Virus record (IMG/VR): IMGVR_UViG_3300033076_001232
Location: 142,435-206,434 of that record
Length of the DNA stretch: 64,000 nucleotides
Direction: 5' to 3' (one strand)
Origin: a virus
Lineage: Duplodnaviria; Heunggongvirae; Uroviricota; Caudoviricetes
In this document: in pieces, positions 1 to 64,000 of the stretch
Position numbering within the stretch: position 1 is the stretch's first letter
How the letters are laid out: every line of letters begins with the position of its first letter
Notes under the pieces: generated by a model
Seen by the model: only the letters and a program-made list of their open reading frames with translations
What the model was told of the DNA's origin: nothing
Database searches by the model: none
Translations under genes and position numbers: made by a program

Positions 1-1
1 T

Positions 2-1111
2 AGATGGGATGATCTTCTGGTTTTATTTGGAACTCCATTGCAGGAGGATGCTTTCGGTTTAATTAAAACCGCACTAGAATCAGAAAATGGATTATGTGCA
101 AAGTGGATGCCTAGAAAAGGTCCAATTGCGAACGAGTTAAGAAAGTTTATGAACATGACTCCGAAGGAGTATAGAAAATTGCTTGTTTCTCTAACTAATG
201 TGGTTGAGCAAAACATGTGTTTAAATAAATGGGAAGACATTAATTATTCAAATGTTCCATCGGTCGCTGCTGCAAGATACCAAAATGCTTTCTATAGAAA
301 GGATCAGAAAAGATACGCTGAGTACATTCGTCTTTTAAGCATGCCTAGTGAAGAAAGACCAAATGAAATAAAAATCAATGCTCAAGCGGTTTATCCCTAT
401 GATGTTATTAAATCTCTAAACAGAGGTAATAAGGACGTTGCAACCGAACAATGGAAGGCTCTTCCTAATTATATGGAGGGAAATACTGAAATGATTCTAC
501 CTGTAGTTGATGTTTCAGGTTCTATGATGTCCTCAGTATCTGGTGGATCTTCCTTAACTTGTATGGACGTATCAGTGTCTTTAGGACTTTATATCTCGGA
601 AAGAAATAACGGGCCTTTCCAGGATCACTTTATAACATTTAGTGAGAGCCCTAGTCTACAGAAATTATCGGGTAATCTTTATGATAGATATTGTCAATTA
701 TCCGAATCCGATTGGGGAATGTCAACTAATCTAGAATCTGTATTCAATTTGATTCTAAAGCAAGCTACTAAACACAACATCTCTGAATCTGAAATGCCAT
801 CTAAAATATTGATTCTTTCCGATATGGAGTTCGATGAATGTATAATGGACGGTGAAAGTACATCTGCGATGGAGATGATCAGAAAGAAGTACTCTGATGC
901 TGGATATAAGCTTCCTTCGATTATATTCTGGAATATCCAGAGCAGAAGAGGTGGAAATAATATACCTGTTAGATTTGATGAGATGGGAACTGCTTTAGTT
1001 TCTGGATTTTCTCCTTCGATACTTAAATCAATATTAGCTGGTTCTGAAATAAGCCCGATGGAGATAATGAACCAGACGATAAATTCGGAAAGGTATCAAA
1101 AAGTATCATAA
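2..1111 (+). CDS. vWA-domain protein, 5'-truncated at window edge (MIDAS-like VVDVSGSM; possibly Ro60/TROVE-like or DUF2828-like)
   Basis: Reading frame open from nt 2 to stop at 1109-1111; no in-window start (track begins at TTG 38); DxSGS MIDAS-type motif. Confidence 0.6.
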   Translation, partial: RWDDLLVLFGTPLQEDAFGLIKTALESENGLCAKWMPRKGPIANELRKFMNMTPKEYRKLLVSLTNVVEQNMCLNKWEDINYSNVPSVAAARYQNAFYRKDQKRYAEYIRLLSMPSEERPNEIKINAQAVYPYDVIKSLNRGNKDVATEQWKALPNYMEGNTEMILPVVDVSGSMMSSVSGGSSLTCMDVSVSLGLYISERNNGPFQDHFITFSESPSLQKLSGNLYDRYCQLSESDWGMSTNLESVFNLILKQATKHNISESEMPSKILILSDMEFDECIMDGESTSAMEMIRKKYSDAGYKLPSIIFWNIQSRRGGNNIPVRFDEMGTALVSGFSPSILKSILAGSEISPMEIMNQTINSERYQKVS

Positions 1112-1153
1112 ATAATGAAACTTCTTCTGAATAGAAATATATAAATTAAAAAT

Positions 1154-1310
1154 AAGGAATCTTTTCAGCAAAAACAACTTACATTTAACTACGCAATAAG
1201 GATAGGACTCTTCGGAGCCTCCTATCAAAAAAAAGAGATTCCGCTATTATTAAAGGATTGTTACAGCAAATACAACTACAATTGAGATAACAGAAAAAAC
1301 AATCCTGATA
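1154..1310 (+). ncRNA. Candidate structured non-coding RNA / structured 3'UTR (two hairpins incl. UUCG-capped stem) upstream of terminator
   Basis: No ORF; ggaatcttt...aaagagattcc outer stem enclosing gataggac-ttcg-gcctcctatc hairpin; second 9-bp stem aggattgtt/aacaatcct. Confidence 0.2.
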
Positions 1311-1317
1311 CTATTAA

Positions 1318-1348
1318 AGTCCGAGTGAAAGCTCGGACTTTTTTTTTC
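1318..1348 (+). terminator. Rho-independent terminator
   Basis: 8-bp stem agtccgag/ctcggact, loop tgaaag, followed by T9 run. Confidence 0.8.
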
Positions 1349-1399
1349 TTCCGGGATTATTTTTTATCTTTGTTTCATAAACCAATAAAAATCGAGATT

Positions 1400-1747
1400 A
1401 TGTTAACAAATGGAAAATTAGCAAACGAAGGATCGAATCTGGATAAACTCATTTCTAGATTTAGAAAACCAATTCTCCTAGCGGGACGTATCTTACTTGT
1501 TATTATAGCTCTTTCCTCAGGATATGCTATATCGGAGATTCAACATCGATACAAGGAATCCCTGGTAGAGGAGGAATCCCCTATGGTAACTAGACCAGCT
1601 GCTGAAATCTCAGTGGCCATCAACGAAAGAAACGAGTTGATGCTCATAGATCGTAGAAATGGAAAATATGAGATTTACCAAGATTCTACTGGAATGCAGA
1701 TCTTTAATCTTTACGCAAATAAGCTCTATAAGGACAATAATCAATAA
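1400..1747 (+). CDS. Small membrane protein (hypothetical)
   Basis: First ATG after terminator in ORF 1325-1747; one predicted TM helix (ILLAGRILLVIIALSSGYAI). Confidence 0.5.
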   Translation: MLTNGKLANEGSNLDKLISRFRKPILLAGRILLVIIALSSGYAISEIQHRYKESLVEEESPMVTRPAAEISVAINERNELMLIDRRNGKYEIYQDSTGMQIFNLYANKLYKDNNQ

Positions 1748-1750
1748 GCC

Positions 1751-2263
1751 ATGAAGAATACGATGTACATGATCATTATCGGAGTTTTAATGGCTCCTAT
1801 AGCTTTCCTTTTAATCAGTAGTTCAACTGCTAAGGAAGAAACCGTTATGCTTGCTTCTGGTAGTTCAGCTTCTATGAATTTGCCTCCATGTATCGAAATG
1901 CACAACTGCATAGAAAAGTACAGTAAAAAGTACGACATTCCAAAAAGATATGCCTATGGAGTGGCTTTCAAAGAAACCAGATATCAAGGTGCATTTCATT
2001 GGAACTATAACCCAAAACAGACCAGTTGTGTTGGAGCTGTAGGACCGATGCAAATAATGTATCCAACCGCACAGATGATGTGGAAAGACCGGGAATTTAC
2101 CAAGGTGGATCTTAAGGACAATATAGATTTTAATGTTGAGACCAGCATGAAATTACTTAGACATCTCTATGATAGGTATAAAGACTGGAAGATCGTATTT
2201 GGGTGTTATAACACTGGACGTCCGATGGTTAATCAATATGCAATCGACGTGTATAATTTTTAA
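1751..2263 (+). CDS. Lytic transglycosylase (SLT-domain) with N-terminal signal/TM anchor
   Basis: E-T/S catalytic motif (FKETRYQ) and GAVGPMQI (GLMQ-like) SLT signature; hydrophobic N-terminus. Confidence 0.65.
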   Translation: MKNTMYMIIIGVLMAPIAFLLISSSTAKEETVMLASGSSASMNLPPCIEMHNCIEKYSKKYDIPKRYAYGVAFKETRYQGAFHWNYNPKQTSCVGAVGPMQIMYPTAQMMWKDREFTKVDLKDNIDFNVETSMKLLRHLYDRYKDWKIVFGCYNTGRPMVNQYAIDVYNF

Positions 2264-2285
2264 TCCAATTCGGAATAATTTAAAA

Positions 2286-2316
2286 ATGCTCGGCTATAAA
2301 GGTCGAGCATTTTTTT
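2286..2316 (+). terminator. Rho-independent terminator
   Basis: 7-bp stem atgctcg/cgagcat with T-run 2311-2316. Confidence 0.6.
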
Positions 2317-2321
2317 ATGTA

Positions 2322-3242
2322 ATGAGAGCTGTTTATGTTGACTGGCACCTTCCCAGAAAAATGAAGGGTATAGTTTTACCGGTAAAGAAGCACTGGGAAG
2401 TTGCGATGATCATCAGAACAACATTCTTTTCCAGAGAGATAAATGGATTCTCGCCTGTTTTATATTGCGATCAGGAAACATATGATTATTATGAAAGTCT
2501 GGATCTCGTAAAGCACTTCGATGACGTATATCCTATCTTACCTAATGATGAGACAGAGGTAAATTTCGATCCTACTGTTTTCTGGGCAGCTGCTAAGTTT
2601 TTAGCAATACAGAAATGCAACGAGCCATTTATTATGATTGACCTCGATGCAGAAATAAGATTCAAGATTAATCCCGAAGAATATGATGCCTTTTTTGCCC
2701 ATTATGAGCTGGTACTAGATGATGACATTAATTACTATCCGCCACCTCAATACTTAGATCAATCCGATTATCTAGGAAAAAAGTACAATATCGATTGGAG
2801 TGATCTAGCTATGAATACGTCGATCATCTATTTTAAGGATCTCGATTTAGCAAAAGAGTTTGCAGATTCTGCCCTTGATTTTATGGAGAATGTCGATTCG
2901 ATTAATTTAAATTTCGATCCGGTTTCGTACATACTCTTGGTTGAACAGAGATTAGCTTATGAACTGTGTAAGATCAAAGAATCTAATATTGGAACTCTAA
3001 TCTCTGGAATCTACATACCAAGGGAAGCTAGGGATGGAATGGAACCAGAATTTGTCGATTCTGATGTTGATGAGATATCACAAAAGGGCTTTCTTCATAT
3101 TTGGGGATATAAAAAGGCACTAAATGCCAGTCCTGAATTGGAACAGCAGCTTTTAGGAGATCTTATCTCATCGAGAATAAATTTAAAAGATGATATCGTA
3201 GGTTCGATTTCTAAAAATTTCGAACTCTATATGAATAGATAA
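2322..3242 (+). CDS. Hypothetical protein (start set after terminator; in-frame upstream ATG at 2286 and track start 2169 are alternatives)
   Basis: Long ORF, coding-like composition; no recognisable domain. Confidence 0.5.
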   Translation: MRAVYVDWHLPRKMKGIVLPVKKHWEVAMIIRTTFFSREINGFSPVLYCDQETYDYYESLDLVKHFDDVYPILPNDETEVNFDPTVFWAAAKFLAIQKCNEPFIMIDLDAEIRFKINPEEYDAFFAHYELVLDDDINYYPPPQYLDQSDYLGKKYNIDWSDLAMNTSIIYFKDLDLAKEFADSALDFMENVDSINLNFDPVSYILLVEQRLAYELCKIKESNIGTLISGIYIPREARDGMEPEFVDSDVDEISQKGFLHIWGYKKALNASPELEQQLLGDLISSRINLKDDIVGSISKNFELYMNR

Positions 3243-3245
3243 TAG

Positions 3246-3422
3246 ATGAATGAGGGTAAAAGAATAGAAGGTGAATTCTATAACTATCTTAATGATTTTG
3301 CTAAGACTAACGGGATTAGGGTTACCGAGGTTATTAAGATGGATAAATTGGTAGAGGATCTTCGTAATCTTTATCTCTCTAAAAAAGGAAAGGAAAAAGA
3401 TCAGGAAAAAGATCCTGAGTAA
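3246..3422 (+). CDS. Small hypothetical protein (58 aa)
   Basis: Short ORF filling gap between 3242 and tmRNA; below ORF-track cutoff. Confidence 0.3.
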   Translation: MNEGKRIEGEFYNYLNDFAKTNGIRVTEVIKMDKLVEDLRNLYLSKKGKEKDQEKDPE

Positions 3423-3428
3423 TTATAT

Positions 3429-3917
3429 GGGCCCGCTTTGGATTTGACAGGCGGAGGTAGTTCTTTGAGATGCAGGCAGTCTTAGATTGGAAAGACTTTA
3501 ATTACCTATCAAACAATAAACGCAAACGTTTACAATTCTGAGGATATCATGAGTATCCCAACTTCACTTACTCGCTCTGTAGTAGCTGAAGAGGTTGAGC
3601 TAGCTGTTGCAGCCTAACCAATTGGCGGCAACTGCCAATTATAAAAGAAAGTTGCAAGCTGGCAAGAAAAAAGGTTCGTAGTATTGCCTATTTGACATTG
3701 AGTGGAACCTTGAGGATTAGTTCAATACCCATTAAGATCGTCACTATCAATGTCAGTGAAACTTGGTTAGTACCGGGGAGTAAACCAGACCGAGCATTAA
3801 GTCTGAAAGAAAAAAGAAACGCACCAAAAGTTTGTTGATGTCGAAAAATCAACTAAGCCTGTGAATGAGTCCAATGGACATTCGATCTGGACGAGGGTTC
3901 GACTCCCTCCGGGTCCA
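3429..3917 (+). ncRNA. ssrA: tmRNA (transfer-messenger RNA, SsrA)
   Basis: 5' acceptor gggcccg pairs with 3' cgggtcc giving G3:U70; 5' ggatttgacagg matches conserved GGAUUCGACGGG; T-arm gaggg-ttcgact-ccctc; internal tag ORF ending gct gtt gca gcc taa (..LAVAA*) with uagua-GCU resume context; helix after stop codon. Confidence 0.85.
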
Positions 3918-3968
3918 CTTTTTTGAAACATTTTAGATAAATACTAATATAAAAATTAAATTATTATT

Positions 3969-4340
3969 ATGACACTTACTATTACCGCTGTTTTATTAAT
4001 TGCATTAGTTCTAGGATTTTGGTACTTTTACTCAAAGGGAGCTAACAGCAATATGAAGGGATCGATCGATGTTGATCTGGATGTAAATTTGGATATCCCT
4101 TCAGAAGAAGGAGAAGCTGATGCTTCAACCACCGTATCTGTTGGATTCAATGGATCTGTTAACCAGGAGGAAGTAACTGAATCCCCAGAACCTGTTGTTG
4201 AAGAGGAACCAGTTGTAGAAGAAAAAGCACCAGAGGTTAAAAAAGCTAAGGCTGAGAAAAAGAATCAGCCAAAAAAACCAGGAGCTAAACGAGGCAGAAA
4301 ACCTAAAAAAGATAAAGGAAACGATCTACTACTAAGCTAA
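3969..4340 (+). CDS. Small membrane-anchored protein with acidic middle and lysine-rich AT-hook-like tail (KRGRKPKK)
   Basis: N-terminal TM helix; low-complexity E/V-rich and K-rich C-terminus. Confidence 0.5.
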   Translation: MTLTITAVLLIALVLGFWYFYSKGANSNMKGSIDVDLDVNLDIPSEEGEADASTTVSVGFNGSVNQEEVTESPEPVVEEEPVVEEKAPEVKKAKAEKKNQPKKPGAKRGRKPKKDKGNDLLLS

Positions 4341-4347
4341 TAAAAAA

Positions 4348-4369
4348 ATCCCTCTCAGAGGGATTTTTT
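4348..4369 (+). terminator. Rho-independent terminator
   Basis: stem atccctc/gagggat followed by T6. Confidence 0.65.
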
Positions 4370-4435
4370 ATGAGATAAATTTTTTAATCCCGCGACCAAA
4401 ATTTACATTTAGGTCAAATTACTAAAAATAACACT

Positions 4436-4927
4436 ATGCTTTTAAGAACAATTAAAAATTACGCCCTACTCCGAATTTACAAGACCTCTAGGTTTTTCAA
4501 GACTGGAAAATTCAAATCCGTAAAGAGAAGCAAAAAAGAAAGGACTCTTCAGAAGATAATCAAGGGGGTTTTAAATGATCCAAAAAGCCGAGTTTATTAC
4601 TCACCGGAAAGCTACCGAATATTCACTCACAACCAGGATAAGACATACATCATCTCGTTTGATGATCGTGAGATTAGAATCACGAATCACCGTTTCTTTT
4701 CCAGCTTCCAAGTAAATCCAGATTTTGCCCGCTCCATAATAAGAGAAGCATTTGCTCGGATAGAAAGAGATATGCAGGCATTAGAAAGCGAATCTGTTTG
4801 TAACGAGGATTTCTTCCTGAATGAGGTTTATGATAAATTTAGTTCCTCTGGAACTAATGAAGAGATGCCGACGAAGGAAACCGAGAAATACTTCGAGGAT
4901 ATTCTAAATGAGAGCACTCTGTCATAG
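4436..4927 (+). CDS. Hypothetical protein
   Basis: ORF with coding-like composition; abuts mgsA-like gene. Confidence 0.5.
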   Translation: MLLRTIKNYALLRIYKTSRFFKTGKFKSVKRSKKERTLQKIIKGVLNDPKSRVYYSPESYRIFTHNQDKTYIISFDDREIRITNHRFFSSFQVNPDFARSIIREAFARIERDMQALESESVCNEDFFLNEVYDKFSSSGTNEEMPTKETEKYFEDILNESTLS

Positions 4928-4929
4928 TT

Positions 4930-5295
4930 ATGAGAATAGCAGTAATTGCCCATGACAATAAAAAAGCTGACCTTGTAGCTTTTATTCTTAAAAGATTAGA
5001 TTTTTTTAAAGAGCATGAAATCGTAGCTACTGGAACTACAGGAAAACACATCGAGCATGCCGGCATAGAAGTGAACAAGAAGCTATCTGGTCCTAAGGGT
5101 GGAGATGCACAAATAGCAGCAGAGCTTGTAGATGGTAAAATAGATGGTGTTTTATTTTTCATAGATCCTCTAACATCGCATCCTCACGAGGTTGACGTTC
5201 AGATGCTTTTAAGATTATGTAATGTTTGGAACATTCCAATTGCTACAAATTATTCCACAGCAAAACTTTTAGTTGAAGCGATAACAAAAAAATAA
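4930..5295 (+). CDS. mgsA: Methylglyoxal synthase
   Basis: AHDNKK, ATGTTG, SGPKGGD, DPLTSHPHEVDV, LLRLCNVWNIPIATN align with MgsA catalytic/phosphate-binding motifs. Confidence 0.8.
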   Translation: MRIAVIAHDNKKADLVAFILKRLDFFKEHEIVATGTTGKHIEHAGIEVNKKLSGPKGGDAQIAAELVDGKIDGVLFFIDPLTSHPHEVDVQMLLRLCNVWNIPIATNYSTAKLLVEAITKK

Positions 5296-5302
5296 ATATT
5301 CG

Positions 5303-6055
5303 ATGATAGTATGTTTTATATCGGATACTCACTGTCAGCATTCAAGTAGAAAATTAGAATTTTATCTGGACAGAATTCTGGAGAAATATCCAGATTCTAC
5401 TATAGTCCACTGTGGCGATATTTCAAGTCGGGGTAGATTTACAGAAATAGAAGATTTTCTTTCGTGGTATTCAGACCTAGGGTTTAAAAATAAAATAATG
5501 ATCTCAGGTAATCACGATTTCTTCTTCGATTATGATCGTACACCAATAACTGATATGGGTAGATCTAGACACGGAAATCCGATGTATTCGAAGGAAGATG
5601 TTTACGATTTACTTTCAAAATATCCACAGATAATTTATTTGAATGATTCGGGTATCACCTTGGATGGAATAAACTTTTGGGGTAGCCCAGTAACCCCGTG
5701 GTTCCATGACTGGGCTTTTAATAGGACTGAGGAAACGATAATAGATCATTGGAAAATGATTCCTGATAATACGAACATCCTGATAACTCATGGTCCTCCA
5801 AGAGGTATATTAGATCTTACCTACAATGGATACACCAATGTAGGTTGTATAGAACTAGCTGGAAAAACTTTTGATTTAAAAGAACTTATGGTCCATGCTT
5901 TCGGACATATTCACGAGGCATTTGGTATTGAGACTGTCGATGAGGTAACCTATATAAATGCTTCGTTTCTGAATTTCAACTATCAGCCTTTAAATTCACC
6001 GATAATATTTGACACTGAGAGTAAAAAATCTTATATTTTTTCGATTCAGGATTGA
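5303..6055 (+). CDS. Calcineurin-like metallophosphoesterase
   Basis: GD (CGDISS), GNHD, THGPP, GHIHE metallophosphatase motifs in order. Confidence 0.7.
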   Translation: MIVCFISDTHCQHSSRKLEFYLDRILEKYPDSTIVHCGDISSRGRFTEIEDFLSWYSDLGFKNKIMISGNHDFFFDYDRTPITDMGRSRHGNPMYSKEDVYDLLSKYPQIIYLNDSGITLDGINFWGSPVTPWFHDWAFNRTEETIIDHWKMIPDNTNILITHGPPRGILDLTYNGYTNVGCIELAGKTFDLKELMVHAFGHIHEAFGIETVDEVTYINASFLNFNYQPLNSPIIFDTESKKSYIFSIQD

Positions 6056-6100
6056 AATTTTATCGGACATGTTTCATAGAAAGATAAAAGAAAATTATTA

Positions 6101-6877
6101 ATGAGAACATTCCAATACCCTTCCGATGCTATAAAATGGACTAAGGAAAGGTTATCAGATCACGGTTACGTTGTTAAAACAGAGAAATGGCAGGGCATAG
6201 AAGCTCCTGATGACATGTATGAAATAATGAACCATTCTTTTCAAATGGTTATACCGAAATCTATGGAAGAACTTGTTGATGAGGTAAAACCAAATTTACC
6301 TTGGGCTAATGAGCATTTCTTAGAAAGGGTTGGTGGACTTCCGCTCAATCCCCCGCCATCTCATGTTAACTGGCCATTCGCTCAGAAGAATAACGAGCAG
6401 TTTGGTGGCAATGATAGATTTTCCCACACATATCCGGAGAGAATTTGGCCTAAATACGCTTCCGAAGTTCCAAATTCTTCTATGGAAGGTATTAGATTTT
6501 CCTATGGTGATTTTGGTGATGTGCTGGATCTATTAGAGAAGGAGCCTTTTACGAGACAGGCATTCCTCCCGATCTGGTTTCCCGAAGATACCGGGGTAAC
6601 TCACGGAGAAAGAGTACCCTGCACCATTGGTTATCATTTTATGAGAAGAGGTAATTTTTTCCATATCTCCTACTTTATTAGATCTTGTGATTATATAAGA
6701 CACTTTAGAGATGACATATACCTAGCCATCAGAAAGCTAATGTGGATTCTGGATGAGCTTAAAAAAAGAGATCCGGAGAGATGGGGTGATGTTGTTCCGG
6801 GTTATTTTGCAATGCACATAGTTTCGCTTCATTGCTTTAACCGTGAGAAAGGACTTTTAAAACTAAGTAATAAGTAA
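6101..6877 (+). CDS. Divergent thymidylate-synthase-family protein (dCMP/dUMP hydroxymethylase-like)
   Basis: FTRQAFLPIW (cf. DSRRIIxxAWN), catalytic-Cys context VPCTIGYHF, RSCDYIRHFRDDIY (cf. ThyA RSCD / T4 gp42 RSNDVVFGFRNDY) with ThyA-like spacing. Confidence 0.55.
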   Translation: MRTFQYPSDAIKWTKERLSDHGYVVKTEKWQGIEAPDDMYEIMNHSFQMVIPKSMEELVDEVKPNLPWANEHFLERVGGLPLNPPPSHVNWPFAQKNNEQFGGNDRFSHTYPERIWPKYASEVPNSSMEGIRFSYGDFGDVLDLLEKEPFTRQAFLPIWFPEDTGVTHGERVPCTIGYHFMRRGNFFHISYFIRSCDYIRHFRDDIYLAIRKLMWILDELKKRDPERWGDVVPGYFAMHIVSLHCFNREKGLLKLSNK

Positions 6878-6878
6878 T

Positions 6879-7028
6879 ATGGAAAATGAGTTTGTAAAGG
6901 ACGTACTAGATTTAGCTAATCGATATCCAAATGATTCTGAATTGGGAAAAAATGTAAGAATGCTAATCCGAAAATATAAGGAACATTCAGATACTAACAA
7001 AAAAAAGGAGGGTAGTCTCCAGAAATAA
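6879..7028 (+). CDS. Small hypothetical protein (49 aa)
   Basis: ORF exactly filling gap between stops/starts of flanking genes. Confidence 0.3.
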   Translation: MENEFVKDVLDLANRYPNDSELGKNVRMLIRKYKEHSDTNKKKEGSLQK

Positions 7029-7030
7029 TT

Positions 7031-7309
7031 ATGGATCCAAAAGCTAGTTACTTCAAGGAGATCAGAAAACCAACTGACAGTATGATGGTTTTCTACGAGA
7101 AAATGTTTAAAAGAAACCAATCCAAATTTATCAGAAGATCCAGTCTCGAGGTTTCTCATTTGGGATCTGAATTCGATTATGATGATAAAAGGATGAAACT
7201 TTTGGGAGCAATAGATTCTACCCTAATGATATCGGAGGATCTAAATGACGGTAAATGTTATATAGTCCACGGCGACACCGTTACCAATTTAATATTAAAA
7301 AATAATTAA
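7031..7309 (+). CDS. Hypothetical protein
   Basis: ORF track; tight packing. Confidence 0.45.
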   Translation: MDPKASYFKEIRKPTDSMMVFYEKMFKRNQSKFIRRSSLEVSHLGSEFDYDDKRMKLLGAIDSTLMISEDLNDGKCYIVHGDTVTNLILKNN

Positions 7310-7314
7310 TTGCT

Positions 7315-7536
7315 TTGTTAGATTTCTACGTTAAGACATATAGCCCCGAAGTACACATACAAATATGTGAGCTAATATCTTTAACTCTGACCAAGATATT
7401 AGAGGACAAAATGGGTGAAGAATCTGACGATTTTTATGGGATTTTTCTTTTGCGTAGTAGCGACGAAGTTTACGAGCTTTTCTCTGAATTTAGAGAGATA
7501 ACCTTGGAAATGCCTAAGGGGAAAGTTATCAGATAA
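7315..7536 (+). CDS. Hypothetical small protein (TTG start; first in-frame ATG near 7411)
   Basis: ORF track; start uncertain. Confidence 0.3.
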   Translation: MLDFYVKTYSPEVHIQICELISLTLTKILEDKMGEESDDFYGIFLLRSSDEVYELFSEFREITLEMPKGKVIR

Positions 7537-7614
7537 CTCCTTTATCTGATTTCTCGTTGATATATAGTTTGTACTTATGTCTATTTGTAATTGGGCAATA
7601 AAACAAATTGATAT

Positions 7615-7998
7615 ATGGACGAGAATAACATAAACCAAACATTCTTGATGAAGCAAATACTGGATGAGCTAGCTAAGCTTAAATCCAATATGCCTAACGG
7701 TGAACTGAAACACCTCCAGGATAGCATAGAGGATTTAAGGAAGGACCAAAAAGTGCTCAAGGATGACATCTCAGATATCAAAAGAAAATTGCTAGACCCC
7801 GAAACTGGTGTTATAGTTAGGGTTAATGAAAATACAAAATTTAGATTACAGGAGGAAGACCGATATGAAGATTATCTGGAATTCAATGCTGATCTCCGAA
7901 GTCTAAAGAAATGGCAGGGAGGAATAAACAAAGCAATGTGGATAATTTTCACTGCCATTGCAGCCATCGCACTCAAAGTTATTTTTGGAGTGGGGTAG
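7615..7998 (+). CDS. Coiled-coil protein with C-terminal TM helix
   Basis: Heptad-like charged sequence then MWIIFTAIAAIALKVIFGV. Confidence 0.5.
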   Translation: MDENNINQTFLMKQILDELAKLKSNMPNGELKHLQDSIEDLRKDQKVLKDDISDIKRKLLDPETGVIVRVNENTKFRLQEEDRYEDYLEFNADLRSLKKWQGGINKAMWIIFTAIAAIALKVIFGVG

Positions 7999-8021
7999 GC
8001 CACCAAAAAAAATATTGGACC

Positions 8022-8318
8022 ATGGAATCGGGAAGTTTCAAAGAATTCATGGATATGCAGGACAACGAAGGTCCATTTCTGGGGGATTTAATTTACCCGA
8101 AGGTAAAGGAAGCTATCCTAGAAAATTTCGAAGAGGCAAATCTCTTCACTCTAATTCCCACTGACAATGAGGAATATCCAGATGGCATTGTTTTTAGCCT
8201 AGATCGAAATCAATTTTCTATATTTCTTGAGCACTACCTAAAAATGTGTGAAGAGAACGAGCTCTACGAGAGATGTTTAGAAATACTTGATCTCCAGGAA
8301 CTTATTACAGAATGCTAA
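8022..8318 (+). CDS. Small acidic protein, UVR-like C-terminal motif (paralog 1 of 3)
   Basis: Internal ATG after upstream gene; C-terminal ELYERCLEILDL motif. Confidence 0.45.
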   Translation: MESGSFKEFMDMQDNEGPFLGDLIYPKVKEAILENFEEANLFTLIPTDNEEYPDGIVFSLDRNQFSIFLEHYLKMCEENELYERCLEILDLQELITEC

Positions 8319-8505
8319 TGTCATGAATGGGGACGAAAAGAAAATATACGACCGTGCACTCATAAAATATTCTATGATTGTAAGATGCGGTGGAAATTCC
8401 ATAGAGGAAATTAAAGAATGTATCGAGATCTTCGAAGAATTTGAAGATTATGAAAAATGTGCAGATTTACTCGAAATTTTAAAAGCCTATGAGTCTAAAA
8501 AATGA
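8287..8505 (+). CDS. Small acidic protein, UVR-like C-terminal motif (paralog 2; alternative start 8323)
   Basis: FEEFEDYEKCADLLEIL motif. Confidence 0.45.
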   Translation: MISRNLLQNANVMNGDEKKIYDRALIKYSMIVRCGGNSIEEIKECIEIFEEFEDYEKCADLLEILKAYESKK

Positions 8506-8526
8506 GTAGAGAAGAAAGTAAAAATA

Positions 8527-8760
8527 GTGAAGACGATAAATAGGCAAGTTTTTGAGAATGCTTTAAAAAGCATGGAGATATATGGTCTGGATGGAATGAA
8601 ATCCCCTAGAATATTATCTAAAAGAAATCTCATTAGAGAATCACTAATTAAATATTATGAATCCACTGAGGAATTTGAAAAATGCAAATTCATAGTAGGA
8701 TTTTTCGAGGATTTGGAAAAAAATATTTCCGAGACAAAATCCACCAGGAAAAAGCAATAA
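8527..8760 (+). CDS. Small acidic protein, UVR-like motif (paralog 3)
   Basis: TEEFEKCKFIVGFFEDL motif. Confidence 0.45.
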   Translation: MKTINRQVFENALKSMEIYGLDGMKSPRILSKRNLIRESLIKYYESTEEFEKCKFIVGFFEDLEKNISETKSTRKKQ

Positions 8761-8840
8761 TAGGTTCCACGATTTTGGTGTTTTTGAAACCTTTAGTTAC
8801 ATATAAGGTATAATTAACATCAAAAACAAACAAATAATTA

Positions 8841-10415
8841 ATGAAGTTTTCAGAATTATCTCCGGATCAAATTTATGAGATTTCCAGAATATACTGGGAT
8901 CGAAAAATGGGATGGGATGACAGAATGGAAGCTCTCAGTGAATACCTAGGTAAATCAGAAAGAACCGTCCAGAAATGGATATCCAAGTTAGGTATTACCG
9001 AGAAATCTATTCAGGAATCTCCACAGCTAATTAGAGCTAAAGAAAAGAAATTTAATAAAAGAAAAAAGAGATTCATTGTTACATGGGCTCAGAACGATAC
9101 TCCAGTTCACGAGAACTTCATCTGTAACATTGAGGCATATGCGAATCATATCAATGCAGATATTCACGTTATAGCAGGAAGGTACAAGAATCCAACCTCA
9201 GTGTTTACAGACAAGAAATATGAGCAATGGTCAGATCGGATTATAAAGTACTTGGATGCTAACCGTCACGAAATCCACAAGTATATGTGGATAATGTCAG
9301 ACGTAAAAATCCAACCGACGGCAGTTGATCCTATGACAGGATTACAGGGAATGACCGGTATTAATTCCTGTATTTTTGGATCCCCCAAAGTTCAGTTGGA
9401 AACAATCCCAGTACTGGAGGGGAATTTACCGAAAATAATGATGACCACTGGAGCCTGTACGGTCAAGAACTATACAGATTCTAAATCTGGTAAAAAGGGA
9501 GAATTCCATCACACATTAGGTTTTGTCGTAGTAGAAATAAAAGACGATGAAACCTTTTTTGCTAGACAGGTGACCGCAAATGATTCTGGTGATTTTACTG
9601 ATCTTTATTACAAAGTTGAGTATGATCCTGACGAGGATCAAAGTAAAGTAGATAAGATCAACAGAATATCTGCAGCTATCTTAGGAGACGTTCACTATGG
9701 ACAGCATGACGAGGAGGTTTTAAATAAAACCCTAGAGATGTTTAAAAACATCAATCCAGATTATGTTGTTTTACATGATGTTTTCGATGGATTATCTATA
9801 AACCACCACGAGTCCAACGATCCATTTGTTCAATACAAGAGAGAGATGGAGGGAACAAACTCCCTTAGAAATGAGATCGATGCGATGTTAAATGGATTGG
9901 AGGTATTCAAGGATTATAAAACTGTAATAGTTAGAAGTAATCACGATGATTTCTTGGATCGATGGTTAAAGAATACTGATTGGAGAAAAGCTACCACCAT
10001 GAAGAACTCTATTGAATATATGGAGTTCAGTACCCTGCTATTAAAAGGAGAAGCACCGAAAGGGATTATACCTTATCTCATTAATCAGAAATTTCCAGAA
10101 TTTGTTACGCTAGGACGCAGTGATAGCTTTGTAGTTAGAGATTGGGAACTTGGACAACATGGAGATATTGGGTCCAATGGTGCAAGAGGATCTCTGTTAC
10201 AATTTAGAAAGCTTAATAGAAAATTGGTTGTTGGTCATTATCATTCACCGGGTAGGAAAGATGGAGCTTTGGCAGTTGGAACATCAACTAAACTTAGAGT
10301 TAATTATAACCTAGGACCAAGCGGTTGGCTACATTCTCACGTTATTATACATGATGATGGAAAAGCTCAGCATATCAATTTTATAAAAGGTGACTTCACA
10401 ACACTAAAACCATAA
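8841..10415 (+). CDS. HTH-containing protein fused to calcineurin-like metallophosphoesterase domain
   Basis: N-terminal SERTVQKWISKLGI HTH-like; C-terminal GDVHYG, VLHDVFDG, SNHD, GHYH motifs. Confidence 0.55.
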   Translation: MKFSELSPDQIYEISRIYWDRKMGWDDRMEALSEYLGKSERTVQKWISKLGITEKSIQESPQLIRAKEKKFNKRKKRFIVTWAQNDTPVHENFICNIEAYANHINADIHVIAGRYKNPTSVFTDKKYEQWSDRIIKYLDANRHEIHKYMWIMSDVKIQPTAVDPMTGLQGMTGINSCIFGSPKVQLETIPVLEGNLPKIMMTTGACTVKNYTDSKSGKKGEFHHTLGFVVVEIKDDETFFARQVTANDSGDFTDLYYKVEYDPDEDQSKVDKINRISAAILGDVHYGQHDEEVLNKTLEMFKNINPDYVVLHDVFDGLSINHHESNDPFVQYKREMEGTNSLRNEIDAMLNGLEVFKDYKTVIVRSNHDDFLDRWLKNTDWRKATTMKNSIEYMEFSTLLLKGEAPKGIIPYLINQKFPEFVTLGRSDSFVVRDWELGQHGDIGSNGARGSLLQFRKLNRKLVVGHYHSPGRKDGALAVGTSTKLRVNYNLGPSGWLHSHVIIHDDGKAQHINFIKGDFTTLKP

Positions 10416-10421
10416 TCCAAT

Positions 10422-11000
10422 ATGGATCAAAAAATATACAATTTCATTGCAGGTGTAGATGAGGTAGGACGTGGGTGTCTCTCGGGTCCAGTCGTAGCTG
10501 CAGTAGTAATTCTTCCCGAAGGATTCTATGATTCTAGAATAAAAGACAGTAAGTTAATCAAGAGTCAAAAGAAAAGGGAAGAGGCTGAAGCACTTATCAA
10601 ACAGAACGCAATTTCTTGGGGTATAGGAGCAAGTTCCCCACAGGAGATAGATCAGATGAATATTCTGCAAGCAACTTTTTTAGCTATGAGAAGAGCTATT
10701 GATGCTTGTTCAAAAAGACCGGATTTTCTTTATGTTGATGGTGATAAATTCCCTGGCCATAATGGAATACCGTACGAGTGTGTAATAAAAGGAGACTCCA
10801 AAATACACTCTATATCTGCAGCATCTATTTTAGCCAAAGTTCATAGAGACAAGCTAATGAGACAGATTGGACTAGAACACCCATCTTATAAATGGGAGAC
10901 CAATGTTGGTTATGGAACAGCAGATCACATTAACGAGATAAAAAAATCAGGGCTAACCAAGCACCACAGAAAAACTTTTTGTTTAAACTTTATAAAATAA
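10422..11000 (+). CDS. rnhB: Ribonuclease HII
   Basis: GVDEVGRGCLSGPVVAAVV active-site motif and overall RNase HII-like length. Confidence 0.8.
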   Translation: MDQKIYNFIAGVDEVGRGCLSGPVVAAVVILPEGFYDSRIKDSKLIKSQKKREEAEALIKQNAISWGIGASSPQEIDQMNILQATFLAMRRAIDACSKRPDFLYVDGDKFPGHNGIPYECVIKGDSKIHSISAASILAKVHRDKLMRQIGLEHPSYKWETNVGYGTADHINEIKKSGLTKHHRKTFCLNFIK

Positions 11001-11004
11001 TAAA

Positions 11005-11340
11005 ATGGAATCACAAGAATTTGAAAAAGAAAATGTCATGTCTGAAAGCGAAGAATTGAAAATATTAGGTATAGATCAATTCGATAGAGCTGAATGGGTA
11101 TTTCAATTTGATGACGAGGAACCCATAGTTATGGCCTGGAGTACTTCCAAGGATGAAGCTGGCGAACTCTCCTTTATTCTTAAGGCAAACAGTGGAAGTA
11201 ACATAACTTTCAGATCCAAGGACGGTACGAAATCTCTTCAGATATTCGCCAGAAGAATGTCCGACGAGAGAAGAGCTGAATTGGATCAGATCCAAAAAAA
11301 TGAGGAAGAATTAATCGAGAAGATTAATAGTCCCGAATAA
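11005..11340 (+). CDS. Acidic hypothetical protein
   Basis: ORF track. Confidence 0.45.
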   Translation: MESQEFEKENVMSESEELKILGIDQFDRAEWVFQFDDEEPIVMAWSTSKDEAGELSFILKANSGSNITFRSKDGTKSLQIFARRMSDERRAELDQIQKNEEELIEKINSPE

Positions 11341-11353
11341 AAAATAAAACCCC

Positions 11354-12421
11354 ATGCGGAACAACACAAAATTCGACTTTGACGATATTCTAATCCAGCC
11401 TGCTGTAGTTAGTAGCATTTCCTCCAGAAGTGAGATCACTGTTACTTATGAGGATGGACATCTTCCTCTTTTCACAGCTCCTATGGATACTGTTGTTAGC
11501 TCTTCTAATGTTGAGATCTTTCAAAAACACGGGATAAGAGTTGTAAAGCCGAGGACAATGAATAATCAATACGATTACTCTGGATCTAATTTCAATGAAT
11601 TTTTATCGTTGGGATTAGATGATTTCAATACCATATTCTTAGATAAAGACCGATTTGAATCCGAGGATAAGCTATATGTTCTTATAGACATTGCAAATGG
11701 ACATATGCTAAAACTAATCGACTCAGTAAAGAAATCTAAAGAAATATACGGTGACAGATTAATTCTAATGGTTGGTAATGTTGCTAATCCCAAGACTTAT
11801 TCCGATCTATCAGATGCTGGAGCAGATTACGTAAGAGTCGGAATAGGTAATGGAGGTGGATGTCTCACTACGGTACAAACTGGTGTTGGTTATCCGATGG
11901 GATCTTTAATAAAGGAATGTTACATCGAAAGCTGTTTTATCAATAATCCTGCTAAAATAGTAGCTGATGGAGGATTTAAAAGTTACTCTGACATAATAAA
12001 AGCTTTAGCACTTGGAGCTGATTATGTGATGTTGGGTTCGATCCTTAATAAAGCCCTTGAAAGTGCAGGTGGAACTTACATGGAGGAATATACCAGCAGA
12101 TCTGAACCTAGAGAAACGATAGATCAATACTCAGAAAAAGCAAAAGAGCTTTTTGAGAATGGAACTAAGATGATCAAAAGTTTTAGAGGTATGAGTACAA
12201 AAGAGGCTCAGAAAGCTATGGGTAAAACTGTATTCAAAACTAGCGAGGGTGTTAACCGAATGCACCCAGTTGAATACACTCTAGAAGGATGGACTGATAA
12301 TTTCAGAAGTTATCTTTCATCCGCTATGAGTTATTCAAATGCTAGAAATCTAAAGGATTTTATAGGTTTGACTAAGTACAACTTCGTAACAGAGAGTTCA
12401 ATTAACAGGTATAGAAAATGA
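11354..12421 (+). CDS. guaC: GMP reductase / IMP dehydrogenase-family enzyme
   Basis: FTAPMDTV, IDIANGH, GIGNGGGCLTTVQTGVGYP, ADGG, GADYVMLGS align with GuaC motifs incl. catalytic Cys loop. Confidence 0.7.
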   Translation: MRNNTKFDFDDILIQPAVVSSISSRSEITVTYEDGHLPLFTAPMDTVVSSSNVEIFQKHGIRVVKPRTMNNQYDYSGSNFNEFLSLGLDDFNTIFLDKDRFESEDKLYVLIDIANGHMLKLIDSVKKSKEIYGDRLILMVGNVANPKTYSDLSDAGADYVRVGIGNGGGCLTTVQTGVGYPMGSLIKECYIESCFINNPAKIVADGGFKSYSDIIKALALGADYVMLGSILNKALESAGGTYMEEYTSRSEPRETIDQYSEKAKELFENGTKMIKSFRGMSTKEAQKAMGKTVFKTSEGVNRMHPVEYTLEGWTDNFRSYLSSAMSYSNARNLKDFIGLTKYNFVTESSINRYRK

Positions 12422-12726
12422 GAAAGGGTGATTTTTGTTTACTTAATTCTGAAGGGTGTCTTTTATCCTGCACTAGGCATAATGAATACATTAAGGTAAA
12501 TTCAGAAGAGGAAAAATGTAATCACGTTTTTGTTATTTATGATACTGAAGATAGTATTGTCGATATTCTAGAATCAGATAAAATGAAAGAGTTCATACAC
12601 GGGGATCTTGAAATCCACGGTGTTTCCAGAAGCTACCGATATTCAGAATTCCCTGGGAGTATGAAACCCGATCTTAAAACTCTGGATGAATTTATAGGCA
12701 TAGATACTGCTGGAAAAATATACTAG
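12418..12726 (+). CDS. Hypothetical protein
   Basis: ATGA overlap with upstream gene. Confidence 0.45.
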   Translation: MRKGDFCLLNSEGCLLSCTRHNEYIKVNSEEEKCNHVFVIYDTEDSIVDILESDKMKEFIHGDLEIHGVSRSYRYSEFPGSMKPDLKTLDEFIGIDTAGKIY

Positions 12727-12764
12727 ATGTTTTTTGGTATATAGATCAAAAAAGTAGTTTTTAA

Positions 12765-13214
12765 ATGAAGTCCGGTTATTATTTAAGTGCAGATCTAATT
12801 TCTAAGAAGAAATTTACGACCGATGATTTAGAGAGGATAACATCAGAAATGGAAATGAATGAGGATTTCTTTGATCTCTGTTCAGTTCTTTCTGGTTTTA
12901 TATCTATGAATTTTAGCAGTCATGTCGAAATCTATGCAGAGGATATAAAATTTGATTCAGACAAGATAACAGAGGTTGAACAATTTATAGAGATTCTAGA
13001 TTCTTTGATCTCAGGAGGATGGGGAAATGATTCTAAGATAGAGTGGACCTCAGATTATCCAGAGATGACATATCTTTGGTTTAAAAATTCAGACGTTTGG
13101 GAATCTGTAACCAAGGATCACGATAGAGGCATATGGAGAGAAGAGGAGGAGTGGGACAAGGATGATTCAGATTATGACTACCCGGATTATACAGATCCGG
13201 AGGATAATTGGTAA
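12765..13214 (+). CDS. Hypothetical protein with acidic D/Y/E-rich tail
   Basis: ORF track. Confidence 0.45.
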   Translation: MKSGYYLSADLISKKKFTTDDLERITSEMEMNEDFFDLCSVLSGFISMNFSSHVEIYAEDIKFDSDKITEVEQFIEILDSLISGGWGNDSKIEWTSDYPEMTYLWFKNSDVWESVTKDHDRGIWREEEEWDKDDSDYDYPDYTDPEDNW

Positions 13215-13350
13215 TTTTCTGGAACATTTCTATAAAAAGCATATATAAAAAGTAAGGAAGAGCCTTTCAAGCTTATTACTGTCTCGGGTCAAACAGGCCT
13301 TAGAGTTGTTCAAAGAGCATCGAAGAGATATTAAAAAAAGAAAAGGTAAT

Positions 13351-14217
13351 ATGAAAAACAACAAAATCGGTGAAACCAATTCACCAAAGCCACAAGCATG
13401 GATCGCCGTATCCAACAATCGACAAAAACTATACGGCACAAACAATGATCTAGTTTATCTAGATGACGACCAGGAGTTTCAAATTGAACTCTACAATCCA
13501 ACTTCCATTAAATATCTTGCTAAGATCTATGTCAATGGGGAATTAATGTCTTCTGCTGGTTTGGTTCTAAAACCAGGTCAAAGATATTTCCTTGACAGAC
13601 ACATCGATGTCAAGAAAAAATTGGTCTTCTCCACTTATGAGGTTGAAGATACTGAAGAGGTAGCGGAAGCAATCAAAAACAACGGATCGGTGAAGGTTGA
13701 GTTTTATGGGGAGTGCAAAAATTCAAATTGGCTAACTGCCAGTCCCGGAACTAGCACGCTTACAGTTTATCCAACCTGGACTACCAACCACAATCTTACT
13801 GGAAATGGAACTATTACTTTTGGAGGTTCCACCGTTAATACTCTATTCACGAGTACCTCAGGTGTTATTTCAGGATCAATTTCCGGAGGTGTGGATATTT
13901 CAGCCAGTAGGGATTACAGCTCAAGTTTCGTATACGACACCTACTCTAGTGAATACTCTAGTGAAATCAAAATGCAAAATGCTGGTTCTCTAGAAACTGG
14001 ACGTGTTGAAACGGGTAAGGATTCAAATCAGAGTTTCGATCAAGACTATGGGACTTACTCATGGTTTAGCTCATTCAATTCTGAATACAAAATCCTCCCA
14101 AGATCAACTAAACCGGTTGAGGTTAAGGAGATCAGAGAGTACTGCACAGAGTGCGGAACTAGAATAAAGAAAAAAGGCTGGAAATTCTGCCCATCATGTG
14201 GGGAGAAATTAAGCTAA
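13351..14217 (+). CDS. S/T-rich protein with C-terminal zinc-ribbon (CTECG...CPSCG)
   Basis: Start moved to ATG 13351 (MKNNKIG); CxxC-x11-CxxC at C-terminus. Confidence 0.5.
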   Translation: MKNNKIGETNSPKPQAWIAVSNNRQKLYGTNNDLVYLDDDQEFQIELYNPTSIKYLAKIYVNGELMSSAGLVLKPGQRYFLDRHIDVKKKLVFSTYEVEDTEEVAEAIKNNGSVKVEFYGECKNSNWLTASPGTSTLTVYPTWTTNHNLTGNGTITFGGSTVNTLFTSTSGVISGSISGGVDISASRDYSSSFVYDTYSSEYSSEIKMQNAGSLETGRVETGKDSNQSFDQDYGTYSWFSSFNSEYKILPRSTKPVEVKEIREYCTECGTRIKKKGWKFCPSCGEKLS

Positions 14218-14295
14218 ATTAAAAGTTTGGGGCTCTTCCTTTTTTTTAGAGAACTATTTTCTAAATCACCCATATAACTTTAAAATCTTTTATAA

Positions 14296-16233
14296 GTGAA
14301 GGTATTTTTCATAGTCCCGCATTTGTCTACTGGAGGAATGCCGGAATATCTAAAGAATAAGATAGAGAAAATAAAGGACTCCTGTGAAATATGGGTTTTT
14401 GAAAAATCACACGAGAGGACTTATAACACAATCAGGAAAAGAATAGAATCTTTAATAGGACCAGAACGTATAATTACATTGGGTGCTAAGAAAAAGATAC
14501 TATTGGAATCCATAAGATCGATTGGTCCGGATGTTATACATTTCGAAGAACCCTGCGAGCATTTTCTTTCTGACGATATTCTTGAAGAGATATTTTATAG
14601 TGAAAGAAAATATCGTATCCTAGAAACTTTCCATGATTCGTCAATGCAGCCAGAGGAAAAAAAATTCTTGCCTGATAAATTTATAGTGGTTAGTCCATGG
14701 CAGGTTAAGTTGTTGCAGAAGTTAAAAATCCCTATGGAAGTTATTGAACATCAATTAGAGAAAAGGGAATTTAGAAATTCCGATGCAGCCAAGAATAAGC
14801 TAGGGTTAGATACCGGGCATAAACACGTGGTTCAAATTGGAATATTCACGCCAAGAAAAAACCAATCAGAGACAATTAATATAGCCAGATTAACCCCACA
14901 GATACAGTATCACTTCATTGGTACTTTGGCGGATAATTTCAAATGGTACTGGGAACCTTTGCTGAGAGATCTTCCCCCCAACTGTAAAATTTGGGGTGAG
15001 CGTGATGATGTTGATCTTTTTTATGAGGCTGCAGATCTTATCATATTTCCTTCCATAGAAAGATTCAACGATAAGGAAACAAGCCCTCTCGTTTTAAAGG
15101 AAGCTATCTCTTGGAAGACACCTCTTTTGATGAAGAACACCGATGTTTATTCAGACATGTATCAAGAATCAGATACGGTTCATTTCATGGGGGGTTCAAT
15201 AAATTATAATTCTAGAAAAATTTTACAAATATTAGGAGAAATGGAAACAGGAGGACAAAAATTCTCGGCTAGATTTGAAGCCGATGAAAATAAATTAATA
15301 GTGGGTCTTATGGAAAATGAGATAGGCGATGTTACCGTATCTATTAAGGATAGGGATTCTAACACCTGCATATTTTCATTTTCTCTAGATGCACAGTATG
15401 CGGGATCCGAATGGTGGTGTATCCCGATACCTAAGCCATACTTTGATTTTATGGGTGATAGAAACTTTAGTGGTTTCTTAGTCGAGTTTTACAAGTCATT
15501 GAACGAGGATCCAATCGAATCTTTGATTGTAGACCTAGATAAAAAACCCATCATGAAAAAAATGATAAACTCCGGTGGTCCTATTAACTTCGATCCTATT
15601 TTCGTAAATTACACACAGTTCTTTGTTGATGGAATTTATAACCAATTCTTTGCAGGCACCCGAGTGACAACTGCCATCGACATAGGAGCTAATGTTGGTC
15701 TTTTTACCGAATGGGTACTTGATAGATTCGGAAGCGACACGAAAGTAATTTCGGTTGAGCCAAATAGCAAAGCATGCGAATCATTCAGTTACATGCACTC
15801 AGGAAAAGAGAATGTTATTTTAGAAAAGCTTGCAGTCACTTCCACTGATAACGATGTGATCAAACTTTTAGTAAATCCGGAGAATACCCTAATATCTAGT
15901 GTAGAAGGTACTGGAGATGGCTACTCAGATTCAGAGGAGATCGGTACCATATCTCTCCTTAGTTTATTGGAAAAGCATGGTCTCTCTGAGGTTGATCTTC
16001 TTAAGGTTGACGTGGAGGGAGCAGAATATGATATATTTAGCGTTGTTTCACCGGAGGATCTCAGAAGGTTTAAGCACATGCTAATTGAATTTCATAACAA
16101 TAGAGGCAGAGCATCCGATTTGATATCAAAGATAATCTCTGCTGGTTTTGACGTGGATCTTAGAGACGACGATACAAGGTATCAAGTGGATCAGAACAAC
16201 GATAGAGGAACCATATTTGCAACAAGAAAATGA
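14296..16233 (+). CDS. Bifunctional glycosyltransferase (GT-B fold) / FkbM-family methyltransferase
   Basis: GTG start; GT-B C-terminal half motifs (EAADLIIFPS..E..PLVLKEA); C-terminal TAIDIGANVGLFTEWVL FkbM-like SAM motif. Confidence 0.6.
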   Translation: MKVFFIVPHLSTGGMPEYLKNKIEKIKDSCEIWVFEKSHERTYNTIRKRIESLIGPERIITLGAKKKILLESIRSIGPDVIHFEEPCEHFLSDDILEEIFYSERKYRILETFHDSSMQPEEKKFLPDKFIVVSPWQVKLLQKLKIPMEVIEHQLEKREFRNSDAAKNKLGLDTGHKHVVQIGIFTPRKNQSETINIARLTPQIQYHFIGTLADNFKWYWEPLLRDLPPNCKIWGERDDVDLFYEAADLIIFPSIERFNDKETSPLVLKEAISWKTPLLMKNTDVYSDMYQESDTVHFMGGSINYNSRKILQILGEMETGGQKFSARFEADENKLIVGLMENEIGDVTVSIKDRDSNTCIFSFSLDAQYAGSEWWCIPIPKPYFDFMGDRNFSGFLVEFYKSLNEDPIESLIVDLDKKPIMKKMINSGGPINFDPIFVNYTQFFVDGIYNQFFAGTRVTTAIDIGANVGLFTEWVLDRFGSDTKVISVEPNSKACESFSYMHSGKENVILEKLAVTSTDNDVIKLLVNPENTLISSVEGTGDGYSDSEEIGTISLLSLLEKHGLSEVDLLKVDVEGAEYDIFSVVSPEDLRRFKHMLIEFHNNRGRASDLISKIISAGFDVDLRDDDTRYQVDQNNDRGTIFATRK

Positions 16234-18542
16234 GAATAGCACAGATTACCCCTGGTGTAATTCCGATCCCACCAAATGGATGGGGTGCAGTTGAAAAAAT
16301 AATATGGGAATACACTAAAGTACTTAGATCATTAGGACATCATGTAGAGATATTATATTCAAGTGAGGTCAATCCGGACGAATGGGACATAGTACATGTT
16401 CATATGGCAAATCTTGCCCTGGATCTAAAGTCAAGAGGAATACCTTACATCTTCTCACATCATGATCACCATGCCTATCACTTTGGTAAAGAATCTCACA
16501 CTTACAAAGAAAACTTGGAAGCTATCCAGGGATCAATTGTGAGCTTCGTACATGCTAAATATTTAGTTGATTATTTTGGAGGCGGGGATAAATTAAGGTA
16601 CTTGGGTCACGGGGTTAATATCTGGGACTATGAGTTTAATGATAAATCCAGAAGCATTAAAGAGGGAAACATCTCATTGCTAATGTTAGCTAATAACGGC
16701 CTGGGCGGTGATAAGATGTACGATAGAAAGGGATTCAAATACGGAATAGAATCCGCAAGAAGATTGAATCTACCAATAACGATAATATGTCCATCCGATA
16801 ATTCCGATTTGATAGAATCAGTAGATCCCTACGAGAAGCTAACTCTCAAATATAATCTGGGCTATTTGGACACCCTGGAGGAAATAAGAAATCACCACAT
16901 TTTTTTGAATCCTTCGATGTTAGAGGCTGGACACCCAAACCTCACTGTTACTGAGATGTTGTCTCTGGGAATTCCAGTGATCGGTACGTGTGAGTCGGAA
17001 ATCCCAGGATTGGTGAGATTGCCACTAGCATCGGATCTTAGTATAGATTTAGATAATCTATGTGAATCTATAGAGAAAGCAATTAGAACTTATCCGCAGT
17101 TAGTTTTAGAATGTAAGAGAATCAGGGAATCACTTTCATGGGAGGTGGTTGTATCTAAGATGCTAATGGAGTACTCGTCATTCGCTAAGATCGATCAAAA
17201 GGAGCTTATTTTAAGCTCGTATAAGACTCCAATTAGAAAAGACATATTAACAGATGTTCGGGGGTTCGATTGCTCGTTTAATGGCTCTATTTACGCTTAC
17301 AAATCAGCCAATACACCTTCGATAACTTCAGTTTCATTTAAAGATAGAGGAACTAACCAGATAATATATAAATCCAAGTTTTCTAAATCGTCTAAATCCT
17401 GGATTATGTATGGCGATTCACCTAATAGATTCATAGACTGGGAGGTTGTTTTTAAGGTTGGAGACATTGAGGTATTTAAAAAATCGATGGATCTAAGGGA
17501 CAATCATGTTCTTGTTATTGGCGAGATTGGATCTGATAAATCCGAAATGTTATCGGATTTTGAGAAAACTACCGGATGTATACTATCATTAAGAGATTCT
17601 GAAATTAGTGGATTTTTCAAATCCGATGGATCCGATGATCTATACTATAGAAAGCTAAACCCAGAACAAATCTTAGATTTTTTCTCCCCCAAGGATAAGA
17701 TCACTAGCCGAACATTAATTACTCTGGAAACTGGATCTCTGGGTGACAATATAGCTTTCATTCCCTATGCTAATGAATATGGTAAGAAGATAGGTGAAAA
17801 AGTCGATGTTATCATGCCACACAAGGATCTATTTACCGATGTATATGAATGGGTAAACTTTGTAGATTCAGATGGATTGCATCCTTATACTAACTATGTA
17901 GCCATTGATTACATTTTCGAAAAACCCCTACAAGAGGGTGCGGCATACCAGCTAGGATTAGATTATCAAGAGATAAGACCGGAAATAAAACAGAGACAAT
18001 CCTTAGATATACCTTCGGGCAAATATGTGTGTTTCTCCATGCACAGCACAGCACAGGCTAAGCATTGGAATTATGACAAAGGATGGTCAAAACTATGTAA
18101 TGAATTGAAGTTAATGGGTATTACTCCAGTTTGCATAGATCGATACGAATCATTTGGTACAGAGGACAATTGGAATCCTATCCCTAAAAATTGTGTCAAT
18201 ATGACTGGGGGTGACCTAACAAGAATGATAGAAATAATTAGTGGGTGTGAATACTTTATAGGACTTTCTAGCGGTTTATCTTGGTTGGCACATGCACTAG
18301 GAAAGAGAGTGGTGATGATATCGGGGGTCACTTCTCCAGAAAATGAATTCACAATTGATTGCCTAAGAATACACGATTCCAGCGTTTGTAATTCGTGTTT
18401 TAATAAGTGTAAGGATTACGAGTTCGATCCCGGAGATTGGATGTGGTGTCCTGAATTTAGGGGAACCTCTAGACAGTTCGAATGTACTAAAGGTATATCT
18501 GCACATAGAATAATATCAGAAATAAAGAAAATCGGGTGGTAA
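16230..18542 (+). CDS. Multidomain glycosyltransferase: N-terminal GT4-like, C-terminal GT9 (heptosyltransferase-like)
   Basis: GWGAVEKI..HVH N-terminal GT4 features; C-terminal ETGSLGDNIAF and GGDLTRMIEIISGCEYFIGLSSGLSWLAHALG GT9 motifs. Confidence 0.6.
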   Translation: MRIAQITPGVIPIPPNGWGAVEKIIWEYTKVLRSLGHHVEILYSSEVNPDEWDIVHVHMANLALDLKSRGIPYIFSHHDHHAYHFGKESHTYKENLEAIQGSIVSFVHAKYLVDYFGGGDKLRYLGHGVNIWDYEFNDKSRSIKEGNISLLMLANNGLGGDKMYDRKGFKYGIESARRLNLPITIICPSDNSDLIESVDPYEKLTLKYNLGYLDTLEEIRNHHIFLNPSMLEAGHPNLTVTEMLSLGIPVIGTCESEIPGLVRLPLASDLSIDLDNLCESIEKAIRTYPQLVLECKRIRESLSWEVVVSKMLMEYSSFAKIDQKELILSSYKTPIRKDILTDVRGFDCSFNGSIYAYKSANTPSITSVSFKDRGTNQIIYKSKFSKSSKSWIMYGDSPNRFIDWEVVFKVGDIEVFKKSMDLRDNHVLVIGEIGSDKSEMLSDFEKTTGCILSLRDSEISGFFKSDGSDDLYYRKLNPEQILDFFSPKDKITSRTLITLETGSLGDNIAFIPYANEYGKKIGEKVDVIMPHKDLFTDVYEWVNFVDSDGLHPYTNYVAIDYIFEKPLQEGAAYQLGLDYQEIRPEIKQRQSLDIPSGKYVCFSMHSTAQAKHWNYDKGWSKLCNELKLMGITPVCIDRYESFGTEDNWNPIPKNCVNMTGGDLTRMIEIISGCEYFIGLSSGLSWLAHALGKRVVMISGVTSPENEFTIDCLRIHDSSVCNSCFNKCKDYEFDPGDWMWCPEFRGTSRQFECTKGISAHRIISEIKKIGW

Positions 18543-18560
18543 TTGGGGATATATAAAACC

Positions 18561-19157
18561 ATGAGAGGATTTTTATTTTTAGTCACCCTCGTATCTCCCT
18601 TATTCATATTTTCGCAAACTAAATTAAGGGACTCTGTTTTTGTTAAAACCGAGATATATGAGGTTATTTATAGCGAAATTTTGGAACAACCCAGAATGGT
18701 TAAATATACGGTTTTATGTCCGAATGGTAAAGCTTCCAGAAGTGGTATGGATTTTTACGTCAATGACTCCATAAAAACATCAGATAATCTGGATTATGTT
18801 AGTAATGTCTATGACAAAGGGCATTTAGCTCCAGCCGCTGATTTTAATTGCACTAGAGAGATGCTTCTTAAGACTTTTAGTTATCTAAATTGCTCTTTAC
18901 AAAATCAATATCTAAATAGAGGCGTATGGAGAATGTTAGAGGAGCATGAGAGAACTCTTGCATCTAAGGAAAATGTTGTTGTTACCATAGAGATCGTTTT
19001 TAGTAAAGCATCAAAAAAACTTCCCAGTGGAGCTACCGTGCCTGACGGGTATTACAAAACTATTTATTTAGAGAAATCTAAAAAGACTATAAAATATTAT
19101 TTTCCTAACGTTAAACCGGATAAGGCTACATTCTCTAGTTATGAAATAAAGGCATAA
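18561..19157 (+). CDS. Secreted DNA/RNA non-specific endonuclease (NUC / Serratia-nuclease family)
   Basis: Signal peptide MRGFLFLVTLVSPLFIFSQ; DKGHLAPAADF catalytic motif. Confidence 0.65.
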   Translation: MRGFLFLVTLVSPLFIFSQTKLRDSVFVKTEIYEVIYSEILEQPRMVKYTVLCPNGKASRSGMDFYVNDSIKTSDNLDYVSNVYDKGHLAPAADFNCTREMLLKTFSYLNCSLQNQYLNRGVWRMLEEHERTLASKENVVVTIEIVFSKASKKLPSGATVPDGYYKTIYLEKSKKTIKYYFPNVKPDKATFSSYEIKA

Positions 19158-19206
19158 TCCAGGAACAATATTTAAAAATGGATATATAACAAAAAAAAGA
19201 AATAAA

Positions 19207-19767
19207 ATGTCAAGAATAGTTTCATTTGATCAATTCAAAAGTAAGGCTGACAAAATGTCTGAAAAGAATTACAACACTAAAGAATCTCACAACGAAGGGC
19301 ATGAGCATGGCCACGAAGGGAGAGACCACCAACACTACATGTTTTTCCAAAACCTGCTTTCGATTAAACATCATATAGAAGAAATCCTTAATATGGATCC
19401 AAACCAAATTGATGAGTTATTGAAGAATGGTCACGATTGGGCTTGCGATCATATTGCAACCTCTAAGGATGACATTCAGGAAGTAGCTGAATGGGCAAGA
19501 AACGAGATGGAAATGGCAGGAGGTGAATCTCCAGAGCACACCGAAGAAGAGCCAGAAAACGTTATCGTTGATATCGAAGGAGACAACGATGAAGTTGAAG
19601 TAGAAGACGACGAAGAAGGTGAGGAAGACGAGGAAAGCGAAGAAGGTGAGGAAGAGGAAGAAGATAGCGAAGACGAAGAGGAAGAAGAGGAAGAAGAGGA
19701 ACAATATAACGAGGATGATGAGTACAACCTTGGTGAAGATTTCTCTGATGAAAACTACGAAGAATAA
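19207..19767 (+). CDS. His-rich then highly acidic (poly-E/D) protein
   Basis: HNEGHEHGHEGRDHQH then >60-aa E/D-rich low-complexity tail. Confidence 0.5.
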   Translation: MSRIVSFDQFKSKADKMSEKNYNTKESHNEGHEHGHEGRDHQHYMFFQNLLSIKHHIEEILNMDPNQIDELLKNGHDWACDHIATSKDDIQEVAEWARNEMEMAGGESPEHTEEEPENVIVDIEGDNDEVEVEDDEEGEEDEESEEGEEEEEDSEDEEEEEEEEEQYNEDDEYNLGEDFSDENYEE

Positions 19768-19790
19768 TACCTAAAACTAGATAAACTAAA

Positions 19791-19820
19791 AGCTGTCAAT
19801 CTGATTGACAGCTTTTTTTG
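19791..19820 (+). terminator. Rho-independent terminator
   Basis: 10-bp stem agctgtcaat/attgacagct, loop ctg, T7. Confidence 0.8.
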
Positions 19821-19854
19821 TGAAACAAAGTCCAGTAAAGAGTATAGGAGTTAT

Positions 19855-20502
19855 ATGGAAATAAAATTTGCAGATAGCTTCTCAGAAAGTCTAAAAGTAC
19901 TTAGAAGACATAACACGTGGTGGTATAAAACCTATGATTTTTTCCGAAGAGGAATACCCGGGTTTATAAAGAACATAATTAAATATCGTGAAGCATTATG
20001 GAATGATCGATGGTGGGATCACCACTTCTCCCTTAAATTTCTAGAGATTTCTCTTAGGGACATGGCTGACAAGACCGAAAAACACGGACTTGAAGTTGAT
20101 TCCAGCAGACTAAAAAAAGTTTCAGCAATGAGACGAGCAGCTGATCTAATAAGAAACTACAATGAGGATCTATATTTAGAGATGGCTGAAGCAGAGCTTG
20201 GAGAGATTAACTACAAAAAGCCACTGTTTGAAAAGGATGAGAATAATCCAGATTATTATGTAATGGCGGATAACGACACACCTGAAGAGAAGGAGCACAA
20301 AAGGAAAGTCTATGATAGAACCAGAGAGTTAGAGGAATCCGAATGGAATGAACTCTGGACGATCATAAGGGGTCAGGACATGGATGAGTTTAGAACTTTC
20401 TATAAGAAAGTCAAATCCGGAGAAGCAGATGATTTCGAAAAGGAGAATGGTGAATGGGAAAACTGGTTTGATGGATCAGGCATGAGAGGATGGTGGGATT
20501 AA
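19855..20502 (+). CDS. Hypothetical protein (W-rich)
   Basis: ORF track. Confidence 0.45.
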   Translation: MEIKFADSFSESLKVLRRHNTWWYKTYDFFRRGIPGFIKNIIKYREALWNDRWWDHHFSLKFLEISLRDMADKTEKHGLEVDSSRLKKVSAMRRAADLIRNYNEDLYLEMAEAELGEINYKKPLFEKDENNPDYYVMADNDTPEEKEHKRKVYDRTRELEESEWNELWTIIRGQDMDEFRTFYKKVKSGEADDFEKENGEWENWFDGSGMRGWWD

Positions 20503-20589
20503 TCCAATTAGCTATGGGTTTCATTAAAAGAATAAAGAAAGCGATATCCTCATGGATTTCTCGACATATAATAGCAGAACTCTCACCCG

Positions 20590-20943
20590 ATGAGGACGAG
20601 GAGTTTTCTGAAAAATACAGAAATTGATTTTATGGATAAAATTATAATTGTCTACTATCTAAATGTAGATGGACTTTCTCCTGAAGATGTAGCTAGATTT
20701 TGCTCGGAGACTGCCAGATCTTTGGAAAAAAAATTTGGCTCTAATCAGTACACCAATATAATTCTTCCGGTAAGAAATCGGGAAACCAGAGTTGATTGCA
20801 TAAATCCCAAACTTATCTCTGCAGAGGAATATAAAAATGTGGAAGAAATTTTAAAGAGAAACGAGCAAATAGTTAATATGGTTCTAAAGTCTGAATTAGG
20901 AAGACTTGGAGAAGAACTTGAATTTGAACAAATAAACAAATAA
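20590..20943 (+). CDS. Hypothetical protein (alternative start 20632)
   Basis: ORF track. Confidence 0.4.
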   Translation: MRTRSFLKNTEIDFMDKIIIVYYLNVDGLSPEDVARFCSETARSLEKKFGSNQYTNIILPVRNRETRVDCINPKLISAEEYKNVEEILKRNEQIVNMVLKSELGRLGEELEFEQINK

Positions 20944-20945
20944 AA

Positions 20946-21218
20946 ATGAATTACACAAATCCAAACGATCCGGATCACGTAGATGATCCAAAAGACTGGT
21001 TAAACTCGTCTCTTATATTTTCTAATGCACTTTCTCTAATATTAAGAGAGGGAGAAGGTATAGTTGTTGACATTAAGGGAGATATGAATTTCCCAGGAGA
21101 CGAATCTATAGAGAAGGTAATAGTTTTCCATAGAGAGAAAATGGTCAGAGTAATAGAATGTGAGGATGATTTAAAAGAGGGTACATGGGTAATCGTCCAT
21201 GATATAAATCCAAATTAG
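20946..21218 (+). CDS. Hypothetical protein
   Basis: ORF track. Confidence 0.45.
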   Translation: MNYTNPNDPDHVDDPKDWLNSSLIFSNALSLILREGEGIVVDIKGDMNFPGDESIEKVIVFHREKMVRVIECEDDLKEGTWVIVHDINPN

Positions 21219-21252
21219 GATTTTTAATCTCCGTACATCAAGAGTACTTTTG

Positions 21253-21367
21253 TTTCGTTAGAAGTCATTTCTGAATTGCTCTAGTAGATCTACTAGAAAT
21301 TATGGGACAAATCCTAGAAATTCTAGGATTTGTCCTAGAATTCAATCCGATATGAGTTTCTAACGAA
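21253..21367. promoter_or_regulatory. Nested palindromic region upstream of prs-like gene
   Basis: outer tttcgttagaa(21253-63)/ttctaacgaaa(21357-67); perfect 16-bp palindrome ctagtagatctactag (21281-96); 15-bp arms ggacaaatcctagaa / ttctaggatttgtcc (21305-35). Confidence 0.6.
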
Positions 21368-21425
21368 ATTTTTTTTATATCTTTATCTAATACAATGGAA
21401 CTAAAACAATTGTAAAATCAAAAAA

Positions 21426-22391
21426 ATGGCAGAAATACTAAATCTGGTAAATCCGAAAGATAGCTTATCCTTTAAATATGAGATAAGCAGGTTCCCTGAC
21501 GGCCAGCAATCATTAAGACTGATTGAGGATGGTTACAACACATTCAATTCACTAAAGAATGCGGCGATCAAAATAAAGTCAAGACTAAACAATTTCCAGG
21601 ATTTGGAAATTATCATTTGCGCAACACAAGCTCTTAGGGAGGTTGGAGTGAATGATATCAGTCTTTACATTCCTTATTGTGTTGGTGCTAGAAGCGACCG
21701 AAAATTTTCAGAGGGTGGAATCAATTATGTTAAGACGGTGATTGCACCTATTATCAATTCACAGGGCTACTCGAGTGTCACAATACTTGATCCACATTCT
21801 GATGTGCTTGAGGCTTGCATTAACAATTTCAAAAAGATAAACAATTTCAATTTAGTCAATTTTTCTTTGAAAGAAATCCTACTTGAAGATTGGAGAAAAA
21901 CTTCGGACGATATTGGTTTCGAAGGGTGGTACAAATACGACTGGCTAAAGAACCCGGACATTGTCCTAGTTTCACCCGATGCAGGTGCTTATAAGAAAAT
22001 TTTTGATGTTGCAGAAAATTTCAGAATTAAGAGCATAGCAACAGCGGTCAAAGTTCGAGATTTGGAAACTGGAAAGATCCTGAGAACGGAGGTTCCAAAT
22101 TTACCCATTAGCACAACAGGAAAAGAATTTAGGTATGTAATTATCGATGACATTTGTGATGGCGGTAGAACATTCATTGAATTGGCAAAAGCGATCAAAG
22201 CTAGTCGCCCAACTGCTGAGATCTATTTAGTGGTCACTCATGGAATCTTCAGTGCTGGGTATGCTGAATTAGGAAAATATTTTAATGGAATCTATTGTAC
22301 AAACTCGGTAAAGGACATCGTACACGATCCAGAAGACACCGACCTCGAAAGAGAAATGAAGGAAAAAGTAAAACAATTAAACGTATTCTAA
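21426..22391 (+). CDS. Ribose-phosphate pyrophosphokinase-family protein (Prs-like; possibly ADPR-pyrophosphate synthase type)
   Basis: FPDGQ, IPYCVGARSDRK (cf. IPYFGYARQDRR), ILDPHS, VSPDAGA, VIIDDICDGGRTF PRPP-binding loop. Confidence 0.7.
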   Translation: MAEILNLVNPKDSLSFKYEISRFPDGQQSLRLIEDGYNTFNSLKNAAIKIKSRLNNFQDLEIIICATQALREVGVNDISLYIPYCVGARSDRKFSEGGINYVKTVIAPIINSQGYSSVTILDPHSDVLEACINNFKKINNFNLVNFSLKEILLEDWRKTSDDIGFEGWYKYDWLKNPDIVLVSPDAGAYKKIFDVAENFRIKSIATAVKVRDLETGKILRTEVPNLPISTTGKEFRYVIIDDICDGGRTFIELAKAIKASRPTAEIYLVVTHGIFSAGYAELGKYFNGIYCTNSVKDIVHDPEDTDLEREMKEKVKQLNVF

Positions 22392-22747
22392 TGAGTAGCA
22401 TGGAATCGCACGTAGGTAAGCTACGTAAGGTACAAAGAAACGAAGGTCAGTCAGTTGAGGATTGGTGTAGAGAAAAATGTGAAGATAGAGGAGTTCCAAG
22501 TATGTTACCTGAGTTATATGACTCTTGGAAAGAAACCTTGAAGTATCATTTAGATCTATATGAGACTTACTTTTTTATTAACGATGAGATATGGGAGGTT
22601 TTTGATCATAAAGAGTTAGGTGATGATGACATCTATGAGATGACACCAAACCCAGATGGGACCATTTCATTTACGATGAGATTTTACAATGGTGGTACTT
22701 GCTTAAGTGAATGTATTGAGGAAGGTTTAGAACAATTAAATAAATAA
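22391..22747 (+). CDS. Hypothetical protein
   Basis: TAATG overlap with prs-like stop; MSSMESH start. Confidence 0.4.
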   Translation: MSSMESHVGKLRKVQRNEGQSVEDWCREKCEDRGVPSMLPELYDSWKETLKYHLDLYETYFFINDEIWEVFDHKELGDDDIYEMTPNPDGTISFTMRFYNGGTCLSECIEEGLEQLNK

Positions 22748-22753
22748 AAACAT

Positions 22754-23149
22754 ATGACACTTACAGAAATTTTATCGATCATCTTTATCCATTGGGTAGC
22801 TGATTTCATTTTTCAAGCTGAAGTATGGGCAGAGAATAAAAGCAAGAGTCTAAAACCACTTCTAAAACACACCTACACGTACTCTGCAATATGGCTAATC
22901 GTCGGATCACTTGCTAAAGCGACCGGAGCTATCCATTTGGAACCGGGAGTTCTCAGTCTTTTTGTCCTGATAACCTTTGTGCTTCATACAGTCACTGACT
23001 ATTTCACGAGTAAGATCGTTTCCAAAAGATTTGCTAATAAGCACTACGGAAGTCCTATACCAAATTTCGGAGCGTTTACAGTTATTGGATTTGATCAGGT
23101 TCTCCACTACACGCAATTATTTTTAACCTATTATCTTCTAACAAAGTAA
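22754..23149 (+). CDS. Small polytopic membrane protein
   Basis: 3-4 hydrophobic helices. Confidence 0.5.
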   Translation: MTLTEILSIIFIHWVADFIFQAEVWAENKSKSLKPLLKHTYTYSAIWLIVGSLAKATGAIHLEPGVLSLFVLITFVLHTVTDYFTSKIVSKRFANKHYGSPIPNFGAFTVIGFDQVLHYTQLFLTYYLLTK

Positions 23150-23694
23150 TGGAACAAACAGCAATAGAAACAGGATACAACGAGATTGAAGGAGATTTAA
23201 TCGAGTTTGCAAAACAGAGGATGTTTGATGTGATAGCACATGGATGCAATTGCATGAGCACGATGGGAGCTGGTATTGCTCCGCAAATGGCAAAAGCTTT
23301 CGGATGCGACCGATTCGAAATGGAAATGTGGGGGTCAACAATTGAAAAGCTCGGTAACATAGATTACCAGACTTTCGTAATTGGAGAATTTGCAATCTGG
23401 AACCTGGAAGATGCCAAGAATAATCGAAATGAACACGAACTAACTGTGGTTAATGCCTACACCCAATATAATTACGGTAGAAATCACGCAGATGGTCACG
23501 CAGCACCTTTTGATTATGATGCTTTCACTATTTGTGTCAGAAAGATGAACGAGGTGTTTAGAGGAAAGCATATTGGACTTCCGATGATAGGTGCAGGACT
23601 AGGAGGAGGTAATTGGAATAGAATCAAAGAGATCATTCGTTACGGACTCAGAGACTGTAAAATAACAGTTGTAATCTATAAACCTAAACAATAA
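23149..23694 (+). CDS. Macro-domain (ADP-ribose binding/processing) protein
   Basis: VIAHGCNCMSTMGAGIA and IGAGLGGGNW glycine-rich loops typical of macro domains. Confidence 0.55.
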   Translation: MEQTAIETGYNEIEGDLIEFAKQRMFDVIAHGCNCMSTMGAGIAPQMAKAFGCDRFEMEMWGSTIEKLGNIDYQTFVIGEFAIWNLEDAKNNRNEHELTVVNAYTQYNYGRNHADGHAAPFDYDAFTICVRKMNEVFRGKHIGLPMIGAGLGGGNWNRIKEIIRYGLRDCKITVVIYKPKQ

Positions 23695-24209
23695 TGAAAG
23701 TAATCAAACCTACAACCGAAAACCAATCAGTAAGATCCAACGATGTCTCGGTATTTTTAGCTGGCTCGATCGAAATGGGATCTGCTGAGGATTGGCAATC
23801 TAAACTCGAAGCCAAGTTAAAGGAAACTTTAGACCACGAGGATATTGTCCTATTCAACCCTCGGAGGGAATCCTGGGATTCCTCATGGGAGCAAAGAGAA
23901 ACAAATCCTGAATTCAATTACCAGGTTAATTGGGAATTATCAGCATTAGAAATGGCTGATATTATATTCTTGAATTTCTTACCCGACACAAAGTCTCCGA
24001 TATCTCTATTGGAGCTTGGAAAGTTTGCAAATAGCGGAAGAATGATTGTTTGCTGCCCTGATGGATTCTGTAGAAAAGGAAACGTCGAGATTGTCTGCAG
24101 TAGATATAACGTTCCTTTTTACGGATCTCTAGACGAAGCAATAGGATCATTGGTTACACGAATACACAAAACAAGAGTTTCTAAAAATTCTTTTTTTCTT
24201 TTACCCTAA
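23694..24209 (+). CDS. Nucleoside 2-deoxyribosyltransferase / Rcl-family protein
   Basis: VFLAGSIE N-terminal motif and SLLELGKFANSGRMIV catalytic-Glu motif. Confidence 0.55.
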   Translation: MKVIKPTTENQSVRSNDVSVFLAGSIEMGSAEDWQSKLEAKLKETLDHEDIVLFNPRRESWDSSWEQRETNPEFNYQVNWELSALEMADIIFLNFLPDTKSPISLLELGKFANSGRMIVCCPDGFCRKGNVEIVCSRYNVPFYGSLDEAIGSLVTRIHKTRVSKNSFFLLP

Positions 24210-24219
24210 ATACTAAACT

Positions 24220-24771
24220 ATGAAATTAAAATTTAACAGCTTAACAGCACGTTTATACAGATGGTTCTATATGGAATCAGGAATGCCGGAAAATCTATGT
24301 CCATATTTTTGGAAGCTAGTGTTAATGTGGCTATTAATGGTCCCTACCGTTATTCTCACACTCCCTGTTATTGTAACCAAGCAGAAACCAGATCATACTC
24401 TTTCCCGATTAATCTTAGGTTTTGCCTTATGGGTTTTTTTCGGAATTATAATTGTCGCTTTAGCCCCTATTACAATATTCTTTTGGGGATTTCTAGGTGA
24501 AAAATCAGTAATCGGAAACCTTCAATCTTTTGGTATTTTTCTTTGGGTAGTGATTCTGATGATTTCTATAATCTTTGGTGTGGTTCACCTTTTAAAAACG
24601 ATTAAAGATAGAAGAAATCATATAAGGAGAGAGTGGATTTGGGACCATAATGGTGACTATGTTAAAAATCCAGACTATATTCCTTATGAACCACAGACAA
24701 GCATTATAATTGAATTCATCAAGGCAAAGTATAAAAAGTACTGTCCAAAGATAGAATGGTCTAGAGACTAA
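24220..24771 (+). CDS. Polytopic membrane protein
   Basis: Multiple TM helices. Confidence 0.5.
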   Translation: MKLKFNSLTARLYRWFYMESGMPENLCPYFWKLVLMWLLMVPTVILTLPVIVTKQKPDHTLSRLILGFALWVFFGIIIVALAPITIFFWGFLGEKSVIGNLQSFGIFLWVVILMISIIFGVVHLLKTIKDRRNHIRREWIWDHNGDYVKNPDYIPYEPQTSIIIEFIKAKYKKYCPKIEWSRD

Positions 24772-24789
24772 CCTAAAATCAGAATAGAA

Positions 24790-25035
24790 ATGAATACCGA
24801 AAATCAGAAAGTAAACAAGGAATATCAAATGTTAACCGTCCGTGAGCACTTCGCAGCTATGGCAATGCAAGGAATGCTGGCTAATATCGATCAATCATAC
24901 GGTAAACCGAACGTAAATCAATCATCGATGGAGGATTCTTTAAGAAGAGAACAGCAGTTCATTGATGACGTAGCAATTAAAGCAGTTAGATATTCCGATG
25001 CTTTATTAAGAGCATTAGAAACTAAATCAGAATAA
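24790..25035 (+). CDS. Small hypothetical protein
   Basis: ORF track. Confidence 0.4.
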   Translation: MNTENQKVNKEYQMLTVREHFAAMAMQGMLANIDQSYGKPNVNQSSMEDSLRREQQFIDDVAIKAVRYSDALLRALETKSE

Positions 25036-25036
25036 A

Positions 25037-25504
25037 ATGAAAAGGTTAAGTAATAAAATAAAATATTCAGATAAAATTTTAGATAATTTATCTTCATTAA
25101 ATAACAAAGGTGATGGTGAGTTTATGGATGCTGAATGTGTTGACTTGTGTGATGCACTCAACTCAATGAAGGGAGTCACAACAAATGAATCTTGTTGTGG
25201 ACACAATCATCAACCTTATCGTATTTGGTTTAAGTGTGATTCATTAGAACCTTTAACATTTATTCAATCTTGTATTGATAGAAGGTATTGGGAATATGGC
25301 AATGAATGGTACATTGAACCTTCCATTTCAGATACAAAACCATTTCTAAACTTTGCCTTGACTAGCAAGTCTACTGATTTGAAAACCATCGTGTCACAGG
25401 TTGAAAGTATGATTGATATTTTCAATTACTATTTAAACCACGAGAATAGATTTGAAATGCTGGGTCAAAAATATGAGAATTTTATTTTTACCGAAGCTGA
25501 ATAA
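25037..25504 (+). CDS. Cys-rich hypothetical protein
   Basis: ORF preceded by aataaaATGa context. Confidence 0.45.
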   Translation: MKRLSNKIKYSDKILDNLSSLNNKGDGEFMDAECVDLCDALNSMKGVTTNESCCGHNHQPYRIWFKCDSLEPLTFIQSCIDRRYWEYGNEWYIEPSISDTKPFLNFALTSKSTDLKTIVSQVESMIDIFNYYLNHENRFEMLGQKYENFIFTEAE

Positions 25505-25531
25505 AACACTAACTAAATAAATCACAATAAG

Positions 25532-25834
25532 ATGAAAATACCACAGAAGATTAGAGTCAACTATTTTGACCTGGAAGTTCTAATGGCTCAAATGCTGGGA
25601 AAAGCTGAGCAATTCGAAAATGATGATATTGAAAATTTAGAAGAGGAATTCTACGAAAAATTTGATGTTGATTCAGAGCAGTTTCAAAAAATAGTAGAGC
25701 ATCTGATGCCATACACCGTATTATCTAAATCTGATCTTTCTGATGAAATAAGAATAGGATTCGTGAATCACAATGAGGGTGTCTATATAGTAAAAGAAAA
25801 TATCCAGCTAGAGAAGGTCATCAAGGAAGCTTAA
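25532..25834 (+). CDS. Hypothetical protein
   Basis: aataagATGa context. Confidence 0.45.
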   Translation: MKIPQKIRVNYFDLEVLMAQMLGKAEQFENDDIENLEEEFYEKFDVDSEQFQKIVEHLMPYTVLSKSDLSDEIRIGFVNHNEGVYIVKENIQLEKVIKEA

Positions 25835-25877
25835 AAATAGGAACATTGGAAGAAGTTTATAACGAAATCAAAATAAG

Positions 25878-26153
25878 ATGATAAAAACAAGAGAAAAATT
25901 ATTGAATGGAAATAATTGGTGTCATATCTATGTAGATGATGATGGGATAACTAATTATCATAATACTAAAACAAACGAAACCTATAGGGTAATACCTGAT
26001 AAATCGGCTTTTGGTTTTCATTTAGAGTATTTTAAAGATGCTGAATTAAAAGCAAGAAATAGTGTTTCGTTTGATGAGATGAAATGTATTGCTCTGTTAG
26101 CAGGTAGCAACAATCTGCTGAAAAACTTAGTCGGTGGAGAAAAAACTGTTTAA
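25878..26153 (+). CDS. Hypothetical protein
   Basis: aataagATGa context. Confidence 0.45.
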   Translation: MIKTREKLLNGNNWCHIYVDDDGITNYHNTKTNETYRVIPDKSAFGFHLEYFKDAELKARNSVSFDEMKCIALLAGSNNLLKNLVGGEKTV

Positions 26154-26163
26154 TTAGAATAAG

Positions 26164-26337
26164 GTGGAAAAAATACAAGATGTTAAGATTGGTCAAAAAA
26201 TAATCTCTCCGAGAAACGGTAAAGGGATCATAACCTCCAAAACAAAAAGAACAATAACCGTTGTTTTCGAAAATGGAAATACTTCGAAAGTAACTTACAA
26301 ATATAATGATGCGTATTTTTACGCATCAGATTTTTAA
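26164..26337 (+). CDS. Small hypothetical protein (57 aa, GTG start)
   Basis: Gap-filling ORF; contains 8-bp hairpin gatgcgta/tacgcatc near 3' end. Confidence 0.25.
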   Translation: MEKIQDVKIGQKIISPRNGKGIITSKTKRTITVVFENGNTSKVTYKYNDAYFYASDF

Positions 26338-26354
26338 CCTTCGATCGGAATAAA

Positions 26355-26507
26355 ATGGCAGGACTATTTTTATTTACCTTTATTTTTATCATCGCACAAT
26401 TTTTTGAGAAGTCAGATTATGAAAGAATGAAAGATGCTCAAAAGCTAACTTCGTTTACTAAACAAGAAGCAGAAAATTACTACATCAAAACATTTAAATC
26501 AAAATAA
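26355..26507 (+). CDS. Small TM peptide (50 aa)
   Basis: ggaataaaATGg context; hydrophobic N-terminus; stop abuts next start. Confidence 0.35.
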   Translation: MAGLFLFTFIFIIAQFFEKSDYERMKDAQKLTSFTKQEAENYYIKTFKSK

Positions 26508-26508
26508 G

Positions 26509-27180
26509 ATGAAAAATATACACTTATTACCAACAGAAAATTATAAACAAGATTACACTTTACAAAGTGGAGAAGTTGTAGAAGTCGTTAGATTAGGTCA
26601 GTTAATAAAAAATAGTGAAACTAATGAATTATTAATAAATAAAAATTCACATTGGGCAGCTTCATGTGATACTGACGTTCTGGTTCCTCATCATATTTAT
26701 ATTACTTCGGATGAACAAATTAAAGATAGAGATTGGTACATTTATATAAAAGATGGTTTATTAATACAATATAAAAAAGAATTTAATCCGTCTGCCGCAA
26801 GTGCTTCATACAATAAAAAAATTATTCTAACAACAGACCAAGACTTAATTAAAGATGGTGTACAACCTATTGATGATGAGTTTTTGGAATGGTTTGTTAA
26901 AAATCCAAGTTGTGAAAAGGCTGAGATTGAAAATGGCTGGGGTTTAGAAGTCGACATTCAAACTCCTTATTACAAAATAATTGTCCCAAAAGAAGAACAA
27001 TTACCAACAAAGTGGTTCAATACAGAAGAAATTGAAACATGGATTGGTAATTCAGATGAAGGTGGTAGAGGTAAGTTGATTGTACTTCATCAGTGTGGTG
27101 AAAATAAAGAAGAACTTATCAGTCAGTTAACTACAATGATTGATGGTTTAAAAAATGGATTTGAATACTTCGCACAATAA
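26509..27180 (+). CDS. Hypothetical protein
   Basis: ORF track. Confidence 0.5.
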   Translation: MKNIHLLPTENYKQDYTLQSGEVVEVVRLGQLIKNSETNELLINKNSHWAASCDTDVLVPHHIYITSDEQIKDRDWYIYIKDGLLIQYKKEFNPSAASASYNKKIILTTDQDLIKDGVQPIDDEFLEWFVKNPSCEKAEIENGWGLEVDIQTPYYKIIVPKEEQLPTKWFNTEEIETWIGNSDEGGRGKLIVLHQCGENKEELISQLTTMIDGLKNGFEYFAQ

Positions 27181-27191
27181 ATTAAAATAAT

Positions 27192-27638
27192 ATGAAACAA
27201 ATTAGTAAATCAGAATGGTTTGTATTAGACAGACCACTTGCGGAGCCAAATGTAAAATGGAGTGACGAGGATGGTGAATATCACATAGAAAGATACGTTT
27301 ATCAAGATGGTGCTGTCATTTGGTTTGGTTGTGATACTAATTGGAAGAAAGAGACTGGTGGTAATTGGACAGTACTCGCAACAAATACTGATGCTAAACC
27401 ATTAGAAAAATACTTACCCGAAATAGTGTATGGTAATGATAGAACATATTGGAAAGAATGTGAAATGCCGATATACGAGAAACTTTATTTAGGATTAAAA
27501 TCGGAATCTTGTTCTTGTAATAACGGGATAATAGTATGTCCAGGATGCGAGGGTGAGAAAAAATCGGAATTCGGCGTGTGTGCCGGGTGCCTCGGAGAAG
27601 GTAATGTTACGTGCGGTAAGTGCGGCGGAAATAATTAA
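27192..27638 (+). CDS. Protein with DnaJ-type CxxCxGxG zinc-finger repeats at C-terminus
   Basis: CPGCEGEK..CAGCLGEG..CGKCGG. Confidence 0.5.
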   Translation: MKQISKSEWFVLDRPLAEPNVKWSDEDGEYHIERYVYQDGAVIWFGCDTNWKKETGGNWTVLATNTDAKPLEKYLPEIVYGNDRTYWKECEMPIYEKLYLGLKSESCSCNNGIIVCPGCEGEKKSEFGVCAGCLGEGNVTCGKCGGNN

Positions 27639-27649
27639 ATTTGGATAAG

Positions 27650-27769
27650 ATGAGAAAAACATTAATAATAATTTCACTACCATTTAGATGGTTAGCTTAT
27701 CAGTTCCTTCAGTGGCTATTAAGAAGACACGATGACTATAACGAGAACTTTAAAAAGTATAACCTTTAA
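27650..27769 (+). CDS. Micro-ORF (39 aa)
   Basis: ataagATGa context; gap-filling. Confidence 0.25.
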   Translation: MRKTLIIISLPFRWLAYQFLQWLLRRHDDYNENFKKYNL

Positions 27770-27781
27770 AATCGAAATAAT

Positions 27782-27973
27782 ATGAAGATAGTAAGCTTAT
27801 ATCCATATGATGATGTATACCAAGTAGTAAGTGAAGATGAAGAAACAATTTACTATCAAGGTAGCAAAAAGGATTGTGAAAATAGGATTAAAAAAATTGA
27901 GCTAAATGAGCAAATGAGAGATAACTTAAAAGCAAAACTTTTTCTCACATCTATACTACACCGAAACATTTAA
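27782..27973 (+). CDS. Small hypothetical protein
   Basis: aataatATGa context. Confidence 0.4.
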   Translation: MKIVSLYPYDDVYQVVSEDEETIYYQGSKKDCENRIKKIELNEQMRDNLKAKLFLTSILHRNI

Positions 27974-27984
27974 ATCGGAATAAA

Positions 27985-28092
27985 ATGACAATAGATATAA
28001 TTTTGATACCAATATGGTTGTTTTCATCAGGTGTTTTGGTAGGTATATTAATTGCTGAAAGCATTATTAACAAAAAGAAAAACAAATCATAA
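27985..28092 (+). CDS. Micro-ORF TM peptide (35 aa)
   Basis: ggaataaaATGa context; single TM helix. Confidence 0.3.
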   Translation: MTIDIILIPIWLFSSGVLVGILIAESIINKKKNKS

Positions 28093-28096
28093 TAAG

Positions 28097-28225
28097 ATGA
28101 CGGCAATACTTATTAAAGCTGAAATGACCGATGAACAGCTAGAGGCTCTCGTTTCGGAGATCACGAGAATAGCAGAAGGAATAGGAATTAACTTAACAAT
28201 ACAATCGAAGGAAGATGAGCTTTAA
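28097..28225 (+). CDS. Micro-ORF (42 aa)
   Basis: aataagATGa context. Confidence 0.25.
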   Translation: MTAILIKAEMTDEQLEALVSEITRIAEGIGINLTIQSKEDEL

Positions 28226-28373
28226 AGCAATTAAAACCATATTTTGGTTCCGATTTTTTTCAGTATTTGACGTGCTGTTCTCGGAAAGATTCGAACTAAC
28301 TACTTGGGATAAAGAAGGTAGACAAACTTCTAAAACAAAATTCTCCAGAAGGGAGATAAAAGAAAAACTTTAA
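28215..28373 (+). CDS. Micro-ORF (52 aa)
   Basis: Gap-filling ORF overlapping previous by 11 nt. Confidence 0.25.
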   Translation: MSFKAIKTIFWFRFFSVFDVLFSERFELTTWDKEGRQTSKTKFSRREIKEKL

Positions 28374-28387
28374 TTAAAATACAGAAA

Positions 28388-28570
28388 ATGGGATTTTTAT
28401 CAAACTTAGTAAGCGCAACAGTAAAGACAGCACTAACCCCAGTGGCAGTCGTTAAGGATGTTGTTAATGTAGTAAAAGGGGAAGAAGCTGATTCAACTAA
28501 GAATCTTTTAAATAGTGCAGGAGAAGATCTTAAGGATGCAGGAGACGATTTAGTTGACGGCAACGTCTAG
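28388..28570 (+). CDS. Small hypothetical protein (60 aa)
   Basis: ORF track. Confidence 0.35.
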   Translation: MGFLSNLVSATVKTALTPVAVVKDVVNVVKGEEADSTKNLLNSAGEDLKDAGDDLVDGNV

Positions 28571-28641
28571 ATCAATTTTTTTCCCCCGTAAAGCAGTTTT
28601 AATTTTGGGTTCTAAATTAGGAATCCGCTAAAAAATAAAGA

Positions 28642-29046
28642 ATGAAATCTTTCAGTAAATTAGATGTAGATAAAGTCATCAGGATCGAATTAATCGAGCC
28701 GAAGTTATCTAGTTATAAATGGCTACCAAAGAAACAAAAAACATTTCTCTTTGGTCTCATCAAAAGAAACCGATGGAACTCCGAAGGCTTTTATCGTCAT
28801 GGATGCTATCAAGAATGTTACGAAAGCGGTTGCTTTGACGCAACCCCGGACAGCGAGAGGTGGCTTACAGAAAGAGGATACTATGTCTACCCAGATAAGA
28901 GTGTTTGGCATCCTGCTACCGTCCACGTAGATCTTGATCACGGGGTAAGATCTACAATAGCCTTTGGTAATACGGATGAAGCAAAGGAGTGGATTTCAAA
29001 ATTGGAGGAAATGTGTGGCAAAAAGTTTATCAACTACGGAAAATAA
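28642..29046 (+). CDS. Hypothetical protein
   Basis: ORF track. Confidence 0.45.
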   Translation: MKSFSKLDVDKVIRIELIEPKLSSYKWLPKKQKTFLFGLIKRNRWNSEGFYRHGCYQECYESGCFDATPDSERWLTERGYYVYPDKSVWHPATVHVDLDHGVRSTIAFGNTDEAKEWISKLEEMCGKKFINYGK

Positions 29047-29050
29047 AAAA

Positions 29051-29422
29051 ATGGAGATATTATTTAATCACGCCTTTATAAGAGTATTAGTTTACCCTAA
29101 AAAGAGATACAATGGCTCATGTCTCTATATCAAAAAAGGTTATAAAAATCTAGTCGGCCGCAAGTTTTGGATTTTTCCGGAATATGAAAAAATAGACTAT
29201 GCAGTTTTAACAACTTGGCCGGAGAGATTTGTATGTAGTGTTGAAGACTATGAGAGCGATGAAAAATACATTGAGAACAACGTAATCTATTACAAGCCTC
29301 ACTGCACAATAATCATGAATGACAAATCTGCCAGATCTGTAATTTTTGATACCCCCGAGGAACTGGAAAACTATGTGTCCGAACTTAAAGGAGGAATTCC
29401 ACACCTAGTGATAGAAGAATAA
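29051..29422 (+). CDS. Hypothetical protein (start trimmed to ATG 29051)
   Basis: In-frame ATG immediately after upstream stop. Confidence 0.4.
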   Translation: MEILFNHAFIRVLVYPKKRYNGSCLYIKKGYKNLVGRKFWIFPEYEKIDYAVLTTWPERFVCSVEDYESDEKYIENNVIYYKPHCTIIMNDKSARSVIFDTPEELENYVSELKGGIPHLVIEE

Positions 29423-29448
29423 AAAGTAAAATCGTAAATTCAAGTTAT

Positions 29449-31020
29449 ATGAAAGGAATAAACCCAGCCCTTCTAACCGACGGTTATAAAACAGGGCACC
29501 ATCAGCAATACCCGGAGGGAACAACTCTAGTGTATTCTAACTTTACCCCAAGAAGTAACAAGTATGCACCTAAGGGATGCGATCATGTTGTTTCTTTTGG
29601 TCAGCAACTTATCATGAAGCAGATTCACGAGAGCTTCCAAAAAGATTTCTTCGATCAGCCTAAAGATGAGGTGTGCTCGGAAATTAAGAGAGAGCTTTCT
29701 CTTTATCTAGGAGTCGATTACGATGTTAGTCACTTCGAAGCCCTTCACGATCTTGGATATTTACCTATTAAGGTTAAAGCAATCAAAGAGGGAACTTTAG
29801 TGCCAATCAAGGTTCCTGTCTTGACTATCTATAATACGGATCCCAACTTTTACTGGGTAACCAACTATTTGGAAACACTAATCTCAAATCTTCTTTGGAA
29901 GCCAATGACTTCCGCAACAATTGCTTACCAATACAAGAGAGTTCTTACCGATTGGGCTCTTAAAACCGACAAGGAAAACAAAACATTTGTTCAGTGGCAA
30001 GGTCACGATTTCTCTATGAGAGGTATGGATTCAGTGGATGCTGTAATTTCTTCCGGTCTTGGACACCTAACATCTTTTACTGGAACAGATTCCCTTCCTG
30101 CAATTTACGGAGCTCGTAAGTATTACGGAGCGGAAGGATTTGTCGCAGCGTCAGTGCCAGCAACAGAACACTCGGTAATGTGTGCTGGCGGGAAAGAGGA
30201 TGAGATTGAGACATTCCGAAGACTGATTAAGACTTACCCTGCTGGTATCTTGTCAGTAGTATCTGATACTTGGGATTTGTGGAAAGTGTGTACGGAGCAT
30301 GTGGTTACTTTGAAAGAAGAGATTTTGGCTCGTGATGGTAAGTTGGTTATTCGTCCTGATAGTGGTGACCCGGTTGATATCCTTTGCGGTACAGAAGATT
30401 ATACAAAATCTAAATTACCTTATGATGAGGTTAAAGATGTAGAAGTTATGCACCCTAGCCAAAAAGGTGTAATTGAACTTCTTTGGGATGTATTTGGAGG
30501 AACTGTTAACGAACAAGGTTACAAAGTACTTGATCCACATATCGGAGCAATCTATGGCGATAGCATTACTATCGATCGTGCTGAGCAAATCTGCAGCAGA
30601 TTAGCTTCAAAGGGATTTGCATCAACAAACGTAGTGCTTGGGGTAGGATCTTTCACTTACCAGTACAACACCCGCGATACATTTGGTTTTGCAATGAAGG
30701 CAACTTATGTTGAGGTTAAGGTTCCTAAATATGGTGATTTTGCGGACCAAGGGTTGAATACCGAAATTGAAGGTAGAGAAATCTTCAAAGATCCAATCAC
30801 CGATGATGGAACGAAGAAATCTGCAACTGGCTTACTAAGCGTAGTTAGCCGTCCAGGTGAAGGTTTAACCCTAGTTGATAAGTGCGACTGGAAACATGAA
30901 AATGTCGGAGCATTGGAAACAATCTACCACGACGGAAAATCTAGCTCCGAGATCACTCTTTCTGAAATTAGAAACAATCTTGAATTTTCTTTGATTAAAG
31001 AGAGAGAAATTATTTTTTAA
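29449..31020 (+). CDS. Nicotinamide phosphoribosyltransferase-family protein (NAMPT/NadV-like; possibly Namat-type)
   Basis: VPATEHSVM, SFTGTDS, IRPDSGDPV motifs conserved with NAMPT. Confidence 0.7.
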   Translation: MKGINPALLTDGYKTGHHQQYPEGTTLVYSNFTPRSNKYAPKGCDHVVSFGQQLIMKQIHESFQKDFFDQPKDEVCSEIKRELSLYLGVDYDVSHFEALHDLGYLPIKVKAIKEGTLVPIKVPVLTIYNTDPNFYWVTNYLETLISNLLWKPMTSATIAYQYKRVLTDWALKTDKENKTFVQWQGHDFSMRGMDSVDAVISSGLGHLTSFTGTDSLPAIYGARKYYGAEGFVAASVPATEHSVMCAGGKEDEIETFRRLIKTYPAGILSVVSDTWDLWKVCTEHVVTLKEEILARDGKLVIRPDSGDPVDILCGTEDYTKSKLPYDEVKDVEVMHPSQKGVIELLWDVFGGTVNEQGYKVLDPHIGAIYGDSITIDRAEQICSRLASKGFASTNVVLGVGSFTYQYNTRDTFGFAMKATYVEVKVPKYGDFADQGLNTEIEGREIFKDPITDDGTKKSATGLLSVVSRPGEGLTLVDKCDWKHENVGALETIYHDGKSSSEITLSEIRNNLEFSLIKEREIIF

Positions 31021-31067
31021 TTCCGTAAACGGGTTATTAATTTGCATAAATTTTTAAAATATAATAC

Positions 31068-32939
31068 ATGAACACAGCTTTAATTTTTGACTACTGGTGG
31101 ACAATCATACCAGTTTTAGCGTTGATCTTCTATAAGTTCACGCTTCGATTCTTCTTCGGTATGGTAATAGTACCAGAGGACAAAATTGGTTTAGTTACCA
31201 AGAAATTCGTACTCTTCGGAGCTAACAGATCACTTCCCGATGGTAAGATCGTAGCTCTAAATGGTGAACCTGGTTACCAGGCAGACACATTAGCTCCTGG
31301 TCTATATTGGGCTTTCTGGGTTTGGCAATACTCTATAGAGATGCAGAATCTGGTAGTTATCGAGAAGGGAAAACTTGGTTTAGTAACAGCGAAGGACGGT
31401 GTTCCATTACCTACTGGATCAATTTTAGCTAGACACGTAGAGTGTGATAATTTCCAAGATACTCGTGCATTCTTAACCAATGGAGGTCAAAGAGGTAAGC
31501 AGGTTGGATATCTTAACAACGGGGTATATCGTATCAACACTCAACTCTTTGATGTATACCACGCTGATATTACATACATCGAAGATGGTATGGTCGGTGT
31601 TATTACAACTCTAGACGGACGTCCATTAGATCAAGGTAACATCGCAGGTTCTCTGGTAGAAGGACACAATAACTTCCAGGATTTTGATTCATTCTTAGAG
31701 AATGGAGGACAAAGAGGTCTACAGATTCAGGTGATCCAGGCCGGTAGCTATTCATTAAACCCTTGGGCTATTGAGGTAGAGAAAAAAGAAATGACCTCAA
31801 TTCCTATCGGTCACGTTGGTGTTGTTATCTCCTACGTTGGCGATGAAGGTATTGATCAAACCGGTGACACTTTTAAACATGGTAACATTGTTAAGAAAGG
31901 ACAAAAAGGAGTTTGGATCTCTCCGCTAGATCCTGGTAAATATGCAATCAACCCCTACACACAAAAGATCGAAGTTGTCCCAACAACTAACCTTGTTTTG
32001 AACTGGGCAAATGCAAGAACAGAGTCTCACGCATTAGATAAGAACCTAAGCACAATCACGGTTCGTTCTAAAGACGGTTTCCCATTCAATTTGGATGTAT
32101 CCCAGATTATCCACATTCCTTCTACTGAAGCACCTAAGGTAATTGCTCGATTTGGTTCTATGTCAAACCTTGTCTCTCAGGTACTTGAGCCAACTATCGG
32201 TAACTACTTCCGTAACTCTGCACAGGATTCAGATGTTATTGCTTTCTTAAGCACACGTCAAGCCAGACAAAATGCTGCTAAAGATGCAATCAGCAAAGTT
32301 CTTGACGAGTACAACGTACACGCTGTAGATACTCTAATTGGAGACATCACACCTCCTGCAGAACTTATGAAAACTCTAACCGATCGTAAGATCGCTCAGG
32401 AGGAAGAGGTTACATTTGAAACTCAGAAGAAAGCTCAGGATCAACGTAAAACTCTAGAGTCAGCTAAAGCTCTTGCAGATATGCAGGGACAAATGGTACA
32501 AGCTCAACAATCGGTAGAGATCTCACAGAGACAAGCCGAGGCAGAGGTTAAGAAATCAGAAGGTGAAGCCAAAGCGATGGAGCTTAAGGCTGGAGCTCAG
32601 GCAAAAGCTAAAAAGCTGATGGCTGAAGCCGATGCTTCTCAGATTAAACTTACCGGTGAGGCTGAAGCAAGCAAGATCGAGAAAATCGGTAGAGCAACAG
32701 CAGAAGCTTATCAATTACAGGTACAAGCAATGGGCAACGACAACTTTGCTAAGCTTAAAGTTACTGAGGAGATAGGTAAAAATGGAATCAAGATTATTCC
32801 AGAAATCCTAATCTCAGGAAGCGAAGGTGGCAATGGCCCAATAAGCGGATTGCTTGGAATGGAGCTTCTTAATCAAATAAGAAACAGAGAGGCTGACACT
32901 TCCTCCGGACAAGACAAAATCCAAGAGGATAAAAAATAA
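31068..32939 (+). CDS. SPFH/flotillin-like membrane protein with internal repeats and A/E/K-rich coiled-coil tail
   Basis: N-terminal TM helix; repeated NFQD..FL.NGGQRG.Q units; flotillin-like AEAE/KAK-rich C-terminus. Confidence 0.5.
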   Translation: MNTALIFDYWWTIIPVLALIFYKFTLRFFFGMVIVPEDKIGLVTKKFVLFGANRSLPDGKIVALNGEPGYQADTLAPGLYWAFWVWQYSIEMQNLVVIEKGKLGLVTAKDGVPLPTGSILARHVECDNFQDTRAFLTNGGQRGKQVGYLNNGVYRINTQLFDVYHADITYIEDGMVGVITTLDGRPLDQGNIAGSLVEGHNNFQDFDSFLENGGQRGLQIQVIQAGSYSLNPWAIEVEKKEMTSIPIGHVGVVISYVGDEGIDQTGDTFKHGNIVKKGQKGVWISPLDPGKYAINPYTQKIEVVPTTNLVLNWANARTESHALDKNLSTITVRSKDGFPFNLDVSQIIHIPSTEAPKVIARFGSMSNLVSQVLEPTIGNYFRNSAQDSDVIAFLSTRQARQNAAKDAISKVLDEYNVHAVDTLIGDITPPAELMKTLTDRKIAQEEEVTFETQKKAQDQRKTLESAKALADMQGQMVQAQQSVEISQRQAEAEVKKSEGEAKAMELKAGAQAKAKKLMAEADASQIKLTGEAEASKIEKIGRATAEAYQLQVQAMGNDNFAKLKVTEEIGKNGIKIIPEILISGSEGGNGPISGLLGMELLNQIRNREADTSSGQDKIQEDKK

Positions 32940-32954
32940 AAAACACAATTTAAA

Positions 32955-32982
32955 AGATAGGTCTTCGGACCTATCTTTTTTT
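32955..32982 (+). terminator. Rho-independent terminator (UUCG tetraloop)
   Basis: 9-bp stem agataggtc/gacctatct, loop ttcg, T-run. Confidence 0.85.
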
Positions 32983-32995
32983 AATTTAATTCGAT

Positions 32996-33154
32996 ATGGA
33001 GAAGCAGAAAAAAATTGATGCAGCAATCAAGGACACAAAGTTAAGATTGAATCATACAGAGCAAGAGATTATGCTCTTACTTCGTGAGAAGGAAACTCTA
33101 AAGAAACAATTAGATGCTTTAGAGTGTATAAGAGACGACAAAAATCTTGAATAA
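32996..33154 (+). CDS. Small coiled-coil protein (52 aa)
   Basis: Gap-filling ORF; stop abuts next ATG. Confidence 0.3.
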   Translation: MEKQKKIDAAIKDTKLRLNHTEQEIMLLLREKETLKKQLDALECIRDDKNLE

Positions 33155-33538
33155 ATGAACAAGCTTGAAAAGAAAGATATCCAAGCTATGCACGGATTAA
33201 CAGTAGGAGAACTTAGAAGATTTCTGATGGATCATCCCGAAATAGAGGATGATCAACCTGTTTTAATTGAGAGAGTCGAGGATGTCTACTTTGAAAAAAA
33301 TGGTTGGGGTGTTTATCTCAAAGAGGGTGAAGCCTATCATAATGCTCTCTCATTCAGCAGTAAAATGAGGGAGGAAATCGAAAGACGAAAAAGAGGTGAA
33401 GAACCTGAATATGGTATGGAGGATCCATCTCTTTATATCAAGGATCCGACCGAGGAAGACATGAATCAATATGTACGTGCTTGGTGCTGTGTTAAGTATA
33501 AAGACGACAACGCTTTATTTATAGATTTACATTATTAG
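33155..33538 (+). CDS. Hypothetical protein
   Basis: ORF track. Confidence 0.45.
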   Translation: MNKLEKKDIQAMHGLTVGELRRFLMDHPEIEDDQPVLIERVEDVYFEKNGWGVYLKEGEAYHNALSFSSKMREEIERRKRGEEPEYGMEDPSLYIKDPTEEDMNQYVRAWCCVKYKDDNALFIDLHY

Positions 33539-33539
33539 G

Positions 33540-33713
33540 ATGTCTGTCAAAGAAAAAGAAATACCTTGTCATTTCGACCACAACGGTGAATGCCTTATTT
33601 GTGACTGTTGGCCTGACAACTGTGCCTATGATAGATTTCTAAATGAAGACTATAAATGGGAAACGAAAGAGGAACTGGAAGAGATGTTTAAAGATTACAA
33701 AAAAGAAAAATAA
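33540..33713 (+). CDS. Small Cys-rich (zinc-binding-like) protein, 57 aa
   Basis: CHFDHNGECLICDCWPDNC; gap-filling. Confidence 0.35.
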   Translation: MSVKEKEIPCHFDHNGECLICDCWPDNCAYDRFLNEDYKWETKEELEEMFKDYKKEK

Positions 33714-33714
33714 A

Positions 33715-34065
33715 ATGAGCGGAGCAATTACAGAAACACCAGAAAGATGGTCGATTGTTAAAATCACTTCGGAGGGAAAAACATACTACAAGGTTTTCGG
33801 AAGCTGGAGAGGTGGATATCTCAGCGGCGATAGCTGGAGAATGAACAGTGGAATCGTTAAAGTTGAAGAAGACGAAGAGGCATTCTATTTTCTAGGTGAA
33901 TCTGGCTCCAAGTATAAGTGTGGCAAGGATCTCTATGGAACAGCTAGTTCTTACACCGAGGGGATTCTTTACACCATCAAGGATAAAGCACCAAAAGCAA
34001 ATGCTATTCTTGAAATCATGTCAGAGGAAACCGATTGGATCAACCTTCTAAGTGAATCCCAGTGA
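33715..34065 (+). CDS. Hypothetical protein
   Basis: Start trimmed to MSGAIT. Confidence 0.45.
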   Translation: MSGAITETPERWSIVKITSEGKTYYKVFGSWRGGYLSGDSWRMNSGIVKVEEDEEAFYFLGESGSKYKCGKDLYGTASSYTEGILYTIKDKAPKANAILEIMSEETDWINLLSESQ

Positions 34066-34412
34066 AAATAAAAATAGACCAGGAATACATTCTTTGTGCT
34101 GCTATCTGGTACAAGGATCTGCCGTTGAAAAATACGGAGATTCTGGATAGGAGAGGATTTCGACCTGTTAATACTGATCGTGGGGTTGTTATCTCCGGAT
34201 GGAGACACGGTAATTGCATTTATCAGGTGGTGGCAATCACCGGATTAAGAAGTGTACCTGCAGAAGTTGGTGAGTCGGTGCAGGGATTCCTAACCAATAA
34301 GAACCGATTCGTTGATAGGGAGGAGGGTTACGAGATTGCTGAAGCTGCTGAACAACTAAATAGCAGAAGTAGAGGGGGAAGCCGCATACTTTATAGCGAA
34401 GATTTATATTAG
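34062..34412 (+). CDS. Hypothetical protein
   Basis: ORF track; GTGA overlap. Confidence 0.4.
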   Translation: MKIKIDQEYILCAAIWYKDLPLKNTEILDRRGFRPVNTDRGVVISGWRHGNCIYQVVAITGLRSVPAEVGESVQGFLTNKNRFVDREEGYEIAEAAEQLNSRSRGGSRILYSEDLY

Positions 34413-34415
34413 AAG

Positions 34416-34733
34416 ATGGAAGAGGTAAACAAAGAAACGCTAAACATATTAATTGATGCCCTATCTGATTCGGATTGGGAACAATTGAGATTAAAAGCAG
34501 ATGTTAGAAGAGCATTTCAAAAAGCAGAAGTACTCAGAGCTAAACAGCAATCTGCGGAATCTTTTGCTGAGTGGATTCTCGAACATGAGGTGAGACCAGG
34601 ATTTGACGATAATATGAATCCAAGATGGTACACACAATTTGGAGACGACTACACGTATTATACCTCGACAGAACTTTATAGAATCTACATTACAGGAGAA
34701 TGGGAGATCTCAGAAGACGAAGAAGAAATTTAA
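34416..34733 (+). CDS. Hypothetical protein
   Basis: ORF track. Confidence 0.45.
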   Translation: MEEVNKETLNILIDALSDSDWEQLRLKADVRRAFQKAEVLRAKQQSAESFAEWILEHEVRPGFDDNMNPRWYTQFGDDYTYYTSTELYRIYITGEWEISEDEEEI

Positions 34734-34744
34734 ATTTAGAAATC

Positions 34745-35041
34745 ATGATAGAAATTAATTCATCCAATAGCCTTACCGTAAACGCCAAGCCCATCGTCAA
34801 GACAATTACAAGCATTGAAATTGCAGGCACCGGAACAGAATTACCCGTTGAGGTAGTAGCGGATTTTTCAAACGTTCCTACGGATCTCCATGGGGCTTAC
34901 CTGGAGGCTTTTAAGTACAAGTATCTTCCGACCACAAAAGTTTTTGATTGCACACAAGAATCCGAAGAGGAAGTTACTTCTAGGAGCGGGAGATTAAACA
35001 GATTAGCAGACATTTTCCTTTCCGCAATCAAAAAGAGATGA
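34745..35041 (+). CDS. Hypothetical protein
   Basis: Start trimmed to MIEINSS. Confidence 0.4.
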   Translation: MIEINSSNSLTVNAKPIVKTITSIEIAGTGTELPVEVVADFSNVPTDLHGAYLEAFKYKYLPTTKVFDCTQESEEEVTSRSGRLNRLADIFLSAIKKR

Positions 35042-35295
35042 TCTACCAATTTACAAAACTATCAATCAGCGATAAGAAGTTAAGCAATTTTCTGTACGCT
35101 ATCTTCATGACTAAAGCTGAACTTCATTCTTACCACCATTTAAATCTTGAAAGATTTAACAGAAAGCAAAATTCCGGTCACATGGTAAATGTTATCATCA
35201 AGATCAGTGAGGATAAGGTAGAGGAATTTGAGCAGTTGTCTGGTGTTAAACTTCAGACAAGCAAAGATTTTCAAGGTGAAATGAGATTAAATTAG
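35038..35295 (+). CDS. Hypothetical protein
   Basis: ATGA overlap. Confidence 0.4.
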   Translation: MIYQFTKLSISDKKLSNFLYAIFMTKAELHSYHHLNLERFNRKQNSGHMVNVIIKISEDKVEEFEQLSGVKLQTSKDFQGEMRLN

Positions 35296-35301
35296 TAAAC
35301 G

Positions 35302-35745
35302 ATGGCGACGAACCCGAAAATAAAAAGGCTATGGACCAAACAGGAGAAAAGAATAGTCAGACTCTTATATCGAAAAGGACTCTTAAAAGATTTTAAGATT
35401 AAGGATTTATATTGGGCCGAGTATAATTGGCTAGGTAAAAAGAAATATAAATCTAAACGAAGCAAATACTCATATCCCGTTTATATGCCGGAAGTTCATT
35501 ACTTTACTACCGATTATTGGGGTGAATCTGATGAGCACAGTGTTGTTGGAACAATAAAAGAACATTTATGGTGGGATCATGCTGATACTGAAAATTGGGA
35601 CGATACTTCAGGGGAATGGCCAAAATCAAAATTTCCAAGGATGAACAGAGAGCAGTTCATTAAATATCTCGAGAAATTACCAACAAAGATAAGCGACAAT
35701 AAAATCAATCGGGTACTTAAAACTCAAAAAATAGATGAAGAGTAA
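35302..35745 (+). CDS. Hypothetical protein
   Basis: ORF track. Confidence 0.45.
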   Translation: MATNPKIKRLWTKQEKRIVRLLYRKGLLKDFKIKDLYWAEYNWLGKKKYKSKRSKYSYPVYMPEVHYFTTDYWGESDEHSVVGTIKEHLWWDHADTENWDDTSGEWPKSKFPRMNREQFIKYLEKLPTKISDNKINRVLKTQKIDEE

Positions 35746-35850
35746 AAAGAAAAAAACCTACCCCGCCACCCCCAATTCAAATAGGTCCTTTTAGCCCTAG
35801 AATAGCAAAAATCTTTCAAGAAGAACTTAACAAAGAAAAAACTAAAAACA

Positions 35851-36216
35851 ATGAATAAAGAAAAATACAACCAGATTATTGATGAGGCGTATGAGAATTA
35901 TGTTCAAAAATGTAATGAGGATAAGTGGATGAAAGAAATTGTGTTAGATTTACCGTTACCAAATAAAAGTTATGGTTTATTCACACAAGAAGAATTCATC
36001 AACAAAATCAAAACAGATGATGGGTTTTCTAATACATGGGGGTTAAAGATTGAAGAAAGAGATATGACCTGGGAGGAGAGGGTTCAGTGGGTTATGAAGT
36101 ATACCGACGTTGAACTTGAGAATCTATACATTGTAGAGGAAGCACACAAGGAAACATCTCCTACGAGAATCTCTACAATAATTACAGACAAGGAAAGAAT
36201 TTCTATTTACCTATAA
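35851..36216 (+). CDS. Hypothetical protein
   Basis: ORF track. Confidence 0.45.
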   Translation: MNKEKYNQIIDEAYENYVQKCNEDKWMKEIVLDLPLPNKSYGLFTQEEFINKIKTDDGFSNTWGLKIEERDMTWEERVQWVMKYTDVELENLYIVEEAHKETSPTRISTIITDKERISIYL

Positions 36217-36217
36217 C

Positions 36218-36829
36218 ATGGAAGATAAAGAAAAATCGAATTTGAATATTCTAGAACTAACAGACGAGCAACTTTGGATTGTTCAGAGGGCTTTAGATTT
36301 CTATTCCAGAGTTGGAATAGGCCAATTTGATGAGATTAAAAATCATCCAACATTTGAAGAACATTTAGAGGATGTATGTAGACCTAAGAGAGATCCACAG
36401 GTCGGAGATAGAACACCGCAGGGAGAAATCCTTGAGATCAAAGGCAAAAAAGCTTTAATCGATGGCAGTGTAGGAAAGGATGGTCACTGGGTTAAGACTC
36501 AAGCATGGAAACCACTTAAGGATGTGAAGCTAAGCACTGACTATTCGAGATATCATGAAATAAGAGATGCGGTGGATATGATGTTGGTTCAGCCAAGAAA
36601 TATGCTATGTAATGAACCAACACTTACCAGAAACGGTAGCTGGGGAATTTATAACAGCTCAGTCCACGATTCATGTCGGATTGCTTTTGATATTATCCAG
36701 GTGATAAGACACGAAAAATGGAAAAGAGATCATAAGAGATCCTCAGTAACCGTTGATTCGCATATCCATTTTAGCCACACCAAAGATGGATCTTCTTCTA
36801 AGATAAAATGTAAACTAAGAGAAAAATGA
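36218..36829 (+). CDS. Hypothetical protein
   Basis: ORF track. Confidence 0.45.
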   Translation: MEDKEKSNLNILELTDEQLWIVQRALDFYSRVGIGQFDEIKNHPTFEEHLEDVCRPKRDPQVGDRTPQGEILEIKGKKALIDGSVGKDGHWVKTQAWKPLKDVKLSTDYSRYHEIRDAVDMMLVQPRNMLCNEPTLTRNGSWGIYNSSVHDSCRIAFDIIQVIRHEKWKRDHKRSSVTVDSHIHFSHTKDGSSSKIKCKLREK

Positions 36830-37062
36830 GGACTATTAAAATAAGATTTATCGAGACAAAGGGCACCTATTACATTCAGAGAAAAACTTGGTTTGGATGG
36901 AAGGATATAGGATACAGCATCGACATGGGATATGGCGGATTTTGGGAAAGATACTCTGCAAAAAATAAGGAGGATCTTCTGAAAGATGTTTTAGAAAATT
37001 ACTATAGAGTGGATAAGAGATTCGTTCAGATTATCGAGCACTCTACTGTTAAAATCTATTAA
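36826..37062 (+). CDS. Hypothetical protein
   Basis: ATGA overlap. Confidence 0.4.
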   Translation: MRTIKIRFIETKGTYYIQRKTWFGWKDIGYSIDMGYGGFWERYSAKNKEDLLKDVLENYYRVDKRFVQIIEHSTVKIY

Positions 37063-37065
37063 AGC

Positions 37066-37371
37066 ATGGACAAAGAAAGTCGCAGAATAAAAATTAAAGG
37101 CTCCGAGGGAACACCAGTGGATATGTCTAACTGGTACGAGAATCAAAAAAAGAGAGAGAATGCAGAGAGGGAGAGGAAAATAAGGGAAAGAGAAGACGAG
37201 AAGAAAAGAATTGAATCTATAGAGTGTCCGTTCTGCAAATCAACAGACAAGATACATCACATCAAAAGACAAAGCAATGGAATCTATGGTCCAGGTCACA
37301 GTAGCAGGGTAACCGAAGATTATTTGATTTGCAAGGGATGTGGGATTCACTATAGCGATATAAACAAATAA
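37066..37371 (+). CDS. Zinc-ribbon protein (CPFCKS...CKGCG)
   Basis: Two CxxC pairs. Confidence 0.45.
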   Translation: MDKESRRIKIKGSEGTPVDMSNWYENQKKRENAERERKIREREDEKKRIESIECPFCKSTDKIHHIKRQSNGIYGPGHSSRVTEDYLICKGCGIHYSDINK

Positions 37372-37383
37372 AAACAGAATAAC

Positions 37384-37932
37384 ATGGAAACAAAAATTGA
37401 TCCTAGAGAGATTGAAAAAATCGAAAAATTAACAGGGGGTAAAATCGGAACTCATACCTTTGGTCCAAACCAAGAACACACTTTGGAGAATTCCTTTCTA
37501 TCTCAGGATGGAACATATATTGGAGACTTCGAAAGAGCTCAATGGTACGTTGAACAAAAATTGATGGTCGACGAGGAATACCCACATGGAGTTGCTGCCG
37601 TTATTAAGGACGAAACCTACGGAACAGAAATTCCGGAAATAGAAGGCATGTATGGTTACACTCACAGAGGGGGTCAAATGTTTAAAATCGGTGATCGATT
37701 ATTTGACGAAAGTTACAAACCACAGAAGGAGGACTATCCCGAGGATGAATGGTCGAAGTATGAGGAGAGCTTTAAAAAATCTTACGATGAGGCAGACGAC
37801 CTAAATAAAAAATGGATGGATAACGACGGAATCTCTTATGTTATCCCATTTAAAATGAGAGGGAGAAAGAATATCGAAACTATGAGGGAGGCTTTCGAAG
37901 CAGCTAGAAACATGTCAAAGTATTTAAGTTAA
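37384..37932 (+). CDS. Hypothetical protein
   Basis: ORF track. Confidence 0.45.
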   Translation: METKIDPREIEKIEKLTGGKIGTHTFGPNQEHTLENSFLSQDGTYIGDFERAQWYVEQKLMVDEEYPHGVAAVIKDETYGTEIPEIEGMYGYTHRGGQMFKIGDRLFDESYKPQKEDYPEDEWSKYEESFKKSYDEADDLNKKWMDNDGISYVIPFKMRGRKNIETMREAFEAARNMSKYLS

Positions 37933-38108
37933 TGAGGAATCTTCTAGAAAAACTATATTGCTTCTTTGGATGGCATAAATTCACTTCGTCAATCCAAGAT
38001 TACATAGATGAATTCGGCTACGTTCCGCTGGACAATAGGATTGCTAAAAATGCAAGATGCTCCAGATGTAATTCTAAATATGGAGCCGAATAATTTAAAA
38101 CACAAAGA

Positions 38109-39044
38109 ATGAAAAAAAATTTATTATCGACCTCATACAATATGAAGTCTGACCTTGTTTCTATCACCATACCTTATTTAGATTTAGATCTGACTGATCT
38201 AACCCCGGAGATTTTGAATGAGCCTGAAATTTTCTCACAACCTAGAAATTTATCGGCTTATAGTAAATTTGTTCAGCTAGAGAGGTACCAGATTTCAACC
38301 AAATTTTCGAATGACCTAGTTTCGGATCTCCAGCATTTCCACGGGGTCGATGCGGGATCGATGATTAATAATGTCATCTCAGAGGAATTCTTAGTCAAGA
38401 AAGAATCTTTGCTTTATTCTCTCTATCTTGAAAATGCAAAGATAAAATTAGAACCTCGTGAATCTAAATTTGGAGGATGGATTAGGAAAAAACTATTTTC
38501 AGGAAGGGATTTCCCACATTATATTAATATTGAAACCCAAACGGGATCTTCTAAGGTGGTTGATTTGATTTATGAAGCATCCTTCAGGATCAATGACTCC
38601 TGTGTGTTTGGTCCTGGTAATTTTGTTGTCTGCTCACCTCGAATATGTTCTCTAATTAGTAACGATAGAAGATTTGTTTCGGACAATGATCACTCTTTCT
38701 CTCCAATAAATACTGAACTGCTGGGACATTTAAATTCGAATAACAGAATAGATGTGTACGTCAATCCAAAATTAACTTGGGAAGACACTACAATAATAGT
38801 TGGCAGATCCAATTGGGAATCATTAGAAAATGGAACCTATATTGTTGAGAAGAATGATTCACCAACGATCGAGACAATGGAATCGTTACATCAAGGTTTA
38901 GAGAAAGTCACAAGGGGTGTTCATTATATGACAGTGGGTAACCTTTCAAGAGAATCTACATATTCGAGATTTGTAAGGATAGACATAGCGACTGGAAAAA
39001 AACCTTTCTGGAGGAAACTATTGTACTTGTTTGGAGTTGAATAA
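38109..39044 (+). CDS. Hypothetical protein
   Basis: ORF track. Confidence 0.45.
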   Translation: MKKNLLSTSYNMKSDLVSITIPYLDLDLTDLTPEILNEPEIFSQPRNLSAYSKFVQLERYQISTKFSNDLVSDLQHFHGVDAGSMINNVISEEFLVKKESLLYSLYLENAKIKLEPRESKFGGWIRKKLFSGRDFPHYINIETQTGSSKVVDLIYEASFRINDSCVFGPGNFVVCSPRICSLISNDRRFVSDNDHSFSPINTELLGHLNSNNRIDVYVNPKLTWEDTTIIVGRSNWESLENGTYIVEKNDSPTIETMESLHQGLEKVTRGVHYMTVGNLSRESTYSRFVRIDIATGKKPFWRKLLYLFGVE

Positions 39045-39055
39045 GAAAAAATAAG

Positions 39056-39316
39056 ATGAAAAACATAGAGGGAAAAAAGGAACTTATTATCAAATGTGTA
39101 GATAACTGCTGTTGTCTTTCAGTCGACAAATATGATGACTGTGGAGACCACTACATAACCCTATATAAAAGCTACGGGAGAAAGAGCTTTTGGTTTAGAC
39201 TAAAAGATATCTGGAAGATATTGACAGGAGATCAGATCTCCTCATTTGATATAGTCTTATCCGAGGAGGATTTCAATAAAATAAAAAGATTCAACAGTGA
39301 GAAGGAGAATTTATAA
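39056..39316 (+). CDS. Small Cys-rich protein
   Basis: CVDNCCCLSVDKYDDCGDH. Confidence 0.4.
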   Translation: MKNIEGKKELIIKCVDNCCCLSVDKYDDCGDHYITLYKSYGRKSFWFRLKDIWKILTGDQISSFDIVLSEEDFNKIKRFNSEKENL

Positions 39317-39393
39317 GATTCTCTTCTTACTATCTGAACTTTTTAAACGTAGGAGGAAAAGAAAAACAATTTGGGAACTGGAAGATTAGGTTT

Positions 39394-39939
39394 ATGACTT
39401 GTATAGTTGGATATTTAGATAAGAAAAACAAGAAAGCATTTGTTGGCGGGGATTCTGCGGGAGTCGCAGGATTAGATATCACCATTCGTAAGGATGTAAA
39501 GGTCTTTAAGGTTGATGATTTTGTCATAGGATGCACTTCTTCCTTCCGCATGATACAACTATTGAGATTTTCATTTAGTCCTCCTAAACTTAAAAAAAAG
39601 GATGTCTACGAGTATATGTGCACCGACTTTATAGATGCTGTAAGAGAATGCTTTAAAAAGGGTGGATTTTTACAGAAGTATACCGAAGGTGACGAGAAGG
39701 GTGGAACATTTATAGTAGCTTACAAGGACCGATTGTTTGAAATAGACGATGATTTTCAGGTTGGTGAAAATCTGAACGGCGTTTCTGCAGTTGGCTGCGG
39801 TAAGAACTATGCTCTTGGCGCTCTTCATGCTCTTCGGGAAAAGGAGGGGGATCCAGAAAAGATAGTATTAGCTGCATTGTCAGCAGCAGAGTTTTATTCA
39901 GGAGGTGTCTCATCTCCTTTTATAATAGAAAAAACATGA
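39394..39939 (+). CDS. HslV/proteasome-beta-like Ntn-hydrolase peptidase
   Basis: N-terminal M-TCIVG (Thr nucleophile after Met removal), GGDSAG, KDVKVFKVDDFVIG, AVGCGKNYALGALHAL align with HslV TTIVS..GDGQAT..KKVRRLYNDKVIAG..IGSGG. Confidence 0.55.
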   Translation: MTCIVGYLDKKNKKAFVGGDSAGVAGLDITIRKDVKVFKVDDFVIGCTSSFRMIQLLRFSFSPPKLKKKDVYEYMCTDFIDAVRECFKKGGFLQKYTEGDEKGGTFIVAYKDRLFEIDDDFQVGENLNGVSAVGCGKNYALGALHALREKEGDPEKIVLAALSAAEFYSGGVSSPFIIEKT

Positions 39940-40280
39940 GTAAATTAGTTTACATAGCATCTCCATATTCTAGTCCGGATGATAGAGTAAGACATGAGAA
40001 TTATTTGATTGTTACCAAGATAGCAGCGGATCTTGTTTCGCGTGGTCAGGTTGCAATCTCACCGATCACTTATGGTCACATGTTATTAGAGCATGCGTCG
40101 ATGCCAACCGACTGGGAATTCTGGGAGAACTTTTGTATCACACTCCTACGGAAGTGCGAGAAAATGATAGTCTGCAACAATATGGTCGGTTGGGATAAAT
40201 CCCGAGGTGTTGCCGCAGAGATTGAGTTCGCAAAACAGAACGGGATCGAAATAGAATATCTGATTAAACCAAAAGAATAA
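39936..40280 (+). CDS. Nucleoside 2-deoxyribosyltransferase-like (DUF1937-type) protein
   Basis: VYIASPYS and SRGVAAEIEFAKQNGIEI catalytic-Glu motif. Confidence 0.5.
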   Translation: MSKLVYIASPYSSPDDRVRHENYLIVTKIAADLVSRGQVAISPITYGHMLLEHASMPTDWEFWENFCITLLRKCEKMIVCNNMVGWDKSRGVAAEIEFAKQNGIEIEYLIKPKE

Positions 40281-40283
40281 AAA

Positions 40284-40991
40284 ATGGACGGTAGATTTTC
40301 TTGGTGTGGACATGAATGGATAACTTCAGAGAGATGGGGTTTAATCCACCAGAATAAACCCTACTGCTGGTATGACAACTCAGCTGTTCATATGAACTCC
40401 GATAAGTCAATAACTTTAAAGACTCATAAGAACCCAAGATACTTTGAGAATTTGAAAATCTCATCTCCTGTTGGTGTGGGTCTAATTTCATGTACAACAA
40501 AATTTGGGCACGGTAGATTTTCTTTAGAAGCTAAACTTCCATCTGGTCCTAATCTATGGCCAGCATTTTGGATGTGGAGCTGGGATTCTTGGCCTCCGGA
40601 AATAGATGTGTTTGAGGGGTATACCAATTCTAAGGGAAGTTATTTTAAAATGAGATTTCCGGAGATATTGGGATTTTGGAATCTACAGAGCAATGTGCAT
40701 TACATCGAAGACGGGAAGGGAAAAATGGCAGGTCCTAAGAATCATTGGATAGGATTAAAGAGTCCGCACAAAGATTTTATTAAATATGAGGTTGAATGGA
40801 GACCCGATCGGATAGATTTTTTCTGGAACGGTAAAAAGGTAAGATCTATCAAGGATAAGATGATACTGGACCAAATGAATTCAACCACTATGAATGTTGT
40901 TATAAACAACAGTATCACAGCGGAAACCGACACTGATAATCCTCCGGTATCTGAGTTTGTTGTTAGAAATTTCGAGTATTATAAATTATAG
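40284..40991 (+). CDS. Glycoside hydrolase family 16-like (beta-glucanase/laminarinase fold)
   Basis: WPAFWMW and EIDVFEG (ExDxxE catalytic motif); no signal peptide. Confidence 0.55.
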   Translation: MDGRFSWCGHEWITSERWGLIHQNKPYCWYDNSAVHMNSDKSITLKTHKNPRYFENLKISSPVGVGLISCTTKFGHGRFSLEAKLPSGPNLWPAFWMWSWDSWPPEIDVFEGYTNSKGSYFKMRFPEILGFWNLQSNVHYIEDGKGKMAGPKNHWIGLKSPHKDFIKYEVEWRPDRIDFFWNGKKVRSIKDKMILDQMNSTTMNVVINNSITAETDTDNPPVSEFVVRNFEYYKL

Positions 40992-40996
40992 CATAT

Positions 40997-41584
40997 ATGT
41001 CATTCGCTAACGATACAAAATTACAAGAATATCTTTCCCCTGTATTTTTCGAAACTGGTACATTTTTAGGTGAAGGCACAAAAAAAGCTTTAAGTAGCGG
41101 ATTCGAGAAAGTTATAACAATCGAACTCCAGGAATATCTATATAACCAATGCGTAAACGGGGATCTTTCCGGAGAAAATAAGGATTTAGTCGAAGAGATA
41201 AAAAGTGGGAGGGTTGATATTCACTTAGGAGATTCTAAGGATCTTATGTGGAGACTAATTGAAAATATAGATGAGAGGATAACATTCTGGTTAGATGCAC
41301 ATATAGATGGTGGGAATTATATCCAGGAGGTAACCCCCGACATTCCAATGTGTCCACTTTATGAGGAACTTAGAATAATCAAGAAGCATAAGAGAAATGA
41401 TCATATCATATTGATTGACGACATAAGAATAATGGGAAATTTCGAGAAGAGTGGTCACGGTTGGGGAACTTATGTCAGTCTGGATATGATTAAAGATCTG
41501 ATAATAGATATTAATCCGAATTATGTGTTTAAATTTGAGGATGGGGTTGAGCCTGATGATATATTAGTCGCTTACCTGCCTTAA
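40997..41584 (+). CDS. Hypothetical protein, possible SAM-dependent methyltransferase-like N-terminus
   Basis: FETGTFLGEGT glycine-rich motif. Confidence 0.35.
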   Translation: MSFANDTKLQEYLSPVFFETGTFLGEGTKKALSSGFEKVITIELQEYLYNQCVNGDLSGENKDLVEEIKSGRVDIHLGDSKDLMWRLIENIDERITFWLDAHIDGGNYIQEVTPDIPMCPLYEELRIIKKHKRNDHIILIDDIRIMGNFEKSGHGWGTYVSLDMIKDLIIDINPNYVFKFEDGVEPDDILVAYLP

Positions 41585-41600
41585 AATATATTAATAAAAT

Positions 41601-41921
41601 ATGGCGAGAAAAGTAACGTGGAAATGTGATATTTGTGAATCTGTACAGGAATCATACTCAAATAAAAGATGGGATATGGATGTTTGCGAATGTGGCAAAT
41701 CTGGATATGACCTGGAAGAATGGTATTCCCGAACTATGGGTAAAATATCGATAATATCGGAGGAAGTAATTCCCGCGGAGGGTGAGATTAAATTATCTGA
41801 GGATGATTCTAAAATTTTTATAGATTCGATTTTAAATCCGGCGGAGCCGAATGAAAAATTGAAAAAAGCTTTCGAAGATTACAAAAATAATTCAAATGAG
41901 ACAGACGGGGAGAACATCTAG
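41601..41921 (+). CDS. Zinc-ribbon protein
   Basis: CDICES...CECGKSG. Confidence 0.45.
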   Translation: MARKVTWKCDICESVQESYSNKRWDMDVCECGKSGYDLEEWYSRTMGKISIISEEVIPAEGEIKLSEDDSKIFIDSILNPAEPNEKLKKAFEDYKNNSNETDGENI

Positions 41922-42186
41922 AATAGTTGATTTTGTAATAGATCAGCTGCATCAGAACCTAGAATGCGTTGCCACAGATCATACTGCTTATGAATTCGGG
42001 GCTAGAGCTGACGGGACACTTAGAAATTTCATAGATAGAGTTAAGAGGAGGTTGCATGAAACTTCGAATGGAAGAATGACATGTGAGGGTGAAATAATTT
42101 CTCTCGGAAGAGGGTCTAGACTTTCAGTAGTTCACTTTACAGCTAAGATGAAAGAAAAAGAAGTTGAATTTTTTCAAATTAAATAA
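41896..42186 (+). CDS. Hypothetical protein
   Basis: ORF track; overlaps previous by 26 nt. Confidence 0.35.
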   Translation: MRQTGRTSRIVDFVIDQLHQNLECVATDHTAYEFGARADGTLRNFIDRVKRRLHETSNGRMTCEGEIISLGRGSRLSVVHFTAKMKEKEVEFFQIK

Positions 42187-42355
42187 AAATAGATTATGAA
42201 AAGAAGTACAATAGAAGATGAGATCAGATGGAGATCTTTCCTACATGGTAGCATAGTTGGCATTCTGGCAGGAATAGGAATATGCGGGATTCTCTTTATC
42301 TTAGGATTGGTCTAATTTTTAGGTTATATACCATAAAATTAGAAGATAGAGGAGA

Positions 42356-42688
42356 ATGAAAGCTCAAATGTTTAATCACTCGGAATGGGTGTCGGAGACA
42401 GATCCGTTTAAATTAAGAACCACGTATAATGAACTTCTGAAAGACAGTGGATTTGGAATCCTAAGTTTTATGGAATATTCTTTCGAACCGCAGGGTTACA
42501 CTGCAATATGGTTGCTATCAGAAAGTCATTTTGCTATACACACCTTTCCAGAGGAGGGTAAATCATACATAGAATTATCTTCCTGTATTGAGGATCAATA
42601 TAGAAAGTTTATGCAGATTTCGGATCAATCTCTGAATGCTGAAATAGCTGTCATTAAATCTGATCTAGAGTCAAGCATCGATATATAG
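42356..42688 (+). CDS. speH: S-adenosylmethionine decarboxylase proenzyme (small pyruvoyl-dependent class)
   Basis: GYTAIWLLSESHFAIHTFPEEG contains the E-S self-cleavage site and HTFPE motif. Confidence 0.65.
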   Translation: MKAQMFNHSEWVSETDPFKLRTTYNELLKDSGFGILSFMEYSFEPQGYTAIWLLSESHFAIHTFPEEGKSYIELSSCIEDQYRKFMQISDQSLNAEIAVIKSDLESSIDI

Positions 42689-42691
42689 GGT

Positions 42692-43597
42692 ATGAAAAAT
42701 CTTATAAATTTCGAATCCTGGATTTCTTTGAATGAAGCTATAGTGATGCCTCCGGAAATATACGGAGTAGATCCAGACAAATATGGGGAAACTATAGGAA
42801 TTATTGACAAGACAGCCAAAAATTATAAGATAAATGATCTGAATTTACCACCAGAGAAACCAATTGGTGATATAGCTAAGTCTGCATGGGCTAATTTAAA
42901 TGTACCAACTCGAGCAATTTCAAATACGGAAGGGGGAAATTTAGGTTGCGCTGCAGCAACTTCCATTATGTTCTATAGAGCAACTGGTCTTCCGATCGTT
43001 AAGGAGTACTCAAAAAATCCAATAGTTCTTGGAACCTCTGCACTTTGGAGCGCATTTACAGGGAAGGATAAGGATAGATGGGAAATTATTAAAAATTGGA
43101 GAACTGACTATAAGCCGGGTGACATAATATTAACAAGTAGAGGTCCAGGTGGAGCCGGACACGTTGGTGTGGTTGTTGAAGACGGGAAGATAATATCAAA
43201 TTCGTCAGGAGGATTTAACGGAGATAAGAAGGGCCAAATTGAGCTAAATTATGATATAAAATCCTGGGAAAGTATTGCCAAGAAAAATCCAACACAAACA
43301 GCTTGTTTCAGATACAAAGGGGACTATTTGGACAAATGGGGAGGATCTCCTATTATGACCCCAATAGGGACCAATGATTCCGATGCTAATAAGAAATCAG
43401 AGGAACTTCCTAATTCTGTAATTAAATACAATGAAATTCTATATCTAAAACCACTGGATGCAAAAGAAATGTATTCAGTTCTAGGCGATCAGAGAACCAT
43501 GGATAAGTTAATTATCAAATCCGTTGAGAATGAGGAACCTGCTAAAAAGAAAAGAATTCTAGGATTAATCAAATCCAAAAAATATAGCGATAAATAA
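42692..43597 (+). CDS. CHAP/NlpC-P60-like cysteine peptidase domain protein (cell-wall hydrolase candidate)
   Basis: Cys in GNLGCAAATS and His in GAGHVGVVVEDG with CHAP-like spacing. Confidence 0.5.
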   Translation: MKNLINFESWISLNEAIVMPPEIYGVDPDKYGETIGIIDKTAKNYKINDLNLPPEKPIGDIAKSAWANLNVPTRAISNTEGGNLGCAAATSIMFYRATGLPIVKEYSKNPIVLGTSALWSAFTGKDKDRWEIIKNWRTDYKPGDIILTSRGPGGAGHVGVVVEDGKIISNSSGGFNGDKKGQIELNYDIKSWESIAKKNPTQTACFRYKGDYLDKWGGSPIMTPIGTNDSDANKKSEELPNSVIKYNEILYLKPLDAKEMYSVLGDQRTMDKLIIKSVENEEPAKKKRILGLIKSKKYSDK

Positions 43598-43653
43598 TTT
43601 TAAGATCGGAGAGAACATTCCATATCTAATGGAATAGAATCATAAAAGTCCGA

Positions 43654-44016
43654 ATGAGAAAAATTAAGATTCTTTACGATTTTCTTAGATTGTGGATTAT
43701 GTGGGGAGATAGGAAGGAAGCATGGCAAGACGCAAATTCTATAAACGATCCTAATTTCCAGAAAGAACTGGAAGAGATATCCAATAAGTTAGATCAGGTT
43801 CTCTTAGAAAAGAATCCAAATTTTAAAGAAGTCTGTCTTGAGATATCTCAAAGACTTTCCAATTTACCTTACGATAATGGAGACATATCAGACATCGGTA
43901 ACGAGATAGGTATTGTTCTGGGTAAACATATCCAGGATGGGTCTTTCGGATGGGAAAGAGGAGATTTAAATTCTGGACTAAATCATGGTATATCAATAGC
44001 TAATGGAACACACTAA
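43654..44016 (+). CDS. Hypothetical protein
   Basis: ORF track. Confidence 0.4.
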   Translation: MRKIKILYDFLRLWIMWGDRKEAWQDANSINDPNFQKELEEISNKLDQVLLEKNPNFKEVCLEISQRLSNLPYDNGDISDIGNEIGIVLGKHIQDGSFGWERGDLNSGLNHGISIANGTH

Positions 44017-45163
44017 GAATATGAATAACATAGACAAGCAGTACTTAGATCTACTCCAGGATATATTGGACAATGGAGTAGAAAAAAGAGATAGAACCGG
44101 AACGGGGACTATCTCAGTTTTTGGTAGACAGATAAGACATAAGATGTCGGAAGGATTTCCTTTGCTTACGACGAAGAAGATGTACTGGAAAGGAATCGTA
44201 ACCGAGCTACTTTGGTTTTTAAGAGGTGATACCAATATTAAATTCTTGGTCGATAACAACTGCCACATCTGGGACGGCGACGCATACAAGAACTATCAGA
44301 GCAAACAAAAGAAACCTAAGGTCGGAGACTGGGAAAATTACATAGATTGCTACTGTGGACATACCGATACATGTTCTTGCGGAATTATGTCAAAGACAGA
44401 ATTTATAGAAAAAATTAAATCAAGCAAAGTGTTCTCAGATAAATGGGGAGAGCTCGGTCCTATTTATGGAAAGCAGTGGAGATCATTCGGTCCATCTGAC
44501 GAATACTATAATGGAACAGAGTGGGTTTATATAAGCCCAATAGATCAGATAGCTAAAGCTATAGAAATGATAAAGGAGGATCCAGATTCTAGAAGAATTA
44601 TGGTTACCGCATGGAATCCCTCAGATTTGCCTAAATCTGTACTCCCACCTTGCCATTATGGATTTCAATTTTATACAAGAGAGTTGAGCGATGAAGAAAG
44701 AGTAAAGTTATATGAACAAAAAACAAACACAGATACTTCATTCTTTCCAGTACTTACAGAAACCTTAGCTTTCCATAATATACCAACCAGAGCAATCTCT
44801 TTAATGTATAATGCCAGAAGTCAAGATGTTCCTCTAGGAACACCGTTTAATATAGCTTCATATGCTCTTCTTCTTTCGATAATTGCAGAAATAACTAACA
44901 CTGTACCGGAAGAAGTTATAGCTAACATGGGGGATTGTCACATCTATCTAAATCAGATAGATGGCATAAAGGAACAGATAAGCAGGTCTCCAAAAGAGTT
45001 GCCTCAATTGCAGATCAACAAGGAACCATTTGACAATTATCTTTTCGCCTCACATTCAGAAAAAACGTCAATCAATCATTTAATTAACGATTTGAAGCCG
45101 GAACACTTTAATATTTCGGGATATGATCCACATCCAACGATAAAGATTCCATTGAGTAATTAA
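44003..45163 (+). CDS. thyA: Thymidylate synthase (ThyA) with two internal insertions
   Basis: DRTGTGT, LLWFLRGDTN, DLGPIYGKQWR, DPDSRRIMVTAWN, PPCHYGFQFY, PFNIASYALL, GDCHIYLNQ, YDPHP all in ThyA order; ~45-aa Cys-rich insert and ~30-aa insert. Confidence 0.85.
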   Translation: MEHTKNMNNIDKQYLDLLQDILDNGVEKRDRTGTGTISVFGRQIRHKMSEGFPLLTTKKMYWKGIVTELLWFLRGDTNIKFLVDNNCHIWDGDAYKNYQSKQKKPKVGDWENYIDCYCGHTDTCSCGIMSKTEFIEKIKSSKVFSDKWGELGPIYGKQWRSFGPSDEYYNGTEWVYISPIDQIAKAIEMIKEDPDSRRIMVTAWNPSDLPKSVLPPCHYGFQFYTRELSDEERVKLYEQKTNTDTSFFPVLTETLAFHNIPTRAISLMYNARSQDVPLGTPFNIASYALLLSIIAEITNTVPEEVIANMGDCHIYLNQIDGIKEQISRSPKELPQLQINKEPFDNYLFASHSEKTSINHLINDLKPEHFNISGYDPHPTIKIPLSN

Positions 45164-45180
45164 TTTTTAAACTTAAGAAA

Positions 45181-45669
45181 ATGCCAGTAATGATAAAGGA
45201 TTCACGTTTCTATAATAACGGATCATCAAATAGAGCCTTTGGAACTTCCGGAATGGCTGGAATACCAGGAATTCCCGGGGTTTCTGGATTTGTCTCAATC
45301 ACGGAAGGTCTCCCAGTTTCATATGAAGAAATTCCCAGAACTGCCAAATTAGAAAGCAGATTTGTAGATTTGTACGACGATTACGATTTCTCACTATATT
45401 CCGCCGAATTAAAGAATCAATCCAGTATAATTGATGTGGTAAGCAGGGTGTCTTCTGAAGTAAGCGATTCAAATCCAGTAGGGAGCAAAGGAAATGTCGG
45501 AAAGGTAAAAAATGAAGTTGTCGGTATTAACACACAGATCTCTAAGAAATCTAAAAATCTTAAAGGAAGTAGTATTAAGAAAGAAAAAAATCAAATTTTA
45601 AAAACTGTTCTGCAGAACTTTTTCCCAGTAAGCGCATTTACTTCTATTTACGAAAAAATTAGAAGATGA
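45181..45669 (+). CDS. Hypothetical protein
   Basis: ORF track. Confidence 0.45.
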   Translation: MPVMIKDSRFYNNGSSNRAFGTSGMAGIPGIPGVSGFVSITEGLPVSYEEIPRTAKLESRFVDLYDDYDFSLYSAELKNQSSIIDVVSRVSSEVSDSNPVGSKGNVGKVKNEVVGINTQISKKSKNLKGSSIKKEKNQILKTVLQNFFPVSAFTSIYEKIRR

Positions 45670-46091
45670 AGACCGGTATAATAGCAGGTAATTTTGATGT
45701 AATCCATCCAGGCTACATTGAGATGTTTAATGAGTGTAAGGAGCATTGTGAATCCCTAGTAGTTTTATTGCATGAAGATCCTAGTCTGGAACGTCCGGAA
45801 AAAATGAAGCCAATTCTATCTTTGGATGATCGTATTAAGATTTTGAATTCTCTAAAACAAGTGGATGGTGTTATGACATATAAAACGGAGAGAGATCTTT
45901 ATAAGATAATAAGCTCCGGGATAAGATTAGAATTCTTTACTGTCAGGTTTCTTGGAGATGATTATAAGGGGAAATCATTTACCGGCGATGATCTTAATAT
46001 CCCGATCCACTATCTGAATAGGGATCATGGCTGGTCTACAACAAAATATAAAAAATTGATAGCGGAATCGATAACTGCTAAATATAATTAA
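45666..46091 (+). CDS. Cytidylyltransferase-like nucleotidyltransferase (HxGH-superfamily; NMNAT- or RfaE-domain-II-like)
   Basis: GNFDVIHPGY motif near N-terminus; ~140 aa. Confidence 0.45.
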   Translation: MKTGIIAGNFDVIHPGYIEMFNECKEHCESLVVLLHEDPSLERPEKMKPILSLDDRIKILNSLKQVDGVMTYKTERDLYKIISSGIRLEFFTVRFLGDDYKGKSFTGDDLNIPIHYLNRDHGWSTTKYKKLIAESITAKYN

Positions 46092-46303
46092 TAGTTCCTA
46101 TCCGGAAAAAGAGGATCCGGTTCTATGACTGTTTCTTTCTTATTCTTCAAATAATGTAAAGCTGTTTGCCCCATCTGATCCATGATTGAGGGCATCTGAA
46201 AAGGCTCGTTACATTCCACACCTCTCGATCCAGTTAAATGTGGATTCATTGCTTCTAATCTTTTGGAAATCTGATCTAGATATTCTTTACTAGGCATTGA
46301 CAT
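46088..46303 (-). CDS. Hypothetical protein, lone minus-strand gene
   Basis: Only ORF in a ~280-nt stretch lacking + strand ORFs; divergent from 46371 gene. Confidence 0.35.
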   Translation of the reverse strand: MSMPSKEYLDQISKRLEAMNPHLTGSRGVECNEPFQMPSIMDQMGQTALHYLKNKKETVIEPDPLFPDRNY

Positions 46304-46370
46304 ATTTTATATATCGCAGATTTTTTTTTGTCGATTCTTTTGATTATCTTTAGGTTCAAACCAAGCTAAA

Positions 46371-46856
46371 ATGACATTTGATAAATTTTCTAAAATCATA
46401 GAGAGATTGAAGAACCACTCTGAAAGGGTTCATACCGCTTACTCTCTTAAGATTGACCTTATAGATTTCGACGACGATCTAAATAGAATTATAGACGACC
46501 TCATTAAGGAGATATACGGAGAAACTGGGTATGATTGGTTTTCCTGGTTCTGCTTTGAAAATGATTACGGAAATAAAGATTGGAAATCCCTTCCTATATT
46601 AGGGACATCTAGGAAAATAGACGGTAAGGTAGCAAACATCGGCAGAATCAAAAACGGAAAGATCGGTATAGGAGCATGGGACGAGAACGGTAATCCCATT
46701 TGCTATGATGTAAGATCAACCTGGGAGTTCTTGGAAAAAAACTACTCCAGGGTACAAAAAAATGAAGGAGTAGATCCTCAGATTTGGGAAACAATCAAGG
46801 AAAGCGGGGATAAGATAAATCAGAAAACAAATAAAAACAATAAAAAAGAGGAATGA
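46371..46856 (+). CDS. Hypothetical protein
   Basis: ORF track. Confidence 0.45.
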   Translation: MTFDKFSKIIERLKNHSERVHTAYSLKIDLIDFDDDLNRIIDDLIKEIYGETGYDWFSWFCFENDYGNKDWKSLPILGTSRKIDGKVANIGRIKNGKIGIGAWDENGNPICYDVRSTWEFLEKNYSRVQKNEGVDPQIWETIKESGDKINQKTNKNNKKEE

Positions 46857-47155
46857 AAAAGTTTTACTTAACCGTCGGAATTGCTTTTTTGACAACAAGT
46901 CTTTTTTCTCAGAAATCAAAAAATCCAGAGGAAAGAAAAGTAGTTTATGCCGACTTCGCTTATGCAACCCCGAGCAGAGACACGCTATTTTTATCCAAGG
47001 ATGACACCATCTCTATGAATACCTATCGAACATGGGAGATGGATCCCACATGGAAGGGAGTCAATCCAGTTATCCTTTTTGTACCTCAAGAATTTATCAA
47101 TTCTAGAAAATCACAGGGAGTAATAACTTCGGGTGATACCGGATCTAGAAATTAA
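46853..47155 (+). CDS. Small secreted/lipoprotein-like protein
   Basis: MKKFYLTVGIAFLTTSLFSQ signal peptide. Confidence 0.45.
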   Translation: MKKFYLTVGIAFLTTSLFSQKSKNPEERKVVYADFAYATPSRDTLFLSKDDTISMNTYRTWEMDPTWKGVNPVILFVPQEFINSRKSQGVITSGDTGSRN

Positions 47156-47158
47156 AGG

Positions 47159-48115
47159 ATGAGAAAGATAAGAAAGATAATTATAATGAGGAACGAGAGA
47201 ATTTTAGAAAGAACAGAAGAACCTATGGAAGAGGATAAGAACAATTGTGACTTCGTACAGTGGACGATTATAGGAGACGGCAGTTTTGCACCATCCAACA
47301 AAACACTAGAAATTTTAGATCCAGGTTTATATGAACCCGCCTACAATAATAGGATGGGTGAATGGACACTTATGAAGATGAAGGTTAATACCGATGAATT
47401 GTTCGAGTTACCAACTCCAGAGATTGCTGAGATCCTAAATGATCTTAAGAAATTCTGGGAAAGAAAGGATGAGTATAAGAAATTTAAGATTCTTCATAAG
47501 AGAGGCATTCTTCTATACGGAGATCCTGGATGTGGTAAATCTGGAATTCTCCAGCTTTGTATGAAGCACATCATAAAAGATCTTAATGGTCTGGTTATAA
47601 ACCTTAAGGACGAGGAAACAGTAAGAGGTTACATAGGTATGGTTGATCGTCTAAGACAGATAGAGCCAAACAGACCAATTATAGTTATCCTTGAGGATAT
47701 AGATTCTATAGCATCGGAGGGCAATTTCGTAACTTCTCAACTTCTAAATATGCTGGATGGTATAAAGCAAACTGAAAATGTTGCTTATATAGCCACAACC
47801 AACTATCCAGAAAAATTGGAAGAGCGTATTACAAATAGACCTTCCCGTTTCGATAGAAGATATTACGTTTCACCTCCATGTGATCAGGTTAGAAGATCTT
47901 ACCTTGAGAGAAAAACTAATGGAGAAATGGGAGAAGAAGAAATTGAAATGTGGATCAAAGACACTGAAGGTATGTCTCTATCGCATCTGAAGGAGCTTCT
48001 TATTTCAGTGAAGGTTTTAGAAAATCCTTATGATCAGGCGATAGATCATCTAAAAGGTATGAAATCAAAGCCAAGAGGTAAAGGACAAAAACAAGTAGGA
48101 TTTGGTAGCAATTAA
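47159..48115 (+). CDS. AAA+ ATPase (classic AAA clade)
   Basis: Walker A GDPGCGKS, Walker B IVILEDID, second region of homology NRPSRFDRR. Confidence 0.75.
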   Translation: MRKIRKIIIMRNERILERTEEPMEEDKNNCDFVQWTIIGDGSFAPSNKTLEILDPGLYEPAYNNRMGEWTLMKMKVNTDELFELPTPEIAEILNDLKKFWERKDEYKKFKILHKRGILLYGDPGCGKSGILQLCMKHIIKDLNGLVINLKDEETVRGYIGMVDRLRQIEPNRPIIVILEDIDSIASEGNFVTSQLLNMLDGIKQTENVAYIATTNYPEKLEERITNRPSRFDRRYYVSPPCDQVRRSYLERKTNGEMGEEEIEMWIKDTEGMSLSHLKELLISVKVLENPYDQAIDHLKGMKSKPRGKGQKQVGFGSN

Positions 48116-48118
48116 TTT

Positions 48119-48334
48119 ATGGAACTCACAAAGGATCAAATAAAGCACATAGACGAAGCTTTAGACTTCTACCCAGATCTAACCATGGATACCATTGACG
48201 AAATCCACGAGGAGATACTAGACAACATGATAGACGATTTTATAATCGATCTATCAGACGACGAGGAAGGGGATTTGCACATGACATACTCTAATTTGGT
48301 TTACGAAAACCTGGAGTCAAGAATATCTCAATGA
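48119..48334 (+). CDS. Small acidic protein
   Basis: ORF track. Confidence 0.4.
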   Translation: MELTKDQIKHIDEALDFYPDLTMDTIDEIHEEILDNMIDDFIIDLSDDEEGDLHMTYSNLVYENLESRISQ

Positions 48335-48355
48335 TACCGGATCTAAACTTTTAAA

Positions 48356-48565
48356 GTGGGAACAAGAGACCATTTAATTGGATGTAAGGTAACTACTGAT
48401 TATTACGAGAACGAGGTTTTTAAAATAGTCGATGTCCGAGTAGGAGAATTCCTGCTAAGAGGAGATTGGAGCGGAGGTACTCACAGTGTTTGCCAGGAGA
48501 GCTGGTATCCAGAAGAAAAATGTAAATTTCTATTAGTAGAGGTTGAATGGCTAAAAATAAAATAA
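48356..48565 (+). CDS. Small hypothetical protein
   Basis: ORF track. Confidence 0.4.
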   Translation: MGTRDHLIGCKVTTDYYENEVFKIVDVRVGEFLLRGDWSGGTHSVCQESWYPEEKCKFLLVEVEWLKIK

Positions 48566-48575
48566 AAAGTATAAA

Positions 48576-49445
48576 ATGAAAGATGCACTAGGCGACAGAA
48601 TGAAGGACTTTTACGAAGACCGAACACGTTACAAGTTGGCACGTCGCACCAACACGATTATCCGCATTGACGGAAAAGCTTTCCACACTTACACAAAGGG
48701 TTTAAAGAGACCTTTTGATGAAGGTTTAATGGAGGACATGAATAAGACAACTGAGTTTCTATGTCAGAATATTCAAGGAGCAAAATTTGGATACGTTCAA
48801 TCAGATGAGATTTCTATTCTCATCACTGATTACGATGATATGAGTACACACGCTTGGTTTGATGGTAACCTACAAAAGATGTCATCCATTGCTGCATCAT
48901 TGACAACTGCAAAGTTTAACCAATTAAGAATGGCAAGATTCTGTAGGAATGAAGGAATCGAGCCAAAGTATAGAGAAGATTCTTACATCAGTAACTCTCA
49001 AATCGGGGATTTCAAACTTGCAATGTTTGATGCACGTGTTTTTCAGATTCCTTACCAAGAAGAAGTGATTAACTACTTTATCTGGAGACAGCAAGATGCT
49101 ACAAGGAATTCTATCTCTTCTGTTGCCCAATCTTACTTCTCACCAAAAGAACTCCATGGTAAGAAAACAAGTGAAATGCAGGACCTGTTAATGTTACAAA
49201 AGAATATTAACTGGAACGATTTTACCCCAAGGGAGAAGAGAGGATCATTGATTAGAAAAGTTGAGAAAAAATTTGTTAGAACTAATCCTATCGACGACGG
49301 TAAGACCTATCCAATTGACACGAACCAAACTTATACAAGAAATGTTTGGGAAGCTGATGTAGAGACTCCAATCTTTTCCCAAGAAAAGGGATATCTTCGT
49401 TGGCTAATGCCACAAACACAGGACGACAAAACTCCAATCTTGTAA
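48576..49445 (+). CDS. Thg1-like protein (tRNA-His guanylyltransferase family, 3'-5' nucleotidyl transferase)
   Basis: IIRIDGKAFHTY, GYVQSDEISILI, WRQQDA align with Thg1 VVRLDGRNFHRF / GQSDEYS / WRQAD. Confidence 0.7.
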   Translation: MKDALGDRMKDFYEDRTRYKLARRTNTIIRIDGKAFHTYTKGLKRPFDEGLMEDMNKTTEFLCQNIQGAKFGYVQSDEISILITDYDDMSTHAWFDGNLQKMSSIAASLTTAKFNQLRMARFCRNEGIEPKYREDSYISNSQIGDFKLAMFDARVFQIPYQEEVINYFIWRQQDATRNSISSVAQSYFSPKELHGKKTSEMQDLLMLQKNINWNDFTPREKRGSLIRKVEKKFVRTNPIDDGKTYPIDTNQTYTRNVWEADVETPIFSQEKGYLRWLMPQTQDDKTPIL

Positions 49446-49447
49446 TT

Positions 49448-50083
49448 GTGAAAGTTATATTTTTAGATATCGATGGAGTAATGAACTCCCAAGTTTTCTA
49501 TAAAGAAAGATACGATCGAAGATGGAGGAAACCAATAACTTATTGGTTCGAGTTGAGAAGATTGTTTAGAAAGGCTTTTGGAATAAAACCGAAAGCCACT
49601 TCTATGGCCGATTATGTTATCCCCGATTCACACTTTGAATTTGATTATCAATTTGAAAGATTGAAAGAGGAAACCTGCAAAGAAAAATGGGGATGGCTTA
49701 GTGAATGGTGTAACGAAACTGGAACTAAGATATGTGTTTCATCAACATGGAAAAATCACTTCGGAACTAAAGAATATGTTTCGACCCCTGAAAAATGGGA
49801 AGATGCTCTTCAACTTTTAGGATTTCTACCAGGAACATTTGTCGGAGTTACTGGAAATAGAAGGAACATAAGGGGCGAAGAAATTGCCGAATGGTTAGAA
49901 CAAAATCCCAACGTGGAAGATTATGCAATTTTAGATGATGACTCAGATATGTTACCCGAGCAATTTAAGAAATTCCACCATTGCGACAGCTGGTTTGGAC
50001 TATCTCCAAATCATCTCTACCGAATAGATAGACAGTTTGAAGGTAAGTCTAACTACGAAAAACTAACAAAAACAATAATATGA
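49448..50083 (+). CDS. HAD-superfamily phosphatase (RNA-repair-associated HAD type), paralog A; GTG start
   Basis: MKVIFLDIDGV motif I; start chosen by identity with paralog B 5' end. Confidence 0.55.
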   Translation: MKVIFLDIDGVMNSQVFYKERYDRRWRKPITYWFELRRLFRKAFGIKPKATSMADYVIPDSHFEFDYQFERLKEETCKEKWGWLSEWCNETGTKICVSSTWKNHFGTKEYVSTPEKWEDALQLLGFLPGTFVGVTGNRRNIRGEEIAEWLEQNPNVEDYAILDDDSDMLPEQFKKFHHCDSWFGLSPNHLYRIDRQFEGKSNYEKLTKTII

Positions 50084-50301
50084 GAGCGGAAGAAGCAAGA
50101 AAAATAGCGGAACAATTCACACCAGATGTAAAGGAAGTTCTTGAAATAGTAAAGAAAGAAGCAACGAATGGTGGATTATCCACTTCAGGAGCCTCAAGGT
50201 TTCTTTTTAACGAGAGGGTAAGAAAATATCTCGAAAAATTAGGTTACCGGATAAAATTTGTGGAGGCTCAGAGAGACGGATACTGGGAAATTAGCTGGTA
50301 A
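50080..50301 (+). CDS. Small hypothetical protein
   Basis: ATGA overlap. Confidence 0.4.
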   Translation: MRAEEARKIAEQFTPDVKEVLEIVKKEATNGGLSTSGASRFLFNERVRKYLEKLGYRIKFVEAQRDGYWEISW

Positions 50302-50302
50302 G

Positions 50303-50848
50303 ATGAAAGTTATATTTTTAGATCACGATGGCGTGATATGTCTTGCCGACCAATGGGGAGGAAGATACAAGAAGAAGGGATACGATAGTAATCCAGAAAC
50401 ACCCATGGATATCAGAATGGATAGCTTTGATAAAAAAGCTGTTAATGTACTAAACAAGATCATAGATAAAAGTGGGTGCGAGATAGTTATCTCGTCGGAC
50501 TGGAAAAGATGGGGAACTTTGGAGCAGATTCAGGAAATGTATCGAACCAGGGGAATAAAAGAACCCATTGGACTAACCCCATTTTTCTCGGATCTTCTAA
50601 AAGAAAGAAAGGTTCCTATGGCAGCAGAGTTTACCATGAGGGATTCTTTAGAAATTGAGAGGCACTATGAAATATTAGATTGGCTGAAGAATCACCCTGA
50701 GGTAACCCATTGGGTCTCGGTAGATGATCTTGATATGTCTAAGAGAGATTGGTGGGGGTTAGAAAATTTTGTTCTGTGTAAAAGACCACATAGAGAAGGG
50801 ATAAAACAGTGTGGACTTAAGGATAAAATACTAGAGTATCTACTCTGA
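50303..50848 (+). CDS. HAD-superfamily phosphatase, paralog B
   Basis: MKVIFLDHDGV motif I, ISSDWK motif II-like. Confidence 0.55.
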   Translation: MKVIFLDHDGVICLADQWGGRYKKKGYDSNPETPMDIRMDSFDKKAVNVLNKIIDKSGCEIVISSDWKRWGTLEQIQEMYRTRGIKEPIGLTPFFSDLLKERKVPMAAEFTMRDSLEIERHYEILDWLKNHPEVTHWVSVDDLDMSKRDWWGLENFVLCKRPHREGIKQCGLKDKILEYLL

Positions 50849-50887
50849 TATCATATATGAATAGTATCAGGGGAGATATATAATAGT

Positions 50888-52408
50888 ATGGAAAATATCA
50901 TACCTTTTAGCACATACTCATCTTTAAACGAGTCAGTAGATCCAAATGCTACTAATATCATTATAGGTGATTCTCAATCACCTCTGATGGCTTTAAATAT
51001 CAAGAACGCAAGTCTTATTTCTAAACAACAGGGGGAATCTTCTCTATGGAAAGGAGGAATGGGCGTAAAATGGTTAAAGGATGCGGTTTCAAAGTATCCA
51101 GTTTCACCAAGAATACAAAACGTTGTGATCAACATTGGTACAAATGGAGGATTTAACAAGAGAGATGATATTAAAGGTCTATACGATCAACTAAAAAGAG
51201 CATTTCCTAACGCTAGATTTTTACAATTACAAGGAACATGGGGATGGGGTGGTAATAAAAACGTAACCGAATCCCAGGTTAAAGATTATTACAAGGAGTT
51301 CGAAAAACAGGGAGCAATAATAGTTTATCCTGCTAAGGGATACGTAGCAACAGATAGAGAAGCACATACAAATAGACCGATTCTAGCCAAACTTGGTGCT
51401 GAGGTTGATAGATTGATAAATACCCCAGGCAAATCTGTATCTTCTGCGGTTTCATATTCATCAACATCGAGCAGTCAATCAACAAACACACAGCAATATT
51501 CAGCTGGGTCATCTAATGTTATTGGAGGTATAATTTCTAGACCCGGTGATCCCTACAAATACAAGGTAGAGAATGATCACTGGATGGCTAAAAGGGACGA
51601 TCACACCCGATGGTACGAAATTACAGGTAAGGACTTCAAACCTGGATACCAGGTGTCTATAGATATTTTAGATACCGAGAACCCAAATGCAAGGACAGAA
51701 AAAGCTCCAAAAAGAACCGTTAAGAATAACGGAGGTAATGTTAACAATGGTGGTAATGTTAACAATGGTGGTAATATTAATAATGGAGGTGGTAGCGAAG
51801 AGGATAACATAGATCAGGTTCTTCTTCCTTTTGGAAAGGGTGCGGATCCAGAAAAATTAGATCCTAAAATATCTAAAGAATTTAATTTTCATCTTATCCC
51901 GGATGGGAAAGATACCAACTATAGAAGTGCTCAGCTCCCTATGAAACACCTGAAAGACATGTACATCAAATACGGAGTTAAGAGAGTAATTAGATTAAAC
52001 GGGGACGGGAAAGATGCTAAGCATCATCTACTTAATAAGCCAGTAACTATCCAACAAGAAAGAGATCTATGTAAAGAGATCGGATGTGAATTTCATAAGT
52101 TATCAGCAACTAAGGATCAGGAAAAAATAAATCAGTTACTTGCACAGGGAAATACTCTCATCCACTGTGCTCACGGAGCAGACAGAACAGGAGGAACAGT
52201 TGGTGGGTATTTCTATGATACGAAGGTTAATCCGAGTCTAACTACAACTGATGCAATATGGAAGTACACTACCCAATATAATAACTGGAACTCTATGGCT
52301 AAGAATAGACCAAAGAAATTTGCAGATGGTGGTTACTTAACATTGGCTCAAAAATTTGGAGTGGCCGATCTAGAAACAGCAAACAAATTAGCAAAAAAAT
52401 ACAAATAA
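50888..52408 (+). CDS. Fusion protein: N-terminal SGNH/GDSL-like hydrolase, G/N-rich repeat linker, C-terminal cysteine phosphatase (HCxxGxxR; RNA 5'-phosphatase/PTP-like)
   Basis: IIIGDSQS block I; NNGGNVNNGGNVNNGGNINNGGG linker; LIHCAHGADRTGG P-loop. Confidence 0.55.
   Translation: MENIIPFSTYSSLNESVDPNATNIIIGDSQSPLMALNIKNASLISKQQGESSLWKGGMGVKWLKDAVSKYPVSPRIQNVVINIGTNGGFNKRDDIKGLYDQLKRAFPNARFLQLQGTWGWGGNKNVTESQVKDYYKEFEKQGAIIVYPAKGYVATDREAHTNRPILAKLGAEVDRLINTPGKSVSSAVSYSSTSSSQSTNTQQYSAGSSNVIGGIISRPGDPYKYKVENDHWMAKRDDHTRWYEITGKDFKPGYQVSIDILDTENPNARTEKAPKRTVKNNGGNVNNGGNVNNGGNINNGGGSEEDNIDQVLLPFGKGADPEKLDPKISKEFNFHLIPDGKDTNYRSAQLPMKHLKDMYIKYGVKRVIRLNGDGKDAKHHLLNKPVTIQQERDLCKEIGCEFHKLSATKDQEKINQLLAQGNTLIHCAHGADRTGGTVGGYFYDTKVNPSLTTTDAIWKYTTQYNNWNSMAKNRPKKFADGGYLTLAQKFGVADLETANKLAKKYK
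51731..51793 (+). repeat. 18-nt tandem repeat (ggtggtaatgttaacaat x ~3.5) encoding GGNVNN units
   Basis: Direct reading of sequence. Confidence 0.9.
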
Positions 52409-52409
52409 A

Positions 52410-52697
52410 ATGAAAGTAGAAGTTATCGATTTTTACGCCGATTGGTGTAATCCTTGCAAGGCTATGAGTCCTGCAATTCAAGCACTCCAAGAAGAGTTTC
52501 CGGAAGGAAATGAATCGGGTGTTACAATCACAAAAATTAATGTGGATTCAAATCCAGAAGAAGCAAAGAAATACAATATTAGATCTATCCCAACACTAGT
52601 TTTTTTAAAGGAGGGAATAGAGAGCGAGAGAGCATCTGGTGCTAAAACTAAAGATTTTATCAAGGAAAGAATCAATGAGATTATTTTAAACAACTAA
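52410..52697 (+). CDS. Thioredoxin
   Basis: YADWCNPCK (CxxC) active site; ~95 aa. Confidence 0.8.
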   Translation: MKVEVIDFYADWCNPCKAMSPAIQALQEEFPEGNESGVTITKINVDSNPEEAKKYNIRSIPTLVFLKEGIESERASGAKTKDFIKERINEIILNN

Positions 52698-52717
52698 GAG
52701 ATATTTCACAATATTAT

Positions 52718-52756
52718 AATCCCGGAGTTATTAACAACTTCGGGATTTTTTTTTGG
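52718..52756 (+). terminator. Rho-independent terminator
   Basis: 10-bp stem aatcccggag/cttcgggatt (one G-U), T9. Confidence 0.7.
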
Positions 52757-52838
52757 TTTTTTTCTTAAATTCTTAAACTTTTCCAAAACCTTTGCATATA
52801 AACTAGTATAAAATAAAAACAAAAAAAAAACAAAAATT

Positions 52839-53312
52839 ATGGAAAACTTAAAAGCTATTGCAGAACTGGCTAACGCCTTAAAAAATGACATTCGTGTAAA
52901 ATCGTGGATTGCTCCAAACCAGCCTCTTTTCGTGAATAGCGAGGAGAACAGCGATATGTTCTTAACAACTTATCGAATAAGAAACTCATATGAGATACTT
53001 TTAAATAAGCTGGATCTATATGAGGAGATTACTGATGAGAAAGATATGGTTCTTATAAATCGATTATTCGAAATGGATTTTTATCCTCCTAGAAAAATGA
53101 GTCTTAGCGATTGGAAGAACGGAAGAGATCCAATCGTCAGAGTTACAAAGGCATATAAGGATTTAAGATGGAAGGGAAACCGAAGAAGGAGATATGAAAT
53201 TACTTTAGAATTAGATAACGGAAAAAAACATCAGATAAATCCAAATAATGTTTTAAATAAGTTCTTATCCATTAGAAAATCGTTACCTGCATTAGCAGAT
53301 TCAAACCTATAA
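52839..53312 (+). CDS. Hypothetical protein
   Basis: ORF track. Confidence 0.45.
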   Translation: MENLKAIAELANALKNDIRVKSWIAPNQPLFVNSEENSDMFLTTYRIRNSYEILLNKLDLYEEITDEKDMVLINRLFEMDFYPPRKMSLSDWKNGRDPIVRVTKAYKDLRWKGNRRRRYEITLELDNGKKHQINPNNVLNKFLSIRKSLPALADSNL

Positions 53313-53316
53313 AAAA

Positions 53317-53342
53317 GGAGACCTTTGGGTCTCCTTTTTTTT
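53317..53342. terminator. Bidirectional rho-independent terminator between convergent genes
   Basis: stem ggagacc/ggtctcc, loop tttg, A-run before and T-run after. Confidence 0.8.
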
Positions 53343-53481
53343 ATTTACCTTGTCCTCTATATCCTTTTACATACTTCTTAGACCTCTTATTGCTAGAGGT
53401 CTTACTTTTAGCGTGACGATCACATGAATTTCTGTTTTTCTTAACGAAATTGTTAGATGCTTGTACTTTTGCCTTTGCCAT
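53341..53481 (-). CDS. Very basic 46-aa protein (MAKAKVQASNNFVKKNRNS...)
   Basis: Gap-filling minus-strand ORF downstream of 53498 gene; K/R-rich. Confidence 0.3.
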   Translation of the reverse strand: MAKAKVQASNNFVKKNRNSCDRHAKSKTSSNKRSKKYVKGYRGQGK

Positions 53482-53497
53482 TGTTATTAAGGTTATT

Positions 53498-54106
53498 TTA
53501 GATTATATCTGTTGACTCCAACAGAGTGTACGAGAAAGCATTCCCGTGTATTTTAGCAGCCTTCTTACAGATAGCCATAAATTGATCGAAATCTTTGACT
53601 CTTTTAAAGACCTGACATCCTTCGCTCCAATTTTCTACCCATGCTGAATCGGTTCCAGCCTTATGAATATTAATACCAAACATTCCTGTGTCTGTTACCT
53701 TTTCTTCGAAAAGTAGGTCTCTGTTCTTGTCTCTCCATACCGTTACGTTTCCGTTTCTTTGACATAGAGCTTCATACTTACCCTGGTGTTTGTCAATCTT
53801 CCAAACTCCTCTATATTGTCCTGGCACCAATCTAGCTACACCTTTATTGTTATGGAACTCCATAACACCTTTTTTACCCGGATCGCAAGTACCAGCCCAA
53901 CAAAAGAATTGCCAGTTACCAGATTCATCTTTGTATGATATAGTTAAGTGATCGTCGAAAACGTTTGTAACTTTGTCTGCGACACTAGGAGCATTATTTC
54001 TTACCCCAACAATGTTTACATCATAGGTTTTATTAGAAGAATCGTCAAACCATTTGTAACCTTTACTTGTAACAGCCTTTTCAATCTGTTCTCTTGTGTA
54101 ACTCAT
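53498..54106 (-). CDS. YkuD-like (L,D-transpeptidase fold) protein; cell-wall peptidase candidate
   Basis: H(x16)SEGCQV resembling YkuD H..S.GC.R catalytic arrangement. Confidence 0.35.
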   Translation of the reverse strand: MSYTREQIEKAVTSKGYKWFDDSSNKTYDVNIVGVRNNAPSVADKVTNVFDDHLTISYKDESGNWQFFCWAGTCDPGKKGVMEFHNNKGVARLVPGQYRGVWKIDKHQGKYEALCQRNGNVTVWRDKNRDLLFEEKVTDTGMFGINIHKAGTDSAWVENWSEGCQVFKRVKDFDQFMAICKKAAKIHGNAFSYTLLESTDII

Positions 54107-54155
54107 AATTTATTTATTTTTTTTCCTGCTAGGGTTTTTCAAACCCCCGTTTTAT

Positions 54156-54632
54156 TTATCGTTTTTCGTCCCTGATTTTTGCTCTATAATAGAGAAGTTT
54201 ATTGACAGTGCTCATGAACAACCAGTCTTCAACATAAGGCAATTTGCATATAAAATTATATTCTCTAAGATAACACATATACTCTTCCTTATTTGGATCT
54301 TTAATGTAATACATGTTATTGCTTAAATATAAGTGATATGATTCATGAACTAATACGCAAGCTATATTGTTGATTGATCCAATCTTCATATCACTCACGT
54401 TAATAGCTATAGTGTGTGGTAATTTGGTGGACGAGTGATCAGATACTATAAATTCTATCTCCTTGCAATTCTCCATAAGAATCCTGTATGATAATGTATC
54501 AGTATCTTTTATTAACCTGATTGCGGAGTCTACTGAATATTTCCATCCATCTCCAACATCAGGTATTTTTATTTGAGCTCTTAAATGAAATATGGATAAG
54601 ATGAATATGATCAGGGTAGCTGCAATACGCAT
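54156..54632 (-). CDS. Secreted small protein with HExxH motif
   Basis: Signal peptide MRIAATLIIFILSIFHLRAQ; VHESYH. Confidence 0.4.
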   Translation of the reverse strand: MRIAATLIIFILSIFHLRAQIKIPDVGDGWKYSVDSAIRLIKDTDTLSYRILMENCKEIEFIVSDHSSTKLPHTIAINVSDMKIGSINNIACVLVHESYHLYLSNNMYYIKDPNKEEYMCYLREYNFICKLPYVEDWLFMSTVNKLLYYRAKIRDEKR

Positions 54633-55060
54633 TGTTCAATTGCTTTTTTTAATGCTGACGATACAGTCATTTTTTGGAAAGGTATTGATCCCTCGACAAC
54701 TTCTAGCATGATGGTTTTTATCTCAGTATCAGATTCACCATAAGCTTCGTACTTATTTCCTTTATAATATAGTCTAACCCCTACCTGTGTTATTTGATTT
54801 GTCTTTTCTATACCTACCACTCTTATAGTGGTTTTAGGTAACCCAAAGAAAAATATCTCAACATCTATTTTTTCGCCGGATTCTGATATACAATATTTTT
54901 CAGAAAGCATATCTTCGGTCATTTGTTTAACGCCAAATCTTATATCTCTCTTTCCTAAATCCTTAAATTTAGCTGTAGAATAAACTGAATCCACAGTCAA
55001 ACATGTTTGACCAAGAGAGATGGCCGGAATAATCAGTAGGAAAAATAATAATCTTTTCAT
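54611..55060 (-). CDS. Secreted hypothetical protein
   Basis: Signal peptide MKRLLFFLLIIPAISLGQ. Confidence 0.45.
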   Translation of the reverse strand: MKRLLFFLLIIPAISLGQTCLTVDSVYSTAKFKDLGKRDIRFGVKQMTEDMLSEKYCISESGEKIDVEIFFFGLPKTTIRVVGIEKTNQITQVGVRLYYKGNKYEAYGESDTEIKTIMLEVVEGSIPFQKMTVSSALKKAIEQCVLQLP

Positions 55061-55065
55061 GTCTA

Positions 55066-56745
55066 TTAATAATTTACTTGTCCAGCATATCCAGGAGCTA
55101 TTAAATATAAGTTTAATGAACCCCCACTTACTGGTGAATTTATTGTATATGAACTTAAACCTGGGTACGTGGACTTGAGATTCGTTGTACCGTTATTTAA
55201 TGCAGTATACTGGGATGACGTATAAAAAGCAGAAGGAGGAGTAGATACCCAGGAGTTAAATCTTCCTTGCTTTTTAGCACTTACATAATATTTGTCAGTA
55301 ACAGTAAGTCGTCCGTCATTATTTACATCATACATATTCCAGTGTAAACTCTTACGAGGAGTAAGCCCAAGAACTACACTTCCTATCGAAGTTAGATCAG
55401 ACTGCTGGATGGAAGTTATTGGGGTAGGCGCATCAAATTGGATATACCATTCGGTTGCCGGATTGGTAGATTGTGAGACACTCCAATAACCAGATGAATT
55501 AGTATAAACTGTTTGTTGTAAAACCCAAGGGGTAAATCCCATGATATAATCAAACTCTATCACATATGGTAGCGAAGTGTTAGGTAAATCGTTCCATTTA
55601 CCACCTCCTACAAATTGTGTATAATCCTCTCCTCCTGCATCGTTTGGTTCTCCACCGTTCCAATTGGTGTATTGATTTAATTTATATCTGTACGCATATA
55701 GATTATATGTTCTATCTATTTCATCCGCAGTTAGAGCTCTATTGAAAACCTGAAAGTCACCCAATCTAAATGAGCCATATCCTCCATGACCCATATTAGT
55801 AAGATCAGATAAACCTAAAGCAAAATATTCACCGTTTCCTGCGTATAAATGAGCAGCTTCTCTCTGAAAGTTAGCGGATCCAAAGTTAACATTATTTAGA
55901 TATCCCCTCATGGTAGTACCATCGTAGGTAATTGCAACTAAGTGCCATGAATTCAAAGTAATTAATGTACTTAATTGAGCAATTCCAGACCCGGTCCAAA
56001 AACCTATCCGTAGAGTGTTATTTCCAGTAATTTCCATAACCGATTCATGCCATCCTGAGGAAGGCGAGGGTGCACCTAGTTCGCTAGCAATAACCCCATT
56101 GCCCGTCGGGTAAACCCACGCAAGAAGAGTAATAACATTTGTGCTTCCAATCTTGGTGGCTAAGTTTCCAGTGATTGCATATGTGCTGGATCCATTGAAT
56201 GTTAAGTATTTACCTCCGGTGCTTGTATATGTAGGGGAGTTATATAAAGTAGCGTTAGTAGGAGAAGCTGTGATGTCAGGTAGAGTTGTTCCTCCAACGT
56301 AAGAAGAAACATCATAATCAGCTTGGAGGTTCGTTGTTACTTTACTTTCAGTCCATCTATAACCTCCTGATGGTTCCGAATATGTGTAACCTGCAATTCT
56401 GTCCTGATAATAACCAATCCATCCGGAAGGCCAAGTATTAAAAAGGAAGTTATTTTCAGCTAGATTGGAAACAGTAGCAAGGTGACCTCCCATGTTTTCA
56501 CAAGCAGCTTTTGCTGCAGTCCATGTCATAGATCCGGTTGATCTATAATAAGAATGACCATTGTAATTAGTTTGTGATGTGAATCCTGTTAGTGTTGGTG
56601 TTGTTCTCTTATAAAGTTTAACCGGAACGTTTACAGCACCAGTTCCATTTGCATTGTAAACGTAACCTGAATATGTAAAAGTCTGACCCAAGACTACGTC
56701 AGCAAAAAAAATCAATAAAGTCCATATAACCGATCTTAATCTCAT
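55066..56745 (-). CDS. Secreted C-type-lectin-like protein with LamG/concanavalin-like domain inserted
   Basis: Signal peptide; WTAAKAACENMGGHLATVSNLAENNFL ... GGEPNDAGGEDYTQFVGGGKWND (EPN/WND CTLD motifs) flanking LamG-like LNSWHLVAITYDG segment. Confidence 0.5.
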   Translation of the reverse strand: MRLRSVIWTLLIFFADVVLGQTFTYSGYVYNANGTGAVNVPVKLYKRTTPTLTGFTSQTNYNGHSYYRSTGSMTWTAAKAACENMGGHLATVSNLAENNFLFNTWPSGWIGYYQDRIAGYTYSEPSGGYRWTESKVTTNLQADYDVSSYVGGTTLPDITASPTNATLYNSPTYTSTGGKYLTFNGSSTYAITGNLATKIGSTNVITLLAWVYPTGNGVIASELGAPSPSSGWHESVMEITGNNTLRIGFWTGSGIAQLSTLITLNSWHLVAITYDGTTMRGYLNNVNFGSANFQREAAHLYAGNGEYFALGLSDLTNMGHGGYGSFRLGDFQVFNRALTADEIDRTYNLYAYRYKLNQYTNWNGGEPNDAGGEDYTQFVGGGKWNDLPNTSLPYVIEFDYIMGFTPWVLQQTVYTNSSGYWSVSQSTNPATEWYIQFDAPTPITSIQQSDLTSIGSVVLGLTPRKSLHWNMYDVNNDGRLTVTDKYYVSAKKQGRFNSWVSTPPSAFYTSSQYTALNNGTTNLKSTYPGLSSYTINSPVSGGSLNLYLIAPGYAGQVNY

Positions 56746-58427
56746 AATAAAAATCTTGTTCCCATCATAACGGTGTAGTTCAAAGCATTTTCTTTAATTG
56801 CCCATGCCCCACCTCCGTTGATGTTTAGTTTAAATTTTTTAGTGATCCCAATGTTGGTACCTAAGATAGGTAAAACAACATGTGGGGATTTTAGAAGTAT
56901 ATCGTTATAGTAGCTCACGTAAGGAGCATAAACATAAAGCCCCATAAGTTTAACTTCTATTCTTTTACCGATCTTCATATCATACATAGTACCAGCAATA
57001 GCTGCAGTCCCTATGAATGGAGCACCATAAACAGAACCAGCTGAAGCGGTTAACATATAAAGAGCTTTAGCTTTTTTATCTTTACCTAAGTTCCACATTT
57101 GTCCAGCTGTGAATGTTCCATATATGGACATCCTCTGATCGAATCCGATAGTTACTGCGGTAGATATTAGATCTATTCTTCTCTTGTGTATGAAGGCATA
57201 AAATCCACTAATATTGGGTCCTTTAATTGCCGTTGTGTAATCAATAAGAAACCCATAAGATCTTGCGCCATCCCATCTCAAAGCTGTATATCCTCCTGTG
57301 AATTTTCCACCATATGAAACATCAGAGTTTTTAAAATTGAACCCTACAAAATCGCTACTCGCTATAACTGAAGGTCTGTTTCCATTCTTATTTGTGGAAT
57401 TTTGAGCTGATGTAACCGATGATCCAACTATATTTGTTTTCCCGCCTCCTTCTGTTTTATCTGGATCTGTCTGTTCGTTGGCATTAGTAGTCTCATTTCC
57501 CTGAGATCCATTAGAAGATCCTCCCTGATTGTTTCCTTGTGAACCTGATGCAGAGGTCTCGTTTGTTTGAGTACTTCCTGTTGTTCCAGATTCGGTAGGC
57601 TGACCTGCGGTTTGTGAACCTTCAGATCCAGTAGATCCAGTAGTTGCTCCTACTGTTTGGTTGTTACTCTGTTCGTTTGATGATCCAGTGGATTGGTTAC
57701 CGCTAGAAGAGCCAGATTCACCGGATTGTCCTGCAGTTTGAGAAGTCGATGAAGATGATTTGATCTCTGATGTGGTTGTTTGACTATTACCCCCCGATGT
57801 AGACTGACCTGTGGTTTGTGAACTCTGACCCCCCGATTCAGTACTTGATCCAGTGTTTGTGGATGTTTGGTTCTGAGAATTCCCTGATCCGCCGGTCTGA
57901 GAAGTTGAATTGTTCTGCTGACTATTATTAGGTGAAGAACCGGAAGAATTGTTCTGTGCAGGATCATTATTGTTCGTATTAGAAGCATTAGAATTTTTCC
58001 CCTTACTGTTACCCTTCTTTTCGCTATTACTTGCATTAGAAGCGCTATTTACGCCCGATAACATATTAGTTGATCCACCTCCGAAGCTTTGTATTGCATC
58101 CAATGAGTTTATGATGCTCACGAAATTTAGAGATGCACTTTGAGCTATATTTATACTGGTCGGAAGACCTACTATAGATGCACATGGATTATTTCCTCCG
58201 AATGACCCGTAAACCCCCTGTGCCCACGTTTCAAAATTTCCATTATAAAAGTCAGTTGATTGGAAAGTATTGACTTGACCGTAATAGGTTACTGTAATAC
58301 CGTTAGAAGGGACGTTTATTGTCTTTAAATCCCCGGTACAAGGATCGGTATAAGAATATGCAATCTGCCCATACACGGAAGAAGAAAATAAAAGTGATAT
58401 GAGTATGAGCAGATGCTTAACATTCAT
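56742..58427 (-). CDS. Secreted protein: N-domain, ~250-aa S/T/G/N/Q mucin-like low-complexity region, C-terminal beta-barrel-like domain
   Basis: Signal peptide; extreme low complexity; alternating hydrophobic C-terminus ending ..GTRFLL. Confidence 0.5.
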   Translation of the reverse strand: MNVKHLLILISLLFSSSVYGQIAYSYTDPCTGDLKTINVPSNGITVTYYGQVNTFQSTDFYNGNFETWAQGVYGSFGGNNPCASIVGLPTSINIAQSASLNFVSIINSLDAIQSFGGGSTNMLSGVNSASNASNSEKKGNSKGKNSNASNTNNNDPAQNNSSGSSPNNSQQNNSTSQTGGSGNSQNQTSTNTGSSTESGGQSSQTTGQSTSGGNSQTTTSEIKSSSSTSQTAGQSGESGSSSGNQSTGSSNEQSNNQTVGATTGSTGSEGSQTAGQPTESGTTGSTQTNETSASGSQGNNQGGSSNGSQGNETTNANEQTDPDKTEGGGKTNIVGSSVTSAQNSTNKNGNRPSVIASSDFVGFNFKNSDVSYGGKFTGGYTALRWDGARSYGFLIDYTTAIKGPNISGFYAFIHKRRIDLISTAVTIGFDQRMSIYGTFTAGQMWNLGKDKKAKALYMLTASAGSVYGAPFIGTAAIAGTMYDMKIGKRIEVKLMGLYVYAPYVSYYNDILLKSPHVVLPILGTNIGITKKFKLNINGGGAWAIKENALNYTVMMGTRFLL

Positions 58428-58428
58428 T

Positions 58429-59151
58429 TTAGTTTTTAAATATTCCTTTTTTAATCATTCTTTGAACTATCCTAGCAGATGCTGTTTCTAATGATTTTTT
58501 AGTTGTTATTCCTATATGGGATTGATTGAATTTAATCTCAGATTCATCTATACCATCTAAGATGGAAACTGTTTTAACTGTATTAGCTTCGCCGAGACCA
58601 GATCCCATTATAATTTCTCCGGTTTCAGCATCTACAAATTTTATCTGTAGACCAAGACGGGTAATCTGGGTTGTCTGGGATTTACCGTCTATCTTTACAA
58701 CTTCGTCATCTGAAACTGAGAAATCATAAACCTCAATATAGACAAAATATTTAGCTAGCATAACCTTGCCTCTCCCGTCCATCGTATTAGCTGTGAATCC
58801 CTTATCCGAAGCTTTAAATTGTTGAACCATTCTTTCTTTGATCTCCAACTTATCCTCAGTAAATACAAAACGGTTAGTGTATTCCAGATACTCTAGAACG
58901 ATGTTTGTTACCCCGAGTCCAACTCTCTTATCTTTTAACTCCGGATACATCTCATATAAATCCTCATTGATTCCTATTTTAAGAATCTGTATAGGGATCT
59001 TGATAGTATCCATATACTCGGGTACTGAATCAAGAGACATTTTCTTTTCGAATCCAGCCTGATATTGCTCAGTCTTAATTGATCCGACAGGCTGAGCAAT
59101 AGATTTAGCTGATATTAGGATAAAAATAATTATTGATAAAAACCTTTTCAT
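58429..59151 (-). CDS. Secreted hypothetical protein (start MKRFLS)
   Basis: Start set at ATG in taagATGa context immediately after upstream stop; signal peptide. Confidence 0.45.
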   Translation of the reverse strand: MKRFLSIIIFILISAKSIAQPVGSIKTEQYQAGFEKKMSLDSVPEYMDTIKIPIQILKIGINEDLYEMYPELKDKRVGLGVTNIVLEYLEYTNRFVFTEDKLEIKERMVQQFKASDKGFTANTMDGRGKVMLAKYFVYIEVYDFSVSDDEVVKIDGKSQTTQITRLGLQIKFVDAETGEIIMGSGLGEANTVKTVSILDGIDESEIKFNQSHIGITTKKSLETASARIVQRMIKKGIFKN

Positions 59152-59152
59152 C

Positions 59153-59551
59153 TTATTCTTCATTAGGTTCTTGAGGAGTTGCTGTGTAGTCGTTATTAGC
59201 AACATTAGATAAAGAAACACCATCTTCCTCGTCTACCTTTTGGATAAGCATCTTATCTCTATCCTCAGAGTTAAACCAATAGTCAACAACTTTATTAAGG
59301 TTACCAACAAATGCTCCTAATAGAATCAATAGCATTTCTTTCCAATCTTCTTTAATTTCTACACCAAAGAAAACTGCGGAGTTTATTCCTGCGATGATGA
59401 AGAAAAATAATCCCAATACGATCGCTGTAATTCTCCATCTGTTTGCCTGCATTTGTTGAAGCATATAGTAGAAACGATTTTTGCTTTCTACCTTTACGAA
59501 ATCTTCTTTACCGAATCCCATAAATTTTTTAAAAGTATTTTTTACTGACAT
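59153..59551 (-). CDS. Small membrane protein
   Basis: Two TM helices. Confidence 0.45.
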   Translation of the reverse strand: MSVKNTFKKFMGFGKEDFVKVESKNRFYYMLQQMQANRWRITAIVLGLFFFIIAGINSAVFFGVEIKEDWKEMLLILLGAFVGNLNKVVDYWFNSEDRDKMLIQKVDEEDGVSLSNVANNDYTATPQEPNEE

Positions 59552-59571
59552 TTTATTTTAATTTATTTTGT

Positions 59572-59916
59572 TTACCATGGAGCATCTGTGCTCTCACTTT
59601 TTTCTTCTTTTTTCTTCTCATCTTTAGCTGGTTTTTCAACAACTCTTTCTTTAATTACAGTTGTACTTCCACCATTAGCATTAGATGAATTGCTCTCAGA
59701 TGAATTATCTACATTAAGATTGATAACCGGTTGTTGAGCTGGTGCAGCTTGTTCGGTTTTCGTTTCTTCCTCGTGTTCACCTCCTCCATTAAATAGAGCA
59801 ACACCTAGCCAAGTTCCACCACCAGCGATAAGTGTGGTTATTGTGCCGATAATGGTCTTTCTTAATCCTGACCAAGTTCCGTCGTTGTGATCTGTGCTTG
59901 TTGTTTCTTCAGACAT
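59572..59916 (-). CDS. Small membrane protein
   Basis: TM helix; K/E-rich tail. Confidence 0.45.
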   Translation of the reverse strand: MSEETTSTDHNDGTWSGLRKTIIGTITTLIAGGGTWLGVALFNGGGEHEEETKTEQAAPAQQPVINLNVDNSSESNSSNANGGSTTVIKERVVEKPAKDEKKKEEKSESTDAPW

Positions 59917-59926
59917 AATTATTAAT

Positions 59927-61849
59927 TTATTTTTGTTTTATTATTCTCAATCCCTCCGATTGATTCTGTGATTGAAGCGTTGCAATATAAATTCCCGATG
60001 CAAGATTTTGTATGTTAGAATAGTAAGTGTAATTTCCAGCTGGCATATTCTTTTCTAATATGATATGTTCAATAGAACCTTGAGAGTTCATAACGTATAT
60101 TTTTACGTTACCTGATTCTTTAACCGTAAAGTTGATGTAAAATTCTCCGGTTGTTGGGTTAGGATAAACTAAAGCCTTATCTGTACCATTCTCTATGGTT
60201 GCCATCTTGGCTACTATAAGTATACCATTCGTTGGAGTTATTGACATATCCTTGGATGCTAAATCCCCCGAGAATTTCCTCGTAGTGTATAGAGGAGAAG
60301 TTTCCCATTCTCCCTGTGGTTTCTTGGCAACGAATTTTAGAGTAAATACGTTATAGTTATCGGGTATCATATATTTCTTATCTGCAGATGGATCATATCC
60401 TGTCCATTCCACTATCCCATCCATTGGATTGATTGAAGAAATCCAAAACATAGATTTATCTGAATTCTGTAATTCCTTGAATTCAAGAAGATCTTCATCG
60501 TAAATCATACCCAGTTGGAGGGATGAGAGCATCTCACCGTTTGTTTTAACTGTAATAGGAAGTTCAACTAGATTGCCCTCGTTTACTTTTATAGTTGGCA
60601 TATTAACCTCCATAGTTTTTGTAGGAAAGTCGTATTCGACGTTCATATCGATTACATTTTCCATTGCTGATGGATAATTGGGATCAGGGTTAGGTAATAT
60701 GGTGATTGGTGTCATACGTGCCATATGATAACCAGTTGCGTTAGCGTCACCAGGAACAAGTACATAGAAAGTAACCGAATCTGGTTGGCCAGGTAGGATG
60801 TTATAGTAGAAGTTTGTTGTTCCTGCTATGGTAGAAGTGTAGTTAGTAGATGGAGATCCTGTAATTGTGTTATATTCTGATACGGTAAAGAATTTAACAT
60901 CTTTAACGTTGTTTGGCCAGAATGAGAATCTCCCCGATATTCTACCGAAAACTCCATAAGCGTCAGTGATAGTTAGATTGTTTGATCCATTAACGTCACC
61001 AGTATAAAAGTCCCATCCAGTAGGAGTAGCACCTCCTAGAATCCATTGATTTATTAATTGAGCATCTGCTGACGAAATAACGTTACCCACTCCCATTGTA
61101 TCACCTTTAATAGCTAAGCGTACATCATAGTATGTGGTATCAATTATTTCACTGAATGAGAAATCTCCATTTATGTCAGTAAGATAAGTTGCATGTTGAG
61201 ACCAAACTGAACCAGTTTTAACTTTTTTCTCTAAAGCGAGAGGTAAGTTTTTTGCTGGTGATCCTGTTACGTTGGTAAACGTACCATGGAAATCTAAATT
61301 AGGCTGATCCCATGCACCGCCGTAGCTGTATAGTGTTAAAGTGGTATCTGTTCCTGGTTGTGATGCAGCGTACTGATTATAAACCTGTGCACCCGTCCAT
61401 TTTAAAGAATCGATTGATGGTAGGGCGTAGAAAGATGCAGCTTGAACGTGGTTAAATGTTACCAAGAATCTTTCGCCGTCTGGTATAGTATATGTTGCGC
61501 TACTCCCGGTATAAACAAGAGTAATTGTTACATTTCCATTCACGTTGTTGTCTAAGAATTGTAAATCCAAATTGGAAGGAGATCCAATTAGAGAGACAGA
61601 TGCCGAAGAGAAAGCGTTTTTATCATAGAAAACTCTAAATTGGACACCAGTATACTTAGTAGCAGTGGTGTTCTTTAAAGTTATTCTAGCCTGAGATTGG
61701 TTTTGGGTAAAAGTACCTAATTGATAAGTGGTATCAATTAGGGCATAAATTCCATTTCCTGGTGCAGGCGGACCTGACTGCGCGAAGATGGTATTCACCG
61801 AAATTGAAAGCAAGCTTAGTAGCAATGCTAAGATAAAATTGTTTTTCAT
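59927..61849 (-). CDS. Secreted protein with type IX secretion system (T9SS) type-A C-terminal sorting domain
   Basis: Signal peptide; C-terminal LVYPNPTTGEFYINF..VKIYVMNSQG..GNYTYYSNIQNLASGIYIATLQS..RIIKQK matches Por_Secre_tail pattern. Confidence 0.7.
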   Translation of the reverse strand: MKNNFILALLLSLLSISVNTIFAQSGPPAPGNGIYALIDTTYQLGTFTQNQSQARITLKNTTATKYTGVQFRVFYDKNAFSSASVSLIGSPSNLDLQFLDNNVNGNVTITLVYTGSSATYTIPDGERFLVTFNHVQAASFYALPSIDSLKWTGAQVYNQYAASQPGTDTTLTLYSYGGAWDQPNLDFHGTFTNVTGSPAKNLPLALEKKVKTGSVWSQHATYLTDINGDFSFSEIIDTTYYDVRLAIKGDTMGVGNVISSADAQLINQWILGGATPTGWDFYTGDVNGSNNLTITDAYGVFGRISGRFSFWPNNVKDVKFFTVSEYNTITGSPSTNYTSTIAGTTNFYYNILPGQPDSVTFYVLVPGDANATGYHMARMTPITILPNPDPNYPSAMENVIDMNVEYDFPTKTMEVNMPTIKVNEGNLVELPITVKTNGEMLSSLQLGMIYDEDLLEFKELQNSDKSMFWISSINPMDGIVEWTGYDPSADKKYMIPDNYNVFTLKFVAKKPQGEWETSPLYTTRKFSGDLASKDMSITPTNGILIVAKMATIENGTDKALVYPNPTTGEFYINFTVKESGNVKIYVMNSQGSIEHIILEKNMPAGNYTYYSNIQNLASGIYIATLQSQNQSEGLRIIKQK

Positions 61850-61896
61850 GATGTAAGATGTTTGTTTTGGTTTTGGTTCTGGTTCTTTTTTAAGTC

Positions 61897-62727
61897 CTAC
61901 ACGGAGGTAAGAGCTTTATAGTATTCTTTGAAGTGTTTGATTCTATCAGCTAGACCTATAGTTCCTCCATTTACTCTTTTAGTAACTGCGGTAACAGTAG
62001 CATCATCTGCACCTCTATCGCATATTGACCACAATTTGTTTGAATCGAAGAAAAATGCTGCAGAAGCCAGAGGATATTTCGTTGCAACTAAATCCGGATT
62101 TGCCACACAATCTTCTCCAATGAACTTAGTAAAGTTAGTGTAGTTTGATTTTCCAGTTAATTGAATATAACCTCTACCTCTAAATTTGAAACCTTCTTTA
62201 GAAGCTTCGTCTCCATTACCCATTCTTGATGCGTAAACCCTGGATGCAATCTTCTCAGGTTGACGAGCATAAGATTCATTTAGATTTCCAGGAAAGTACT
62301 TACCGAATATCTTTTTCAAACCATCAGCAGAATAATTTAGGTTTTCTGTAACTGCCTTAAATCCTCCTGATTCGTGACCGCACTGCGCTAAAAAGTGGGC
62401 TAGTCTTAGGTTATTAGTGATGTTGAATTTTTTTGCAGTGTCTGGGATTTGTGCTAAAACTGCATCAGGAACGTGTCCTCTCAGACCTTCTAAATTTAAA
62501 TTTTCCATCTTAGGTACTGCTACCGGAGCTGATGCAGGCGCAGATTCACCAAACATTTTACTCCAGGTTCCAGGTCCTACAACACCGTCGGCTGTTAAAC
62601 CATTAGCTGCCTGCCACTCTTTTACCTTAGCCTCCGTTCCCGCTCCAAATACTCCGTCTGCACTTAATCCTAGTTTTTGTTGAAGCTTTTTCACTTCTTC
62701 TCCATTGGATCCTTTCTTTAGTAACAT
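61897..62727 (-). CDS. Endolysin: two PG_binding_1 repeats + GH19 (chitinase-like lysozyme) catalytic domain
   Basis: LQQKLGLSADGVFGAGT / LTADGVVGPGT repeats; HFLAQCGHESGG and FRGRGYIQLTGKSNY GH19 motifs. Confidence 0.75.
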   Translation of the reverse strand: MLLKKGSNGEEVKKLQQKLGLSADGVFGAGTEAKVKEWQAANGLTADGVVGPGTWSKMFGESAPASAPVAVPKMENLNLEGLRGHVPDAVLAQIPDTAKKFNITNNLRLAHFLAQCGHESGGFKAVTENLNYSADGLKKIFGKYFPGNLNESYARQPEKIASRVYASRMGNGDEASKEGFKFRGRGYIQLTGKSNYTNFTKFIGEDCVANPDLVATKYPLASAAFFFDSNKLWSICDRGADDATVTAVTKRVNGGTIGLADRIKHFKEYYKALTSV

Positions 62728-62832
62728 ATTTTTGATTTTTTTATTTATATATCCCCCCTTAAATTAAAAATCTCCCCTTAATTTTTTAATAACCGAATCT
62801 TTTTGATAACTTTAGGTATATAAAAATAAAGT

Positions 62833-63114
62833 ATGCACGAAAAACCACTTCTCCAAGATTTTAAAGCAGAGGCTGAAGGAGAAAATTGCATAAAGGTAAC
62901 AGTAGATCCGGACCTCAATCTCGAAGGAGCACATCTTAGAATACTAGGTCCATCCAGGAATTTACTCGTCACAATAAAACCCGTCAATATCGTCAACGAG
63001 ATCTGTCTTTCGACAGATAATCCGATGTTTGTTGAGCTTATAACTCCAAGCGGGGTTTCGGTCCATTATGTTTTTGGATCGGGTAAGGATTTTTACATTA
63101 AAAACTTAAACTAA
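62833..63114 (+). CDS. Hypothetical protein
   Basis: ORF track. Confidence 0.45.
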   Translation: MHEKPLLQDFKAEAEGENCIKVTVDPDLNLEGAHLRILGPSRNLLVTIKPVNIVNEICLSTDNPMFVELITPSGVSVHYVFGSGKDFYIKNLN

Positions 63115-63488
63115 TGGCAGGATACGATTTATTCCCTGATGAATTCGTTGCTCGATACAATGGATTCAAAGAGGGACAGTCCGGATTTTTCTATGATCCA
63201 TATTTGAAAACTCTTATCATCGGAAAAATAGTCGATCATAAATTGAAAGGCCGTGTTATACACAACGGGGTAACTCAAAAAGACATTGACCAGGGAAGAT
63301 ACCTCGCTGCTTGGAGAAACGGATATACCTACGGTGACTGGGATAAGCACGGTATGTTCTATGTGGGAAGACTCAGAAATTACACTAGTTTATCCGGGTA
63401 CATGGAGATACTAGAAACATTCGACGTAGAATCCGCAAAAAATTACTTTAAGACCAAGGAACTACTTCTTGATAATAAGCTCATTTAA
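63114..63488 (+). CDS. Hypothetical protein
   Basis: ORF track. Confidence 0.45.
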   Translation: MAGYDLFPDEFVARYNGFKEGQSGFFYDPYLKTLIIGKIVDHKLKGRVIHNGVTQKDIDQGRYLAAWRNGYTYGDWDKHGMFYVGRLRNYTSLSGYMEILETFDVESAKNYFKTKELLLDNKLI

Positions 63489-63540
63489 TTTTTTTATCCC
63501 GTAGTCAATAGTTATCTTTGTAATTATAAAATCAAAGAGA

Positions 63541-64000
63541 TGGGAAACAGAGAAAAAATAGATTGGGTCATAGCTCAGCACAGAGATACCAATCACATGT
63601 ACGATCAGTATCTTCCGTATGAATTTCATTTAAGAATGGTCGTAAATGCTGCTGGTCAATTCGAGCGTCTGCTATCCTCACAGGAACCAGAATTCATAGA
63701 GAGTATTAAACTTGCATGTTGGGGTCACGATCTAATTGAGGATACGAGAGTTTCCTACAACGACGTTAAGAATATTCTCGGATACAAGGCGGCGGATATG
63801 ATCTATGCTGTTACCAACGAGAAGGGAAGAAATCGAGAGCAGAGGGCAAACCCAAAATACTATGAGGGTATCAGAAATACCAAAGGAGCGGTTTTTGTTA
63901 AACTCTGCGACCGTATAGCAAACGTTCAGTACTCAAAGATGACAGGATCTAGAATGTTTGAAATGTACAAGAAGGAGAACGAGTCCTTCGGGAAATCCCT
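63541..64000 (+). CDS. HD-domain phosphohydrolase-like protein, 3'-truncated at window edge
   Basis: ACWGHDLIEDT HD motif; ORF runs off end of window. Confidence 0.5.

Follow-up and report, generated by a model that had tools for sequence, protein, structure and literature searches.

A cluster of four genes (A to D) in a Caudoviricetes genome, within the 64,000-nucleotide stretch analysed here (IMG/VR record IMGVR_UViG_3300033076_001232; hereafter the window), had been predicted to form a single glycosylation block, which raises two questions: which of these genes belong together, and what do their products glycosylate? The source phage is a huge phage of Bacteroidota. All four ORFs were present on the plus strand (Table 1).

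Table 1. Positions of the genes and domains discussed in the text (window coordinates)
Feature	Position	Strand	Residues or length	Description or evidence
Gene A, as listed	13306-14217	+		TTG start; ORF list
Gene A, ATG start	13351-14217	+	288 aa	Ig-like domain, S/T linker, zinc ribbon
Gene B	14296-16233	+	645 aa	GTG start
Gene B, N-terminal GT4-like GT-B	14782-15231	+	163-312 (Pfam stretch)	PF00534
Gene B, C-terminal FkbM-family SAM methyltransferase	15670-16140	+	459-615	PF05050, TIGR01444
Gene C	16230-18542	+	770 aa	
Gene C domain 1, GT4-like GT-B	16230-17219	+	1-330	Fold search, conserved residues
Gene C middle region	17265-17699	+	346-490	AF2 secondary structure
Gene C domain 3, TibC/AAH-type (BAHT) catalytic, with iron-finger motif	17703-18542	+	492-770	TIGR04414, TibC matches
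Gene D, as listed	18543-19157	+		
Gene D, ATG start; Serratia/EndoG-type beta-beta-alpha-Me endonuclease	18561-19157	+	198 aa	PF01223
Small nucleotidyltransferase, RfaE-domain-II/TagD type	45666-46091	+	141 aa	PF01467, 1.8e-9

An alignment of 39 homologues placed the true start of gene A at the ATG given in Table 1, and homologues also back the ATG start of gene D. Position 13254, previously given as the start of the block, is not an ORF start and lies inside a 17-nt inverted repeat flanking gene A. The proposed translational coupling of B and C was confirmed by an ATGA overlap visible in the sequence at 16230-16233. The predicted domains, namely GT-B and FkbM in B, GT4 and a GT9-like domain in C, a Serratia/EndoG-type nuclease in D, and a Ser/Thr-rich zinc-ribbon protein in A, were likewise recovered by Pfam, NCBIfam and fold matches, and the Pfam and NCBIfam matches are statistically solid, with chance excluded. 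No hydrophobic segments were found in A, B or C by a KD19 scan; the maximum for gene B was 1.12, and it has no transmembrane segment.

The question of the acceptor turns on the GT9-like domain of gene C. Its fold family was predicted correctly (Pfam Glyco_transf_9, PF01075; 2.7e-8), but the label 'GT9' could be refined: gene C scored 217.1 bits against the NCBIfam equivalog TIGR04414 (hepto_Aah_TibC; cutoff, 200), whereas the NCBIfam models of LPS heptosyltransferases gave merely 15-19 bits. TibC was also the top PDB match in Foldseek (E=1.8e-26), followed by GT4 enzymes matching the N-terminal domain, and residues 495-767 aligned with TibC (4rap_A) in phmmer (E=2.3e-38). Judged by sequence and fold matches, we assign this domain as a TibC/AAH-type protein O-heptosyltransferase module and not as a generic LPS GT9, an identity that would favour a protein over LPS or DNA as the acceptor.

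The functional residues and the iron finger of TibC have been defined (PMC4358343). In gene C, the catalytic base D110 of TibC corresponds to D506, the phosphate contacts T226 and K230 to T607 and K611, and the heptose contact W305 to W685; the four iron-finger cysteines are C720, C723, C740 and C752. Across 63 to 72 phage homologues these residues show little or no variation, and D506, K611, W685 and the four cysteines are fully invariant. Because the iron finger of TibC participates in the recognition of the protein substrate (PMC4358343), its strict conservation favours a protein acceptor. Unlike in TibC, the adenine-contacting Arg (R286) is not conserved in the gene C clade, being Met in gene C and Arg in 24 of 72 phage homologues; thus, the donor may not be ADP-heptose. 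Furthermore, the hydrophobic thumb tip F265/V266, which is required for the TibC dodecamer (PMC4358343), is replaced by the polar D646/N647, so that the dodecamer contact is probably lost and the quaternary mechanism of TibC probably does not apply.

The AF2 model of gene C (pLDDT 89.6, pTM 0.81) shows a beta-sandwich/barrel (residues 346-419) and then a small alpha/beta unit in the middle region. Since the Foldseek alignments with TibC (445-460 columns; TM-score 0.64-0.70, normalised to the TibC chain of ~381 residues) are longer than the catalytic domain alone, this region is probably the counterpart of the N-terminal beta-barrel of TibC; the Pfam TibC_1st domain was not detected in gene C but was detected in its homologue in Microcystis phage Mel-JY01. 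Domain 1 matched MshA, PimA, BshA and tll1591 in Foldseek (E 6e-12 to 1e-9), Pfam GT4 families matched the N-terminus weakly (E 0.02-0.03), and residues 1-58 matched the glycosyltransferase family phrog_33732. Three motifs of this domain do not vary among 63 homologues: E232-AGHPNL-x3-E242, H78-D79-H80-H81 and G17-W-G19.

Gene B combines a Glycos_transf_1 domain (PF00534; 5e-10, 39.6 bits versus a cutoff of 26.4), whose nearest NCBIfam models represent retaining enzymes of GT4, among them diacylglycerol alpha-glucosyltransferase and BshA, with an FkbM domain (PF05050, 3.8e-14; TIGR01444 fkbM_fam, 78.3 bits versus a cutoff of 37.7). The ~130 aa between them are uncharacterised.

B and C make up a module that is conserved in phages. 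Of the 80 IMG/VR loci in which the neighbourhood of gene C homologues was examined, 68 have a same-strand B-type gene upstream of C, 75 have C itself in fused form, and FkbM was detected in 56 (fused to B in 46 and separate in 9). The pair is also adjacent in the 735-kb phage LR756501. The idea that a GT9-like domain is unusual in a phage did not hold once uncultured phages were counted, because gene C has 553 relatives in IMG/VR; the domain is rare only among isolates, with Mel-JY01 as the sole match. At least 965 homologues of C are present in the protein database, nearly all of the 120 listed being full length, whereas 185,579 species genomes yielded two matches, both on phage-like MAG contigs. 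In Mel-JY01, a GT1-TibC_1st-GT9 fusion adjoins a gene annotated as 'structural protein', and a cytidylyltransferase-like gene lies 3 kb away.

The grouping of all four genes into one block, by contrast, was not upheld, since B and C alone remain linked across distant relatives and A and D occur in 13 and 8 of the 80 loci, respectively. Gene A consists of an Ig-like beta-sandwich (residues ~11-122), a disordered linker rich in Ser, Thr, Gly and Asn (~124-230), a conserved ETGR...YxILPRS segment after the linker, and a C-terminal CxxC...CxxC zinc ribbon (PF13240, 8e-6; residues 279-302 in the Pfam search). The pLDDT of the AF2 model is 70-82 in the N-terminal domain and only about 30 in the linker, and no structural match to the protein was found (E>0.02). 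In the 39-homologue alignment, both ends are conserved and the linker varies in sequence while keeping its S/T-rich composition. The family numbers at least 1012 homologues, whose names are all uninformative, and occurs in Lak megaphages and other huge phages away from GT genes. The 13 loci with A within 10 kb of C, and likewise the 8 with D, all belong to close relatives that are collinear, apart from one that is rearranged. Gene A is best regarded as a neighbour of the module and a candidate acceptor rather than as one of its members.

Gene D was correctly predicted to be a Serratia-type nuclease with a signal peptide. It is a compact endonuclease of the DNA/RNA non-specific type that matches Endonuclease_NS (PF01223, 6e-24) and, in structure, EndoG and Serratia nuclease (2e-7 to 5e-6). 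In eight homologues, the DKGHLAPAADF motif, the His of DKGH, N110 and N119 are invariant, and a hydrophobic N-terminus ending in F-[GS]-Q is conserved (KD19 of 1.64 at residues 4-22 in gene D). It shares with both enzymes the DRGH-type His (DKGH here) and the Asn metal ligand, and with Serratia nuclease, to judge from the signal-like N-terminus, secretion; unlike them, it is short (198 aa) and phage-encoded. Its closest DNA match lies in Flavobacterium phage immuto, in the gene named 'endonuclease G'. D is present in 8 of the 13 A-containing loci but absent from the three closest relatives (74-77% identity), and is a variable neighbour outside the conserved module. We read A and D as separate functions that adjoin the B-C pair in this lineage.

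We consider it somewhat better than an even bet that B and C constitute a two-gene, four-domain machine that O-glycosylates a Ser/Thr-rich phage protein directly in the cytoplasm. The BAHT module of gene C would transfer the first sugar, most likely a heptose, from a nucleotide-sugar donor to Ser (or Thr) of the acceptor; the GT4-like domains at the N-termini of C and B would then add further sugars, and the FkbM domain of gene B would cap the short chain by O-methylating one of its sugars, probably the terminal one. As each of the four domains is soluble and the pair is not accompanied by genes for a lipid carrier, flippase or polymerase, the glycan would be built directly on the acceptor. 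The resulting glycan coat on a phage protein could serve, for example, stability, shielding or adhesion. Candidate acceptors are the S/T linker of gene A, S/T-rich virion fibres encoded outside the window, and a very S/T-rich secreted protein encoded at 56742-58427 on the minus strand. Distant T4-like relatives carry the cluster amid structural genes (terminase, portal, tail sheath and S74-chaperone fibres), and there it includes additional glycan-tailoring enzymes, namely a GT2, a second GT9, an acetyltransferase, a CmcI-type methyltransferase and a sulfotransferase. In 22 of 87 loci, a protein reaches an S/T content of 50% or more over 50 aa, an association without a background control; such proteins are giant collagen-like fibres with (GTS/GSS)n sequence, up to 2949 aa long, and in several loci (L019, L036, L056 and L088) one comes after C, separated from it by no more than a few small genes. 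In the lineage studied here, the pair is located amid nucleotide-metabolism genes and not structural genes.

This last setting, among metabolic and early-type genes, is also what would be expected if the pair instead acted on glycoconjugates of the host envelope or on proteins of the host (LPS core, capsule, S-layer or T9SS cargo) in an auxiliary or takeover role, such as a receptor change against superinfection, leaving phage proteins undecorated. GT9 is classically an LPS-core family, a 'heptosyltransferase I' was taken as an LPS auxiliary metabolic gene in a study of huge phages (PMC10747093), related GTs fall into the PHROGs class 'moron, auxiliary metabolic gene and host takeover', and the many phage proteins with signal peptides or T9SS sorting show host-surface remodelling. 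However, the contrast between the scores on the protein O-heptosyltransferase and LPS models, the retention of the BAHT-specific iron finger and beta-domain, the lack of a membrane anchor or of a lipid-carrier GT, flippase or ligase, and the embedding of distant relatives in virion structural modules make this reading unlikely. A dedicated A-B-C enzyme-substrate cassette, in which glycosylation of the linker of A controls its zinc ribbon, appears a little less probable still. Gene A has the highest S/T content in the neighbourhood (42% over 60 aa), disorder is predicted for its linker, it shares a cytoplasmic location with the enzymes, the rearranged relative too keeps it (39% identity) within ~2 kb of B, and substrates often adjoin BAHT genes (PMC4358343). 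Nevertheless, the other 67 IMG/VR loci, as well as L005, L007 and L013, lack A within 8-10 kb of C; in LR756501 it lies ~320 kb from the pair, and it occurs in Lak phages, where no C homologue was detected. Nor does linker S/T content track the presence of C in four readable huge-phage homologues, being similar in LR756500 and LR756508, the two readable sampled genomes without a C homologue.

Of the targets originally proposed, proteins are sensible, whereas nothing in the window supports hydroxymethylated DNA. The corresponding scenario, in which the GTs hypermodify hydroxymethyl-pyrimidines of phage DNA and nuclease D degrades unmodified host DNA, has a precedent in phage GT-B enzymes and a cytidylyltransferase that can add mono- and di-heptose to 5hmC (bioRxiv 10.1101/2023.12.21.572611), and the window contains a thymidylate-synthase homologue, the small nucleotidyltransferase ~27 kb downstream, and the nuclease directly 3' of C. 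The DNA GTs of that preprint are, however, T4 beta-GT-like or GT-A and not BAHT. The window yielded neither a TET/5mYOX enzyme nor a C5-methyltransferase, and D, given its signal peptide, should exit the cytoplasm and is missing in the closest relatives. The thymidylate-synthase homologue scores as an ordinary ThyA (305.7 bits versus a cutoff of 108) and retains the Asn of PFNIASY, which we take to be associated with dUMP specificity. We regard this scenario as very improbable.

Among known systems, the BAHT enzymes (TibC of ETEC and AAH of DAEC; PDB 4RAP/4RB4) share ~23-35% catalytic-domain identity with gene C; residue 680 is Ser, as in AAH. In contrast to them, the gene C module is fused behind a GT4-like glycosyltransferase, is found in phages of Bacteroidota and, with Mel-JY01, Cyanobacteria rather than Proteobacteria, and has no autotransporter partner, with no autotransporter or beta-helix adhesin beside B-C. 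The accompanying second GT and FkbM methyltransferase, also foreign to BAHT loci, suggest an oligosaccharide rather than single heptoses. WaaC and WaaF share the CAZy-type fold family but have neither iron finger nor beta-domain, and they act on lipid A-Kdo. As summarised in PMC11600133, mycobacteriophage capsid and tail-tube proteins are glycosylated by phage GT and O-methyltransferase operons (Freeman 2023). These Cluster O/F operons, so far as that summary describes them, resemble B-C in their tandem GTs and O-methyltransferase and in the cytoplasmic protein glycosylation proposed for B-C; B-C differs in its BAHT-type initiating enzyme, host phylum and domain fusions. Chlorovirus PBCV-1 A064R, with two GT domains and a methyltransferase, builds and methyl-caps a capsid glycan (PMC9614988). 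As predicted for B-C, it joins glycosyltransferase and sugar O-methyltransferase activities in a virus-encoded multidomain protein, a likeness by description, but it comes from a eukaryotic virus with N-linked glycans (PMC9614988), and its GT domains have a GT-A and a novel fold, with no BAHT.

Regarding the donor, the heptose-synthesis genes GmhA, HldE and GmhB were not found in the window or related clusters. The best NCBIfam match of the small nucleotidyltransferase is rfaE_dom_II (heptose-1-P adenylyltransferase), at 52.9 bits far under the cutoff of 181.5 and nearly tied with glycerol-3-P cytidylyltransferase. Speculatively, the B-C pathway may draw on this enzyme to activate a sugar phosphate or polyol phosphate; its homologues lie within 4-10 kb of C in seven related loci (L006, L007, L009, L012, L015, L016 and L069).

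Genes B and C, the second and third of four consecutive genes (A to D), form a conserved two-gene, four-domain module predicted to act in glycosylation, the putative initiating enzyme of which is a phage version of the bacterial autotransporter heptosyltransferases (BAHTs), such as TibC and AAH. In the NCBIfam analysis, C matched TIGR04414, the curated equivalog model for 'autotransporter strand-loop-strand O-heptosyltransferase', with 217.1 bits (cutoff, 200; E = 3.5e-64) over positions 82-374 of the 374 in the model; the LPS heptosyltransferase I and II models yielded only 15-19 bits. Residues 495-767 of C matched the structure of TibC from enterotoxigenic E. coli in a phmmer search (E = 2.3e-38), and TibC chains were the best PDB matches of the AlphaFold2 model of C in Foldseek (E = 1.8e-26, approximately 450 aligned columns, TM-scores of 0.64-0.70 normalized to the TibC chain). 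This model, built on 63 homologues (pLDDT 89.6, pTM 0.81), consists of a GT-B domain (residues 1-330), a beta-domain (346-419), a small alpha/beta unit and the BAHT catalytic domain (495-770). The beta-domain preceding the catalytic domain, which may be the counterpart of the N-terminal beta-barrel that packs on the catalytic domain in TibC, is not matched by TibC_1st of Pfam in C, but it is matched in the homologue of the Microcystis phage isolate Mel-JY01. The key refinement is therefore that C holds a predicted protein O-heptosyltransferase module; BAHTs use ADP-heptose to attach heptose to protein Ser residues.

The functional residues of TibC have been defined previously (PMC4358343); their phage equivalents were identified in an alignment of the TibC segment and 72 non-identical phage domains. 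The catalytic base D110 corresponds to D506 in C and is conserved in 71 of the 72 phage homologues (one gap). The donor contacts K230, W305 and T226 correspond to K611 (71 of 72), W685 (72 of 72) and T607 (Thr or Ser in all 72), and the four iron-finger Cys residues (339, 342, 358 and 370) to C720, C723, C740 and C752, present in every homologue, so that C carries a predicted Fe-coordinating iron-finger motif. P300 of TibC, which is Ser in AAH, is S680 in C and mostly Ser in the phage homologues, an AAH-like state. The predicted catalytic machinery and iron finger are thus kept in C. R286 of TibC, which contacts N1 of adenine and is linked to ADP-sugar specificity, is replaced by M666 (Arg in 24 of 72); an Arg lies one position before it (R665), at a position not conserved among the phage homologues. 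F265 and V266, which make the dodecamer contact at the thumb tip, are replaced by the non-hydrophobic D646 and N647. The length of the thumb hairpin is kept, and across the family the tip positions are G/N/D followed by Y/N/K/H. The F265D and V266D mutants of TibC are inactive dimers (PMC4358343). The polar tip of C predicts a dimer in place of a dodecamer. Because neither the adenine-contacting Arg nor the hydrophobic thumb tip is kept, the donor nucleotide and the ring-shaped assembly of C may differ from those of TibC.

The N-terminal glycosyltransferase (GT) domain of B matched Glycos_transf_1 (PF00534, 39.6 bits; cutoff, 26.4), and an E-x7-E motif (ETSPLVLKE) can be read from its translation. 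In the N-terminal domain of C, the Pfam GT4 match falls under the cutoff (E = 0.02-0.03); its fold resembles the retaining GT4 enzymes MshA, PimA and BshA (Foldseek, E = 6e-12 to 1e-9), and it contains an invariant E232-x9-E242 instead of the usual E-x7-E spacing. The C-terminus of B is a predicted FkbM-family methyltransferase, as judged from the TIGR01444 (78.3 bits; cutoff, 37.7) and PF05050 (53.6 bits; cutoff, 22.7) matches and from the SAM-binding Gly-rich motif IDIGANVG that starts at approximately residue 460.

The original prediction had read all four genes as one glycosylation block starting at 13254. Its domain reading was correct: Pfam supports it for all four proteins (including a zinc ribbon at the C-terminus of A, Glyco_transf_9 plus weak N-terminal GT4 signals in C and Endonuclease_NS in D), and NCBIfam supports the FkbM domain of B. 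The ATGA overlap that it placed between B and C is also present, and no gene starts at 13254. The observation is thus confirmed, and the interpretation is partly supported. A scan of 12700-19900 for promoters and terminators returned counts indistinguishable from those in shuffled sequence and is thus uninformative about operon structure; the region shows no DNA-level similarity to isolated phages beyond the nuclease gene.

Coordinates of genes and repeats in the window and of selected genes in related loci (L handles) that carry homologues of C
Feature	Position	Strand	Remarks
Gene A, S/T-rich zinc-ribbon protein	13306-14217 as listed	+	True start ATG 13351, 288 aa; 39 aligned homologues all begin MKN...
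Gene B, GT4-like and FkbM domains	14296-16233	+	GTG start, 645 aa; ORF call
Gene C, GT4-like and BAHT domains	16230-18542	+	770 aa; ORF call
Gene D, nuclease	18543-19157 as listed	+	Start ATG 18561, 198 aa; supported by eight homologues
Inverted repeat bracketing A	13248-13264 and 14231-14247		17 nt, 88% complementary
Third copy of repeat core	457-465		
Gene after D	19207-19767		186 aa; His-rich N-terminal part, long Glu/Asp run at C-terminus
Divergent ribose-phosphate diphosphokinase	21426-22391		
Nicotinamide phosphoribosyltransferase	29449-31020		
Tad6 (Thoeris inhibitor) homologue	37384-37932		2e-12; adjoins the Gp23-like gene
Gp23-like protein	38109-39044		Short, 311 aa; weak match to T4 major capsid protein Gp23
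Thymidylate synthase	44003-45163		386 aa, ~100 aa over the usual; family match broken into two or three stretches by an insertion; active-site Cys and PFNIASY Asn present
RfaE-II/TagD-like nucleotidyltransferase	45666-46091		141 aa
Thg1-like and HAD-domain genes	48576-50848		
Putative exported-protein block	53498-62727	-	Products mostly with signal-like peptides at start
C-type lectin and LamG protein	55066-56745	-	
S/T-rich protein	56742-58427	-	561 aa; signal peptide
Cohesin protein with T9SS C-terminal sorting domain	59927-61849	-	
GH19 and peptidoglycan-binding lysin	61897-62727	-	End of block
Fibre in L001	14022-16109		695 aa; upstream of B-like gene
Largest (GTS/GSS)n fibre, in L019	12513-21362	-	2949 aa

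Homologues of C number at least 965 in the metagenomic protein collection and 553 in IMG/VR. Among the 120 homologues listed, almost all are full-length fusions of approximately 770 aa with 40-87% identity, and their contigs reach 594 kb. To define the conserved neighbourhood, ORFs were called in 87 loci and compared with the window proteins, with counts taken over the 80 IMG/VR loci. A B-type GT is present in 70 of these loci, lies upstream of C on the same strand in 68 and is directly adjacent in 26; in nine of the 10 loci that lack it, the upstream sequence is shorter than 5.4 kb. The FkbM domain was detected in 56 of the 80 (fused to the GT in 46), and the GT4 and BAHT halves of C are fused in 75 and split in four. 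Genes A and D are present in only 13 and 8 loci, respectively, all of which fall in a single collinear clade whose members also have RNase HII and three flanking hypothetical genes in common, with L016 as a rearranged relative. In the 735-kb phage LR756501, B-like and C-like genes are adjacent and the A homologue lies approximately 320 kb away, and in Lak megaphages A is present and C was not detected. These distributions indicate that B and C are the conserved unit and that A and D are lineage-specific neighbours. The census of 87 loci thus rules out a conserved four-gene cassette, as the original prediction would have it, since only B and C are linked beyond the collinear relatives.

The window derives from a huge phage with relatives on contigs of 238-348 kb. 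Three observations make a host in Bacteroidota very likely: a cohesin protein of the window has a T9SS C-terminal sorting domain, the nuclease gene has a similar counterpart in a Flavobacterium phage, and a search of 185,579 species genomes gave only two hits, both on phage-like contigs that had been binned with Bacteroides and Winogradskyella. In this lineage, the B-C pair is surrounded by genes of nucleotide and NAD metabolism. The neighbours of the pair in distant relatives (32-50% identity) are structural genes of T4-like type (large terminase, portal, tail sheath and S74-chaperone fibres), and the cluster there expands to between 3 and 8 glycan-tailoring genes, among them GT2, a second GT9, hexapeptide acetyltransferase, CmcI-type methyltransferase and sulfotransferase genes. 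The sulfotransferase, second stand-alone GT9 and PglD-like acetyltransferases of such clusters (L088 3546-4364, L019 2185-3126 and L036 7691-8272) imply that the glycans of some phages are sulfated, acetylated and methylated.

The genomic partner of a BAHT is its autotransporter substrate; in contrast, C is neighboured by A and D and, in distant loci, by S/T-rich collagen-like fibres, and neither the window nor the related loci yielded an autotransporter domain. In 22 of 87 loci, a protein reaches a Ser/Thr content of 50% or more over 50 residues; many of these proteins are giant collagen-like (GTS/GSS)n fibres. In several loci (L019, L036, L056 and L088), no more than a few small genes separate C from such a fibre gene downstream; the fibre of L001 precedes the B-like gene. 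This association, counted without a background rate, is suggestive. Giant collagen-like proteins that consist almost wholly of GTS/GSS triplets also occur beside the GT clusters of L025, L050 and L066, and some such fibres carry an S74 intramolecular chaperone domain. Mel-JY01 is the one isolated phage with a BAHT domain; its 1226-aa GT1-TibC_1st-GT9 fusion is annotated merely as 'methyltransferase FkbM' and adjoins a 'structural protein'.

All four catalytic domains of B and C are soluble. Together with the BAHT identity of C and the absence of lipid-carrier machinery, this suggests that a protein is O-glycosylated directly in the cytoplasm. The chain would be initiated on Ser or Thr by the BAHT module and lengthened by the two GT4-like domains, and the FkbM domain would methylate a sugar. 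The nearest analogues are the mycobacteriophage GT and O-methyltransferase operons that modify capsid and tail-tube proteins (Freeman 2023, as cited in PMC11600133) and the chlorovirus protein A064R, in which two GT domains and a methyltransferase build and methyl-cap a capsid glycan (PMC9614988). Host surface glycans are a possible alternative target, and at least one paper takes a huge-phage 'heptosyltransferase' as an LPS gene; however, the BAHT-specific features of C and the lack of membrane-associated partners disfavour this reading. Other phage GT families are known to glycosylate DNA, but the type of enzyme, the ordinary ThyA and the probably exported nuclease speak against such a role for the pair.

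If C does initiate protein O-glycosylation, the first sugar is by default presumed to be heptose, since W685 and S680 agree with the residues that contact heptose in TibC and AAH. This assignment is tentative, because the Arg that contacts adenine has been lost, genes of a heptose pathway were not detected (a Pfam scan of the concatenated ORFs detected no GmhA, HldE or GmhB in the window, nor were any present among the extra genes of the distant clusters) and the sole candidate activating enzyme, the small RfaE-II/TagD-like nucleotidyltransferase, is far below the NCBIfam family cutoffs. This enzyme could form an NAD+ salvage set with the nicotinamide phosphoribosyltransferase and the ribose-phosphate diphosphokinase of the window, which would give it a role other than sugar activation. 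Such salvage sets have been reported for jumbo phages.

Protein A consists of an Ig-like beta-sandwich, a disordered linker of approximately 105 aa (21 S, 17 T and 12 G in 106 residues), a conserved segment and the zinc ribbon, and is a member of a large family of hypothetical proteins from huge phages. It has no match in PHROGs or NCBIfam; its AlphaFold2 model was poor overall (pLDDT 52), with no PDB match better than E = 0.02 for the N-terminal beta-sandwich. Its composition, compartment and adjacency make it a plausible acceptor; however, the comparative data do not tie A to the GT pair, and the Ser/Thr content of the linker showed no trend with the presence of C in the four huge-phage homologues read. 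The Lak homologues of A (in the Lak phage loci L091 and L093) are not single ORFs under the standard code, in keeping with the stop-codon reassignment that has been reported for Lak phages; the window reads cleanly with code 11. A is bracketed by an inverted repeat (AAAAGTAAGGAAGAGCC / GGCTCTTCCTTTTTTTT), the core of which (GGAAGAGCC) has three copies in the window against 0.23 expected. None of the 87 related loci contains the exact 11-mer.

Nuclease D matched PF01223 (85.3 bits; cutoff, 23), and its PDB matches are EndoG and the Serratia nuclease (2e-7 to 5e-6). The DKGH motif (DRGH type) with the predicted catalytic His, H88, is invariant in eight homologues, as are N110 and N119, which include the predicted Asn metal ligand. 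D is thus a compact Serratia/EndoG-type nuclease with a predicted intact active site and, as judged solely from its conserved hydrophobic signal-like N-terminus, is probably exported. The gene is approximately 66% identical at the DNA level to that of Flavobacterium phage immuto. It is absent from the closest relatives (L002, L003 and L008; 74-77% identity), in which the next gene directly follows C, and this patchy presence argues that D acts independently of glycosylation. The 186-aa protein encoded after D is conserved across the collinear clade and has no family match.

We tentatively propose, as a possibility that falls somewhat short of being probable, an undescribed virus-specific system of huge and T4-like Bacteroidota phages and some cyanophages, in which a re-tooled GT4-fused BAHT that has lost the dodecamer contact would, together with its GT4-FkbM partner, hyper-O-glycosylate S/T-rich phage proteins (for example, kilobase-long collagen-like (GTS/GSS)n fibres, or S/T linkers that are disordered) with oligosaccharides that are methyl-capped and may be heptose-based, yielding a glycan-coated virion or secreted protein. 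To our knowledge, experimental demonstrations of phage-encoded protein glycosylation are limited to a few systems, mainly mycobacteriophages, and BAHT enzymes are known solely as virulence-associated modifiers of proteobacterial autotransporters. The O-heptosyltransferase name has already been assigned to the family by automated pipelines, and the JGI pipeline labels some C homologues 'autotransporter strand-loop-strand O-heptosyltransferase'; in the literature searched, we found no paper describing the BAHT/TibC family in phages. If the proposal is correct, a widespread phage-specific fusion, which is almost absent from cellular genome bins, would extend the family to viruses and to new substrates. 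It would also provide a concrete handle on the sugar coating of fibres or other proteins in large environmental and gut phages, with a bearing on host range, stability, immune recognition and mucus adherence, and would correct a recurrent error, in which these genes are labelled LPS 'heptosyltransferase' auxiliary metabolic genes or 'FkbM methyltransferase'. The enzymes would, in addition, be potential tools for Ser-directed protein glycoengineering.

Several other genes of the window deserve mention. The putative exported-protein block, several small proteins of which have no family match, suggests that the phage exports proteins via the secretion system of its Bacteroidota host. The 561-aa product of this block contains a region of approximately 230 aa in which Ser, Thr, Gly, Asn and Gln are extremely abundant (57% S/T over 60 aa), and a C-terminal part of approximately 200 aa with alternating hydrophobic strands resembling an outer-membrane beta-barrel. 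This layout is loosely autotransporter-like, and the protein is a candidate glycosylation substrate; it has no Pfam or NCBIfam match, and Pfam found nothing in it or its neighbours even at E <= 1. The pair of Tad6 and Gp23-like genes is also present in the relatives L002-L004. Finally, a Thg1-like tRNA-His guanylyltransferase gene is followed by two genes, the products of which carry the HAD domain known from 'Swiss Army Knife' RNA repair proteins, and these may constitute a tRNA repair set.

Follow-up and report, generated by a model that had tools for sequence, protein, structure and literature searches.

A simple G+C-rich hairpin (stem of ~5-14 bp, loop of 3-8 nt) with a U-tract of 6-9 nt flush on the 3' side of its stable helix is the usual form of an intrinsic terminator, which is found on the transcribed strand between a gene and the promoter that comes next. 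The RNase III sites in the early region of phage T7 are single, irregular, unbranched hairpins with no U-tract after them, and the operators of dimeric repressors are DNA dyads next to promoters. In T4-type phages, PeSL (promoter-early stem-loop) cassettes have been described that combine a stem-loop terminator with a promoter and leader in many copies of ~100 bp per genome, and indel junctions in the hyperplastic regions of these phages lie in short repeated intergenic promoter motifs (PMC2839356, PMC4122927).

Here, we analysed an intergenic element from a 64-kb stretch of phage DNA (hereafter the window, meaning the whole stretch that was analysed). It lies between orf90, an ORF of 90 amino acids (20946-21218), and a prs-like gene (21426-22391), in a gap that is non-coding and 207 nt long (21219-21425), as the preliminary description had claimed. 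The nested palindromes of this gap most likely encode one + strand RNA, modelled as a closing stem that carries two hairpins and is followed by a run of U (Table 1). We assign a probability of roughly 0.5 to the reading that this structure, located where a block of accessory genes begins, serves as a factor-independent (intrinsic) terminator or insulator; termination, promoter activity and transcription start are all features that we infer. The likeness to intrinsic terminators lies in the order of the parts, namely a stable RNA helix and then 7-8 U on the transcribed strand, after one gene and before the next putative promoter. Unlike those terminators, the element has an AU-rich helix that encloses a 94-nt insert with two hairpins instead of the usual loop of 3-8 nt, its inner hairpins are invariant in sequence, and the foot of the helix is shared with a promoter-like box.

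The element shares with phage RNase III hairpins and 3'-end stabilisers, as in T7, a long irregular duplex between the genes of a polycistronic phage transcript, but it is branched and carries a U-tract, whereas the T7 sites are unbranched and have none. Its perfect dyads of 18 and 31 bp adjoin promoter-like boxes in the manner of operators for dimeric repressors; in contrast to such operators, it keeps RNA pairs rather than half-sites, and neither a second site nor a cognate DNA-binding gene was found in the searches reported below. The whole gap resembles a PeSL cassette in that it combines a putative stem-loop terminator, a promoter-like box and a leader in a hyperplastic region (PMC2839356, PMC4122927); a composite of this type spans 21221-21425, with its promoter part read from motifs. 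The resemblance extends to indel junctions in short repeated intergenic promoter motifs, here the repeats at 21221-21235 and 31013-31027. However, many cassette copies of ~100 bp were not found within the 64-kb window, in which only the promoter-like part of ~32 nt recurs (five copies) and the stem-loop is single-copy. The promoter type is moreover TAnnTTTG and not sigma-70, and the order of the parts is promoter, structure, promoter. Given the single-copy stem-loop, the different promoter type and the recurrence of the short promoter part only, we did not file the element as a PeSL. It is unusual for a terminator to be branched and AU-rich and to have invariant inner hairpins, and on present evidence the element does not amount to a new kind of system.

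The source of the window is a large (jumbo) uncultured phage, as its gene layout, tmRNA and gene content point to: one strand carries nearly all genes up to ~53 kb, a tmRNA gene is the sole match in the window at the Rfam gathering threshold, and the genes include those for thymidylate synthase, RNase HII, a T5 A1-like protein, NAMPT and prs. No close DNA relative was found among the INPHARED phages. The A1-like protein is nearest to homologues of Maribacter, Cellulophaga and Flavobacterium phages, and start codons in the window are preceded by A-rich leaders without a Shine-Dalgarno sequence, so that a host among the Bacteroidota is likely. This host assignment is indirect, and the reading of the promoters as Bacteroidota-type is therefore indirect as well. 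All seven metagenomic contigs with the prs protein (ENA ERZ4212978 NODE_15 of 221,881 bp and six more) carry a gap identical to that of the window.

The three nested palindromes to which the preliminary description had drawn attention are all present. The outer 11-bp inverted repeat is perfect (TTTCGTTAGAA at 21253-21263, TTCTAACGAAA at 21358-21368) and ends one base past 21367, the end first assigned to it. What had been given as a 16-bp palindrome, CTAGTAGATCTACTAG at 21281-21296, is in full a perfect palindrome of 18 bp (21280-21297), and the 31-nt palindrome, GGACAAATCCTAGAA-A-TTCTAGGATTTGTCC at 21305-21335, consists of perfect 15-nt arms around one central base. These nested palindromes exceed chance. 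The 15-nt arms form the longest perfect inverted repeat of the 64-kb window, compared with longest arms of 8-12 nt in 40 dinucleotide-preserving shuffles of it; folding gives a z-score of -6.3 over the whole gap and of about -9 over the 136-nt core of the element; and the folding energy per nt is the lowest among the 30 gaps of at least 60 nt and lies below that of the tmRNA region. The gap had also been singled out as one of few long intergenic spaces; however, a crude gene map shows several gaps of at least 200 nt, so that its length is not especially rare.

Table 1 The element, its predicted RNA parts and the neighbouring features (positions in the window)
Feature	Position	Strand	Description
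Upstream promoter-like cassette	21221-21252	+	T-run/AAT 21221-21228, CCGTA 21231-21235, 9-nt spacer, TACTTTTG 21245-21252
Accessory block headed by the element	21236-31027	+	9.8 kb (9,792 nt), prs to NAMPT; missing from L096-L103
P1 5' arm, closing helix	21252-21268	+	17 pairs with the 3' arm; includes outer repeat TTTCGTTAGAA
P1b 5' strand AUUG	21275-21278	+	can pair with CAAU 21343-21346 below the junction
P2 hairpin	21280-21297	+	7-bp stem 21280-21286 / 21291-21297, loop GAUC; the 18-bp palindrome
P3 hairpin	21303-21337	+	16-bp stem 21303-21318 / 21322-21337, 3-nt loop; the 31-nt palindrome
Third CCTAGAATT(C) copy	21333-21342	+	could form an alternative 10-bp hairpin with 21319-21328
P1b 3' strand CAAU	21343-21346	+	within invariant CAATCC
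P1 3' arm, closing helix	21352-21369	+	includes TTCTAACGAAA
T8 (U-tract)	21369-21376	+	adjoins P1 directly; T7 in L094/L095
Second promoter-like -7 box, TATCTTTA	21378-21385	+	inside TATATCTTTA (21376-21385)
A-rich leader without Shine-Dalgarno	21386-21425	+	runs to the prs start codon at 21426; unchanged in L094/L095 before a different gene
Right direct repeat TTTTTTAATTCCGTA	31013-31027	+	5' half of the cassette before the Band_7 gene (31068)

Relatives of the locus fall into five distinct variants: the window itself; L057/58/63/66; L059 with L104-106; L064 (a JGI contig); and L094/95. The prs gene of the L057 and L059 groups is 83-87% identical to that of the window, and L094/95 were found through orf90. 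Across all these relatives the element is kept and the gap measures 206-211 nt. Identity among relatives is 80-93% over the element, and the 57 nt downstream of it (21369-21425) are 95% identical in L057 and L059. Third codon positions are 63-68% identical between these genomes in prs and 79-93% in orf90. On these sequence comparisons, the element is conserved well above the third positions of prs, in line with the earlier proposal of a functional, non-coding element related to transcription.

Pairing is preserved together with the sequence. The RNAalifold consensus contains 17 pairs in P1, 7 in P2 and 16 in P3, and over the five variants 99.5% of the cells are paired; sliding the 3' partners by 1-3 columns lowers this to 33-47%. 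Changes on both sides were observed in three pairs, a C-G to U-A exchange in P3 (in L057, L059 and L064) and two distal P1 pairs in L059, and another four pairs change on one side with pairing retained. P1 of L059 differs in five pairs, two on both sides and three on one, all of which still pair, and the single unpaired cell is absorbed by a shifted bulge in that variant's own fold. P2 is invariant in 5/5 variants, GAUC loop included, and P3 nearly so; since P2 never varies, covariation neither supports nor contradicts it. The short P1b helix appears in single-sequence folds of L059 and L064, and both of its tetramers are present in 5/5 variants, where shifts of the alignment register keep its pairs from being counted. 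Five variants, with the informative changes mostly in L059, make for thin covariation evidence, and relatedness by itself can make sequences score better than shuffles even if they have no structure. Relatives with at most 70% identity in prs or orf90 showed neither the synteny nor the element and could therefore not be used.

The variants also discriminate between the strands. The + strand reading has G·U pairs at six positions, compared with one A·C the other way: the foot of P1, three more P1 pairs, the base of P3 (in all variants) and the apical P3 pair in L094. Those six positions would turn into C·A mismatches if read on the - strand or as a DNA dyad. In L094, an A to G change breaks the DNA symmetry of the large palindrome, whereas the RNA pair is kept as the apical G·U. 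The + strand fold was more stable than the - strand fold in every variant tested, at -50.7 and -47.8 kcal/mol for the 136 nt of the window, -46.3 and -45.9 for L057, and -47.7 and -42.1 for L059, where the difference reaches 5.6 kcal/mol. Further, the T-run abuts the 3' arm of P1 in all variants and does so on the + strand only. Wobble polarity, the better + strand fold and the strand of the T-run together make an RNA transcribed in the direction of the genes the best reading. This strand evidence is good but not conclusive, because the sample is small and L059 supplies most of the informative changes. Taken as sequence evidence, the data indicate that the element is a real, selected, single-copy RNA structure.

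Its single-copy status was seen at every scale searched. Further copies of the dyads or of the outer repeat, whose occurrence had been proposed as a check, are not present in the 64-kb window beyond chance, and neither dyad has another copy in a relative's contig of 104 kb. Exact-pattern scans returned unrelated chance matches only from IMG/VR, and orthologous sites plus one chance match only from the JGI metagenomes. Neither blastn of the gap nor a covariance model of the element (R1) revealed a second copy of the element or leader in the 64 kb. With filters off, R1 matched the element alone in the window (153.6 bits), and the next-best matches, which include the simple terminators of the window described below, had E values of at least 0.37; over ~405 kb of relatives it returned the orthologous element only, with simple terminators as weak matches. 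The element has no match at the gathering threshold in Rfam 15 (which includes riboswitches, Flavo-1 and phage RNAs), and a local scan down to E=10 gave chance matches to miRNAs or sRNAs of at most 24 bits.

The pairing-preserving changes, the + strand G·U pairs and the T8 flush with P1 argue for a three-way RNA structure that acts as a terminator or insulator. Both the U-tract and the maintenance of the helix in the RNA strand are as in intrinsic terminators. All other perfect inverted repeats in the window with arms of at least 12 nt (4343, 19788, 32952 and 53311) are simple hairpins followed by 6-9 T and are ordinary intrinsic terminators; the phage's other terminators are likewise simple hairpins, of 8-14 bp. 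A more distant relative (L008/L009, prs 60% identical) has a simple hairpin and T6 upstream of prs and then TTTTTTATATCTTT, a string that also comes after the element; L010 and L017 have a hairpin and T-run at the equivalent place upstream of prs. Together with the precedents in the window, these hairpins suggest that the element has the position and 3' end of a terminator, and that the unusual part is its body, the AU-rich closing helix around the branched insert. At the U-tract no simple G+C-rich hairpin was found, and a scan of the + strand with a terminator consensus did not call the element. P1 has only 3 G-C among its 12 basal pairs and closes the 94-nt branched insert, so efficient termination is not assured. 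The invariance of P2 with its loop, and the near-complete invariance of P3, exceed what termination alone needs, and it is mainly for this reason that readings as a small RNA or as a protein-binding site are kept alive. A conserved promoter-like box directly upstream is also odd for a pure terminator.

The upstream box forms the end of a cassette, TTTTTAATCT-CCGTA-N9-TACTTTTG, which lies immediately 5' of P1 and whose last part matches TAnnTTTG. The same architecture (a T-run, CCGTA or CCGCGA, 8-10 nt, then TAnnTTTG, TAnnTTTA or TAnnTTGY) recurs at 4381, 28576, 31013 and 63489; the five copies in the window are all on the + strand and intergenic, whereas this loose pattern is expected about once in shuffles. 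A start codon follows 19-34 nt past the other four copies, and the structured RNA with its U8 follows the copy at 21221. In Flavobacterium, TAnnTTTG is the -7 box of sigma-A and occupies -12 to -5 (PMC9723704), which places the predicted +1 of the cassette at G21257. The 34 nt before P1 differ at six sites between the window and the L059 type, and each of these sites is in the spacer or at an 'n' position (hypergeometric p ~0.004), while the T-run, CCGTA, TA and TTTG are unchanged; boxes that are kept beside variable spacers are what would be expected of a working promoter. TAnnTTTG by itself was rejected as a general intergenic motif (not enriched, 4/65 matches non-coding), and specificity lies only in the longer cassette with CCGTA. 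The second box, downstream of T8, agrees with TAnnTTTG at 7/8 positions, i.e., at 5/6 specified bases. Within 60 nt upstream of starts, TATATCTTT is enriched ~5-fold and TATCTTTR ~3-fold (317 kb, window and related loci), and permuted control motifs are not enriched in the same 317 kb. With a start from the second box, the leader of prs would be ~36 nt long; median 5' UTRs are 24 nt in F. psychrophilum and 32 nt in B. thetaiotaomicron (PMC9723704). Both boxes are thus putative promoters, proposed from their motifs.

If the element is a terminator or insulator, RNA polymerase coming from orf90 would transcribe P2 and P3, both of which would fold first. The 3' arm of P1 would then zip up flush against U8 and the transcript would be released, and the block would be expressed afterwards from the local promoter or promoters. 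In transcripts started at G21257, P1 would be short of its first 5 nt, and GAAA would be left between stem and U-tract; the predicted fold from G21257 keeps P1 from 21257 on, with GAAA and the U-tract single-stranded. Such transcripts may read through into prs, or may end inefficiently as an RNA of ~115-120 nt.

The block headed by the element comprises prs, DUF3307, a macro/phosphatase-like gene, a nucleoside deoxyribosyltransferase-like gene, several ORFans and NAMPT. Through the orf90 protein cluster, we found relatives that differ downstream of orf90. In L096-L103, 21235 joins 31011-31027 within a 17-nt common stretch and the sequence continues into the Band_7 gene; by blastn, L096 corresponds to 20913-21235 of the window and then 31011-32510, with a 17-nt overlap. 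As these genomes run from 21235 straight to 31011-31027, the segment 21236-31027 is an indel. It is flanked by direct repeats of 15-17 nt, each the 5' half of a promoter-like cassette, the left one belonging to the cassette upstream of P1. In L099, 21263, with which the 5' arm of the outer repeat ends, is joined to 30946 inside NAMPT, and the element is destroyed. L094/L095 keep the gap as far as the ATG, with the junction in the A-run before it, and continue with a homologue of window 33715-34062, such that 21427-33707 is missing. As in PeSL, these junctions lie inside the cassette (at 21235 in L096-L103, at the ATG in L094/L095 and at 21263 in L099).

Since the gap is kept when the downstream gene is replaced, and L096-L103 lose the element together with the block, the element behaves like the regulatory front end of a module that can be lost. 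Judged from these genomes, it stays with the gap and not with prs as such, and is dispensable to the phage. This gives indirect relevance to the earlier idea of a recombination site: breakpoints occur at the repeat 18 nt upstream, at 21263 and at the prs ATG, but none lies in the inner palindromes. If the terminator reading is true, the locus would be a worked example of how uncultured freshwater jumbo phages, probably of Bacteroidota, package an auxiliary metabolic block (prs to NAMPT, NAD/PRPP salvage) with its own transcriptional insulator and promoters. Recombination between short promoter repeats would add or remove the block, following the PeSL logic of T4-type phages in a different phage and host lineage.

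The strongest alternative, which we regard as possible but not probable, is an independent small-RNA gene. The cassette would fire at about G21257, a three-way-junction RNA of ~115-120 nt would end at U8 and act in trans, for instance by protein binding, as a decoy or by base pairing, and prs would be expressed separately from the second box. This would account for a promoter-like cassette that abuts P1 with its boxes kept and its spacers variable, for structured RNA and U8 where the other four cassettes have an ATG within 19-34 nt, and for sequence invariance of P2 and P3 beyond the needs of pairing; the ~36-nt 5' UTR that prs would then have is near the published medians of 24 and 32 nt (PMC9723704). 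However, a +1 at 21257 prevents the five basal pairs of P1, and GAAA before the U-tract makes a poor terminator. The complementarity does run on through those 5-6 nt, which are relevant only to transcripts from further upstream. No Rfam family, second copy, target or partner was found for the candidate RNA, and it is dispensable, being lost in L096-L103 and L099.

A related view, which we consider possible but doubtful, is that of a phage RNA of ~115-120 nt with its own host-type promoter, a three-way junction whose two palindromic hairpins are invariant in sequence, at the head of an exchangeable NAD/PRPP-salvage module. The element would either act in trans as such an RNA or form an overlap of promoter and terminator that discriminates between transcripts by their origin. 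In the trans version, the RNA may be a protein decoy, an anti-defence RNA or a regulatory RNA. In the origin-discriminating version, transcripts from upstream, which contain the whole of P1, may stop, while local ones without the foot of P1 may pass.

An unlikely explanation is a cis-acting 5' leader of the module's mRNA, that is, a regulated attenuator or antitermination target, a 5'-terminal stem that shields the long mRNA against 5'-end-dependent decay, or an RNase III-type processing site. The element lies between a promoter-like box and prs and is inherited with the block, a +1 at 21257 would put the 5' end flush with the stem, and P1 and P1b together form a near-continuous duplex of ~20 bp. 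Yet the conservation of the helices beside variable junctions is the opposite of ligand-binding riboswitches, Rfam has no match, the sole alternative hairpin (21319-21342) is not conserved, and L094/L095 carry the element before an unrelated gene.

The preliminary description had favoured dimeric DNA-binding proteins. Under this improbable reading, the 18-bp and 31-bp dyads would bind dimeric regulators of phage or host that repress the upstream promoter or regulate the one downstream. Both dyads are perfect and operator-sized and sit between two promoter-like boxes, P2 is invariant including its centre and P3 nearly so, and CTAGAA recurs with a 21-nt spacing. As for the half-sites, P2 does not change, the P3 arms change jointly (C/G to T/A), and the symmetry in L094 is broken by A to G. 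The outer stem covaries although no operator model needs it, the one-sided changes are of the G·U type on the + strand, and CTAGAA is not conserved (CTAGGA in L094, CTAAAT in L057). With pairing kept rather than half-sites, T8/T7 after the stem and no further copy of a dyad in the 64 kb or the 104-kb relative contig, the element is probably not a protein-binding DNA operator. Nor did the product of the gene at 8841, named as a helix-turn-helix (HTH) candidate, prove suitable; it has no Pfam match at all, hence no HTH domain, and resembles the T5 A1-like 'DNA transfer protein' (PHROG family; phage tblastn). No HTH or other DNA-binding Pfam domain was detected in 30 proteins tested, which comprised this product, neighbours and module genes. 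A replication site had been suggested as well, but GC skew shows no inflection near 21 kb, which argues against an origin.

Insertion of a small mobile or recombinogenic palindromic element (MITE-like or PeSL-like cassette) behind a promoter is very unlikely: it would explain the 11-bp terminal inverted repeats, T-rich flanks that could be a TTTT target duplication (TTTTG and TTTTTTTT, of little information content as such), the normal promoter and ~52-nt leader that remain once 21253-21368 is removed, and a hyperplastic region with three different indels in close relatives, but the element is strictly single-copy, without the multiple dispersed copies of a MITE (window, relatives, IMG/VR and JGI metagenomes; pattern scans, blastn and R1 gave the orthologous site only beyond chance matches), no relative with prs shows a precise 'empty' site, and the indel breakpoints map to the 15-17-nt promoter repeat, to the ATG or to the interior of the element, never to its ends.

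Several smaller candidates in the gap were rejected. A 17-codon ORF (21303-21356, MGQILEILGFVLEFNPI) is not conserved, having lost its ATG and gained a stop in L057. The outer repeat resembles the a1/a2 repeats of a retron msr/msd locus, but no RT domain occurs in orf90, prs or the genes next to them. The further copy of CCTAGAATT next to the large palindrome, which had been noted before, is indeed present; its sequence is not kept in relatives (CCTAAATTTC in L057, CCTAGATTAC in L059), so that it is probably non-functional, and the attenuator-type hairpin that it could form (21319-21342) was dismissed as not conserved. CTAGAA at 21293, 21314 and 21335 was likewise rejected as an iteron-like series, since the second and third copies vary among relatives. 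The tetranucleotide CTAG itself occurs five times within 100 nt here, compared with at most three times elsewhere in the window.

The prs gene lies within a 9.8-kb block that is absent from a set of close relatives (L096-L103, reached through a neighboring 90-aa ORF) and is bounded on both flanks by direct repeats of 15-17 nt. The block looks like an accessory module for NAD/PRPP salvage that would be gained or lost via recombination between promoter repeats. Besides this block, three more indels distinguish near-identical phages in the same stretch. In one of them, two genes are joined at an A-rich microhomology directly upstream of the ATG; in one, the gene at 20632-20943 is lost. This part of the window is hyperplastic.

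A promoter-like cassette occurs five times in intergenic DNA of the window, always upstream of plus-strand genes. Its elements follow the order T-run/AAT, CCGTA, N8-10, and TAnnTTTG (variants TAnnTTTA and TAnnTTGY). With its -7 box of the Bacteroidota type, the cassette is a candidate for one of the promoter classes that this phage uses. A different motif, CATATAAWT, occurs 28 times across the window and related loci; 11 of these occurrences lie in the 60 nt that precede a start codon, an enrichment of approximately 8-fold. This motif may represent a second promoter class, e.g., a late one.

Throughout the window, the leaders in front of start codons are rich in A and lack Shine-Dalgarno sequences, and the nearest counterparts of the T5 A1-like protein (8841-10415) are found in Flavobacteriia phages. 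Both features point to a Bacteroidota host.

Coordinates of the features in the window and in related phage loci (L-numbers)
Feature	Position	Strand	Content
Promoter-like cassette copies	4381-4411, 21221-21252, 28576-28607, 31013-31045, 63489-63520	+	
CATATAAWT sites, window	8810, 14270, 31045, 52800		
CATATAAWT sites, L012-L030	some 20-30 nt before prs		
Direct repeats	21221-21235, 31013-31027		
9.8-kb block	21236-31027		prs; DUF3307 membrane protein; macro/phosphatase-like protein; nucleoside 2-deoxyribosyltransferase-like protein; ORFans; NAMPT
Indel, L094/L095 vs window	21427-33707		
Indel, L099 vs window	21264-30945		
Indel, L094-L106 vs window	20631-20912		
Orientation switch	52718-53343		
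Terminator	52746 region	+	
Terminator	53308-53343	bidirectional	
tmRNA gene	3429-3920	+	
Truncated ORF	38-1111	+	
Glu/Asp-rich protein	19207-19767	+	

Gene orientation reverses once the switch is reached, where two convergent terminators (hairpin plus T-run) are located and the cumulative GC skew turns. The phage-like contig of about 222 kb also carries a full-length tmRNA gene (Rfam RF00023, 87.3 bits; tag peptide EEVELAVAA* predicted by ARAGORN). Preceding the tmRNA gene by 2.3 kb is an ORF truncated at the window start, with matches to the Pfam families DUF2828 and DUF7788 and to PHROG 850 ('RNA-binding protein', E 1e-117). Finally, a 186-aa protein without a family match has a C-terminal half consisting almost entirely of Glu/Asp runs.

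Follow-up and report, generated by a model that had tools for sequence, protein, structure and literature searches.

The locus described here lies in a 64-kb window (the whole stretch of phage DNA analysed, 64,000 nucleotides) and appears to encode NARP1-AP, a phage pathway for NAD+ reconstitution, in a split form and with an NDT-like accessory gene added; sequence comparison gives this reading a probability of roughly 0.75. The predicted core, composed of Adps, Namat and a macro-domain protein, would correspond to a counter-defence pathway that is already published, interrupted here by some 5 kb of small ORFs. What is new is the fourth, glycosidase-like gene, the NDT-like gene, which travels with the NARP1 pathway and has not been described before. 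Depleting NAD+ is among the commonest ways in which bacteria resist phages, and the main remedy known in phages is NARP1. Every NARP1-adjacent accessory so far (Adpp and RyDEP) has exposed both a new defence chemistry and its counter-measure, and a further layer of this kind may be represented by the NDT-like gene, a candidate open to direct testing.

Organization of the locus

The original prediction placed four genes here, encoding Prs-like, macro-domain, NDT-like and NAMPT-like proteins, with the last about 5 kb downstream. All four ORFs are present on the plus strand at the predicted coordinates, with strong homology matches that distinguish them from chance ORFs, and the NAMPT-like gene does start 5.24 kb past the end of the NDT-like gene. 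The features of the locus, in window positions, are as follows.

21305-21335, no strand assigned: perfect hairpin with a 14-bp stem, within the 207-bp gap that precedes the Adps gene
21426-22391, plus strand: predicted Adps-type ADPR pyrophosphokinase (Prs-like), 321 aa; phrog_619, E = 3e-62
22391-22747, plus strand: small protein (phrog_6035), whose start codon shares TAATG with the stop codon of Adps
22754-23149, plus strand: DUF3307 membrane protein; PF11750, E = 1.6e-7; phrog_2470
23149-23694, plus strand: macro-domain protein of the Adpp (Poa1p-like) family, 181 aa; phrog_335 ("phosphatase"), E = 1.5e-43
23694-24209, plus strand: NDT/Rcl-like protein, 171 aa; PF15891 (Nuc_deoxyri_tr2), E = 8e-34
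24220-24771, plus strand: multi-pass membrane protein (phrog_944)
24790-29422, plus strand: block of about 14 small co-oriented ORFs between the NDT-like gene and Namat
29449-31020, plus strand: predicted Namat (nicotinamide ADPR-transferase), 523 aa; PF04095 and PF18127; phrog_448, E = 2.5e-191
31068-32939, plus strand: SPFH/Band-7 membrane protein, directly 3' of Namat; PF01145, E = 4e-27
32952-32979, plus strand: terminator-like hairpin directly after the SPFH gene, a 12-bp stem followed by a T run (consensus match only)

Stop and start codons overlap as TAATG between Adps and the next ORF, between the DUF3307 ORF and the macro gene, and between the macro and NDT-like genes, and four tightly coupled genes lie directly 3' of Adps. 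The upstream hairpin may mark the boundary of a transcription unit or act as an operator. The original prediction did not include the phrog_6035 and DUF3307 ORFs, which separate the Prs-like gene from the macro gene. Among 80 Namat-anchored viral loci, homologues of phrog_6035 occur near NARP1 genes in nine and a DUF3307 gene in five, and of 80 related loci, 10 have a phrog_944 homologue upstream of Adps. A Pfam scan of six ORFs from the 24790-29422 block gave no match for any of them. The SPFH/Band-7 gene travels with the cluster; its product is 81-87% identical in relatives, where the gene often lies between Namat and the NDT-like gene.

NARP1 consists of Adps and Namat (Osterman et al. 2024, bioRxiv 10.1101/2024.02.11.579819), and its operational definition requires a Namat gene within ten genes of Adps (10.1101/2024.02.11.579819). 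Here the two genes are not adjacent: their starts lie about 7 kb apart, with about 19 ORFs between them and a gap of 5.2 kb after the NDT-like gene, and a NARP1 pathway split in this way in large phages escapes the ten-gene rule. In relatives L010, L011 and L022-L024, too, insertions of 4-7 kb separate the macro gene from Namat, and the spacing of Adps and Namat in relatives takes every intermediate from compact to split. The window also carries further genes of nucleotide metabolism. No nucleotide-level relative of this phage was found among isolated phages; its host is probably a member of the Bacteroidota.

The Prs-like and NAMPT-like proteins

Both core enzymes carry the signatures of their NARP1 families, and the chemistry predicted for them is that of NARP1; the assignments draw on these signatures and on homology to biochemically validated proteins. 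By its motifs and profile scores, the Prs-like protein is an Adps-type ADPR pyrophosphokinase and not a housekeeping Prs, the label of its phrog_619 match being "ribose-phosphate pyrophosphokinase". The hallmark of Adps is a remodelled PP loop (DDIC-D-...) in place of the canonical DDMIDTGGT of Prs (Liu et al. 2026). The loop of the window protein, DDICDGGRTF (aa 241-250), is identical to that of the Felixounavirus (H12) Adps; the corresponding loops are DDISDGGASF in the Adps of Vibrio phage Gary and DDMIDTGGTL in E. coli Prs. A THGIFS motif is present as well. In an alignment, the C-terminal alpha11-alpha12 region of Prs is absent: the window protein and the other Adps proteins stop together, whereas E. 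coli Prs runs about 25 residues further. The catalytic beta-hairpin Lys is kept (K209 in AVKVRD, aligned with Gary K192; the catalytic Lys of ICP1 is K185), a feature that does not discriminate between the families because the equivalent Lys also occurs in Prs.

Profile scores point the same way. The protein reaches 82 bits against TIGR01251 (cut-off 113; the validated Gary Adps is likewise below it, at 100 bits) and 29-65 bits against the PRK Prs equivalogs (cut-offs 296-536). Judged by the Pfam families Pribosyltran_N and Pribosyl_synth, its Pfam matches are below the gathering scores, and Pribosyltran_N gave no match. An HMM built from Namat-linked Adps gives 228 bits for the window protein versus 149 bits for E. 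coli Prs. A housekeeping Prs was considered and rejected, every curated Prs cut-off having been missed.

The NAMPT-like protein is, on similar grounds, a Namat. Its selectivity-clamp helix motif, GSFTYQYNTRD (aa 400-410), is an exact fit to the published Namat consensus, GS-X-phi-X-phi-X-phi-TRD with aromatic X (Lan et al. 2026, PMC12774641), and its catalytic His lies within ATEHSV (aa 238-243). The beta1-beta2 loop of the clamp, which in Namat provides a residue stacking on the adenine, is variable. The best PDB matches are the SPbetaL1 Namat structures 9W5X/9W5W (E = 5e-163, 546 bits), compared with E values of about 1e-61 to 1e-65 and about 210-222 bits for true Nampts, bacterial and human. 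A tblastn search with bacterial operon proteins found no NMNAT-, NadR- or PnuC-like gene in the 64-kb window. NARP2 (NadV plus NMNAT/Nudix) was rejected as a candidate on two counts, the Namat type of the transferase and the lack of an NMNAT/NadR-like gene within the window.

The macro-domain protein

The macro protein belongs to the Adpp family and is, by homology, a predicted ADPR-1''-phosphate phosphatase that would yield ADPR. It is 29% identical over its full length (E = 5e-16) to the biochemically validated Gary Adpp and keeps 10 of 10 positions that are invariant among ten NARP1-associated Adpp proteins. Among these is the essential His, H31 in AHGCNC corresponding to Gary H24; an H24A substitution abolishes Gary Adpp function (Osterman et al. 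2026, bioRxiv 10.64898/2026.01.28.702374). The Pfam Macro match is sub-threshold only, and the sole NCBIfam/PADLOC matches are weak, partial ones to the macro domain of DarG, a weak match shared by the validated Gary Adpp. The nearest homologue from an isolate is annotated as CDD cd02901, which we take to be the Poa1p-like macro family. The family extends much further than NARP1, with 1,928 phage records that include T4 Tk.4-type proteins.

The macro gene is a described NARP1 accessory, present in 15% of NARP1 phages (10.64898/2026.01.28.702374), and NARP1-AP is the Adps-Adpp-Namat system of Vibrio phage Gary (Osterman et al. 2026, bioRxiv 10.64898/2026.01.28.702374). As in that system, an Adpp-family macro protein with the essential His and all family invariants is encoded with Adps, but the identity to Gary Adpp is only 29% and two small genes part Adps from the macro gene. 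NARP1-AP also lacks an NDT-like gene, whereas here the macro gene is translationally coupled to one.

The NDT/Rcl-like protein

An AlphaFold2 model of the NDT-like protein (pLDDT 88) was matched by Foldseek, in order, to 4MCJ (uncharacterised), YtoQ, the CMP N-glycosidases MilB/BcmB, NDTs and Rcl/DNPH1, with probabilities of 0.99-1.0 against MilB, NDTs and Rcl. The fold is that of Rcl/DNPH1 and MilB/BcmB, and counterparts exist at the motif level for their nucleophile Glu, for the acid carboxylate and for the Ser and loop that bind phosphate, but sequence similarity is not significant and a profile search reaches 4MCJ only. The residue pairs (NDT-like/Rcl) are F21/Y13, E81/D69, S101/S87 and E107/E93; this mapping is weak, because the hhalign alignment behind it is statistically weak (probability 1.5%, E = 0.035) and is backed solely by similarity of fold. 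F21, E81, S101 and E107 are invariant across the NDT-like family, and it is E107, within LLELG, that aligns with the Rcl nucleophile E93 in that alignment.

The nucleophile Glu, acid carboxylate and phosphate-binding Ser of Rcl seem to be retained, with a Phe apparently in place of the Tyr of deoxy-specific members of the Rcl/MilB superfamily. A Tyr near the end of strand 1 is reportedly associated with 2'-deoxy specificity and a Phe with ribo specificity, as in MilB/BcmB (Sikowitz et al. 2013). We infer that the protein may be a ribonucleotide N-glycosidase or transglycosidase that supplies or recycles a NARP1 substrate. Other invariants (NPRR, several Trp, CCP and RxGN) are specific to the family and have no known counterpart. 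The NDT-like family has about 5,900 database relatives and one orphan crystal structure, 4MCJ.

Genomic neighbourhood of the NDT-like gene

In phages and Bacteroidota chromosomes alike, the NDT-like gene recurs as a companion of Namat. Namat is present in 25 of 30 viral loci found through the NDT-like protein; conversely, an NDT-like gene lies near Namat in 55 of its 80 closest IMG/VR relatives and in 33 of the 48 Namat loci flanked by 3 kb or more on either side, although many of the linked loci are from related phages and these counts are not independent. In the 80 viral loci the median distance between the two genes is about 270 bp, and 20 distinct gene-order patterns occur. In one viral outlier (L026) the Namat motif is degenerate and a PP-loop match is lacking. 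A rough NDT tree places the NARP1-linked copies in several separate regions, and in Tunturiibacter phage Tunturi_5 the NDT-like domain is fused to an ADP-ribosyltransferase. Within the phage clade, the NDT-like gene accompanies Namat in about two thirds of cases and is commoner than the macro phosphatase. Five isolated phages with an NDT-like gene were checked and had no NARP1 gene nearby; in isolated jumbo phages the gene neighbours ribonucleotide reductase, ligase and tRNA genes.

Among 80 bacterial loci from GTDB, NDT is found beside Namat in 21, and Adps is present too in 19 of these. Gaps are typically -25 to 36 bp, and several of the loci belong to chromosomal contigs 0.5-2 Mb long. The Namat-type motif occurs in all Nampt-like genes of the 21 loci, and the DDICDGG PP loop is present in 18 of the 19 Adps proteins, the exception (L097) having DDLADGGRTF; identity to the window proteins is 32-41% for Adps and 51-55% for Namat. 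In several loci the NDT-Namat pair is located inside a larger NrtR-headed ADP-ribose/NAD operon, whose partners include NrtR, NADAR, Tpt1, Metallophos, DUF4291, Macro, ADP-ribosylglycohydrolase and PnuC, along with a NadR-like gene identified by motifs only. About 59 of the 80 have no conserved NAD-related neighbour. Because the family also occurs alone in bacteria and in isolated phages, the NDT-like reaction may be a generic one.

Bacterial modules have been described both as nrtR-prs-nadV operons (Rodionov et al. 2008, PMC2330246) and as NARP1 (Lan et al. 2026, PMC12774641). The Bacteroidota loci resemble them, with an NrtR-type regulator followed by Prs-like and NadV-like genes, here of the Adps/Namat type. 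Unlike these two-gene modules, they have the NDT-like gene directly beside Namat, and in several of them the operon contains up to ten more ADP-ribose/NAD genes.

Proposed pathway and alternatives

In the proposed pathway, NAD+ cleaved by a host defence would be rebuilt in two steps: Adps is predicted to convert ADPR and ATP to ADPR-PP and AMP, and Namat to convert ADPR-PP and nicotinamide to NAD+ and PPi. The macro protein would strip the 1''-phosphate from ADPR-1''P, which RES-type NADases produce and which also arises downstream of Tpt1, and the resulting ADPR would enter the pathway. The NDT-like protein could act as an N-glycosidase or transglycosidase on a ribosyl 5'-phospho compound, freeing nicotinamide (for example from NMN) to feed Namat or, alternatively, freeing ADPR from an N-linked derivative to feed Adps. 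That it takes part in NAD+ reconstitution at all seems somewhat better than an even bet. There is precedent in Adpp and RyDEP, both NARP1-adjacent enzymes that feed NARP1. RyDEP, which adjoins NARP1, is an enzyme of the RyR-domain fold that cleaves O-glycosidic bonds between riboses (Lopez Rivera et al. 2026, bioRxiv 10.64898/2026.05.28.727677). The NDT-like protein may be analogous in concept, as a NARP1-adjacent glycosidase turning an NAD-derived molecule into a NARP1 substrate, but its fold is that of NDT/Rcl, whose characterised members cleave N-glycosidic bonds, and its own activity is predicted.

The original prediction favoured a NARP1-type module over plain PRPP supply, and this preference is borne out by published signatures of Adps and Namat, rather than of Prs and Nampt; the grouping with housekeeping Prs that it had named as contrary evidence did not emerge, the 21426 product having Adps signatures and sub-cut-off Prs scores. 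Its suggestion that the macro domain acts on an ADPR derivative agrees with Adpp, the macro phosphatase of NARP1-AP. Plain nicotinamide salvage, with PRPP made by the Prs-like protein, NMN by the NAMPT-like protein (NadV-type, as in NARP2) and an NMNAT encoded elsewhere or by the host, would fit the Pfam/NCBIfam names, which are only Prs-like and NAPRTase/NAMPT, and the visibility of just 64 kb of the genome; Namat also keeps some PRPP activity in vitro (Lan et al. 2026, PMC12774641). It is made very improbable by the Namat-specific clamp, the much closer match to solved Namat than to Nampts, the Adps-type PP loop, the missing C-terminal Prs region, the scores below the Prs cut-offs, and the tblastn result for NMNAT-, NadR- and PnuC-like genes in the window.

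The accessory genes leave more room for other readings. The NDT-like protein may instead serve nucleotide pools in general, for example as an Rcl/MilB-like (d)NMP N-glycosidase remodelling them for phage DNA synthesis, with its proximity to NARP1 being synteny within an accessory region. Among characterised proteins, its structural relatives are NMP/dNMP N-glycosidases and NDTs, its neighbours in isolated jumbo phages are not NARP1 genes, most bacterial copies stand alone, and other nucleotide-metabolism genes are in the window. Yet the link to Namat persists through many phage rearrangements, recurs in chromosomal operons of Bacteroidota that have diverged Adps and Namat and otherwise consist of ADP-ribose/NAD genes, involves copies scattered over the rough NDT tree, and is joined by an independent fusion to an ADP-ribosyltransferase; the Phe at the Tyr position, for what the weak alignment and the reported MilB rule allow, speaks against deoxy-specificity. 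We regard the pool-enzyme role as possible but on the unlikely side. The macro protein, for its part, might clear ADPR-1''P/Appr>p from NAD-dependent RNA repair (Tpt1/KptA), or de-ADP-ribosylate macromolecules as DarG does, instead of countering RES, with ADPR recycling incidental. Thg1-like and HAD_SAK_2 genes in the window, the cREC, RNA ligase and kinase genes adjoining a compact operon in one relative (L007), Tpt1/KptA with a metallophosphoesterase in the bacterial operon, the DarG-only NCBIfam/PADLOC matches and the wide occurrence of the family in phages without NARP1 are all consistent with this. Against it, all family invariants and the essential His are common to NARP1-associated Adpp, the DarG match is shared with Gary Adpp, and tblastn with the bacterial operon proteins found no Tpt1 homologue in the window, which renders it a rather unlikely explanation; the repair and anti-RES readings in any case share the chemistry from ADPR-1''P to ADPR and the same downstream pathway.

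Extending the NARP1-AP reading, the NDT-like protein could form a third feeder branch of NARP1 alongside Adpp and RyDEP, cleaving N-linked ADPR or acting as an NMN nucleosidase, with the Adps/NDT-like/Namat core derived from Bacteroidota; this is a tentative idea that we consider doubtful as a whole. As a cleaver, it would convert N-linked ADPR made by defences (for example cADPR-type or histidine-ADPR-type signals, or base-exchanged NAD analogues) to ADPR, silencing the signal and fuelling NAD+ resynthesis at once. In the other role, it would be the NMN nucleosidase that has long been sought, and would give nicotinamide back to Namat. The three-gene core would then be an ancient Bacteroidota pathway, headed by an NrtR-type regulator, that recycles ADPR to NAD+ and was captured by phages. 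If the NDT-like role is correct, it would be the first function for the large, uncharacterised PF15891 family, which mostly occurs without conserved neighbours.

Gene layout of the locus

The four genes from which the original prediction built a possible NAD+ reconstitution module are genuine open reading frames, all on the + strand and all with strong family matches. They are arranged with their neighbors as follows:

about 21280-21295: short palindrome (CTAGTAGATCTACTAG), adjoining the next hairpin
21305-21335: hairpin with a perfect 14-bp stem (GGACAAATCCTAGAAnnnTTCTAGGATTTGTCC), in the gap upstream of Adps
21426-22391, +: Prs-like gene (putative Adps); phrog_619 'ribose-phosphate pyrophosphokinase', E=3e-62
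22391-22747: small ORF, phrog_6035
22754-23149: second small ORF between the Prs-like and macro genes, DUF3307
23149-23694, +: macro-domain gene; phrog_335, E=1.5e-43
23694-24209, +: NDT-like gene; PF15891 (Nuc_deoxyri_tr2), E=8e-34
24220-24771: phrog_944
29449-31020, +: NAMPT-like gene (putative Namat); PF04095/PF18127 and phrog_448, E=2.5e-191
31068-32939, +: SPFH/Band-7 membrane protein, directly 3' of Namat
32952-32979: terminator-like hairpin, 3' of the SPFH gene

At three junctions (Adps/phrog_6035, DUF3307/macro and macro/NDT-like), the stop codon of one ORF overlaps the start codon of the next in TAATG, so that the five genes from Adps to the NDT-like gene form one tightly packed unit, which is probably translationally coupled. 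The two palindromes upstream of it could represent an operator or a terminator. Because a scan for sigma-70 promoters returned 40 sites where 38.8 were expected, which is chance level, no promoter is claimed.

Three small or membrane proteins (phrog_6035, DUF3307 and phrog_944) are interleaved with the NARP1 genes (Adps and Namat, see below), and in related viral loci they occur near NARP1 genes in 9/80, 5/80 and 10/80 cases, respectively. The SPFH/Band-7 protein is unusually conserved, with 81-87% identity, and in relatives (L017, L021, L022, L035 and L036) its gene often separates Namat from the NDT-like gene. In a locus without NARP1 genes, a major-vault-protein-shoulder/Band-7 protein (L028:6625-9123) is encoded two genes upstream of an NDT-like gene.

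A probable NARP1-AP core in split form

In NARP1, the published phage pathway for rebuilding NAD+, Adps converts ADPR and ATP to ADPR-PP, which Namat combines with nicotinamide. The identity of the Prs-like protein was judged by signatures, curated cut-offs and HMM scores. It reaches none of the curated Prs cut-offs, scoring 82 bits on TIGR01251 where 113 are needed and 29-65 bits on the Prs equivalogs, whose cut-offs are 296-536. The Adps of Vibrio phage Gary, the function of which has been validated, is likewise below the TIGR01251 cut-off, at 100 bits. Three features define Adps proteins (Liu et al., PMC13586617): the PP loop is remodelled, the catalytic hairpin carries a Lys, and the C-terminal alpha11-alpha12 region has been lost. 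When the protein is aligned with those of Gary, Felixounavirus and a Leptolyngbya phage and with E. coli Prs, its PP loop, DDICDGGRTF, is exactly that of the Felixounavirus sequence, whereas E. coli Prs has DDMIDTGGTL; THGIFS and K209 are present, and the C-terminal end coincides with those of the other Adps proteins. An HMM trained only on Namat-linked Adps sequences, none with more than 41% identity to the window protein, scores it at 228 bits and E. coli Prs at 149 bits. Signatures, cut-offs and HMM thus separate it from housekeeping Prs, the grouping that the original prediction had named as counting against itself, and by these sequence measures it is an Adps.

The NAMPT-like protein is similarly assigned as a Namat. 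The Namat-specific clamp has the consensus GS-X-phi-X-phi-X-phi-TRD (Lan et al., PMC12774641), which appears here as GSFTYQYNTRD at residues 400-410. The closest solved structures are 9W5X and 9W5W, both of the SPbetaL1 Namat (E=5e-163), while true Nampts match at about 1e-61 to 1e-65.

The macro protein may complete the set. Adpp, a Poa1p-like macro phosphatase present in 15% of NARP1 phages, turns the ADPR-1''P made by aRES NADases into ADPR (Osterman et al. 2026), and NARP1 with this enzyme is termed NARP1-AP. The window protein matches the validated Adpp of Gary along its entire length (29% identity, E=5e-16) and keeps all ten of the positions that are invariant among ten NARP1-associated Adpp proteins, among them the His that Gary Adpp cannot lose (H24A) without loss of function. 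The macro family is broad, occurring in 1,928 phage records, T4 Tk.4-type proteins among them. A role as an ADPR-1''P phosphatase is predicted with reasonable confidence.

The combination of Adps, Namat and Adpp-like macro signatures assigns the core to the known NARP1-AP system (probability roughly 0.85-0.9) and supports the predicted NAD+ reconstitution module. The layout differs from that of published NARP1-AP in that Adps and Namat lie about 19 ORFs apart, a split form that falls outside the published rule placing the two NARP1 genes 'within ten genes' of each other. NARP3, which consists of PnuC and a NadR-like protein, was considered and discarded, since neither gene is present in the window. 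A search of the window for components of the bacterial operon described below (NADAR, Tpt1, DUF4291, ARG, PnuC and NadR) found none, and a PADLOC scan returned nothing informative.

An NDT-like companion of Namat in phages

The association between the NDT-like gene and Namat is absent from the literature searched: nothing was found on PF15891 (Nuc_deoxyri_tr2), on NARP1 with a deoxyribosyltransferase, or joining deoxyribosyltransferase, nicotinamide phosphoribosyltransferase, phage and ADP-ribose. When the NDT-like protein served as anchor, 25 of the 30 viral or metagenomic loci retrieved encoded Namat within 10 kb. Gene orders in these loci include Adps-Macro-NDT-Namat, Adps-Macro-Namat-NDT, Adps-(Macro)-Namat-SPFH-NDT and Macro-Namat-NDT, and one compact locus (L007) consists of Adps, Macro, one small ORF, NDT and Namat. 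A viral search anchored instead on Namat removes the selection bias of this approach. The NDT-like gene is present in 55 of the 80 closest IMG/VR relatives, and in 33/48 of those loci that have 3 kb or more of sequence on each side, at a median distance from Namat of approximately 270 bp; the macro gene occurs in only 26/80. As background, only 48 of 50,697 isolated-phage records encode an NDT-like protein.

A rough neighbor-joining tree scatters the NARP1-linked copies over several distinct positions, interspersed with stand-alone copies. The link is not universal for the family, as five isolated phages with more distant NDT-like copies have no NARP1 gene in the neighborhood. In Tunturiibacter phage Tunturi_5 (PP885688), the domain is part of a larger protein:

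L004:5977-9765: PF15891 NDT-like domain fused to an ART-PolyVal ADP-ribosyltransferase domain

This 1,262-residue protein, annotated in the record as a NUDIX hydrolase, adjoins the portal gene and is possibly a virion-delivered polyvalent protein.

Related operons in Bacteroidota

Among 80 loci encoding an NDT-like protein in species-representative genomes, the gene adjoins Namat in 21, usually with a gap of -25 to 36 bp, and Adps is also present in 19 of these. Several of these loci are on contigs 0.5-2.1 Mb long, and one comes from the isolate Ferruginibacter sp. SUN106. Identity to the window proteins is only 32-41% for Adps and 51-55% for Namat. A Namat-type motif is found in all 21 loci and the DDICDGG PP loop in 18 of the 19 Adps proteins; the other (L097) has DDLADGGRTF. 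In the remaining loci (about 59/80), the neighbor-gene survey found no conserved NAD-related neighbor.

Clustering of neighboring genes and a Pfam scan define a large, conserved operon on Bacteroidota contigs (L051-L053, L057, L067, L070, L094, L096, L101, L102, L117, L120 and L122). It comprises NrtR, Adps, NADAR, Tpt1/KptA, (2OG oxygenase), a metallophosphoesterase and DUF4291, together with the NDT-like gene, Namat, Macro, an ADP-ribosylglycohydrolase, a TonB-dependent-receptor-like protein (called by sequence inspection only), PnuC and a NadR-like protein (by motifs only). It is an ADP-ribose/NAD gene neighborhood with an NrtR-type regulator at its head, and NrtR proteins characterized elsewhere respond to ADPR. 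Its additional genes extend the nrtR-prs-nadV operons of Rodionov et al. 2008, and it is much larger than the two-gene 'bacterial NARP1' of Lan et al. The whole looks like a chromosomal system for recycling ADP-ribose to NAD+. Within NARP1-AP, the window locus is set apart by its conserved NDT-like companion, its split layout and this Bacteroidota operon.

Possible function of the NDT-like protein

The AlphaFold2 model of the NDT-like protein is confident (pLDDT 88). Foldseek places nearest to it the uncharacterized structure 4MCJ, also the only hit when solved structures were searched by sequence or profile, followed by YtoQ, on whose function the literature searched offered nothing, the CMP N-glycosidases MilB and BcmB, NDTs and Rcl/DNPH1. 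Aligning the family profile to rat Rcl (a sequence verified as 100% identical to PDB 2KHZ) pairs F21 with Y13, E81 with catalytic D69, S101 with phosphate-binding S87 and E107 with nucleophile E93; the alignment has weak statistical support (E=0.035) and depends on the fold match as backing. All four residues are invariant across 50 homologues. In MilB and BcmB, Phe in place of this Tyr reportedly accompanies ribo- rather than deoxyribonucleotide substrates. The DrHyd superfamily includes NDT-fold proteins. A 2022 survey of viral NAD/ADPr systems reported that superfamily in viruses only as cyclase-type members.

The protein is predicted to be enzymatically active, as an N-glycosidase or transglycosidase whose substrate would be a ribosyl 5'-phospho compound, and it is somewhat likely to take part in the NAD+ pathway. 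Its coupling to Namat suggests two main candidate substrates. It may cleave NMN or related pyridine nucleotides and so supply Namat with nicotinamide. Alternatively, it may cleave N-linked ADPR derivatives or NAD analogues and return ADPR, which would parallel Adpp and RyDEP (a RyR-domain glycosidase), each encoded beside NARP1. The distribution of the family points both ways: the many bacteria with stand-alone copies favor a common metabolite, and the ADP-ribosyltransferase fusion in a large protein by a portal gene favors a conflict-related substrate. NADase activity was rejected as the main role, as it would create a futile cycle within an operon that rebuilds NAD+.

Phage, host and other genes

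The window belongs to a large phage without a close cultured relative: when the 10-kb region was compared with isolated phages at the nucleotide level, nothing matched. A host in the Bacteroidota is probable, given the bacterial operon relatives, the nearest macro homologues, which are in Cellulophaga phages, and a protein with a T9SS sorting domain, encoded on the opposite strand:

59927-61849, -: cohesin domain and T9SS Por_Secre_tail sorting domain

Elsewhere, the window contains a phage-borne tmRNA and auxiliary genes:

3429-3920, +: tmRNA gene; ARAGORN tag peptide EEVELAVAA*; Rfam RF00023, 87.3 bits (gathering score 47)
44003-45163, 48576-50083, 10422-12421 and 5303-6055: auxiliary genes

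The auxiliary proteins include a thymidylate-synthase homologue extending about 120 residues beyond the Pfam model length, RNA-repair proteins (Thg1-like and HAD_SAK_2), RNase HII, an IMPDH/GMP-reductase-like protein and a calcineurin-like phosphoesterase.
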